A stretch of 64,000 nt of DNA. Origin: Octopus bimaculoides. Its lineage: Eukaryota. A program made the translations under genes and the position numbers. Positions 1 through 64,000 of this stretch are shown here, one piece after another. The notes beneath the pieces were generated by a model. The model was not told the DNA's origin, ran no database searches, and saw nothing but the letters and a program-made list of their open reading frames with translations. The number at the start of each line of letters is the position of its first letter. The first letter of the stretch is position 1. The stretch covers positions 50,168,671-50,232,670 of the forward strand of contig NC_068998.1 of the NCBI RefSeq assembly GCF_001194135.2, given 5' to 3'.

Positions 1-443
1 AATTAAAAAAAAAAAAGGTTTAGTTGCTAGCGATCAATCATGGCGAAATATATGTAAGCAAGTTAGTGGTTACTAGGAGATTAGTTAAATTTTCTCTTCA
101 AGAAAAGTACTAAGCAAAGGGAAAGGATCTGGGGTAGTTATGGAAGAGTCCAAGCAGTGTATTGTAGCTATAGCAACTATGCTTTCCAAATATCAGAAAA
201 GAAGTACTAAGAATGAAGAGAATATATTTTTAGAGACAGACCAGGGGTGATATAATGAGAATACATTCCATGAAGAAGCCAAGAAATAATATAAACTTTC
301 CTACAGATGCAGAATTGTCTTTGTAAAATGTTCGATATTATAAAAAAAAAATGCATTATAGGATCTAATTCAAAACGTACTTTGAATAAATTATTTGATA
401 TCGTAAATCGTTCAAGCAATAATAATAAACATAAATTTTATAG

Positions 444-3400
444 GAGTATCTTTCTCAAGACGCTGCGACGAACTGGCAAAACGACATTGCGCAGTGAAAT
501 ACGAGGCATATCGACGTTATGACCCCGACTGTACGTATGTATCATCGTATTTCCACGTTTAGATTTACAAACTGTAGATTGTTCCTGTAACTATGTATGT
601 ATATNNNNNNNNNNNNNNNNNNNNNNNNNNNNNNNNNNNNNNNNNNNNNNNNNNNNNNNNNNNNNNNNNNNNNNNNNNNNNNNNNNNNNNNNNNNNNNNN
701 NNNNNNNNNNNNNNNNNNNNNNNNNNNNNNNNNNNNNNNNNNNNNNNNNNNNNNNNNNNNNNNNNNNNNNNNNNNNNNNNNNNNNNNNNNNNNNNNNNNN
801 NNNNNNNNNNNNNNNNNNNNNNNNNNNNNNNNNNNNNNNNNNNNNNNNNNNNNNNNNNNNNNNNNNNNNNNNNNNNNNNNNNNNNNNNNNNNNNNNNNNN
901 NNNNNNNNNNNNNNNNNNNNNNNNNNNNNNNNNNNNNNNNNNNNNNNNNNNNNNNNNNNNNNNNNNNNNNNNNNNNNNNNNNNNNNNNNNNNNNNNNNNN
1001 NNNNNNNNNNNNNNNNNNNNNNNNNNNNNNNNNNNNNNNNNNNNNNNNNNNNNNNNNNNNTATATATATATATATATATATATATATCCTTTGTTATATA
1101 TATGTATATCCCGTGTTATAAACAAGCTGAAACCACTTTTCATGCGTAGCGTCCAATACTATATGAACTCATCACGAAGCGTGAGTTATTTTCCGTCATT
1201 TAAAGATTTTATGCATTCGAAGAACAGATATTCCTTATTAGTAACATCGTTTTAGTTCACAAATTAGGGCGTATATCAAGTACAAGACAATATATCGCGA
1301 AATTACTTACTCCATATTTAAATAACCGTCAAAATGATTATGATGAGAGTTTCGTTAACGCATACTTTAATGTCCAACACAGTTTATGTATTTTATAACT
1401 GTTATTAACATGAAAGGTTAATTCACTCTATTCGTTCGCCTTAAAGGCATACAATCATTAATTAAGCTTTTTGTTGAAGGCAAAAAGTCTATAATTTGTG
1501 TGAGTGTGGTCTCCCAGTACAAAGACTCCAGTGCTCAACTGTATTTCTTTTATCGTCTCGAAAAAGAATAAACAAAGCGTCGACCTCAGCACCATATGAA
1601 CTTAGAACGTAAACACGGATAGAATCGCGATAAGCATTTTGTCTATATTTTTACTAAAACTCTTCTCCTAAAAACATTTTGGACCAATATTCGATGTATA
1701 ATATTTGAAGTGTAATAATGTTAATAGTAAATATAAGTTTGGCACATCGTCGTTATGCAACCAAGACTTAAGTAGGCTCAATAACGCAAGAAAATCATAT
1801 CATTAATGCAGGAAATTTAGAAGTTTTTTATTTTAAATAACAGTGTCATGTTTCTTCGTTTTTCCAGAGGTTATAAAAAGTTTCTGGCATGCTTTCATGG
1901 ACAAGATGGGAAATGTTATGGATTCTTTAAATACCAGCCTAACTGTATGGTAAGGGATGTGTTTTTATTTTCACTCTAATGATGTACATTTATGACAGTG
2001 AATAATATAATACATTGCATTGTATATGCATCATTCATCGATTACACTTAGAATAGAAAACCACTTCTGACAAGCGATAAAACTAATGTTAAAAATCTAC
2101 AACTCAGTTGTACTAAATTATACAATACATAATATTCCCATTATAATTGCCATTTAGGCAATATTCGATACGAAGTCTGGCCAACCGTAATGATGCCAGA
2201 GGAACAACTTTGTGTATTTCATATTTTGGAAGAACAAATGAGGAAGCATGTTAATAGTTTGTTTTCAGTAGGGAATGTAGTAAAATAAACATTTGTTAAA
2301 GCAATCTCAATAATGGCGGTAAACATTCACTTCACATCAAATACAAACGCCAATGTTTGAGTCCTTCATAATTTACAAAACGTTTTACGATTATTTTGAT
2401 AAGATGTTGGAATGATTTGCGTGGTATATGTCTAAAACACATCACGAATGTGAATAATAACGAAGAAGATGAATTGTGTCGCCTAAATCTTTTCGGGAGA
2501 AGTGTTTTAATGAATATATATCAAAATATTTCTCTCACCAGTTTTGCAATCGATGTAAACTAAATTTTAATTAGGATACTAAATGAATGAGTTTTGTCTG
2601 TCCAAGTGATCCTTATTAATTAATGTATCAGTGTCCAATAAATCGATAAAAATACGAGAAACAATCTGTATCATTTTGATTGTGTCTTTATATTTGAAAT
2701 GACTTTAAATACGAACATTGTGCCGCTATTCAATTTACTATATATTCTCTCTCAAATTTCAGCACAGGAATACCTCAAATAAGAAAGTAATGGTATGTGA
2801 TTGTGATTTCCCCGTAAATATTACAAATATATGATAATCTTACTACAATAACCTCGGTATTCATTCCATTTAACTACAGCATGTACCAGATACGCCGGTG
2901 TGTAAAACACATAATTTGTTTAAACATAAACTAAAAAAATTACCAGTAAGGAGTGAGTCCATAATATGAATATAGGACCGAATATTGCTCACGCAATCGC
3001 GCTTAGTCGTCCTCACCATGGGTTACTTAAATAACTTCCATGTTTGCCACCTCTGACCATCACGAAAGAGTAGGACATATACATGGTTACAAGATCAACT
3101 CCATTTGTTTAAGCTTTTTTTTTATTGTATTTTAAGAATTAAATCTAAATTGTAAATTCCTAATATCATTTTACGTAGAAGATCCATTTCCTGAAGTTTT
3201 ATCAGACATTTCTTTATGGTTATTTAACCGTCCAAAAACATTGACTGTTTGCAGAGCTCAATATGATGTAATTGCTATATACCCATTACTAATTGCAGTG
3301 TTATTATGATACCATTTCAAATCAGTTTAAACACCAATCCAATGAGAAATTCCATATTACATTTGTATTAACATTTATAGTTATTTATGAATATACCAAA

Positions 3401-3864
3401 ACATGAGAGACAATTTCTTTTGTCTAGAAAATACACGAGTAATCTCACAATAGCGGAAGCTTCTCACATGAATATCGTGAAATTCTCTTCAATTTGGAAT
3501 CACTCCAGCAGCCTAACTGAGACAGCGAGAAGTGAAGTTGGCTTCGTCATGGACAGTTTTCATCTGTCATTTCTTTATGAACAAAACCTATCACGGATGT
3601 TCTCTGTAGTCATTGTTATCTCTCTGATGACTGTACTACATTGTGTTTGAATCCAATGATGTTTTACGACAAGATCGATCGCGATATAAAGTAAAGTAAC
3701 TGTAGCTAGTATTCAATGCTAAATAATATATTATAACATGTTTGCATATATATCATATCAATTTACTTTCATTAATTATATATTGTTTTCTATTCTATTG
3801 CCAGGTGACATTTCACCAAGTATTCCTTACAGTTCTTGGCGTTACATTATTAATAAAATACTGA
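444..3864 (+). CDS. Gene A (5' partial): small 6-Cys protein with hydrophobic C-terminal, GPI-like tail
   Basis: Exons 444-534, 1868-1949, 2763-2792, 3805-3864, all AG/GT with matching phases. Translation: (G)VSFSRRCDELAKRHCAVKYEAYRRYDPDCT-GYKKFLACFHGQDGKCYGFFKYQPNCM-HRNTSNKKVM-VTFHQVFLTVLGVTLLIKY*. The signal-peptide exon is presumably upstream of the window. Confidence 0.85.
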
Positions 3865-4569
3865 ATAAACAACGTGCTGAAATAATTACCTGCTTGTGTT
3901 CGGCTGTAATTCTGATTGACGTCCAGGTCCATACGTCGGAAATCTACCTTGATAATGAGAAGGATTATGGGAAAGAGTATATATGTCTCACGCATTTATG
4001 AAATTTGAAAGTCCAGCATCATCAGATTATGCTTTTGAAGACAATCGTTTGTTTAAGTGTATTTCAGTATATTTATATATACACACTAACAACGCGCACG
4101 AATATATACAGGTGAATTTCCGAAAGAATTATTTCTACCTTTCAGGAAATTACTCACGTAATAAAATGTTCAGTTAATTAGCAACAGATTTTCTTATTCT
4201 TGCGAATCTATAAAGAATGAAATTATATCACGCAAGTTCTGCGTCTTTAAACGAAGTGAACGATGATTTTCTACTTTTAAGTGATTCCGAATCATTTATG
4301 TTGAATTCAAATATGGTTTTAGTATTTGCGTATCGCGTACAGATTTTACACAAATGGTTGCCAAAGGTTTGATGAGGTTTCTTGTCATTCATTCCCCCTC
4401 TGCGGCAGTGTTTTAGATAAAAGTATGAAGAAATTAAGAGCAAATGACTAGAACACTAATAAAAACAAAACGCTATGAATATTCTATGTAAGCTTACATA
4501 TTGAATAAATATATATCTTTTATGCCCTTTCTGTGGGTTTAAATTTATTGTACTACTTTTCAAACTTCC

Positions 4570-4672
4570 TTATTTTTTATTTCCTTCCAGCTTTGAGAGT
4601 TGCATACAGTCTCTCTTCAGGGTCCGACAGTAATCCATTGTAATATTTACATTCAAATCCACTGGTACCTCT

Positions 4673-4704
<32 letters not shown>

Positions 4705-5310
4705 NNNNNNNNNNNNNNNNNNNNNNNNNNNNNNNNNNNNNNNNNNNNNNNNNNNNNNNNNNNNNNNNNNNNNNNNNNNNNNNNNNNNNNNNNNNNNNNN
4801 NNNNNNNNNNNNNNNNNNNNNNNNNNNNNNNNNNNNNNNNNNNNNNNNNNNNNNNNNNNNNNNNNNNNNNNNNNNNNNNNNNNNNNNNNNNNNNNNNNNN
4901 NNNNNNNNNNNNNNNNNNNNNNNNNNNNNNNNNNNNNNNNNNNNNNNNNNNNNNNNNTATATATATATATATATATATATATTGTATATCCTGGTGAAAT
5001 CTTTCAGCTTGCACTTCACATACATAGACCATGTTCTCCGAGAAATATTCGAGGTGCGAGTGACGAAAGTGCATTTTAACATTAAAGGTACACCCAAGCT
5101 TTTTAAACTTTTGCAACATTGTATCAACTATGACTTTGCAATTTAAACACGTATCACCAACGGCTAACCTCGGGAACTACTAAAACAAAACTATACGATG
5201 AGTTAGCAATCATGTACACAGCTTTTGAAAGTCATCTTGTCTGTCAGAGTTGCCAACGCGTATCTGATAAACAATTTTACCTGAATTTGGCTGCTATTTT
5301 ACCTTAATAT
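4570..5310 (-). mobile_element. Degenerate DNA-transposon-like remnant, interrupted by (AT)n and a gap
   Basis: Minus-strand translation gives ...HLEYFSENM...QAERFHQDI..., a decayed form of a transposon-associated 'SDEQGERFHQD' motif. Superfamily not assigned. Confidence 0.5.
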
Positions 5311-6008
5311 TAGAAAAATATAATAGTTTATACCGAACTATTTCGTTACAAAAAATAAATCAGATAATCACTAGCTATATCAATGAAGCAAATATATCAA
5401 ATGATTAGGAAAACCGTTGATTCTGTCGGTAAACAACAAGAGCAAACTAGTGACAGATTGCGACCCAGGCCCTGTCAGGCTAAGTACCTGGAGATTTAGC
5501 ATTTACAGGATCTGTCTATACAAGACTTAACATTATACTGTAAGTCTCATCTGACTTCGATTCCAGATCTAAAAACAGTAATAATTGCATAGCCTATGTC
5601 TGGACTTAAACCTAAAACTGGAAAATAGAAATGAGTAAAGGAATGAAATATTACATGCGTGTATTTATGTGTGGGTACGAGCGTTTAAGCATACCAGCTG
5701 CGTTTCGAATCCGGTGGTACACACGTGTGATTATATCCTCTCCTCTAAATAACTGTCTTGAAGCAATTAACTTGCAAATGTCACTACTGAAACTCTTCCC
5801 CTATATTAACGTTAGTTCCCTTTCTTCTACAGTGCAAGCAAATAAAATTCATATAAAATATACAATAATTCATATTATAGAATAAGCAGCTAAAAATGTC
5901 ATAATTACTAGCTTGTCCGCAACATATGTTACATATTATTTGTATCAAATAAGACAACCAGGTGACTTCTATATCAGAAACCATCAATATTGAAGAGACA
6001 AAACCAAG

Positions 6009-6310
6009 ATGAAGCTCTCTGCTTTTATTTTTGTATTGTTCATTGGTAAGTAGTTTCTTCGTGATTCTTCCATTACAAATTAATATCTCTGTGCCTTTCA
6101 ATATATTTCTCTGTGTGGCATTCGATCCGCGTAACAACCAAGTCTTATCTTCATTTAATGATGTATTTAAGTACCTATATATTTTTCCACCCTACAAATA
6201 ATCTACAGTCATTTCGTACCAAGGAGAATTGTCCATGCTTTATCAAAACAGTGATCATTCAGCACGCATGACACATATGTTTTTAACTGCTTTTCTCCCT
6301 CTCTCTATGC

Positions 6311-6380
<70 letters not shown>

Positions 6381-7202
6381 ACACATACACACACACACAC
6401 ACACACAACACACACATACATATCCAAGCAGGGTAGTAGTTACTTGAAGATTAATTATTACTTCCATGAAAGATAGAAAAGAGCAAATGAGTAGGAATTT
6501 ACAGAATAAGGTGAAAACTTCAAGGCAAGATGCGAGTAGCTTAGAAACATGCAAGCACAAGTCAGAAAGCAATAGTTAAATCTTCTCTTGAACATAATTA
6601 CCTAGGCAAAGAGAAAAGGATTTGGGATTATTATGGAAGAGTTGAAACATCGTATGATAGCAATAGCAAGTAAGCTTTTCAAACATCAGAATTGAAGAGC
6701 TAAGTATCATGGGAACAAATTGCTCTAAACAGGTCAAGGGGATATAAGAACATATTTCATTAAAAAACCAAGTTTTAATATTTCCAAAACGCCAAGCTGT
6801 AGAATTTTGCAACAGATGTAGGTTTGACTTTCTAAAACATTCCATAGTACAAGAAAATATTGCATTATATTATCTAGTTCAAAATGCAATTTTAATAAAT
6901 TATTTAATATCGTAAATCGGACAAGCAATAATGACAAAAATATTTATTTTACAGAGGTAGCTAACTCAGCATCGTGCGAAAATCTGGCAACAAAATATTG
7001 TTCATCGACATATGAGTATTATTTATCATATGACCCCAACTGTACGTACGTATCATCATATTTCTACCTCTAGATTTGCAAATACAACATCCAAACCTGT
7101 AACTATGTATATATACATACATATATATATGTGTATCAAAAATAACGGAGGAAACTGGTAAACATTTGGAGTAATCCGTCTCTATTTATACACACACACA
7201 CA

Positions 7203-7301
<99 letters not shown>

Positions 7302-9010
7302 ACATATATTCGATACAAAGGTTAACAGGGGCAGTATTTAATACAAATTCGATACATCGTTTTTTTTCAACCTGAACAAAAGCCTGTCTCAATAACGCAA
7401 GAAAATTATATTAATATGGTAGGAAATTTAGACTTTGATTTAAATAAAAGTGCCTCATTTCTTTCAGGGGTTACAGAGACTTTCTGGACTGCTTTCGTGG
7501 ACAAGATAAAGAATGTTATGAAGACTTTAAATACATGCCTAAGTGTATGGTAAGGAATGTATTTTTAATATCGGTTTAATGACATAAGTTTACGTCAATA
7601 AATAACAAAATAAATTATATTTCTTATACATCATTCTTCTATTACATTTTGAATAGATATTACTTCTGTCAAGCGATAATTCTAATGTTAACAATCTATC
7701 CATTTCAATTTTAATTAGAATATGAAAAATATTAGGTCTTTCAGTCTAAGTGTTCCTTTTTATTTAATGTATCAGTTTCCAACAAATAAATAAAGACACG
7801 AGGAAACTATCTGAATGAGTTTGCTTTTATCTTTATATTATGTGAACGATAGAATTTGATTAAATGAATATATCCCAGTGACAACTACGGCAGAAACCCC
7901 AACTCTCATTCATCGTTTTATCAATAACTAATCACACATAGAATATTACTGGAAGTTCTATAACTATCGCAGTTTGTTGAAAAATAGAACTAGATAATTC
8001 CATTCAAATAATTTAAATGCGAACTGTTTTCGACATTCATTTCACTATATATTCTGTCTCAAATATTTCAGCACAACGATGGCTCAAATAAGAAAGTGAA
8101 GGTATGTGAATTCCCAGTAAATACTACACTAATATGATAATTTTATTCCAATATCCTCCATATTATTTCCATTTTACTACAGCATTTACCAGGTACACTG
8201 GTGTGTAAAATGCATATAATTTCTTTAGATGTGAACTACAAAAGTGAACTGTAAGACGTGAGACCATAACATGAAGATAAAGACCGAATACAGCTCGCAC
8301 GTTACCCGTATAAGTTTTAACGGTAAGGAACTTCAAAAAAGCTGCAATATGGCATTGTCACTAACGACCAACCCAAGCTATGTCAGCAGTTATATGGAGA
8401 AATTACATGATCTCTTTATACTTTCTTCTCTAACATATGGAAACTACATATGACGTCATATTATTCTTTACACAAATGAAACCATCTCTCAAAAGTGGAA
8501 GATGAAAAAGACGTTAAACTATAATTTAGAGCGTATTTGCAGTGAGTAGATAACAAGAAAGGCATTGTTTTGAAACTCTTACCTATTTGCTGCTCGATAA
8601 CCTCGAATTTTACATCCGTGCATGTCAGTTATGTTAAGTAAAATATAGACAATTACGCAGTTGATAAGAAAATGATAAAACTGCGACATGGTGCCCGTAT
8701 AACTTATGGTTCCATATATATTTCTAGTATATAATCACATATGAAAACAATCTACCACGGACTGCTCTCTGTTGCCATTGTTATCTTTTTCATTGCTGTA
8801 ATACATTATATGTTTGTGAAACCAATGTTTTTTCAACAAAAACTGTCGCCATAATTATGTATTCAATTCTAAACAACATATAATAAAATGTTTGCAAAAT
8901 CACATCAAATTACTTTCATTAATTATATATTTGTTTTGTTCTATTTGCAGGTAACATTTCAACAAGTATTTCTTACAGCACTTGGGGTTATTTTATTAAT
9001 AAAATACTGA
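6009..9010 (+). CDS. Gene B: 99-aa signal peptide + 6-Cys domain + linker + GPI-like tail
   Basis: Exons 6009-6045, 6955-7045, 7468-7549, 8072-8101, 8951-9010. MKLSAFIFVLFIE-VANSASCENLATKYCSSTYEYYLSYDPNCT-GYRDFLDCFRGQDKECYEDFKYMPKCM-HNDGSNKKVK-VTFQQVFLTALGVILLIKY*. Canonical splice sites, phases 1/2/0/0, no internal stops. Confidence 0.9.
6311..6420. repeat. (CA)n microsatellite, representative of dozens of (CA)n, (AT)n, (CT)n, (ATT)n and (ATC)n tracts
   Basis: Directly visible. Others include 7190-7305, 13215-13310, 16470-16590, 40015-40070, 41490-41583, 46268-46350, 52657-52803 and 62465-62785. Most N-gaps are flanked by (AT)n. Confidence 0.95.
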
Positions 9011-9689
9011 ATATGAAATAATCATTTGCCTGTGTTCGACTGTAATTTTGACTGAACCCCAGGCGTATACGTCGGAAATCTACCTTGATAATGGGAGGGA
9101 TTATGGGAAAGAGTATACATGTTTCACATATTTATGAAATTTCAAAACCCAGCATCATCAGAATAAGCTTTTAGATACAATCGTTTGTGTGAGTGTATAA
9201 GGGCATATTCATATATATACATTAACAATGCGCACGAACATATACAGGTGAATTTTCGAAAGAATTATTTCCACCCTCCGTGAAATATCTCACGTTACAA
9301 ATTTTAATTAATATGTAACAGCTTTTGTTATACTTCTTTTAAATCGCCAAAAAATTGAAATTATATTACGTGAGTCTGCATTTTTAAATGAAGTGAAATG
9401 ATTCATATTCTCCTCTCCTGAATCATTTTAAATGTTGAGTTTAACTATGGTTTTAGTATTTGCCTATTGCATACATATTTTGCACAAATGGTTGCCAAAG
9501 GGATGATGATTTTTCTTGTCAGTCATCCCCTTTTGTGGCAAACCTTTAGATAATAGTATGAAGAAATCAAGCACAGGTGCCTGGAACAATAATAAAAAAC
9601 GATATAAAAAGTGTATATAGGCTTACATATTGAATAAGTATATATCTTTAATGCTCTTACTATGGATTTAAAATTATTTTACACCATAT

Positions 9690-10270
9690 CAAACTTCCTT
9701 GTCTTTAATTTTATCCAGCTCTAGCAATTACCTGTTGTCTCTCTTTAGGATCCGTCGGTAATCTGCTGTCGTGATTACATTTCACCTCCGCTGGTACCTC
9801 TTTAATGTCCTGTTGAAATCTCTCACCTTGCTCATCACTTAGTTTGCCAAGATTCACTGGGAAATAGACGAGTTTTGTGTGAGGAACACTCCTGTTGCAC
9901 ACAATCTTTTTGAAGTGTTGCAACATGGTATCAAGTATGACTTTGTAATTCAAATACGTATTGTTTCACAATACGTCTTCTTTCACAAAAAAAATCTCGA
10001 AAATACACTCTAAGCGCACCCATGCTTGTTTGCGAGATCCATCTATGGACTTTGCATAATCTCTGTTTTTCATTAGTTTTCGAATGTCAGGACCAACAAA
10101 TATTCTTGCCTTAATTATCTCACTGGCTATATTTGGGGATTGTTTTGGGTGACTCTACAAACAGGGTCTATCTTCAGGCAAAAATCTAACCAACAGTTTC
10201 ATCAAACCCATTTTGATGTACAAAGGGGGTCAGGATTTTAGTAGGTTAAATTAAAATTTGAATTGGCTGC
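9690..10270 (-). mobile_element. Paralogous copy of the same transposon remnant
   Basis: ORF 9711-9953 contains YFPVNLGKLSDEQGERFQQDIK. It sits at the homologous position downstream of gene B. Confidence 0.55.
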
Positions 10271-10287
10271 TATTTTAAGTTAATATT

Positions 10288-10411
10288 TCGACCCCGAAAG
10301 GATGGAAGGCAACGTCGACCTCGGTGGAATTTGAACTCAGAACGAAAAGACAGACGAAATACCGCTAAACATTTTGCCCGGAGTGCTAACGTTTCTGCCA
10401 GCTCGCCGCCT
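10288..10411 (-). mobile_element. SINE fragment (family 1, GGCGGCGAGCTGGCAGAA head)
   Basis: The motif GTCGACCTCGG..GGAATTTGAACTCAGAACG recurs at ~1580, ~25320 and ~51840, and in + orientation several times in 53880-57790. Confidence 0.7.
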
Positions 10412-12195
10412 CCTTACTTGTAAATATATGACAAAATTGCCTGCTAGTAAAGATCCCGTGATGCACACAGAACAATGAATGTTGTCTGCTAGGGAGCCCG
10501 GAAAATAGTTGTAATAATAAAGTATTGAAAGTTAGCTGCAATATCACCTTGTGCTATCCGAAATTTAAGAGAAATTGCTCTTGCTCCCCCGGTAGTTAAG
10601 AACAGGTCACATCACATGATTATATCTCTTTCTCCAGCATATATAATCTACCCCTGGTATTTCTCTTACATTATTTAATGTTCGTATTATCTTCAAGCAG
10701 TATATTTTTGTTAACTCTCCTATTGAAAATTCTCTGCGAAAGCTGAAAAATATTTACACGATCATTTATCAGATATTCGCCATCGGAGGATATATATGGA
10801 GAGCTTCTGTGGGTTTCCTACTCTGGAACAACCTACATACGTATGAAACTAAATGTAGAATGAGACGTAATCCAAACACATAAATTCAAGGTGAATTTGA
10901 AAGCATTATAAGTCTAGGTCCCGCACGCCCACAAAAAGAGAAAGATATATTGAGATAAATACATGGAAGTTCCAAGGAGTTGCGCACTTGTGTCATAAGT
11001 TTGTTCTATAGCACTCACCAATTTCATTACCACTGCGTGGCGCCGAAGCTTCTATATTTGCCATGGAACTGTAAGACAATATATATTTAACAGCATATCG
11101 TTAAATGCAAAGTTCTTTTGATTTTCTTCCTGCAAAGATTATGATGTCGATGTAGGGTAGATATAATTGTATTTAAAAAAAAAAAAACAAGTGTAATCTA
11201 TTTTCTGCAATTCTAGACAAAATATCACCACGGAATGAGGGAAATCTAATGGCAACACATTAAGCTGTAAGTTCATCAGCATCAATCACAATGAATAAAA
11301 GAGTACCAATAGCATAATTGATGTATGACTGCAATCCGAAGATTGAAATTATAAATTAATGAATGAAAGGACGAAAACATTTACATGTCGCATTTCTACA
11401 AGGGAAATGAATGCGTTGAGAGTATATTCTTTGGTTTTGTTTATTGTCATATATCCTGCCAGTTACATGAGTTATTAGACAATCTTTTCCTCTATGCTAA
11501 CATTTCTCCCATTTCTTCTTCTAAAGGATGCAAAGATTTAGCTGAGAAATATCTCATAACTCATCATGTAGCATATGCAATTATAAATGTCATATTTATC
11601 ATCCTTATGTCCGACATATGTTACATTATATTTTATGTCTGAAGAGAACAAGATGACTATTTAAACACACTTCACCGAATTTGAATACACAAGACCAAGA
11701 TAGATCTTTCTGCATTGATTTTAGTTCCCGTATTTGGTTAGTAGTTACACATGGAAAACTTCCTGAAGTCAAACGGAGGCAGTGAATAAAGCCCATTTCA
11801 AGGTAACATTAAAAGAGTGAGGAGTAATTCAGGGAACTATCTTAGTGCAGCTGTTTTTCGTGGCCGCACTCCCGGACATGCTGTTTGTCTCAGAGAGACA
11901 GGCACTCTTACATGCCAGTGACACAATAGTAGCACCTGCAATCAAGAATCTTCTCAGTGTTATTCATCCACTGAAAGATGTAAAGGTCATAGGTAAAGGA
12001 GCTGGGTAAAACAACAGGCAATGTAATGCATGAATATTCCAAGGGTCCCACTATGCGTTGTAATATGGGTATGTGACAATAATCCCAGAACCAAGCGCAA
12101 TGTTAGACGTGGAAACTGATATGTAGTTTCACGTGGAAACTACATACTCAATCTTTTATCAGCAGGTGATTAACATCTGTGTACCGTGAAGAAGT

Positions 12196-12579
12196 GGAGG
12201 CGCAACTGTTGCAGTAGTTAGGGCAGCGGACTCGTGGTCATAGGATCGCGGTTTCGATTCCTAGACCGGGCGTTGTCAGTGTTTATTGAGCGAAAACACC
12301 TAAAGCTCCACGAGGCTCCGGCAGGGGATGGTGGCGAACCCTGCTGTACTCTTTCTCCACAACTTTCTCTCGCTCTAACTTCTTGTTTCTGCCGTGCCTG
12401 TGATTCAAAGGGTCAGCCTTGTCACACTGTGTCACGCTGAATTTCCCCGAGAACTACGTTAAGGGTACACGTGTCTGTGGAGTGCTCAGCTACTTGCACG
12501 TTAATTTCACGAGCAGGCTGTTCCGTTGGTCGGATCAAATGGAACCCTTTACGTCGTAAGCGACGGAGTGCCAACACCA
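12196..12579 (+). mobile_element. Apparently full-length tRNA-derived SINE with 13-bp target-site duplication
   Basis: tRNA-like A/B boxes near the 5' end (GCAGTAGTTAGG...GGTTTCGATTCC). Flanked by the perfect direct repeat ACCGTGAAGAAGT at 12183-12195 and 12580-12592. Confidence 0.8.
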
Positions 12580-13223
12580 ACCGTGAAGAAGTAGGTGATA
12601 TCATCGAAACTACTGTATTAAACATGTCTGTTCACTCCAATATGAATTATACTACTTCATTTTTGCTACTGAAAAAACAAAAAGTATATATATAATAACC
12701 ATTATTGCAGTAATGCTTTACATTACACTAATATTACAATTTAGAATTATCAAAATATATTTTAATATCTCCTTAATAGAATAGTACAATTGGAACATAA
12801 CCGTGTACCAAGATATTACACTTTCAGAATATAAATTATATATTGCAGAATAATGTTGATGATACAGCAAAAAACAAGTATGGAAACAATCTTATAAGAA
12901 AACAAGCCATTATTAAGTTCATCCTTAATCAATACAAAACTATATACACCCCAATTTATAAGTATGTAATTTTCTATTCCCATTACAGATGAAGCTTCGT
13001 ACATTATTGTTTACAGCAGCTATTTTATATCAGTGATAAGTATACAAATAAAGAGGATGTTCCATCTAGAACAATCTTGTGTTTTCTATGCTATTATTTA
13101 TCGACGAAAACTTATTAAAAGGCCTCATCACCCTGGTGACATTCATAATTCTTAAGTTTGACTTTTAAAGCCGGCTCTAAATAAATGCATACACACTCAG
13201 TAAAACATAAAGACACACACACA

Positions 13224-13312
<89 letters not shown>

Positions 13313-14040
13313 ATACATATATGAATATGCATTTACATACAAAAACGCACAGACATACATACACACATACCTTCACGTACAGACACATACACAATTATAT
13401 ATATAATGCATGCATTATAGACAATTACTGCCTGTATGAGAACGGATGTGGTGGTTTTCATTATTTCCATTGTATTGTGTAATGTTGAGCTTTACATATT
13501 GATAAAAAAAATAGACGTCTAATATTTTGCAGAATAGAATTAATAATACGTGAAAATGTTTTGCGAAACACCAGATATCATATGAAGGTCATGTGGTGAA
13601 ATAAAGTTATATTCACCTGTCACATACCTGACATTATAGAATAATCCACATTGTTTTAGACGTATCTATGCTTTTTTTTATGCATCGCAAATTTGACAAT
13701 TCTGTGCTTTCGAAAACATTTTGAAATACGCACACTGACGTACGCAATCAAACTAACACGCAGTCAGTGATTATGGAGTATTAAGCTGCAAGCGCTACCT
13801 ATTAGTGTTTTGATCGACATAAGCTACTTGCTTCCAGCAATATTTTCATTTGCATTGCCTTAAATTTTAATTACATTGTTATTTTAACATCTTAAAGTGT
13901 CTACAGTACATGCCAATACACACTGACAATTCCTCGGTTACGACGAAGACTTTTCCAGTTGATGTGATAAACGAAACAAATTGCTCGTGAAATTAACCTG
14001 CCTAGTGTTATACACACATATGCACTCACTTATATCTGTG

Positions 14041-14077
<37 letters not shown>

Positions 14078-15375
14078 NNNNNNNNNNNNNNNNNNNNNNN
14101 NNNNNNNNNNNNNNNNNNNNNNNNNNNNNNNNNNNNNNNNNNNNNNNNNNNNNNNNNNNNNNNNNNNNNNNNNNNNNNNNNNNNNNNNNNNNNNNNNNNN
14201 NNNNNNNNNNNNNNNNNNNNNNNNNNNNNNNNNNNNNNNNNNNNNNNNNNNNNNNNNNNNNNNNNNNNNNNNNNNNNNNNNNNNNNNNNNNNNNNNNNNN
14301 NNNNNNNNNNNNNNNNNNNNNNNNNNNNNNNNNNNNNNNNNNNNNNNNNNNNNNNNNNNNNNNNNNNNNNNNNNNNNNNNNNNNNNNNNNNNNNNNNNNN
14401 NNNNNNNNNNNNNNNNNNNNNNNNNNNNNNNNNNNNNNNNNNNNNNNNNNNNNNNNNNNNNNNNNNNNNNNNNNNNNNNNNNNNNNNNNNNNNNNNNNNN
14501 NNNNNNNNNNNNNNNNNNNNNNNNNNNNNNNNNNNNNNNNNNNNNNNNNNNNNNNNNNNNNNNNNNNNNNNNNNNNNNNNNNNNNNNNNNNNNNNNNNNN
14601 NNNNNNNNNNNNNNNNNNNNNNNNNNNNNNNNNNNNNNNNNNNNNNNNNNNNNNNNNNNNNNNNNNNNNNNNNNNNNNNNNNNNNNNNNNNNNNNNNNNN
14701 NNNNNNNNNNNNNNNNNNNNNNNNNNNNNNNNNNNNNNNNNNNNNNNNNNNNNNNNNNNNNNNNNNNNNNNNNNNNNNNNNNNNNNNNNNNNNNNNNNNN
14801 NNNNNNNNNNNNNNNNNNNNNNNNNNNNNNNNNNNNNNNNNNNNNNNNNNNNNNNNNNNNNNNNNTATATATATATAAGGTTCTCCAATCAGCATTCACG
14901 TATTTATTTAATTTCTCTTTCTGTGTGGTCTTATTGATGATGCTACTCTACCGAAGGTGGACCCATTTTGCTATCCTGAAGCACAATCTGCTTTCGGACG
15001 AAGAGCAAGCATTCAAATTTACGTTTATCAAGCCCTCTACGTACTCAAACTGATTGGTCTTAGTACTGAACCCTTTATCGGCGCCATATCAGAGAAAGTA
15101 TCCTTCGTCTCACGCGGAAGGACAATGTGCCTCACACCAAAATCCTTTTGAGATCTGGGATCTACAACCGGATGGCGTTTCAATATTGCATGAAAAGAGA
15201 TGGTCATTTAATATGACATAAATATCATTAATATAGAGATGCATACAATTGTATGTCATACAATACATCAAACTTTATAGTCCTGTTATGTTGGCCGACA
15301 TCTCTGAGAATGCTTTGTCACTGAATTTAGTAAAGTATCGTTCAGAGAACATATTAACTTTTACTGAAAAGAAAC

Positions 15376-16501
15376 ATGAAATTTTTCGTCATCCCTTTCT
15401 ACCTTATTCATGGTAAGTATTCATATTATTTTTTTTATCGAAGAAAATATTCCAAATGATGAAATATATGTTACCTTATTTCTCTTTTTCGCTTTATCCT
15501 CTCGCACTCACCCTCTTTATATGTATTTACAGACGCATATACATATATGTCTGTGTGTAACATAATATATACGATTATATATACACGACGGGCTTCTTTC
15601 AGGTTCCGTCTCCCAAATCTACTCACAATGCCTCGCTCGGCTCGAGGATACAACAGTAGTCTCTCTCCGGGCGGATCGAACTCAGAACAATGCGGTAGGG
15701 ATGCAAGCTAATATATATATATATATATATATATANNNNNNNNNNNNNNNNNNNNNNNNNNNNNNNNNNNNNNNNNNNNNNNNNNNNNNNNNNNNNNNNN
15801 NNNNNNNNNNNNNNNNNNNNNNNNNNNNNNNNNNNNNNNNAGTATATACATACATACATACATATATATATATATGTATGTATGTATGTATATACTCATT
15901 TAATTCGGGAAAGTCAAAACCTCCTTAGGAATTATGGACTCCAAGGTATCCCACTGGTTTAATCTCTATCATACAATAAGGCATTGGTATATCTTTAGGA
16001 TTATTGAAATTTTCAATATTGAGGGAAAACGAGAAGAAAATGAAGAATAAATGGATGTAATTGCTGATGTATTTGCGTGTTATAAAAAGATGGCTATTTT
16101 CTTAAAGAATGTTATCTTATCTTTATGAATAACCACAACTAAAATTGACATCATTAATGTATGTAATATTGAAATAAACACTGACTTACCTGGAATATAC
16201 TCAGATATAAATACTGGAAAGAAATTACCAGAAGCCCCTATGTGCCAATACAAAATCAAAAGTAATTTTAAAATTTTAGGTGTGGAGGTGAACGAGACTC
16301 AGTGTCCTCATTTAGCAAAGACAGGCTGTGGTTTCTCCACTGGGCCTCTACGTACTTGCGAAGATAATATAAAGTTATGCAGGTAACTACCCGTGCACTA
16401 TATTACCACTCAGTATCTATTATTCCCTTCTCGTTGTCTATTGTTGTATATCTCCCTCTATTGCTTTCTCACACACACACGCGCACACACACACACACAC
16501 A

Positions 16502-16568
<67 letters not shown>

Positions 16569-18696
16569 ACACACATATATATATATATTACTATTTTCAG
16601 TAATTACACTGTAGCTATGTTCGTTCACAGCCTCAACCACCGTGCTTATTGATTATATCCTAGTACTTATTCTATTGTTGTTTGGCTGAACTGCTAAATT
16701 ACAGGGACGTAACAACTTAACACCGGTTGTCAAAAGGTGGTCAGGTCAAGCACTCTATAATACAATGAAACAAGCTAAACAAAATTGACAGGATTATATG
16801 TCAGAGGTAGTCGAACGTCAAGGAATGAATATTAAACAGAAAACTTATTTTATAAGTAGAAGGCACTCAATATTTGTTTTGCCTAACTATCTTGGTCCCT
16901 CAGCGAGTTTACATCCCAGCGGTGCAACCTGCGAAGCACATGTAAATCAATTGCCAAGCATTATGTTCCGGCACTTAGCCAACGAAGTAATTCAATAATT
17001 CTATCTGAAGAGCTTTTAATTCTTCTAAAATGCTACCAAAATGAGAATATAATCCGATTTAGATTTTATTTCACAATACTTGTTCATTTATTCGATTATA
17101 TTTTCTAGTTAATGATTATTTTGCAGATTATTTGGAAAGAAAGCGAAATGCATTTTTGGAACGATAGATGAATGCAATAGATTCTTCAGATTCTACTATT
17201 ACCATGTGTGTCTTGTAAGCTACCTTTATTGTGTTGATATAATTTGTACAACTAGATAGTTTCAGAAATAATTTCCATATCATATACATCTTACACCATT
17301 ACCTAATAATAATGCAAAAATTGATTACTTTTCCCCATGTCCCTTAGCTTCACAAATATGAAAAGTAATCAAATATTATTGTAGGCATTATTATGGAATT
17401 TTGTAAGATTGATCGTTTAAATTGAAGAAGTAAAATAAAAAGCCCGCTGTATCCTTCTAAAATTGTTATTACAAAAATCTGGAGTTTATAGAGGATTTCC
17501 AAACATTTATATAGTAGTAAGAACGATCTTCAGAAAACACACTATTCTCTTAGAAAGTACCTGCGGATAAGCTTAATATCCTAATAAATATATATATTCC
17601 TTTGATCAACGCCGATATCTACCTATCTATCTTTGTGTGTCTGTGTGCGTGTATGTGTGTGTAGAATACTTTCTGAATGCATTAATTCCTTGATTTTAGG
17701 TAAACGATATTTTAAGATGCCCAGGCACTTGGAATAAGGTTAGTATTGATATCACCGCATTTTTTAATTGTATGCCACTGAATTCTCATAATTTTGTTCC
17801 TTCAGTATAACTGAATAGAAAGCCAGGTATTAGATTATAAAGTCGAAATTAGTAAGTAATTAGTAATTGTAAATGCAGATAGAAGGAATTTACTGTAGCA
17901 TGGTTGGATTACAGAAAAGTATATGACACGAGTTCAAACAGCTGCATACGTAACACAATGAAAATATTTGGAGCGTCTGAAAGTATTGGGAAAATGGATA
18001 AAGAAATCATGATATATTAGAGTACAGAAATGATTGGAGGAAAACAGAATTCTGAAATCTGGGAAAGTGAACATCGGATGTGATATATTTTAAGTTGATA
18101 GCTTATGTCCCTTATTTTTGTATGTGTCATGATATACCTCAGATTGATAGTACAAGAAATCAAACTGATTTCCGATTTGGGAAAAGGATATGACCAGAAA
18201 AATTATCTCCTTTTTATCTATAAGAGTCTTGTGCATATTGTTCCTATTTTCTCAAATGATATAGGTAGAGAATTTTGGGATTGAAAATGAGTGATATCAA
18301 TAATGAAACGAAAAACATTTCAAGAAAGACAAAAAATTGAAATGCCAAATGTGCAAAAATGGCAAACAAAAATGAACAGTAGTGTACGTATTTCAAAATA
18401 ATAGACGGAGATGAAATAAATCATTAAGAAACGAAGGATATTTCCCGTAGAGAGTATACAGGGCGACTGAGAAATTTATTAGACAACGATAACACAGATT
18501 TAATAAATATTCTAATGCTCTTGTTATTTGTGAATAATCGAAACGTTAAACTGAATATTGATGTAAGTAACCTAAGTCACAAGAAACTCACAATTAGGAA
18601 GATGTTAATATAGCGGTTGTACTATTATCTTTACAGGTCTCAACAGTTTCACTATGGCTGAATACAGTTGTTTTTGAATTGCTCGTGGATTTTTGA
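15376..18696 (+). CDS. Gene C: 108-aa divergent 8-Cys member
   Basis: Exons 15376-15412, 16280-16382, 17127-17214, 17700-17738, 18637-18696. MKFFVIPFYLIHG-VEVNETQCPHLAKTGCGFSTGPLRTCEDNIKLCR-LFGKKAKCIFGTIDECNRFFRFYYYHVCL-VNDILRCPGTWNK-VSTVSLWLNTVVFELLVDF*. Exons 1-3 are well supported. The last two were chosen by phase, length (39 and 60 nt) and splice signals and are less certain. Confidence 0.72.
15586..15700 (-). mobile_element. SINE-like interspersed repeat fragment (family 2)
   Basis: ACGGGCTTCTTTCAG..TCCGTCT.CCAAAT and its continuation recur at ~37210, ~60910 and ~30115. Confidence 0.55.
17860..18480 (+). mobile_element. Decayed non-LTR retrotransposon RT fragment in gene C intron 4
   Basis: Translation AWLDYRKVYD... 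and ...IF*VDSLCPL resembles the RT motifs 'WIDYKKAYD' and 'GIFQGDSLSP'. Many stops. Confidence 0.6.
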
Positions 18697-20074
18697 ATAC
18701 ATCACGTTAGATGAATATGTTATTTACATTTTCTTCTTCATCAAGCTCACAGTTTCACATCTGGCATTTGAAACAACACACAGATATGGCAGATCATTCT
18801 TTTACTGCTTTGCAAGTCCTTCTCTTGTATGATTTTCCATTATTTCAGGTCTATCAGTTCACAGGAATAGAAGAAATAATGATCTCACTATTGCACCGAG
18901 CATCCATTCTCATTCTTTCAAGTGCATCTTGAAGTCGTCAATAAATCTTGCAGTATTATCATTGTTCACATGGTTTTTTTTTCCAGCAAAATGTACTCAA
19001 GATTAAAATGGTATAAAGTGGTGGAGCGGCCCACATCTCGCCTGGGGGTGTCCGCCACAACATTTCTACACTTAGTTTCACTTTCATTATGAAATGTCAT
19101 TTGAAAAATCAATTTATGGGAAAAAAAAAAATGAGAGAAAATTACACATGAAATGCAAGAAATATGTTACAAATTAGGAAATCTCCAAAAAATCAAGATG
19201 GCTAAAAGCTTATCGTTGTCGACTCTATATACAGGATATACAGCTATGTATATCGTGGAACATAGGATATACTCAGTTTATACAGCGCGTATGCAACAAA
19301 GTAACAATGAATATACCTATCCAACTGAAATCATCTCGTCTTATATCTTTCTGATAAATATATCTCTCTTTCAAAGAGACTTTTCTCGTTGTAATTTATA
19401 TATTTTGTACTATTAGGCAGTACAGTTCGTCACAAAAGTTTATCTTAACGTATGACATGAAACAAAGTTAAGAAAGTAGGGCTATAACAAACTTGAGGAG
19501 AGCAAATTTTATATTTTCAAGTGATTGTCTTAAAACTAAGGTGTGCGTCTGGTATCAGAAAAGCTGAGCCCGAACGATTCCATTCAGAATGGCTAAAGAA
19601 GGAATAAGTCAGGTCATCAGCATTCAAGTGATATTGATCAGGATAAAGAATATTTTGGAAAAGCTTGAAACTTGATTATTCAAGAAGAGAAGTTCATATT
19701 GATGAAATACAGAAAAATGTATAAAATGTAGGGTCAACTATTTTACACACAGTAAGAAAGGGATATATGAGATATTAAGAAGAATTTCAGATACCAATAT
19801 TTGACTTTAAGCAGAGAATGTAATCATTATAAAAGACATCTCAAAGAAATCATAACGTACACATTGCTGAGAAATCAGTATTGTGTCCCTAAATTATTGA
19901 ATTGCTTTTAGGTTAATTTAATTCAAACTTCACAAAAGACAGAATTTAAGTGTTATGAATTTCACAATATAACATAATATTCTGTCTCAATGAAGCAAAA
20001 CGAGAAACAAATTATATTTCTCTAACGTTGTATAAATACATCAGATGTGCTGATATGTGAAGTTATCAGTCGAA

Positions 20075-20310
20075 GAGGTCCTGGATAGTTGAGGAAACAG
20101 TCTGTTCGTAGGTCGGCGTGGGGTCAGAGAGCAGAGGGCAGTAGAAAGAGATGTCTTGAATTTGGCGGATAGCTTCCGCGCGCCACACCACCACGGTTGT
20201 CGGCCGGTTTCATGATGATGTCAGTGCGGTGTCGGAGATGTCGAAGGGCCGAGAGTACGGTTGGGGAGATGTTCAGATGACGGGGACACCTGGACAAGTT
20301 AAACCGGTCC
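20075..20310 (-). mobile_element. Penelope-like element fragment
   Basis: ORF 20124-20312 (NISPTVLSALRHLRHRTDIIMKPADNRGG) resembles the 'IVIKPADKGG' motif of Penelope-like RTs. Confidence 0.6.
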
Positions 20311-20984
20311 ACAGTATACTATAATTTGAAGCTAATTTAACTGCATCTTAACTATATTGNNNNNNNNNNNNNNNNNNNNNNNNNNNNNNNNNNNNNNNNN
20401 NNNNNNNNNNNNNNNNNNNNNNNNNNNNNNNNNNNNNNNNNNNNNNNNNNNNNNNNNNNNNNNNNNNNNNNNNNNNNNNNNNNNNNNNNNNNNNNNNNNN
20501 NNNNNNNNNNNNNNNNNNTATATATATACATACATACATACATACATACATGCATACATACATACGTGTTCATATGTATTATGTGTGTGTGTATGTGTTC
20601 TGAAAAACTACACATATACCTTCTATATTATAAAGAACTTATTTGAATTTATATGGCATGTATTTATCACATTTATGCTAGGAGCATTAGTGATGAAGCA
20701 TATGAGTGTACAATGGATAGGAAATATATATGTTACTCAGCAAATTTTGTAATACCCAGTGAAACATTAATTTCCGACAGCAGAAATGAATGTTTAAGAA
20801 GTAGGACATAAAATTTAAGACGTCAAACAATTCACAATACTAATAAAAATAATCCTTGAATTAATAAACTACAAAAGTCCTAGGTAACATATGTTACAGC
20901 GTATATGGATCTTAAAATAAAACCATTAAAGAATGTGTAAAAACAGTTACATCTACGGATTACCGTGAGGAAAAGGGAACAATC

Positions 20985-21820
20985 ATGATGAAACTTATAT
21001 TTATATATCTTCTTCTCATTGGTATGTAGTCACAGCAAAATAATTTTCTTGTTATATGTCTGGGCAACGATATATCGATAACACTGAGTAACGGGATTTT
21101 TGATATTGAGTTACAACTTTTATTTCCTGTATGCATTCCCTTAGAAAGTATCAAATATGGCTATTTCCTTAAAGGTTCTTTTGTTACGTTTATTCAAAAC
21201 CCTCTCCACACATGGCTCTAATGCTTCCCCACGCCACTTGCTCATGACCAGATATGCACATAGTTTCAGGCACCGAGGTAGATATGCTGTAATGAATTAT
21301 AAATGTCAATCAAATGACAATTTAAAATATGTTACTTAGCAGAATAGATCTGTGTCTCGTTTAAGCGAAAACATTGTGTTAGAAAAACACTGCCTTGATT
21401 TTGTAGTAATAAATAGGAGGTACTTATGCAAAATATACCTGGACAACTTTATAATCACTAATGTCATATAGTTTAGAGAATGATTTTTAAACGTATTTAT
21501 TCAGTGTATGAAAAATGACATGCTAATTTCCAATTTGTAGGTGAAGTACTTAGCAACGATAGGTGCGTCAGATTAGCGAGAAAATTTTGCAAACGTTACT
21601 ATGTGGAGTATGAAAAAAATAGCCTCATGTGCAAGTAAGTATAACATTTCTACAATGAAAGCTATTAGAAAATGTATGTATGTATGTATGTATATATATA
21701 TATATATGTGTGTGTGTGCGTGTGTGTGTGTGTGTTTGTGTGCATGTGTGTGTTTGTGTGTGTGTGTGAGTGTACGTTGACGCACGTATGTTAGCGAGTG
21801 TAAGTATACACACTCTTATG

Positions 21821-21852
<32 letters not shown>

Positions 21853-24710
21853 ACATCCATAGGTGTATATTTATAAAAATATATCGGCATATAATTTATG
21901 CGCAAGTATAAGCACGTGCCTACAGATGTATATGTGTGCGTCTATGTGTCTCTGTGTGTCTGTGTGTATGTGTGTCTGTGTATGTGTGTCTGTGTATGTC
22001 CGTGTGTCTGTGTATGTGTTTACGTATTTATATAATGTCTGTAAATATACACACACGCAAATGTACGAGGGGAAATTTAGCATTATCCGCACTTTCTTCA
22101 TAACATATCTTTATTATTGTCACATTGTCTACTGCGCATGTGTGCTCATAGTAAGTACTATTGTAGACACGTGATCGATTTCAGAGCGTGATCACGCCAT
22201 TTTTCTCTCTGGTTTTACAGTGTAAGCATGGACGCTCCACTAACAATGTGCCCCTAAGAAGAACAACAGCAGTTATCCGATTTGTCTGTTGCTGAAATAT
22301 ATTAGAGGCTTTTAGCTCAATATGGGCATAGTACAGTACCGCGTAGAGTGTGTATGAGTGGATCGAGAAATTTAAAAGTGGGCGCAAAAGTGTGACGCAC
22401 GAACAGGGAGAATAACGCCCGCCGACTTCTACAACTGACGAGAAGATTCAGCAAACCCGAGAGTTTGTAATGGTGAACCTGCGAGGTATTATCGATGAGG
22501 TGGCTCGTTCACTGAAAATTCGTCATGGTTTTACTGGAAGACTAACTGAAAAAAGTGTGTACGATCAACAGTGCAAGATACATTGCTTTGCAGAGGCCAG
22601 CCATTTGCACTAAAAGCCGAACTCTATGTCGAAAGCATTTTGTTGTTGCGCGGCAATACACGAAATTTCTATATTTTGCTGAGGCCTACAACGATTTCAG
22701 TATCAAAAGCATGTAAAAGGTAGAGACAATAGTATGTTACCAACTTGTCAAAATACACACTTTAAGGTATTTTTCATACGAATTATGAGACTGTTGTTAT
22801 CTGAAGCTGTAGTGAAATTGTATTTGCTACGCCGTTTATATCATTATAATACAGCGTTTGTAAACAAACCAGAAAAGTTCCTTGTCATTTACGGAGAGTA
22901 AGCTACTATGGAAGAATCGTAGTATAATATTAAACAATTATTATTATACTATGACTCTTCCATAGTAGCTTTCTCTCTGTACCTTACAAAGCCTTTGTGA
23001 ATTATTTACAAATATTATATGTAGCATTAGACAGTTTAAGTATATATTCAATGAATTTGCCTGAAATCGATGGTTGGACGTTTGGTCCAATCGGATCCGC
23101 GAGGAGCCATTTTAGTGATGGGTTCGATTCTTACTAGGTTTAGTCCACCTTTTTTCGGTCATTTATTTTGTATTTATAAATTGTCGCTTCAAATCAGAGA
23201 ATATATATATTAATATACGGTTATCTGTCTCATGAAAACGTTTGAGGATAATTTTTTTTTTTTTTGTTTTTCAGGAGTTACAAAGATTTTCTTGATTGTT
23301 TTCTTTTACATGATGATATTTGTTATGAAAACTTTAAAACCATGCACAAGTGTTCCGTAAGTTATTTATTATTAAAGTTTTGTTGGAGGTCGAGTATATG
23401 ACATAGAATTAAAGAAACCAGATGTATGAAATCTCTGTCTTTTTTTTTTTTTGATGTTTTGTTGAAATCAGGCATCAACAACAGAAAGGCCACATTAAAA
23501 ACGTCCCCAGTTTTCTATGCTAATATTGTTAACATCTTTATTTTCAAATTAGCACGAAAGACCGATAGATTATTTAGTCAAAAAGGCAGGTGTCTCTGCT
23601 AGGCATTCTACAAGCATTATTAATCCAACTAATGAAGCTCTTTCGAAAATAGTTAATTAACTAATAATAATGAAAACGATTAGCCCCCGCTCTCAAAATT
23701 TCAATCACCGTGCCTTAAGATTAGTGCATTGTTATTATCCTTATGATTAATATTGCATCTGCTAATTATGTTTTACATTATATTGCGTCATTAATTAATA
23801 TATGACATAACATAACGGCTGTTTCATGAGGCGTTGTGTTTACATACTTTACATACATTATCACTAATCACAAAGTGTATATTACTAGCAATGTTATAAT
23901 TGTGTATGCTGAAATCCAGGTTAAATTCATAGACTTGTACTTGTGACGATATACCGAATACAAATTTGTTTCAGATTTATACTTTAACGAGATATTACGT
24001 TTTTATTTTAGCATCCGGCAGAACATGAATCTAGTAGCAAAGATAAGGTACGTGATTTCATCGCAATTGCTAGATCAGCACTTTAACTGCAGTATCAATG
24101 ATAACGTTTGTATTTACACCTGCATAAATAGTGTAACATAACTGCTTAGTATATTATACACAGAATATCATTGCATTACTGATTATTATTCTTTGAAATA
24201 TTTGATAAACCATCTAATAACTTCCCTAGCGTATTATGACAACATAAACATATCCATTAGTGCTTGTAGTAATATTATTAACCACTGCGAAGCTATTACA
24301 ATAGCAGTCCTAGGGGAAACTCGGAATCAATGTGATGCATGCACCTTATGGTAATTGTCACAAACATATATGCAGCAACACATGTAGAATTTTCATAACA
24401 TTATTAGAACACGACAGGTAAACATTTGTTAATCAAATGTGCACATATGGTCAATTTTATTTCATCATTTATTACGTAGGGGCAAAAGTTTTGTTCCACT
24501 AGCTACAGCGTGGAATTTGTCACTCTTTAACACATTTAGTTTTAAAATACGATTTCAGAACAAATGTCTTACTCTGGAAATACATTTCATAAATATACTT
24601 TCCTTGAACATGTATTAAAGTCTTCTACAGTTTTTCTGTTCTCGTTACAGGCGAAATATGGATCAGTAATCATTACTGCATTTGTAGGTATATTTTTCAT
24701 GCATAACTGA
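20985..24710 (+). CDS. Gene D: 102-aa 6-Cys GPI-like protein
   Basis: Exons 20985-21021, 21541-21634, 23275-23356, 24012-24047, 24651-24710. MMKLIFIYLLLIG-EVLSNDRCVRLARKFCKRYYVEYEKNSLMCK-SYKDFLDCFLLHDDICYENFKTMHKCS-HPAEHESSSKDK-AKYGSVIITAFVGIFFMHN*. AATAAA at 24838. Confidence 0.9.
22064..22545 (+). mobile_element. Tc1/mariner remnant (5' end and HTH region) in gene D intron 2
   Basis: Starts TACGAGGG. Encodes VYEWIEKFKSGRKSVTHEQGE*RPPTSTTDEKIQQTREFV...IIDEVARSL, like a mariner transposase N-terminus. Confidence 0.7.
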
Positions 24711-25219
24711 ATAGGTTGAACGCTATCATAAAAAAATATACCTGCGTTATTTTGAGGTGGAAATCATGTATCTCTGAAACAAGTCATCAGAAGATATTGA
24801 CCTAAACATTTGAAATTTTTCTTTCTATTTTACTTCTAATAAATCATGAACATAAATATCTACGTAATTTTGTTATTCCTTTATCACACCCAACGAAACA
24901 GCAGCCGCCATACTGAAGAACAGTTTATATAATGCGCTCTAGTTATATAGTACAAAGCTTTTCCCGAGCGAGGATTTTCAATGTCACTTCCCTCATTTGC
25001 ATTTCTTGATGGGATGTCGGTTGGTCTGGAAGCATGGATTCCAGTTTAGACTTAAAATCATTAACGTTCCCTCCATGTATATTATTCAGTTTCTGTCCCA
25101 ATGCATCGGACGTTTGCTGTTAATTAACAACTGCATATGTATTTTATTAAAATAATGGTTTCAAAATAAGAAAATGTTTACTTACATTGTTACATATAGC
25201 AATGTTTTCTACTATAGTC

Positions 25220-25410
25220 ACAAGGCGTGAAATTTGGGGGCGGGGGATAATCGATTATATCAACCCCAGTGTTCAACTGGTACTTAATTTTTCGACCCCG
25301 AAAGGACGAAAGGCAAAGTCGACCTCAGTGGAATTTTATCTCAGAACGTAGCGACGCGCGAAACCCGGTAAGGACTTCTACTAGCTTGCTAGCGATTCTG
25401 CCAGCTCACC
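25220..25410 (-). mobile_element. SINE family 1 fragment
   Basis: TTCGACCCCGAAAGGACGAAAGGCAAAGTCGACCTCAGTGGAATT...CTGCCAGCTCACCG matches the 10288 copy. Confidence 0.65.
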
Positions 25411-25879
25411 GTCTATTTATTAAATATGATGATAATAATTATTATTGATGTTTGAAGCAGCCTCTTTCATTCTTGATATGTAATTCTACAACATGTAACG
25501 GTGATTGGATGATTAATAGATTGACCCCGAAATATTATTTTGGTTCGTTCATAGTGTTTTAACACTTACATACTTTTCGATCATCGCTACAAGGTAAACA
25601 TCGTTGTTTTATCAAGTGTTGGTAGATCATTGTAAATATGCAATCACAAAATTCAATTTAACCCGTACATCTGACTCTGGGCTTTCTTTGCTGGTTATAA
25701 AGTTGTGCACAAATGGTGTATAACATTTATGACCGTTAATTCAGTAACATTTCATTGATTAATCCATAAAAGGCTAGATCTTTGGAAAATATTATAAGCG
25801 GACATTTTATTTCGGACGATTGCTGACTGAGATCAAATGTAGTGTGAGTCATAAACAAACTCTATTAACTCTGGTGGAG

Positions 25880-26234
25880 TATAACTTATTCCTTTTAACA
25901 ATGCAATTCTTCTGCCTTATTAGTAGCAAATAGTTCTTCACACAGATTTATATTAATACACAGAAAAAAACACATATATGTACATGTATGTGTATATAAC
26001 TTATTCCTTTTAACAATGTAATTCTTCTGCCTTATTAGTAGCAAATAGTTCTTCACACAGATTTATATTAATACACAGAAAAAAACACATATATGTACAT
26101 GTATGTGTATATAACTTATTCCTTTTAACAATGCAATTCTTCTGCCTTATTAGTAGCAAATAGTTCTTCACACAGATTTATATTAATACACAGAAAAAAA
26201 CACATATATGTACATGTATGTGTATATAACTTAT
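25880..26234. repeat. 115-bp tandem repeat, 3 near-identical copies plus a short partial
   Basis: TATAACTTAT starts at 25880, 25995, 26110 and 26225. I found one substitution among the copies. Confidence 0.9.
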
Positions 26235-27599
26235 GTATCCATATCTATATCTCTCTGTTTCTCCCCCCTCTCTCCATCTCCCTATATTTATATAAGGATA
26301 TTCGGTATAAATTTGAGTTTGCATAAAAGGAAGACAAAACAATATTCATTATTCCAGTCAACAATAAAAGTAGTTTAAACTATCAAAAGTATCGACTAGA
26401 ATACAGTTAGGAGATAGCAGTTTAGTCTAATAGCCTCTGTCTACTTACAGCATTAAGCTTATCCAAGCTTAATACGCCAACAACCAGGGTTAAATGTAAT
26501 ACTAATGTATCCATCAATGCGGCCTTTCCTGTGTTGCTGGAAAGATCTTTGAACACCTTGATCTTGGCTCAAACCAATCTGCTGGTTGCAAGTGCGACAG
26601 TTGTGTTTCGCAAAATCATACCACACATGTTAATTCAAATCGAAAGGATTCCAGCCAGGGAAAGTAAAGTAAGCCAGAAATGGGGACTAGTGAAGTCGTA
26701 AATCTCAGAGGGATTAACAACATTCTTACCCATGTACACATGAGTAAGAATGCTGAGAGCAGAATGTGCGAGGCTCCTGTTTGTCGGCATTTGGAAAAGG
26801 ATTAACAAAAGCGATTACTTTTATGAATTTTGTCAAAAGTTTTCATCTCAAATTAGGACCTGTTTCAGAAAATCGAGTATAAATTCCATGCTCAGCACTT
26901 CGAAATTACTTAGACCTTACTGTCAAGTCTAATTTAATAGAGAAAAAAATGAATTTCGTTCACTTGGTAGGAGAACTGACAAATTGTATTCTGGTAGGTG
27001 GCATTAACTCCAAGAGAGAAATGAATGTAAATTAAAGTCAACGATACTTCAACTTCGATTTTCCACAAAACATCATTACTTACGTGATAGACAGCTGTGA
27101 AAATATATTTCTGCCAAAGTACATCAATTTTCTTAGCATATTGTCAGATAAATATGTTTGCAGACACGTACGAATAGCAGACAATATTTATGATCTATGT
27201 ATTTTCCATCAATGCAAACAGCCTGGTGACTATGTTTGTACAATAAAGAAGGATAAGACAGTATTCAGGAAAAATGATCGATTTATTGAAATATGTCCGA
27301 TTCTAGAGAGTGTGAGAGAATCGACACGAGAGATAATAGCAAGAATCAGGAATTCTCCAAAATCGTAATAACAATCGTAAATTCATATTCTGAAGTGCAG
27401 ACAAAAGGTATGCTGTCATGAAAATTACCCATCAGTACTACAACTGTCCAAATTTATATTCAGTGGGCAATTTTCTAACACATGCTTAAAGCAGCATATT
27501 AAACGCACATGCATAGAAACACACATATACAAACAAAAATATATACATACTGTATAAGCACTTAAACGTGAATGTGTCTACTTTTAAGTATATATATAT

Positions 27600-27636
<37 letters not shown>

Positions 27637-29904
27637 CATGCATGCATACAGCATACATACATGCATACATACATACATACATACATTCCTGTGCATATAT
27701 GCGTTTATGACCTATGTATCTGGAGAATTAGTAGTAGTAAAATTTATGTAAATTTTTATTTATAAACGAAACAAGTTTAACGGTCATAGTACAAATCAAA
27801 TTAAATGTAACTAAAAATATGTAAGTGTAACATTGGAATATAGTTTCAAATATAAAGTTTCAAAAATAAGACGTAATAGGAAAGTTCAAATTTGTGGGAA
27901 TTAATATTTTGGAAGTAAATCAAAGGAAAGTAGTAAATGAAAATATAAGATAAGTATTTGCTTTATGAAATAAAAAACAAATAAACAAAGAATACAAACC
28001 AAATACAAAAATGGCCACTGACTTCCGGAATTCAGGCATTTTTTTTTATTATGACTGAGACACTCTGTACTCACCTTTGCAACATTGAAACCTCTCTCAC
28101 TCTCCTCGATATTTTGCAGTGCAAACAAACCGCCTAAAATAGGTTAGCGATATACAAAAATTATATTATACATTAAAATTATTTTATATATGTTTCGTAT
28201 TTATTCTAGTTATGAAATATCAGTCAGCTACTTCAGAACAGAAAATGGAAATTTCAATACGAATAGAGTTTCCAAAATAGAAATTATAATTATAAAATGT
28301 TCACTAAGTGCACATATGCTATTTGGGCACCGACTCGAAGTGTTATAACTGAACGCATCGACCCCCGTACTTATTGTTAAAGCCAATATCTTGAATTATC
28401 GTTTCATTCCGCTGAACCGTTAAGTTACTGGTGCGGAACCACACTCACAACGGTCGTCAAAAGCTGGTGGGGGACCAAAATTTTACATTCAAACGAAACA
28501 GGCTGAATGGAATATGGAAGATCTTAAAGCAGTGCTAAACAAATGTCAACGAAGGAAAAATAAAAAATTACATTTTTGGCCAAAATAATGCACATGATTC
28601 TCTTGGTACATCACACAGTTAGCAACCAGGCGTTGCAATATGCGAAAGATGATTGAATCAAATGCCAGGCATATTACTCCCCTCCCTCATTTAACCAACA
28701 ATGTAATCCAATGAGTAACAAAAATCAGTGCTGGCTATAATTATTTCTGTAGAATATTTGTGGACATACGATTAACAGAATTATATAAAGCGTACTACTA
28801 GCGTGATATAACATGATATCAAATTATTAAAATGTTTAATATACTTTGTAGTATGATATGTCTGTTTAGCGAAATACCATGTACCTACAAATCATTAGCA
28901 GATACGTACCAGCATCCAAGAAATCGTTTAATATGCAAATTGGTATAATCCATCAATTTACACCGCTATGTATAGTGGCTGTTTAAGCAATGCTTTTGCG
29001 GATAATGCATTGGTTAGTTGGGTGCGGATAAAGTGGCAAATGTCCACGAAATATGCTATATACGCTCATTATCAATATTTCTTCTTTGATTTCATTGTTT
29101 CTTTACATATGATGTCTTGTATACGAAACGTTGTAGCAAAAATGAATTCTGGCTACAATGTTTATAGAATGTCTGTCGAAATAACCTTCGCAAAATAATG
29201 TAAAGTGCCGTGATAACGCAGTAGACCATGGTATTGACTTCTAAGAAACATTTAATATACTGAACATATATANNNNNNNNNNNNNNNNNNNNNNNNNNNN
29301 NNNNNNNNNNNNNNNNNNNNNNNNNNNNNNNNNNNNNNNNNNNNNNNNNNNNNNNNNNNNNNNNNNNNNNNNNNNNNNNNNNNNNNNNNNNNNNNNNNNN
29401 NNNNNNNNNNNNNNNNNNNNNNNNNNNNNNNNNNNNNNNNNNNNNNNNNNNNNNNNNNNNNNNNNNNNNNNNNNNNNNNNNNNNNNNNNNNNNNNNNNNN
29501 NNNNNNNNNNNNNNNNNNNNNNNNNNNNNNNNNNNNNNNNNNNNNNNNNNNNNNNNNNNNNNNNNNNNNNNNNNNNNNNNNNNNNNNNNNNNNNNNNNNN
29601 NNNNNNNNNNNNNNNNNNNNNNNNNNNNNNNNNNNNNNNNNNNNNNNNNNNNNNNNNNNNNNNNNNNNNNNNNNNNNNNNNNNNNNNNNNNNNNNNNNNN
29701 NNNNNNNNNNNNNNNNNNNNNNNNNNNNNNNNNNNNNNNNNNNNNNNNNNNNNNNNNNNNNNNNNNNNNNNNNNNNNNNNNNNNNNNNNNNNNNNNNNNN
29801 NNNNNNNNNNNNNNNNNNNNNNNNNNNNNNNNNNNNNNNNNNNNNNNNNNNNNNNNNNNNNNNNNNNNNNNNNNNNNNNNNNNNNNNNNNNNNNNNNNNN
29901 NNNN

Positions 29905-29954
<50 letters not shown>

Positions 29955-30552
29955 TGTGTATGTGTGTGTGTGTGTGTATACACATATATATATGCGTGTG
30001 TGTGTGTGTGTGTGTATGGGTGTGTGCGTGTGTATATACATACACACATATTTGTGTGTGTGTGTGTATATATATATATATTAGATATATACTGTCTGTG
30101 TGTTTCATTCTTTGTTTGTCCACGCAGTGGGACAACCTGGATTAATGTGGTTGGGAAGCAAACTTCTGAGACAGCCGTACCCGTGCCTGTGTTTGTTCCT
30201 TACATCGTTTGAATATACGATCTTAATATTAGAAACATTCATTATCTGACGTATCAATTCCCAATGGAAACTCACCATGTATTTGTCTCCTAAAATATTT
30301 GTAATATCCAACGACATATTAGATTTTGTCAGTATTTAAATAAATAACGAAAGACATAAATTTTAAGAAGTCGGACATAAATTTTAAGAAGACAAACATT
30401 TCACCACAGTAATAAGAAATACATTGAATTAATAAATTATAAAAGTCCAAGTTAACATGTGTTACTGAATATTTCAAACTTAAAATAAAAGTATTGAAGA
30501 TGCATAAATAAATGATTACATTTTCCGACTAGCGTGAGGAAGGGGCAAAATC

Positions 30553-30863
30553 ATGAGAATCCTTATTCTACTTTCATTTGTTCTTCTCTTTGGTATGTAG
30601 AAACAGGAAAACTATTTCCTTTTTTATGTCTGATATATCGGTAATTTTCGTATATGATATTATAATATTACATATTATATATTGATAATATTCGTATGTC
30701 TCTTCATCAACATGTCTTGCAAGCTCTCAATGACATGATCATTTTATTGTAAATTTATATCTAAGCCTCTATATTTTTTATCTATCAGTTTATCTCACAC
30801 ATTTATTTAGACACCTACAGTTTGAATATATACTTCTCATTTTATATATTTCACACACAGTTA

Positions 30864-30919
<56 letters not shown>

Positions 30920-33900
30920 GCGTAAAACTAATACAGTTGCTTCTTGTTACTACACCTGTCTTCCTATTTTGATTTCAGTGATTTCTCACACTATATATAT
31001 ATATATACGTGTGTGTGTGTGTGTGTGTGTATCAGGAAAATAAGAAAATGCTAAAATAATTTTATCATGAAGTACATTTTACTACCGGTTTCAGTCTTTA
31101 CGTACTAAATAAGGCTAAGTGTTGTGCAGAGCGTACCAATTGTTTCGCCAACTCACTGCTTTCATCAATTTCATCAAAATCTTCCTGCTGATGAATATAA
31201 TCTAAATGTCATTTACGAATATCCATAACAACTTACTAGAAAACAAACCCTGCCTGTTATAGACTGAAAAGCTTATAACTAGCGTAGCACGACATCGGTT
31301 CCTCTCTACTCCAAGCTAAAACCAAGCGACAGAACAACACCATGGATACAATAGCAAAACAATGAAACAATTTTTCAAATATGTTTGGACCGAATTATAA
31401 TGCCTTACTTTAATTTGTTCACAAAGTAGTTTCTAAATGTCATTTATTCAGTATATAAAAATACGCCAGTCAAAACACTGCAATTTCTAACTTATAGCTG
31501 AAGCAGCCATGAAGAATAAATGCTTTAAATTAGAGACGCCAAGATGCAATGCTCTGTACCAGCACTATCTGAGCAATGAAGACACATGCAAGTATGTATA
31601 ATAATTAGATAATAACATAGTGCTTCTATAGCTACTGGATTGTTTTGTCTTATTTCTAGCAAAACTGGTTCTGATTCTTGTTCATTTTAGTGAGGTATAT
31701 ATGTTTGCCTGTAGGTTGTAGACTTGCGAATTAGCCACCAATACCATATATATGTGTTTGTGTGTGTGGTATTTGTGTGTGTGTGCGTGTGTTAATGTGT
31801 ATGCTTATACACACACTTACATACATTACATAAACACATATATACATATACATAGAAACATGTGTGTGTCATGCCTCTGTGTGTCTAAATGTACTTCAGA
31901 AACAAAAGAGGTTTGTTACTTAGTACTACAAAAGAAAGGTGCTAGAAGTAGCGCCAATCTTTACAGATTTATTACTGCATAGATTTGTTCAATTAAATCA
32001 AGTAAGGCCATGCTGTAGCATGGCCGCATTGCAATGTCTGTATATATGATTCATATATTTATAAATGATTTAGTAAACGTTGATCGTGATAATGCTTAAG
32101 GGTATTATGTAACATCCTAGGTGTTGGGCAATCGCCTCACTATTCCTAAATGATGATTTTGAAGGAATGTTCATGGTATTACTGACTCTACAACAGAGTG
32201 TGACTATCAAAAATATTTCTGCATTTTCACACGATGTCTATAATGCTTTACAATGCACACTAATTATATTTTTATGAATATTGCACCAGTACCACTTCCA
32301 AATGCACAAGCTGTTAATATCAAAAATATCACCCCACATCAACAACTCGTGAAAATTCAGAAGGACATAAAAATACGCTGTGAGGTACGTGTAATTGTGA
32401 TGAAATAATTGGTGGCGTAAAATAGAGGAAAATAAAAAGAAAATTAAAATTATCCAGCTAGAAATGAATGCGTGGGTTAGCGGAACATACATTCTACGTT
32501 ACGAAATTTGTTCGTACATAATTCTTGATACATTAGCGAGGCGTCTAAGTTGAGTAGCTATGTTAGTATTGGGGCTGGTCATATGTATAGAACGAAGCCC
32601 AAATTTCAACGAACAGAGATGTGTTTTAGCTATGAAATAAATGTGAGACTTATGCCCGTCATAAAAAAAAAAGGAATTATATGCGGACAATCACGGGGAA
32701 AAGAAAATATGAATAAGTAAGTTATGTTTGGGGGACATCATGCATGCCAAAGTATGCTAGCTCTGTCATGAACATCGTTGTGTAGGCTAGGCATACATCT
32801 GGTTATCTGCGATATAGAAATGTCCAGCCTCCGAATTCTAATGAACATCCCAAGAGTTCCACTATCATTTGCCAGTGAGTAAGCTGGAGTTACTAAATCC
32901 AAATTCCGTAAATTAGTTTTTTGTGGCAAAACATTTCGATTTCAGACCATGTTTTGAGACTAAAACGATTCCATTGGGGATAACGTACGTTAACCATTCT
33001 GAAGCACAGAAAAAGATTATTTACGTCATTTAAACATTTATTGCGTATAATATGTTGTCGAAACCTAGTCTCTGATAACGTTACAGTGAAATGTTTTAAT
33101 AATGCAAGTATTTGATTCTTCGTTTTTCTTTATTTTTTTAAATCTATTCGATAAATATTTGAGGACGGTTTTCTGTTTTTCAGAGATTACGTTGAATTCC
33201 TTCGTTGCATTGATTTAGATGACAAAACCTGTAAGGAAAAGTATAAGGTTATGCACGCATGTATCGTGAGTTAATTATTATTCTATATTTGTTGGGAGAC
33301 GAGAATATCAGAGAGTTAATCAATACAGGATATATCATATTTCTATCGTTTGTTGATTTTTATTTCAATTTAGACTGGCCTTTGTCAAAGAAATGCCACA
33401 CTTCGATGGTGGAAGCAGCGTAGGTTTTGAATTTGTGCTGCATCGCTTCAACCTTTTCCAATATTGCTAATATACATATTTCCAAATAAGCACCAAAGAC
33501 CGATAGAAGAATGGGTCAAACTGGATGATATATTTGTTACATATTCCAAGGCCATTGTTAGTCAAACTCATGAAGGACGTAGGAAAATGATTAATGATTA
33601 ATGCAAAGAAGAAAGTACTAGTAGACTAATACAGGTTAGTGTTCCCACTGACGTAGGAAAATATTATTCATTAACGAAGAGTAATCATACTTGTGACATA
33701 CACGATATATTTTAGAAAATATTCCGAAGATATAACATCTTCTCTCGTTGATTTTCCAATCAATTTAAACTGAGCTTCAACAAAACTCCATCCACTGCCG
33801 GAGTTGACGTCAACCATCCACATTCTGAGAAAGCCTCTCTCCATATAATAGACCCCTTGGGTCTCTGACTGAGACGCGGTGAGACGATGAAATGAAATGC

Positions 33901-35232
33901 AAATTAATCGAAAAATAGTACTAATGATATTAGTATTTACTTTGAGTAGAAAAGAATATTAGAGTAGAAAAGGATATTATTATTTACTTTTAATCTGAAT
34001 GTCTCTTATAGTCACTCCCCGAGACACACCCAGTGCCTAGCTCGAGTGAATGGTAAGAGATGTTACAGTATGACTGAAAGATTGCGGAGGGGAAGTAACG
34101 AAATATCTTCAGGTAATACAACACAAACATTTAAAAATGGAGAGGGTTTTTTCTAAGGATGTGGACAATACTTGTAAGGAAACATCTTTTGTATTTCTCT
34201 GAGACATGCTTCTCCTGAGATCTTTTTCTAGATGTTTCTGACACCACTTTTTTTTTATCATACATTGGACATGTTTTAAGATGCCACATTTTTTGAATGT
34301 CAGTTTCCAAGTCTTTATACTTATTTAGTTTGTCAAATTCCTTTACAGATATGATTTTATCAGTGGGAACACTAACCTGTATTAGTCTACTAGTATTTTC
34401 TTCTTTGCATTAATCATTAATCAGAAAGTGTACATTACTAGCAATATTATAATACGAAATCCAGGTCAACTCATGAAGTTATATTTTTGAAACATATCAA
34501 ATAATTTAAGAAAATATTCCCTCTTTCGTTTCAGAAACAGGCACTAAAAGGTTCCAGTTGCAAACATAAGGTACGTGATGTCATCTACTGAATCAGCATT
34601 TTAAGCGATACTATTTAAATTTGCACCAGCATAAATAGATATTATCACATAACTACTTTACTACATTATATTGTAAATAGAATATCAGTGCTTTATTGAT
34701 ATATAATATTTTCTAAATATATGATAAACGACCTAATAATATTCCTAGGGCAATATCGCAATATAAACGTATCCATTGTTACTTGTAGCAATATTATTAA
34801 CCAATGCTAAAACAATCAATCATATAGGTTATATGATATCAATGTAGTTTATGTTTATGAAAACCGTAGTTTTTCGAAAAGTTATGAAAAATATATGCTA
34901 CAAAACGTGTCATTTTCATAAACGTATAGCAGCATGAAAGATACACGTTTGACATTCAAGAGCGCTCAATGTTGAAATTCCAGTTCATCATTTATTTCTG
35001 GAGAAAAGGTTTCTGGCAACAACTATAATCTATAATCTATCACTCTGTAATTGCTTTGGCTTCTAAACGAAGTTTCAGATCAAATCCCTTTTCAGGCAAA
35101 GATATTTCACGTATCTAATTTCCGTAAGCATGTATTAAAATATTCTACATTTTTTAACTGTTCTCTTTACAGATTACCTTCAGAGCATCAATCCTTACTG
35201 CAGTTGTGGGTACATTATTAATGCATACCTAA
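30553..35232 (+). CDS. Gene E: 103-aa 6-Cys GPI-like protein with an extra linker Cys
   Basis: Exons 30553-30592, 31498-31591, 33184-33265, 34535-34570, 35173-35232. MRILILLSFVLLFA-EAAMKNKCFKLETPRCNALYQHYLSNEDTCK-DYVEFLRCIDLDDKTCKEKYKVMHACI-KQALKGSSCKHK-ITFRASILTAVVGTLLMHT*. AATAAA at 35365. Confidence 0.9.
33589..34422. repeat. 63-bp inverted repeat pair in gene E intron 3
   Basis: 33589-33651 is the reverse complement of 34360-34422 with one mismatch. Confidence 0.85.
33780..34335. mobile_element. Two tail-to-tail non-LTR retrotransposon 3' fragments in gene E intron 3
   Basis: 33780-33905 (+) and 34015-34335 (-) resemble 52545-52650 and 53450-53830 in gene G. Confidence 0.5.
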
Positions 35233-35364
35233 GTAGATTGAATGCTACCATGAAAATATTTCCGTGTGAATCAGAAAATTTGAATGAAGCATCAGTAATG
35301 TGTACTTGAAACATAGTCGCAGCAGGATGTGTTAAACATTTTTTTCTCTTTCTAACGTAATTCT

Positions 35365-35370
35365 AATAAA
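35365..35370 (+). terminator. Putative polyadenylation signal AATAAA of gene E
   Basis: TTCTAATAAA is conserved 128-140 nt after the stop in D (24838), E (35365), F (42859) and G (58811). Confidence 0.55.
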
Positions 35371-35682
35371 GCCACGAGCGTTCAAAAGTCTACTTCTCTT
35401 ATTCTTTTACTGCAACGGAGGCAACAGCTGATGTCATACTGGAGAACAGACTATCTAATTCCCACTAAGTAAATAATACTAAACATTTCCTAAACAATGA
35501 TTTTCAATGCATCTTTCCTCATACGCAGTTTTTGCAGAGAATTCGGCTTGGCAGGAATCGTAGATACGAAGGACCGAATTTAAGACTTAGATTCCTTTAC
35601 TTTCCCACCATGTACATCATTCAGTTTCTGTCGCTATATTTTTTTATGTCTGATGCAATGTGCACTTGGGTCAATAGTCTAC

Positions 35683-36000
35683 GTTGTGATGAGAGTTATG
35701 ACGCCCCCATTCGAGGGACAGACTGGTCCGAGTAAAGTATAAATAGTAACGATCCGAGTGAGTTCAGAGTTTGGAGTGGTGTGAAGTTCAGGTTAGTTCA
35801 CAATGGAGTCAGAAGGTGACGATGTTGTGTCGACGCCCCCATGCAAAGAAGTAGGACGCCCAAGACATATACATAGAGGTAGTCTAGCCGTGGTAGAGGG
35901 GTTGAGTAGCCGTCGTGTAGCGGTTGAGTAGAGATCATCCGAAGGCGCTAGATAGCAGTAGCTTGAGACATAACAGTCGGTTGGTTAGTTCAGAAGCGAA
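35683..36000 (+). mobile_element. LTR-like segment downstream of gene E
   Basis: GC-richer block alignable by eye with 43155-43300, which precedes a Gypsy-like coding remnant. Absent at the homologous site after D and G. Confidence 0.4.
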
Positions 36001-36448
36001 CATTTAAAGAGATGTCAGAAAATGTTTCCTTTACACAAACTACATGACACAAATAAGGTTGTAGGAAAAGATAAAAGAAAAACGGTTTATTAAAATGTTC
36101 AAAATATGTTTGAACTGAAATAACAGCAATAATGTAACAAACAGTTAATGATATGGATTAATAAATATAAACAAGTTCCAGAATATCAGTACACCTTACA
36201 CACCGTGATGTTTAAGAGCATACAGATTGATAATAGAGGTATCCTAAAAAAATCAGCTTGTCGGTGTGTTCTCAGCGGTAATAAAGATGTCAAGAACTCA
36301 ACTGTCAGTTAGCATCATTTGAAATCGGATTATGTATGAAAGCAATAATGTTGTTAAAATACCATAATAATAACAAACTTGAAAACCATAGTATGTTTTA
36401 ACTTTATTCAACTAATATATCATTCTATACACATTCAAATACATTCGA

Positions 36449-36498
<50 letters not shown>

Positions 36499-37698
36499 NN
36501 NNNNNNNNNNNNNNNNNNNNNNNNNNNNNNNNNNNNNNNNNNNNNNNNNNNNNNNNNNNNNNNNNNNNNNNNNNNNNNNNNNNNNNNNNNNNNNNNNNNN
36601 NNNNNNNNNNNNNNNNNNNNNNNNNNNNNNNNNNNNNNNNNNNNNNNNNNNNNNNNNNNNNNNNNNNNNNNNNNNNNNNNNNNNNNNNNNNNNNNNNNNN
36701 NNNNNNNNNNNNNNNNNNNNNNNNNNNNNNNNNNNNNNNNNNNNNNNNNNNNNNNNNNNNNNNNNNNNNNNNNNNNNNNNNNNNNNNNNNNNNNNNNNNN
36801 NNNNNNNNNNNNNNNNNNNNNNNNNNNNNNNNNNNNNNNNNNNNNNNNNNNNNNNNNNNNNNNNNNNNNNNNNNNNNNNNNNNNNNNNNNNNNNNNNNNN
36901 NNNNNNNNNNNNNNNNNNNNNNNNNNNNNNNNNNNNNNNNNNNNNNNNNNNNNNNNNNNNNNNNNNNNNNNNNNNNNNNNNNNNNNNNNNNNNNNNNNNN
37001 NNNNNNNNNNNNNNNNNNNNNNNNNNNNNNNNNNNNNNNNNNNNNNNNNNNNNNNNNNNNNNNNNNNNNNNNNNNNNNNNNNNNNNNNNNNNNNNNNNNN
37101 NNNNNNNNNNNNNNNNNNNNNNNNNNNNNNNNNNNNNNNNNNNNNNNNNNNNNNNNNNNNNNNNNNNNNNNNNATATATATATATATATACGTATGCATG
37201 TATATAGTCGACGGGATTCTTTCAGTGTCCGTCTACCAATTACACTGAAAATCCTCAAGTCGGCCCGAGACTATGGTACACAATGTCTGCCCAATATACC
37301 ACACAGTGAGACTGACTATACAGCCAAGATTGTGCCTGAGTCTGTGCCTATAATATTTTCATATTTTTCATAAAAGTTGTTACCATGTGGAACATTCGTT
37401 ATGAAACGTATCAACTTCCAGTGTTAATTAAGATGTATTTATCTACTAAAATTTTAGTAGACATATTTACTTGTACCAGTATTCAATTAAATAACTAGAC
37501 ATAGATATTAAGTCAGACATAAATCTTAAGCAAAAAACCACACATTTCATCACAGTAATAAGAAATACGTTGAATTAATGAATTACAAAAGCCCAAGTTA
37601 ACATATGTTACTGCATATTACAAACTTAAAATAAAGGTTTTGAAGATGTATAAAAAAAATAGCATTGGAACTTCCGACTAGCCTGAGGAAGTATCAGA

Positions 37699-37997
37699 AC
37701 GAGACAACGTATTCTAATTATATTTCTTCTCATTGGTATGTAGAAAGAGGAAGATTATTTCTTCTTTATATGTTTGGTATATCGCTATTCGTATATTATA
37801 TCATAGTATCATAACTTATACATTGATAATATTCGTGTTAATATCGCTCTATCAAAATATCGTGCAAGCTTTCAATCAGTCTAACATTGTATTCTAAATT
37901 TATACTTATGACTCCATGTTGTTTATCTCACAATATATCTGCATATATATATATATGTGTGTGTGTGTGTATGTGTGTGTGTGTGTGTGTGCGTTTC

Positions 37998-38048
<51 letters not shown>

Positions 38049-38631
38049 NNNNNNNNNNNNNNNNNNNNNNNNNNNNNNNNNNNNNNNNNNNNNNNNNNNN
38101 NNNNNNNNNNNNNNNNNNNNNNNNNNNNNNNNNNNNNNNNNNNNNNNNNNNNNNNNNNNNNNNNNNNNNNNNNNNNNNNNNNNNNNNNNNNNNNNNNNNN
38201 NNNNNNNNNNNNNNNNNNNNNNNNNNNNNNNNNNNNNNNNNNNNNNNNNNNNNNNNNNNNNNNNNNNNNNNNNNNNNNNNNNNNNNNNNNNNNNNNNNNN
38301 NNNNNNNNNNNNNNNNNNNNNNNNNNNNNNNNNNNNNNNNNNNNNNNNNNNNNNNNNNNNNNNNNNNNNNNNNNNNNNNNNNNNNNNNNNNNNNNNNNNN
38401 NNNNNNNNNNNNNNNNNNNNNNNNNNNNNNNNNNNNNNNNNNNNNNNNNNNNNNNNNNNNNNNNNNNNNNNNNNNNNNNNNNNNNNNNNNNNNNNNNNNN
38501 NNNNNNNNNNNNNNNNNNNNNNNNNNNNNNNNNNNNNNNNNNNNNNNNNNNNNNNNNNNNNNNNNNTATATATATAATATATATCAAGATTTAGTTTTTC
38601 ATAATAGTATATAGAAATATGTGTGTGTGGC

Positions 38632-38663
<32 letters not shown>

Positions 38664-39483
38664 TGTGTGTCAGTGTGTGTGTGTGTATCTAGGTATGTAT
38701 CTATCTCTATATGTATCAATCTATCAATATGAAAATATGTGACTAAATAGTTCTGCCAAATATCGGTTCAGCACTTTGTTCAGCTCAGGACCAGAATTTG
38801 CGAGTTATTCATCAATATCGATAACAACTTACTCTCCCTGTCATCACTGATTACAGAGTGGAAAGTATATAACTCGCGTCGTGCGACACCAGTTTCTTTC
38901 TCCTTCAAGATAAAACCAAGCAACAGAAACCCAACATCGAAACACAACTATGGAAATAAATTGAGATCTTTCGTTAAATGTGTTTGGCCAAATTATAATG
39001 GGTTAATTTATAATGTTCAGAAAGTAATTTATAGATGTCTTTTATTCAGTATACAAAAATATGCAATCCATAACACTGTAATTTCTAACTTATAGGTGAT
39101 GTAGTTATGGGGGATAAATGCATTTTCTACGAGTGGTCAAGTTGCAAAGATTATGGCTATTGCAGGTAGGTATAATACTTATGCAAAACAGATATCATGC
39201 ACTACATATATATGTATATATGTTTGTATATATATATATATATATATATNNNNNNNNNNNNNNNNNNNNNNNNNNNNNNNNNNNNNNNNNNNNNNNNNNN
39301 NNNNNNNNNNNNNNNNNNNNNNNNNNNNNNNNNNNNNNNNNNNNNNNNNNNNNNNNNNNNNNNNNNNNNNNNNNNNNNNNNNNNNNNNNNNNNNNNNNNN
39401 NNNNNNNNNNNNNNNNNNNNNNNTATATGTATGTATGTATGTATGTATATATATGATATAAACATTTATAAATATATACATAA

Positions 39484-39527
<44 letters not shown>

Positions 39528-40011
39528 ATGTATGTATTTATATATGCATATATATGTCATATATATGTATGTGTGCGTCTCACGTATAAAATAGAGATGT
39601 GTGTGTATTAGCTTTTCACGTGAAAACGGCTTTACCAATCACTTCCGTACATGGGATCCATGAACATTTTGATCTCGGACATATAATAGGTTCTTCATTT
39701 TGACATGTTGCTTAATTCTTAATAATTTTTAAAAATATATTGCCCTATATTTATTATTCACTACTTTAAAAACTTTCCTCGACGACAACTTCCGGTATTG
39801 ACATAAAAACAGTGAAGTCCAAAGTCTCTAGTCCCTCTTTGAATGCTCGCTATTCGTGAACAACTACGATGAATGAATGAAAGAAATATTTACGACATTC
39901 ACAAATTTAAATATACGTTACAAGATAATATATAACGTACTACTATTTATACGATGTTTTCATTCCCCGTTTATCTCATAGCCTGTCTGCAGTATTCTTT
40001 CTCTCTCACTT

Positions 40012-40073
<62 letters not shown>

Positions 40074-41498
40074 GGAGGAATTCATTTGAAATGTCTCACG
40101 AGCAACGCGCCAAGATCCAGATTTAAGTAACCGTGAATGAACATAGCAAGTTGGATGTAGGGCGCGGGGAGAATTTGATAAAATTCAAAAATGGTTATTT
40201 ATTCCTGTACTTCAAAGTTTCACGCTTAACGATTGAATACACTTCTTAATTATTCAATTAAGCAATTCATTAAACCATTTATGACTCATCAACGACAATT
40301 GCTATGGACATATAATTATGAAACTCAATAGATACCACCTACATTCAATGTGCCAAGATAAGAATACTGTATTCGTGGTTTGAGTTTTAACTACTATTTC
40401 TGCCCAGTTCATGTTCAAATGTCTTCAAACTTTAACAGCATGTGTAGAAACGGGTCGAAATTTTCTGTTTAATATTTCATGTTTATCTTTTCGAGTATAG
40501 AAATGGCATTCACTGGAATGGAAAAGGCGTTTCGTGTTTAGGCGTATGATCGAACGCAGTCGAACAAGATTGTGCAACGTGCATTTGTCAGAGAGTTCTC
40601 TAAAAACTCAACAGTTCTCAAAAAGTTCTCTAAAAATGCAATGCAGATTTGGACATATCTGTCAAATATGTTTAATTTATAACTGCTGGAATTATAAATC
40701 TAAATTCTGTCAATTCCTTTTTTGTGAAGGAATTATAGACGTTTTAGGGAGCAGTAATTCCTGGCCAAACATTTTGATTTCAGACCGTTTTGAAACTAAT
40801 ACGATTACAGTGTTGTTGAAGCATGCTAAACCTTCAGAATCACGCAGTGAAACATTTATCGTCTGTAATATGGTGTCGAATATTTTGTCATTCGTAACCG
40901 CAACCTGGTCATTGACAATGTTACATAGGAAAGTTTTAATAATGCATGTATTTCAGTGTTCGTATATTTTTCTTCATTCGATTAAATTTGAGGACGATTA
41001 TTCTGTTTTTCAGACGTTTCGGAGAAATACATGAGTGCTTTAATTTACAGTACAAGGTCTGTAGGGATAGGTATAAGGCTAGGACCCTCTGTGATGTAAG
41101 TGTTTTTTTATTATTCTATATTTGTTGGGAGACGAGTATAACAAAGGTCTAATTAATACAGGATATATCATATTTCTACCTTTTTGTTGAATTTTCGTTC
41201 TTTTAATTCAGACTCACCTTTGTCAAAAGAAATGCCACACTTTGACGGTAGAAACAGCGCAGATTTTGAACAACATGCGCTGCTTCGTTGCAGCCGTTTC
41301 CAATACTACTAATCTATATATTTTCAAATTAGAGCCTAAGACCAATAGCAGAATCAGTCGACCTGGAATATATGTTTGTTAGGTATTCAAAAGTCATTAT
41401 TATCCAATGAAGGATTTTGAAAATATAACTCATTAACGAATAGTAATCATACTTGTGACATGCTCGATATGTTTTGTAAAATACTTCAATGATATTTT

Positions 41499-41556
<58 letters not shown>

Positions 41557-42719
41557 CTATCATCATCATCATCATCATCATCACAACTGTTCCTTTCATC
41601 ATTTGGGGCTCGGTAAAAAGTGTTAGCTGAACAGCGAGGTCAATGTAACCTTGTAGTCTCTCCTCATAACATTTCTGAGTTTGTGCCTATCGCAGAAAGG
41701 AATATCATTGTCATCGACAATATTATTTCTACTAATTGTTTCACTTATTAATATATTACGTAGCACAGTGTAAGTTCATGGGACAACGAAGTTGCACACT
41801 TCAATTGTATTAACATTAATCAGAAAGTGTATATTACTAGAAACGTTATAGCATATTTGAGGAAATACAGGTCAAACTCATGACGTTTTATTATTGAAAA
41901 TACATTATATACAATTTCTTTGTTTGAATTTATAATTTAACGATGTTACCTCTTTCATTGTATAAAAGCCAGCATCAAGATCCAGTTCCAAGCAGAAGGT
42001 ACGTGATGTCATCGCATCTACGGTTTTATCATTTGAAATGCAGTATTAAGGATATTATTTTAATTTACACTAGCATAAATACATATTGTAACATAACTAC
42101 TTTGCTATAGTATATTGTAAATTGATTCATTATATTTGTTAAATATGAGATAAACGACCTAATAATATTCCTAGAGCAATATAACGATATCCATCATTAC
42201 TAGTATTAATAACCAACGCTAAAACTATTAATCCTATAGGAAAAACGATATCAATATAGTTGACGTATATAAAATCCGTAGTTTCTCGAGAGGTTATGAA
42301 ATTTATATGCAACACATCGTGCATATTTTCATTCAGCTATTATAGCTATATTCAAACACTCCATTCGAGTGTTAATAGAGACTTTGTATGACTGAATATT
42401 TTAGACAGTAATTCTATTGTCTATTTAGATTAACTTAGATTGAGTTTTCGGTGCAACATGAAATTGCAGCAAACGCGGCCTATGTTTAAATTCCAGTTTA
42501 TCATATATCTTGGTGCAACAATTACAATCTGTACTCTATCACTCTGTAATTGTTTTAGCTTCAAAATAAGGTTTCAGATCAAATCCCTTTTAATGCAAAT
42601 ATATTTATTTTCCGAAAGCATGTATCAAGATGTTCTACATTTTCTTGTTCTCTTTACAGATAACGTTCAGTGTAGCAATCGTTACTAAAGTTATGGGTAC
42701 ATTATTAATGCATAACTAA
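37699..42719 (+). pseudogene. Gene F: frame intact but no ATG at the start position (ACG); candidate pseudogene or non-AUG gene
   Basis: Exons 37699-37735, 39096-39165, 41014-41095, 41969-41998, 42660-42719. (T)RQRILIIFLLIG-DVVMGDKCIFYEWSSCKDYGYCR-RFGEIHECFNLQYKVCRDRYKARTLCD-PASRSSSKQK-ITFSVAIVTKVMGTLLMHN*. An in-frame TGA lies just upstream of the ACG. AATAAA at 42859. Confidence 0.7.
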
Positions 42720-43154
42720 TTAAACGCCATGCTACCATGACAATATTAGCGTGTGATTCTGAAAATTTCAATGAGGCTGCAGTCATGTGTCCTTGAAACA
42801 TATTTTTCACAAGAGGATGTATTAAACTATAATTTTTTTTTCTTTCTAACTTATTTCTAATAAAGCCAAGTACGTTCAAAATCTACTTAAGTCTTGTATT
42901 ATTTTACTGAATTCAATGCAACTCCAGTTGCCATACTAGAAAACAGTCTAACTTATTCTTACAAATTATATGGCATGAAGCTTTTCCTGAACGAGTATTT
43001 TTAATTTCTCTGCACTCATTCACATTTCTTGCAAAATGCTAGTTTCACAAGGAAGCGAGATAATAAGGAACCCTTTTTTAACTTATATTCATTCATGTTT
43101 TTGCCGCAATATTTTGAATATTTGCCAATAGCTGGCACTTGGGTATATAGTTGA

Positions 43155-43770
43155 TGTTCTAATAAGAGTTATCACGCCTCCTTGCGAGAGATAGCCAGGT
43201 CAGTGTAAAGTTTAAATAATGAAGATCAAAATGATTTCAGAGTTCGAGGTTGAGTGATGTTCGTTCTAGTTCGCAGTGGAATCGGAATGTGTCGGTTGGA
43301 AAGTTCACAAGGAATACTGATTGTCGGTTTGTAAAAAGATTTGTTAGTTCGTTACATTGTTTTTACTGCCCTCTGGTCATCATATTTATTGTACGTAATA
43401 ATTACGTTACGCTATTTTCCGAAGCTCACTAGGTTAACAACTTGTTAAGTAATGGATGACCTATTACTTTGCATAGTACCGTTGCAAACGTAAAAACAAC
43501 AGCAGCAACAGCAGTTGCAGAAGCAACTATTGCAGCAACAACTACAATAACAACAAAACAATTATTGGAGCTATATTCAAAGAAGTCCAAAAAATGAAGA
43601 CCGTTTTTGACAGCCGGCGATTCGAAATCGATTAATGAATTCAGTTATAACCCAGAGGAGAGTATAGCATTTGAATCGTAGTACAGAAAGTTTGTGGAGT
43701 GTTTTAAGCAACACTGGAAATCATGGTCGTACGAATAAGAAGTGAGATTGTTAATGCAATACTTAGCACC
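43155..43770 (+). mobile_element. Ty3/Gypsy-like remnant (LTR-like segment and gag-region fragment)
   Basis: From ~43640 translates FSYNPEESIAFES*YRKFVECFKQ...KVRLL, resembling the N-terminus of K02A2.6-like Gypsy polyproteins. Confidence 0.45.
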
Positions 43771-44039
43771 GTTATAGCATACACTGTACTGTGATTTCAT
43801 GTTGCACCGAAAACCCTATCAAATTTGTTTTAAATAAGCAATAGAATTACTTTACCCTATTTGTTTTTATTTGTGGTTAAGAGCGCGGGCTACTAACCCC
43901 AAGATTCCGAGATAGATTCCAAGCAGTGATCTGAATAGTAATACCAATAATAACATCGAACAATGCCTTAAGGATGAGAATTATATGAGTGTTGATAGGT
44001 ATTTTAAATGAATATGGAAACTACATATTTTACAGCATG

Positions 44040-44870
44040 AATATATGATCATTTTTTGTCAATACTTACATTAAGTAGGATATTCTTAGTTGAAATGATA
44101 AAAAAACGTTTCAGTACTGTGTATCTCTTACCTATTTCATCTGCATTGTTGCTATTTTCATTTGGTTTACAATGGGATGTGTGTGTCCTAATATGGCTAT
44201 ATTTAGTGTATGTTAACTTTTCATTCTTAACGATGTCTCTGCGTACATTACTTAATTCATTTGCCTCTATATTTCTGCGTACTTCTTTCCCTATTAAATT
44301 TCTCAATAAAGTGTATGTTTGTACAATGAAGTTCGTTCGGGTTTAGTTGGTCTGTATAGAAATCTTTCAACAAATCTTTATAATCCTCTCTTTTCCTGTT
44401 CATGCATTTTGCTTGAGGTGGTATTATTGGTGGCGCCACTACAGGTCTAGCGTTAGGGTTATCCTGCTTCTGGTTATATAGCAGGTTCATATTTTTTTGT
44501 TTTAGAGTTTGTTCCAGCAGCATAATTTTCTCCCCTAGTCTGCTTTCCCAGTAGGTAACGCGGTCCTTGTCTCGTGGGATGACCAATCGGGCATGAGTTT
44601 TAGTTTGTCATTAAAGCATTGACGGTGACAATAGGCGAAGGGTCTGTTTGTTCACGGTTGACTTTTTGACATGATGACACTTCCTAGTTCTTCAAAGAGA
44701 TATAAATATCGCATTGTAGAGTGACAGATAGAAAATCGCCTCTATTTTTTTGGACGGTGGTTATGTTTCTGAGTATAACTGTTCGGTGATATCTTAAGAT
44801 GAGTGAGAAATTTGCTCCGGAAAGTCGTTTTGTTTTAGTTTGGTATGGCTTTGCTCATTACATGTGTGTT
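44040..44870 (-). mobile_element. Probable retroelement (Penelope-like) ORF remnant
   Basis: Hydrophilic ORF pieces at 44257-44586 and 44049-44306, with no splice structure linking them to the gene family. Assignment tentative. Confidence 0.3.
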
Positions 44871-45266
44871 TCCGTTGTTTTCAGTGTGTGTACGTGTATG
44901 CTGTATAGGTATTATTTATGTTGCTTGTACATATTAGCTTGCACAGATGGATGCATTGACAGGTGCATGTATAGGTAATTATTCAATTTACGAGTTACTG
45001 TGTAATTAGTTTGTTATGCCAGGTTACCTGGTGCTGGTTTCGACACTTTGCGTATGTCACACTGAGATATCACGCATTTAAGAAGGAAACTACACTGTAT
45101 GAAAGAAACAACTGTCCGAAGTTTTAGTTCTTTTCATTTAACAAGACTTTTCCCATAGTTGTATCGCGAAGTATTCCTTCCATTGCACCGATTGTATTGG
45201 ATTAATGTTCTGCAGAGAGGGCTTCTTAGAGAACGTCCATGTTGTAATTGACAGCGGAGCATTTCT

Positions 45267-45388
45267 TTTATTATTATTATTATTATTGTTGTTCTTGTTG
45301 TTATCATCATTATTATTATTATTATTATTATTATTGTTGTTCTTGTTGTTATCATCATCATTATTATTATTATTATTATTATCATTAC

Positions 45389-45428
<40 letters not shown>

Positions 45429-46260
45429 TTATGTTTGACTTTTGTTTTGCATTTGTACAAGTTGGATCCAAGTCTCACCCAGAGACCTCAAGAGACAACA
45501 AGTTAGAAGTTCATGTAGGTGTTATGCCTAGGGTACCATATATTTGGATTTGTACAGTTTTGTTCAAGTGAACGTTTAAGAAACCATAAGAAAATTATGT
45601 TTGCTTTAAAATTTGAGATCACATAGACAGTATTTTACGTAGGATATGGGCAGTTCCCATGAGCACTATCTTTTGNNNNNNNNNNNNNNNNNNNNNNNNN
45701 NNNNNNNNNNNNNNNNNNNNNNNNNNNNNNNNNNNNNNNNNNNNNNNNNNNNNNNNNNNNNNNNNNNNNNNNNNNNNNNNNNNNNNNNNNNNNNNNNNNN
45801 NNNNNNNNNNNNNNNNNNNNNNNNNNNNNNNNNNNNNNNNNNNNNNNNNNNNNNNNNNNNNNNNNNNNNNNNNNNNNNNNNNNNNNNNNNNNNNNNNNNN
45901 NNNNNNNNNNNNNNNNNNNNNNNNNNNNNNNNNNNNNNNNNNNNNNNNNNNNNNNNNNNNNNNNNNNNNNNNNNNNNNNNNNNNNNNNNNNNNNNNNNNN
46001 NNNNNNNNNNNNNNNNNNNNNNNNNNNNNNNNNNNNNNNNNNNNNNNNNNNNNNNNNNNNNNNNNNNNNNNNNNNNNNNNNNNNNNNNNNNNNNNNNNNN
46101 NNNNNNNNNNNNNNNNNNNNNNNNNNNNNNNNNNNNNNNNNNNNNNNNNNNNNNNNNNNNNNNNNNNNNNNNNNNNNNNNNNNAATATCTGCATTATTCG
46201 CTCTCTTTGGGTATTTGCCATTGAGAGCTTTTCCATGCCATTTTTCTGTCATAATAGCTA
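45267..46260 (-). mobile_element. Non-LTR retrotransposon 3' end with (TAA)n tail, spanning a gap
   Basis: Minus-strand QKIVLMGTAHILRKILSM* and MTEKWHGKALNGKY, then a 3' UTR also seen at 52803-52847 and a (TAA)n-like tail at 45267-45430. Confidence 0.65.
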
Positions 46261-46266
46261 AGGCAG

Positions 46267-46351
<85 letters not shown>

Positions 46352-48150
46352 TATCGGCTTTGCACAACATCTTGTACTAGTGTTTTGTATTGTGTGTTGT
46401 GTGCGTAAAGCGATGGGTTATTGGTCTGCTAGTTGTTTTTTAATTAATTAGGTATTTGCTATATAAACTGTTTCCTGTGTTTGTAGATTTTTTCGTTTCG
46501 TTGGCATTTTTGAATTGATAGTCCCTTGCTTTGGATGAGAGCTGGTCCTAGCCATGGTATTTTGGGGATTGTATGTAGCTTCTACGTTTTTTTCATGTTT
46601 TGAGAAATGTGTAAAAATAAGCATCAAACATTTCCATCATAAGACTCGAATTCTATTTCTTGTAACAAACCGAGAATGTCATAGCAACATATTAAACTCT
46701 CCTGTGTTCTATTACATTTAAGAATTTCTTCTCTTTTTCTATAAAATGTAGTGTACGTGTTTCAAATGAGCACGTTTTTCTCTCTAATTGTTGAAGACAG
46801 GGCGGAATGTGCCAGGCGCCTGTTTGTTGGAATTTGGAAAACAAAGGCGATGAAAGTTTTGCTTTTATGAATTTTATCAAAAGTTATCACCTAAAATAAG
46901 GAACTGATAGAGCAAAACTGAATAAAAATTCCGTGCTCAGCGCACCCAAATTACATAGATCTTGCTGTCAAATCTAGTTTTATTAACAAAAATTGAAATT
47001 AGTTCATTTCATGGGAGGAGGGATAAACGGAATTGTGGTAGGTGGCTTTAACTTCAAATGAGAAGCAGAGAGAAAGTCAAAGAGAAAGATATTTCAGATT
47101 CGATATTCCACAAAAATCATTGATTATGTGAAGGGGAGCTGTGAAAATGTGTTTCTATCACAATAGACGTGAACTGCCCATCAACTGTCATAGCATATGA
47201 CCAGGTGAATAGGTTAAAAGACATGTACAAGTAGGAGAAAATATTTATGATCTGTTGTCTCATATACGAGACATTGTAACAAATATCAAATCTGTTTATA
47301 ATATCTATAGACTCGACTCTCAGTAGAAACAACTATAACAATACAATGTAAACGCACTTCTGAAACTTTGTATAGACTTCTAAAAACAATTAATACAGTT
47401 ATATTATATTCTGGTAGCAAGACGTAATACCATGTACCTACAAAATATTAGCTTTCACTTTTTCTGCAATGTTAGAAAAAATGAGATTATAATTCGATTT
47501 AGATGATTTAATTACCCAATAATTTAAGATGCTTAAAAAATATGTAACATTTACATGTTCATTTTTGCGATCATATATTGAATTATTAAGCAGTTATTTT
47601 TTAGAGAATTAGCGAAGGTTGCAATATATACTTCATTTTCTATTATTAACATAAGTTTGCTGCATTGGTAGACATACATTGTTGCAGAACAAGCTAATAT
47701 ATCGTATGCGTTTTTAACTCTATGTAATAATATACAATATCATAAGTCATGGAAAAATATGGGGTTAACCTCAACGTCGCTTATCAATCTATAATTTAAT
47801 GGCTTTAGCATTAATTTAAGTCATATTTTAGCCCATACAAACACGCATGTGCCTGTGTTAGTTCTGAAAGACTGCCTACATTCGTTCCATCTTTTGAATA
47901 CAAAACGGTACCATTAGGAACATTCGTTATGAAACGTAACAATTACCAATGGAAACTCAAAAAATCTATTTGAAGTAAACATTTTGTAATAGCCAATGAA
48001 GACATAATTAATAAGTTGTCAGATATAAAATTTAAATGGACAAACATTTCACCTCAGTAATATATCACCCATCGAATTAATAAATTACAAAAGTCCAATC
48101 TAACATATGTCACTACATATTTCGAACTATAATTAAAAATATTGAAGATG

Positions 48151-48158
48151 TATAAATA
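48151..48158 (+). promoter_or_regulatory. Putative TATA box of gene G, positionally conserved in paralogs
   Basis: TATAAATA at 48151 and 61278, CATAAATA at 30503 and TATAAAA at 37649 each start 50 nt before the start codon position. Gene D has TGTAAAAA 49 nt upstream. Confidence 0.55.
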
Positions 48159-48200
48159 AACGATTACATTTTCTGAGTAGCGTGAGGAAGAGGCAGAAGC

Positions 48201-58677
<10,477 letters not shown>

Positions 58678-61327
58678 ATGCAATCACAATAATATTACCA
58701 TGTGAATCTGAAAATTTGAAAGAGGTTCCAGTCGTGTGTCCTTGAAACATATCAGTCACAATAAGATGTTAAACTATATTTTTTTTTCTTTTTCCCTCTC
58801 TCTTAATTCTAATAAAGCGATCAATGTTCAAACTCTATTTAATCCTTTTCTACCTTTACTGCATCCAACGAAACGCCAGCAGCTATACTAGAAAACAATC
58901 TACCTAATTCTCACAAATTATATAGTTCTAAGCATTTTCCTGAACGATGGTTTTCATTGTATCTGCCCTGATTCATTGTCTCTTCCCGGAATTCGGTTGG
59001 CCAGGAAGTACAGATAGAAAGAACCTTATTTGAGACTAAATTTCATTGGCAGCTGGGTATAGAGTTTATTAAAATAATGGTTTCAAAATCATTCAGAAGA
59101 ATTCTATACATTTCATTAAAGATAATAATAATAATTTTTTTATCGATGGTGGAATCAGCTAATATATTCATTGGTATGTAAATGTACAGTGATTATGTGT
59201 GTACTGGTATGTCTGTGTGTAAATATGTATATATGCGTAACCCCCCTCCCCGCACAGACATGTATATGTATGTATTCAGGTATGTATTCCATAAAATACA
59301 TAAAACAAGCAGCAGGATTTGCAATCATATATAACATACATAAAACAGAACTGCTGCTAGGCACCGCACACTTCCTTCGTAAAACACGTTCAATACAGTG
59401 AAAATAAGAGCACCACGACAAAGCACAGCACAAACCCTAACCTCACGCAAGTGCGCTCAGTAGTGTAGTGAAAGCACATGATAAGTTAAAAATACTGAAT
59501 AATAATTTTAATAATAATAACAATCAGAAAATATGTGTGACAGCAAGCTGCTGGGAATATAGACCACAGCAGACAGCATTGACTGATAGCTGCTGAGAAC
59601 ATAGACCAAATCTGAAGGTACCATGAAGCATAAATTAAAAACTCACAAAATCAGTGACAGGAAACTACGTCTAAAATAAGCCACCTCAGGAAACTGAAAG
59701 ACTTTTCTTATATGGAGTATATATATATATATACAACAATAGTTTCCTGTAGATGAACCTTTACAGCAATATGTGCATATGAATGTGAAAATGTAAACAC
59801 ATTGCTATACGAAATCTGCAAACCTGTGATTAAAATTTTAAATTTTACATTTTAATTACATATAAATCAATATTTATACAACATTTGTACATTGCTATTT
59901 CTTCTGGGTCTTTCGCTGATCTATGAATAATAATTATAATTATAACTACGAAGTAAACATCAACACATATCCGTTAGCTGCTTTTGAATGCTGTAAAAAT
60001 GGAACCATAACAAAGTCAACCAAAAAGAGAAGAAATAGGCAGGCAGATAATCATAAATGCTATAAAGCAGTTGATTGATAATACACCAATAATAATTATG
60101 GTTACAACTGCGTATGAAATATCAACACACGTCAGTTAAAAATGTTGACGCGTAAAAAAGGTGAAAGGACGGTGGAGAGATAATCATAAATACTATAAAA
60201 GTGTTGATTTATGATTTACAAACTCTAATGTGCAATACACTGCCCCGCAAAAATGTAGGCAAACATAAGCAATCCTATTATGCTCATAGGATATAGGTAT
60301 TGATAATGATAAAGAAGAGTTTATCAGGAATCAAAATTAAATTAAGCAGAAAATGGTGAAATCATAATCAAGAAGAATTGACTAACATCGAATATTATTT
60401 TTTAATGCAAAACGTAATCCTACCTAACTGCCGTTTCTGATTCCAATGTCCTACGGTGTTGCCATTGAAAATTCTGAGAATAATATTCGTCCTATTTTGT
60501 AACACGTGATCTGGAACATGGAGCTTCATCGGAATGAAGAAAAATAAAGAAAAGAGAAGAAATGAAAAGAGGGAGATCCCTTGGAAGAAGAATGAAGGTT
60601 TAATATATTTAAATCATAAGCATTTTGCAGTGTAAGACTCCAGGACATTGAGTAAATGAAAACTTGAATTATTAATAAGGGTAACAGGACATATAAATAA
60701 TAATTATTATTTCTACACCCTGGTGCCGTTAAAGAAATGTTGCTCCCAAAGGAATTTTTAAATACAAACAAATGACCGAGTCCTGTCAGCGTTGATTTGT
60801 GGCTTCGATTCTGGCTATGATTAGCTCATCATTTTTCGGTCATCTGTTTGTATTCAAAACGGAGAATACTTATGATTATCGTATATTATTATACAGGCAT
60901 ATGTGTGTGTGACGGTTTTCCTTCAGTTTATGTCTACCAAGTCCACCCGGAAGTTTTTGGTCGGCATTGCATTATATTGGAAGACACTTGCACAAGGTAC
61001 CACGCAGTGGGACTGAACCCAGAAACATGTTTATGAAGTAAACTTTCTACCACTTTCTACGCATGTGTCAGTTGTGATTAATTGCCTGTATTCTTTGAAT
61101 TTTATGAACATAACACGTTCCCATTTGGAACATTCATTTCCCAAAGGGAAATAAAAACATAAATATTAAGAAGTTGCACATAAATTATTAACAGACAGAT
61201 TTTTCAGTTCGTTAATTACAAATGCAAGCAAACATATGTTACTACATATTTCAGACTTTAAATAAGTGTTGAAGATGTATAAATAAACTATTACATTTTA
61301 CGAATAGGTCGAGGAAAGAGCCACATC

Positions 61328-61851
61328 ATGAGAAATCTTATTCTTCTTATATTCGCTTTTCACATTGGTATGTAGAATCAGGGAAACAATTTTCTGTCTA
61401 TATACCTTATGAAATTCTATATCGATTGTATTTATATTAATATCTTTGCATCAATATATTATACACATTTATACTTATGGCTGTATATTTTTATCTATCA
61501 AATTATTTGCACTTTCACGTATACATCTATATTGCTCCGTACTTAAGCTTATATATTTCAGACTGAGATACAAATATATATGTGGAAGACCGTAGTCTCG
61601 ATACGTAAAAAAAACACATTCTTTTCTGTTAATGAGAACAACATATGTATACATATAATCTTTTATTCTTTTTTACTTGTTTAAGTCATTTGATTGCGGC
61701 CTAGTACTTATTCCATCGGTCTCTTTTTCCGAACCCCTAAGTTACAGGGGCGTAAACACAGCACCATCGGATGTCAAAAGATGTTAGGGGGGTACAGACA
61801 GGGTCACACAAACATACACACACACGCGCGCAAACACACGCACACACACAG

Positions 61852-61916
<65 letters not shown>

Positions 61917-63437
61917 NNNNNNNNNNNNNNNNNNNNNNNNNNNNNNNNNNNNNNNNNNNNNNNNNNNNNNNNNNNNNNNNNNNNNNNNNNNNNNNNNNNN
62001 NNNNNNNNNNNNNNNNNNNNNNNNNNNNNNNNNNNNNNNNNNNNNNNNNNNNNNNNNNNNNNNNNNNNNNNNNNNNNNNNNNNNNNNNNNNNNNNNNNNN
62101 NNNNNNNNNNNNNNNNNNNNNNNNNNNNNNNNNNNNNNNNNNNNNNNNNNNNNNNNNNNNNNNNNNNNNNNNNNNNNNNNNNNNNNNNNNNNNNNNNNNN
62201 NNNNNNNNNNNNNNNNNNNNNNNNNNNNNNNNNNNNNNNNNNNNNNNNNNNNNNNNNNNNNNNNNNNNNNNNNNNNNNNNNNNNNNNNNNNNNNNNNNNN
62301 NNNNNNNNNNNNNNNNNNNNNNNNNNNNNNNNNATATATGTTTTTACGTGTCATTATTAGGTTCAAGCGATGGAAGCATATCTGAGAGTATTTCTTAGCA
62401 CATTTAGTGCTCACATTGCATATCAAAACGAAAATAGGTCGATAAGATAAAAGACAAACGAGCGAAAGAGAGAGAGGGGGGAGAGGGGAGAGAGAAAGAG
62501 AGAGAGGAGGAGAGAGAGAGAAAGAGAGAGATAGAGAGGAAGTGAGAGAGAGAGAGAAATATAGAGAGAGAAAGAGAGAGAGAGGGAGGGAGAGAGAGAA
62601 AGGGAGAGAGAGAAAGAGAGAGAGAGAAAGAGAGAGAGNNNNNNNNNNAGAGAGAAAGATAGAGAGAGAGAAATATAGAGAGAGAAAGAGAGAGAGAGGG
62701 AGGGAGAGAGAGAAAGGGAGAGAGAGAAAGAGAGAGAGAGAAAGAGAGAGAGAGAGAAAGAGAGAGGGAGAGAGAAAGAGAGAGAAACTGATGCAACGCT
62801 GGAATTAGTCTAACCTGGGCGTAGGTTCACAGTTTTTCAGGCAAGGTGTAAATTGTTTACACCACTCGTACTTCTTGACAGGTAATTATTTTGTCGGCAC
62901 CAAAAGTTTGCGAAGACAAATTCGATGAAGATAGAATTTGAAATCTGACGTAATGTAGGTCTAAAGGAAGCTAAGTTGTGTGCCCGGCATACGAATGATT
63001 CTGCAAGCTCGCGTACGAATTGTTCCTTCGCACATGAGCGTAAGTTAAATGTCAGTTACGAATATCCATAAAAACGTACTAGAAAACAATCTCTGCGAAC
63101 TACCACTAATTACGGACAGGGAAGTTTATAATTAGTGTAGAACGATATTGATTTGTCTATCCTTCTATTTACAACCAAGTGCCATATGTACTGCATTGAA
63201 ACTTGAAAATGATCTAAGGATTTGGGAAAGCCACATTATAATGGCTTCGTCATTCTGTTCAGAAAGTACTTTCCAAGTGTCTTTTATTCAGTACACAAAA
63301 ACAGGCAAGACATAACACTGTAATTTCTAATTTATAGATGAATTAGTCAATGGAAAAATACCAATGTGTATTTTAAATACAACCCGATGCAAACATCTAA
63401 AGCAGAAGGATGTGGAGGGGACGGAAGACATTTGCCT
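61328..63437 (+). CDS. Gene H (3' partial): family member, signal exon and first Cys exon
   Basis: Exons 61328-61367 and 63338-63437: MRNLILLIFAFHID-ELVNGKIPMCILNTTRCKHLKQKDVEGTEDIC(L). Same splice flanks and phases as gene E. Remaining exons lie beyond the window. Confidence 0.82.
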
Positions 63438-63489
63438 GTATGTATAATAATATAATAATTATGCAAAGAAAAAAAAAATATATATATAT

Positions 63490-64000
63490 GGCTCGTTCTC
63501 CTGCTCTCATCCATCTCCACCATCCTCTCCAACACCACCTTCCTCACAGGCTCCCATCATAGTCCTTATCATATCATTGACCCCTTTACCTACACTCCTA
63601 GCAACATCATTTACTGCATCCCATGCTCTTTGGGTTTTTTTTCTCTGTACGTCGCGTGGCCATCCGGTTCACGGAGCACCTCCAAAACATTAGACTTCCC
63701 AATGGCTCCGGTCTCGCGCCATTTCCGTTCTACTGGTCATTCATTACAACTGTGTTCGGATTCCTTGCACTGGGCCATCCGAACACGACCTTCGCCGTGA
63801 ACAAGATTTAATCTTCGCTTTTCACTCCTTTGCGTCACATGGGTTCAAACCCCCCCCCACCCCACTCTTTATCTGACAGCAACTTCCTCTCTCCCCTCCT
63901 ACCCACCTCTCCTGCCTTGCTCTGACACTACTTCCACTCTTCACTCATACCCACATTACCCCTTCATTGATAGCCCTCCATCCCCATCCTACCCTCACAC
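63490..64000 (+). mobile_element. Penelope-like element 3' fragment (GIY-YIG region)
   Basis: RRVAIRFTEHLQNIRL resembles the 'RF.EHL..I' motif, followed by C/T-rich sequence. Confidence 0.5.

Follow-up and report, generated by a model that had tools for sequence, protein, structure and literature searches.

Divergence of cysteine-rich exons and neighbouring non-coding DNA in a tandem gene array of Octopus bimaculoides

The 64,000-nucleotide stretch of Octopus bimaculoides DNA analysed here (the window) opens with two neighbouring genes, A and B, encoding small cysteine-rich proteins. According to an earlier note, their cysteine exons have diverged faster than the introns between them, in the manner of conotoxins. 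The locus raises the question of whether these exons really outpace non-coding DNA and, if so, whether selection favouring diversity is responsible.

The gene array and its products

Seven same-strand copies (A–G) and one relic were found in the window, and an eighth copy lies just upstream; those in the window are all on the forward strand. Each gene has five short exons, coding for the signal peptide (exon 1), the Cys domain (exons 2 and 3), a linker (exon 4), and the tail (exon 5). Gene A (LOC128249945) starts 817–853 nt upstream of the window with exon 1 (L001 10001–10037) and continues with exon 2 (444–534; first half of the Cys domain, Cys1–3), exon 3 (1868–1949; second half, Cys4–6), exon 4 (2763–2792; the Ser/Asn-rich linker HRNTSNKKVM), and the tail exon (3805–3864; hydrophobic C-terminus and stop codon). 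The spliced product is identical to RefSeq XP_052830547.1 (P0003), and an alternative exon 4 donor at 2813 gives isoform X1. In the splice model of gene B, the exon order is the same: exon 1 at 6009–6045 (signal peptide MKLSAFIFVLFI), exon 2 at 6955–7045 (Cys1–3), exon 3 at 7468–7549 (Cys4–6), exon 4 at 8072–8101 (linker HNDGSNKKVK), and the tail exon with the stop codon at 8951–9010. B is intact though unannotated, with an open reading frame of 99 aa and no assembly gap in its gene body; no protein matching it was present in the protein collection searched.

The relic is an exon 1 at 11700–11736, in which ATG is changed to ATA and the donor reads GTTAGT; it resembles exon 1 of B and the DNA upstream of it. 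Gene C (LOC128249946, 20985–24710) has exons at 20985–21021, 21541–21634, 23275–23356, 24012–24047, and 24651–24710 and encodes XP_052830548.1 (P0001). Gene D (LOC128249940, 30553–35232), with exons at 30553–30592, 31498–31591, 33184–33265, 34535–34570, and 35173–35232, encodes XP_052830537.1 (P0002). Copy E (37699–42719) consists of exon-like blocks at 37699–37735, 39096–39165, 41014–41095, and 42660–42719. It is probably a pseudogene: ACG replaces ATG in the first block, the second is 24 nt shorter, and E is absent from the annotated proteins and without a match in the protein collection searched. Gene F (LOC128249829, 48201–58677; XP_052830331.1, P0005) carries three copies of exon 4 (54370–54405, 55909–55941, and 57393–57425) besides the exons at 48201–48240, 49371–49470, 52053–52134, and 58609–58677. 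Only the 5' part of G (LOC128249830, 61328–63437; exons 61328–61367 and 63338–63437) lies in the window, the remainder being outside it; its product here is the N-terminus of XP_052830332.1 (P0018). At every residue, the splice models agree with five RefSeq proteins labelled 'uncharacterized' (those of A, C, D, and F, and the N-terminus of that of G).

We found 29 representatives of this family, all from Octopus except one repetitive ENA protein of 663 aa (P0009). Its proteins, of approximately 100 aa and labelled 'uncharacterised', group at 50% identity into no fewer than 27 clusters, almost all of them on a single 55.6-Mb chromosome; the family is Octopus-restricted and undescribed. The Cys domain is helical, about 57 residues long, and contains six invariant cysteines, three in each of exons 2 and 3. 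Exon 4 encodes a short Ser/Asn-rich linker and exon 5 a hydrophobic C-terminus of 12–15 residues. Among 24 aligned members, positions C20, C28, C42, F48, C51, C59, and C69 were invariant, and each of the 24 had a cluster of S/N/G residues and, after it, a hydrophobic end. AlphaFold2 predicted helices at 19–36, 43–52, and 57–64 (pLDDT of this block 89–96), with the linker disordered and a further helix at the terminus. No Pfam hit above threshold was obtained for the family, and Foldseek returned no PDB match for the predicted models. Taken together, these elements resemble a GPI-attachment signal, and a small protein anchored on the cell exterior is therefore the most likely product. From the sequences we infer that the variable sites are surface-exposed.

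Divergence of genes A and B

The hand counts of the earlier note proved exact throughout on recounting. Exon 2 differs at 32 of 91 nt (64.8% identity), with 16 of the 29 whole codons replaced and a synonymous change in two of 13 conserved residues; exon 3 differs at 18 of 82 nt (78.0% identity; 10 replacements, 2 synonymous changes) and the tail at 8 of 60 nt (86.7% identity; three of each kind). Exon 1 differs at 9 of 37 nt. The intron sample used in that note, the first 37 nt 3' of exon 2 (31 identical, 83.8%), adjoins the splice site and is unrepresentative of introns. Over 2,162–2,294 alignable columns, non-coding divergence was 21.5–21.6%, a neutral benchmark that may be too low if the non-coding stretches that align are under slight constraint or are preferentially picked by BLAST; the promoter and intron 1 added 984 columns with 21.3% divergence (21.5% over about 3,100 columns in total). 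Exon 2, which was singled out post hoc for its divergent look, exceeded this level (35.2%; Fisher p = 0.0026), and 32 differences were not reached in any of the 1,438 91-column windows of non-coding DNA (maximum 31, mean 19.7). Exon 3 (22.0%) was no different from intron DNA (p = 0.51), and the tail (13.3%) was below non-coding divergence. The claim that the Cys exons outpace the introns thus stands, in this pair, for exon 2 but not for exon 3.

Approximately half of introns 2–4 could not be aligned between A and B: z-scores against shuffled sequences were −0.3 to 1.5, compared to 22 for a control block. These parts reflect indel turnover, that is, absence of homology rather than high substitution, and they are the reason why forced global alignments of whole introns gave 54–77% identity. 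A contrast produced by alignment bias, wrong exon models, or misassembly near runs of N would have some footing here, as BLAST HSPs prefer the better-conserved non-coding stretches, introns were aligned with gaps and exons without, and two assembly gaps lie in the A–B region. One (605–1060) is in intron 2 of A, between exons 2 and 3, and the other (4705–4957) is in the intergenic spacer, both with (TA)n on either side. Both gaps are, however, non-coding and are not crossed by any exon or reading frame; none of the exons of B has a counterpart within the gap at 605–1060; and the public record CM046618.1 contains both gaps and is identical to the window on either side of them. Together with the reproduction of five RefSeq proteins, the gap-free alignment of the exons, and the recurrence of the contrast in independent paralog pairs, this leaves an artefact hardly credible.

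In codon-based tests on A and B, Nei–Gojobori dN/dS of the Cys domain was 0.96 (exon 2, 0.98; exon 3, 1.13), and the maximum-likelihood (GY94) omega of 1.19–1.35 showed no departure from 1 (LRT p = 0.5–0.7). Compared with non-coding divergence, dN was higher in exon 2 (pN 0.343 vs. 0.216, p = 0.011), with p = 0.06 for the whole domain and p = 0.6 for exon 3. The earlier note had proposed diversifying selection between A and B, to be abandoned at a dN/dS of 1 or below; with values of 0.96–1.35, not separable from 1, this pair does not sustain it. Only exon 2 shows an excess, which is no more than suggestive, and the pair by itself is no proof of positive selection. Another part of that proposal, conservation of the cysteines and the anchor, was borne out: none of the six cysteines has been lost, and purifying selection acts on the tail (omega 0.10–0.17, p = 0.005–0.02). 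The sites at which A and B differ are those that vary among family members (entropy 2.99 vs. 2.01 bits, p = 0.004), and the Cys domain carries a net charge of +5 in A and of −3 in B.

A higher local mutation rate in the Cys exons, or clustered multi-nucleotide mutations, would raise dN and dS together. In exon 2, pS (0.35) is indeed as high as pN, dS is raised in several family pairs, and changes are clustered within codons. The exon 2 value, however, derives from about 7 changes in 20 sites (p = 0.17 against non-coding DNA) and from a method, NG86, that over-counts synonymous steps where codons differ at two or three positions; at conserved codons, synonymous difference was 0.231 vs. 0.216 for non-coding DNA, and ML dS was 0.30–0.32 vs. 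a non-coding K of 0.25. Moreover, the excess ends at the exon borders, being absent from exon 1 and the tail, and non-coding triplets, subject to the same mutational clustering, have half the multi-hit rate (13.0% vs. 14 of 57 codons, 24.6%; p = 0.013). We consider a mutational cause very improbable.

Nor did gene conversion, a possibility raised in the earlier note, explain the similarity of the A and B introns. No conversion tracts were found between the two genes, the longest identical run being 27 nt (permutation P = 0.18); 100-column non-coding bins showed no heterogeneity (chi-square p = 0.12); divergence was even over six blocks (0.19–0.26); and the agreement of synonymous with non-coding divergence points the same way.

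Tests for selection across the family

In six other pairs (D–E, D–F, E–F, C–D, C–E, and D–G), the Cys exons differ by 35–52% and non-coding DNA by 22–30%. Exon 1 diverges in family pairs about as much as non-coding DNA does, and the tail equally or less in A–B and in the D/E/F pairs. The D–E pair had dN of 0.71–0.73, dS of 0.23–0.24, and a non-coding K of 0.29 (omega about 3), with pN above non-coding p (p = 3e-5). Exon 3 alone exceeded non-coding DNA in D–E (p = 0.002), D–F (p = 0.004), and E–F (p = 3e-8). The fast Cys exons are a real pattern, and one of an ordinary kind.

Comparison of M7 with M8 across paralogs, as the earlier note had suggested, was significant: for six taxa, 2dlnL was 21.9, along with 17.8 for M1a/M2a and 17.1 for M8a/M8, in our own implementation of the codon models (not PAML), which is without recombination or multi-nucleotide mutation, both of which inflate such tests. 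Seven taxa gave 21.6 (M1a/M2a) and 20.4. About 40–45% of sites were assigned an omega of 3.5–4 across the family, on a tree that is saturated (about 11–14 substitutions per codon).

Relaxed constraint alone would let the non-scaffold sites drift at omega = 1 under constrained cysteines and tail, the A–B exon 2 result being sampling noise. The A–B omega, the equality of exon 3 with intron DNA, the domain-wide p = 0.06, and the post hoc choice of exon 2 all agree with this, as do the lack of a protein matching B in the collection and the pseudogene-like state of E. Drift, however, cannot lift dN above the neutral level, as is seen in A–B exon 2 and in D–E, where dN is about 2.5 times K with dS matching K; multi-hit codons also exceed the non-coding triplet rate. 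Relaxed constraint corresponds exactly to M1a, which was rejected with seven taxa, without E (14.5), and with A, B, Z, and C only (7.8, p = 0.02); in 55 parametric bootstrap replicates under M1a, the maximum LRT was 5.48, none exceeding 5.5. We regard this explanation as rather unlikely.

Homogenised introns and flanks (gene conversion or unequal crossing-over) or swapped exons would make the Cys exons older, not faster. Pairs containing C or F show features of this kind: Cys-exon dS is 0.5–1.2 vs. a non-coding K of 0.27–0.36, that is, 2–3 times higher, and synonymous difference at conserved codons reaches 0.7–0.9. The DNA flanking exon 2 of F could not be aligned with that of D, unlike the regions of exon 1, exon 3, and the tail, and D, E, and F are mutually equidistant in non-coding DNA (0.225–0.238). 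Given the high dS and the unalignable flanks, some of the exon excess in the C and F pairs may reflect mosaic history or homogenised flanks and not selection. As a general account, homogenisation is improbable: A–B non-coding divergence is uniform, synonymous sites match non-coding DNA in A–B and D–E, and no near-identical tracts were found between any two copies in the window.

The other paralogs, but not the A–B pair, support selection favouring diversity, and we favour, with moderate confidence, birth-and-death duplication combined with diversifying selection on a binding surface in a putatively anchored Cys-rich family. A and B are adjacent members of a large tandem array of this Octopus-restricted family, in which, after each duplication, purifying selection would keep the tail and a scaffold of the six cysteines with A24, Y32, Y45, F48, and F63, which recur in the helices with i/i+3/i+4 spacing. 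At other helix and loop positions, amino acids would be replaced as fast as under neutrality or faster, through diversifying selection on a binding surface; the arms race suggested in the earlier note is a putative driver of it.

Likeness to known systems

In snake-venom PLA2 and mammalian beta-defensins, exon divergence equals or exceeds that of introns. These proteins and Mytilus MgCRP-I (PMC4558851) share with the octopus family tandem duplication, a conserved leader, and a hypervariable six-cysteine mature region, but are secreted effectors without sequence or Pfam relationship to it; the octopus proteins have an anchor-like tail and are helical, not beta-rich. For Conus conotoxin superfamilies, the published account (PMC3862624) describes introns conserved within a superfamily and a mature-peptide exon holding most substitutions and positively selected sites. 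Both groups consist of tandemly expanded small Cys-rich genes with short exons, fixed cysteines, and otherwise fast residues. Conotoxins, however, are soluble venom peptides of signal–pro–mature layout with the hypervariable part in the last exon, whereas the octopus family has its variable domain in exons 2–3, no evident propeptide, and a conserved hydrophobic last exon, and in A–B only one of two Cys exons exceeds intron divergence. The description 'conotoxin-like' fits the evolutionary pattern but not the protein, which has an anchor-like tail, no propeptide, and nothing tying it to venom.

The octopus family also resembles Ly6/uPAR proteins in its small disulfide-rich modules, tandem clusters, and rapid divergence. 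Ly6/uPAR proteins are GPI-anchored modulators of surface receptors with a beta-rich three-finger fold and 8–10 cysteines; the octopus proteins, whose GPI anchor is putative, have six, are predicted by AlphaFold2 to be all-helical, and lack a Pfam match. Neuritin (PF15056) and the RGM N-terminal domain (PF06535) are, like the octopus family, small Cys-rich helical modules with a signal peptide. Neuritin and RGM are GPI-anchored neuronal proteins. Outer-cysteine spacing differs, and vertebrates have a conserved, single-copy neuritin whereas the octopus family is a fast-evolving array. All share a central C-x8-C-x7-C core with an aromatic-x2-F/W motif: the sub-threshold Pfam matches of four family members all fell on the neuritin/RGM core (10–16 bits vs. 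cut-offs of 24–27), and hhalign paired octopus C..Y..F..C with neuritin C.YW..FH.C (probability 5%, P = 0.0076).

Divergence of genes A and B in exons and non-coding DNA

Genes A and B, the first two of the seven paralogs in the window (A–G), are collinear and both lie on the + strand. The exons of A are at 444–534, 1868–1949, 2763–2792, and 3805–3864, its first exon being upstream of the window; those of B, at 6009–6045, 6955–7045, 7468–7549, 8072–8101, and 8951–9010, encode an intact 99-aa protein. Exon 1 encodes the signal peptide, exons 2 and 3 the six-cysteine domain, exon 4 a linker, and exon 5 the tail. From this pair, the earlier note had claimed that the Cys exons outpace their introns, in a conotoxin-like pattern of diversifying selection. 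Its counts of differing nucleotides were exact on recount (32/91 in exon 2, 18/82 in exon 3, and 8/60 in the tail), and its tallies of replacement and synonymous changes in these exons and the identity of the 37 intron nt directly downstream of exon 2 (31/37) also matched ours. Exon 4 differed at 7/30 nt.

Since the 37-nt intron sample adjoins a splice site, non-coding divergence was remeasured on wider DNA. Collinear BLAST blocks yielded p = 0.215–0.216 (JC 0.254) over 2,162–2,294 aligned columns, with a range of 0.19–0.26 among blocks, and the promoter together with intron 1 yielded p = 0.213 over another 984 columns. Exon 2 exceeded this benchmark (p = 0.352; Fisher p = 0.0026), and its 32 differences surpassed the maximum of 31 seen in 1,438 windows of non-coding DNA, each 91 columns long. 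Exons 3 and 4 were at the benchmark (p = 0.220 and 0.233, respectively), and the tail was below it (p = 0.133). Faster divergence of Cys exons than of introns thus holds for exon 2 of this pair and fails for exon 3.

About half of introns 2–4 could not be aligned between A and B (z from −0.3 to 1.5, vs. 22 in a control block). These parts, which retain no homology, reflect indel turnover and not saturation, and the same turnover explains the 54–77% identity of forced whole-intron MAFFT alignments, which were rejected as a measure of substitution because the unaligned halves are non-homologous. Intron conservation related to RNA editing was set aside, as non-coding identity was uniform (~78%) over 3 kb and was not concentrated near exons. 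Two gaps, both inside (TA)n, fall in the region: one in intron 2 of A (605–1060) and one in the A–B spacer (4705–4957). No reading frame crosses either gap, and the RefSeq protein of A is spliced over the first one as in the gene model. The gene body of B is gap-free with the exon order of A. The sole cost of the gap at 605–1060 is that the bulk of intron 2 of A is lost to comparison.

Pairwise dN/dS in the Cys domain was not significantly above 1 for A and B. Nei-Gojobori estimates were 0.96 for the domain, 0.98 for exon 2, 1.13 for exon 3, and 0.15 for the tail; maximum likelihood omega (GY94) was 1.19–1.35 for the domain (LRT against 1, p = 0.5–0.7) and 0.10–0.17 for the tail (p = 0.005–0.02). 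Synonymous divergence agreed with that of the non-coding DNA (ML dS 0.30–0.32 vs. 0.25; difference at conserved codons 0.231 vs. 0.216), which indicates that, relative to the introns, the exons are not older and do not mutate more readily. The similarity of the A and B introns is not due to gene conversion: no conversion tracts were detected between the two genes, either by a run test in the style of GENECONV (longest identical run 27 nt, P = 0.18) or by a test for heterogeneity among bins (homogeneous, p = 0.12). Replacement differences, set against non-coding DNA, gave p = 0.011 in exon 2 and p = 0.6 in exon 3; over the domain as a whole, p was 0.06. Codons differing at two or three positions made up 24.6%, vs. 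13.0% of non-coding triplets (p = 0.013), and changes had occurred on both lineages (12 vs. 10 derived states). The pair combines a constrained scaffold and tail with other positions that change at about the neutral rate, exon 2, singled out post hoc from this comparison, being possibly somewhat above it. Taken alone, A and B are suggestive of positive selection and do not prove it; the dN/dS values do not bear out diversifying selection as read from this pair only.

In net charge, the mature Cys domains of A (+5) and B (−3) are 8 units apart; the other copies range from 0 to +4.

Replacement excess across the array

The window contains five further paralogs, C–G, with the exon structure of A and B. 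Non-coding p and Cys-exon p were 0.238 and 0.35–0.39 for D–E, 0.225 and 0.39 (exon 3) for D–F, 0.229 and 0.52 (exon 3) for E–F, 0.285 and 0.40–0.48 for C–D, 0.297 and 0.39–0.48 for C–E, and 0.241 and 0.36 (exon 2) for D–G. In these six pairs, exon 1 followed non-coding divergence. The tail was below it in the pairs among D, E, and F; in those with C, the tail was similar or slightly more divergent. For D–E, dS was 0.23, close to the non-coding K of 0.29, and dN was 0.71–0.73. The replacement excess over non-coding DNA was significant in all tested pairs other than A–B (p from 5e-4 to 8e-15), with dS sometimes also raised, and was significant for exon 3 alone in D, E, and F, the flanks of which are clearly homologous.

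Codon site models, run in our own F3x4 implementation without terms for recombination or multi-nucleotide mutation, rejected the nearly-neutral model across the paralogs. With six taxa, 2dlnL was 17.8 for M1a/M2a, 21.9 for M7/M8, and 17.1 for M8a/M8; with seven taxa, it was 21.6 for M1a/M2a and 20.4 for M8a/M8. For M1a/M2a, it was 14.5 when the probable pseudogene E was left out and 7.8 (p = 0.02) for A, B, C, and the upstream paralog Z only. About 40–49% of sites had omega of 3.5–4. Among 55 data sets simulated under the M1a null with the same saturated tree length, the maximum LRT was 5.48. The site-model comparison proposed in the earlier note thus came out in favor of selection at the level of the family.

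Pairs that include C or F had a synonymous divergence 2–3 times non-coding K. The exon 2 region of F (49371–49470 with flanks) could not be aligned with that of D (31498–31591); the regions of exon 1, exon 3, and the tail could. Together, these observations suggest mosaic or recombinant histories in the array, and some mosaicism or flank homogenisation is suspected in that part of it. For the array as a whole, the signal of diversifying selection is credible.

Protein architecture and relation to known families

In an alignment of 24 members, C20, C28, C42, F48, C51, C59, and C69 were invariant, and A24, Y32, Y45, and F63, with i/i+3/i+4 spacing, were near-fixed. AlphaFold2 on this alignment predicted helices at 19–36, 43–52, and 57–64 (pLDDT 89–96 per block), followed by a disordered linker and, at the end, a hydrophobic helix. 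Variability showed weak helical periodicity (p = 0.04–0.17), so that the variable positions are only presumed to be exposed. All 24 aligned members had an N-terminal signal peptide, a hydrophobic C-terminus, and no cytoplasmic domain. In every member the C-terminus comprised an S/N/G cluster, a spacer of ~10 residues, and 12–15 hydrophobic residues, with 10–15 of the last 15 residues being hydrophobic or small; that of A reads ..NTSNKKVMVTFHQ-VFLTVLGVTLLIKY. Judged from the sequence, this is a putative GPI-attachment signal.

Pfam searches with A and B gave no hit at E≤10, and the family corresponds to no Pfam family. Four members had sub-threshold matches to RGM_N or neuritin, all at the C-x8-C-x7-C core; the best scores, 14.8 bits for NRN1 (PF15056; cut-off 27) and 15.6 bits for RGM_N (PF06535; cut-off 24.2), were below the Pfam gathering scores. 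In a 29-column hhalign alignment, the same core was matched to neuritin at P = 0.0076, yet at a probability of 5%. A sequence profile search of PDB gave chance-level matches only (best E 0.41, an unrelated CHCH protein). Foldseek with both AlphaFold2 models, searched at full length with leader and tail and hence at low sensitivity, found no match in PDB at E≤10, solved neuritin and RGM members included. Neuritin and RGM are GPI-anchored neuronal proteins. The resemblance is an inconclusive lead, and we leave the octopus family outside neuritin/RGM_N. It seems rather improbable to us that the array encodes an Octopus-specific expansion of neuritin/RGM-N-like, GPI-anchored three-helix modules, with a surface diversity that was selected as a code for cell-surface recognition or receptor modulation in the nervous or chemotactile system; if it does, the array would represent a protein family not recognised before and a parallel to the octopus protocadherin expansion.

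Snake PLA2 and beta-defensins show the same evolutionary pattern as conotoxin genes. In the latter, according to PMC3862624, cysteines are fixed and the Cys-rich part of tandem duplicates diverges at least as much as introns; the octopus array resembles them, as described there, in its constant cysteines, its conserved leader and tail, and the divergence of its Cys part, at least equal to that of introns. In Mytilus MgCRP-I, a conserved pre-pro region precedes a hypervariable six-cysteine peptide (PMC4558851). The protein layout is different: conotoxins have a signal-propeptide-mature organization in which the last exon encodes the C-terminal, hypervariable Cys-rich peptide, whereas the octopus family has its Cys domain in exons 2–3, a conserved hydrophobic tail in the last exon, and no evident propeptide. 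"Conotoxin-like" is therefore apt for the mode of evolution and not for the protein. Identity with conotoxins was rejected because of this layout, the membrane-anchor-like tail, and the octopus origin.

The evolutionary pattern itself is a further example of that of toxins, defensins, and reproductive proteins and not a new principle. What is new is an undescribed, Octopus-restricted gene family that follows it; our literature searches found no account of this family. Cephalopod genomes contain large lineage-specific tandem arrays with mostly uncharacterised functions. The present array is compact and easily modelled, with HMMER detection limited to Octopus and no Pfam or PDB relative, and its sequences point to a clear division between a fixed scaffold with a putative anchor and a fast-changing surface. 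Should orthologue and population data bear out the selection, the family would be a tractable candidate for a role in octopus-specific recognition, be it neural, chemosensory, immune, or reproductive, and the weak neuritin/RGM-N likeness would become a concrete structural hypothesis.

Gene array, annotation, and assembly

The window consists of AT-rich eukaryotic sequence with GT-AG introns, numerous microsatellites, and 14 N gaps; no tRNA-derived elements or long transposon ORFs were found in it. The CM046618.1 locus (GCA_001194135.2) is identical to the window sequence, gaps included, and provided exon 1 of A, MNLSIFIFILFF. A regex-based search for cysteine patterns was drowned by (CA)n/(TG)n translations. 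An HMMER profile built from the window paralogs retrieved 29 hits among 1.84 billion representative proteins, several of them residue-for-residue products of our gene models. By exact look-up, A, C, D, F, and G are LOC128249945, LOC128249946, LOC128249940, LOC128249829, and LOC128249830 of Octopus bimaculoides, respectively; RefSeq labels all family members "uncharacterized". Nearly all remaining hits lie on the same 55.6-Mb chromosome, and a few two-domain relatives belong to O. vulgaris and O. sinensis. A word-indexed homology search matched A to itself only, with no close orthologue protein, and gave no match for B. As no protein in this 5.8-billion-sequence collection shares the 5-residue words of B, this gene appears to be absent from the RefSeq annotation. 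Its 99-aa ORF (6009–9010) is unbroken with canonical splice sites, and its promoter and flanks are ~78% identical to those of A.

The array extends past the window, as paralog Z lies about 6.4–7.4 kb upstream of its start (3437–4502 in the upstream genomic record L001), with exon 2 ...LCDTLGQSFCPLEYKGFRDPDPGC and exon 3 GLLHFLRCFKEIDKKCYKYFSYVPSCW. A B-like relic of exon 1 at 11700–11742 has ATA for ATG and a GTTAGT donor; matching downstream exons were not found for it, but there are gaps at 14078–14865 and 15736–15840. Copy E (37699–42719), unannotated, has ACG at the position of the start ATG and an exon 2 shorter by 24 nt, with eight residues lost between Cys2 and Cys3; it retains the tail and all six cysteines and is probably a pseudogene. 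A nucleotide search for exon 4 of C–F gave no result, and these exons were placed later via RefSeq proteins. In gene F, a block of ~1.5 kb is present in three tandem copies (53801–57775, ~69% identical), each bearing an exon 4 (54370–54405, 55909–55941, and 57393–57425), which accounts for the 130-aa product and its longer linker.

Gene A has isoforms of 99 aa and 106 aa. RefSeq isoform X1 uses a donor 21 nt further downstream (2793–2813), which adds VCDCDFP and so two further cysteines; an in-frame 15-nt counterpart in B (VCEFP) lies at 8102–8116 and is followed by GTAAAT. Downstream of gene C, 25880–26234 consists of 3.1 copies (99% identity) of a 115-bp unit. The intron between exons 3 and 4 of gene D contains a 64-nt inverted repeat (33588–33651/34360–34423, 98% identity), possibly marking the termini of a small mobile element. 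Runs of (TA)n or (CA)n border the gaps at 605, 4705, 14078, 29273, 36499, 38049, 39250, and 61917, and a trinucleotide repeat borders the gap at 52848, which indicates that repeat arrays interrupted the assembly. The stretch 62467–62785 is a long (AG)n tract.
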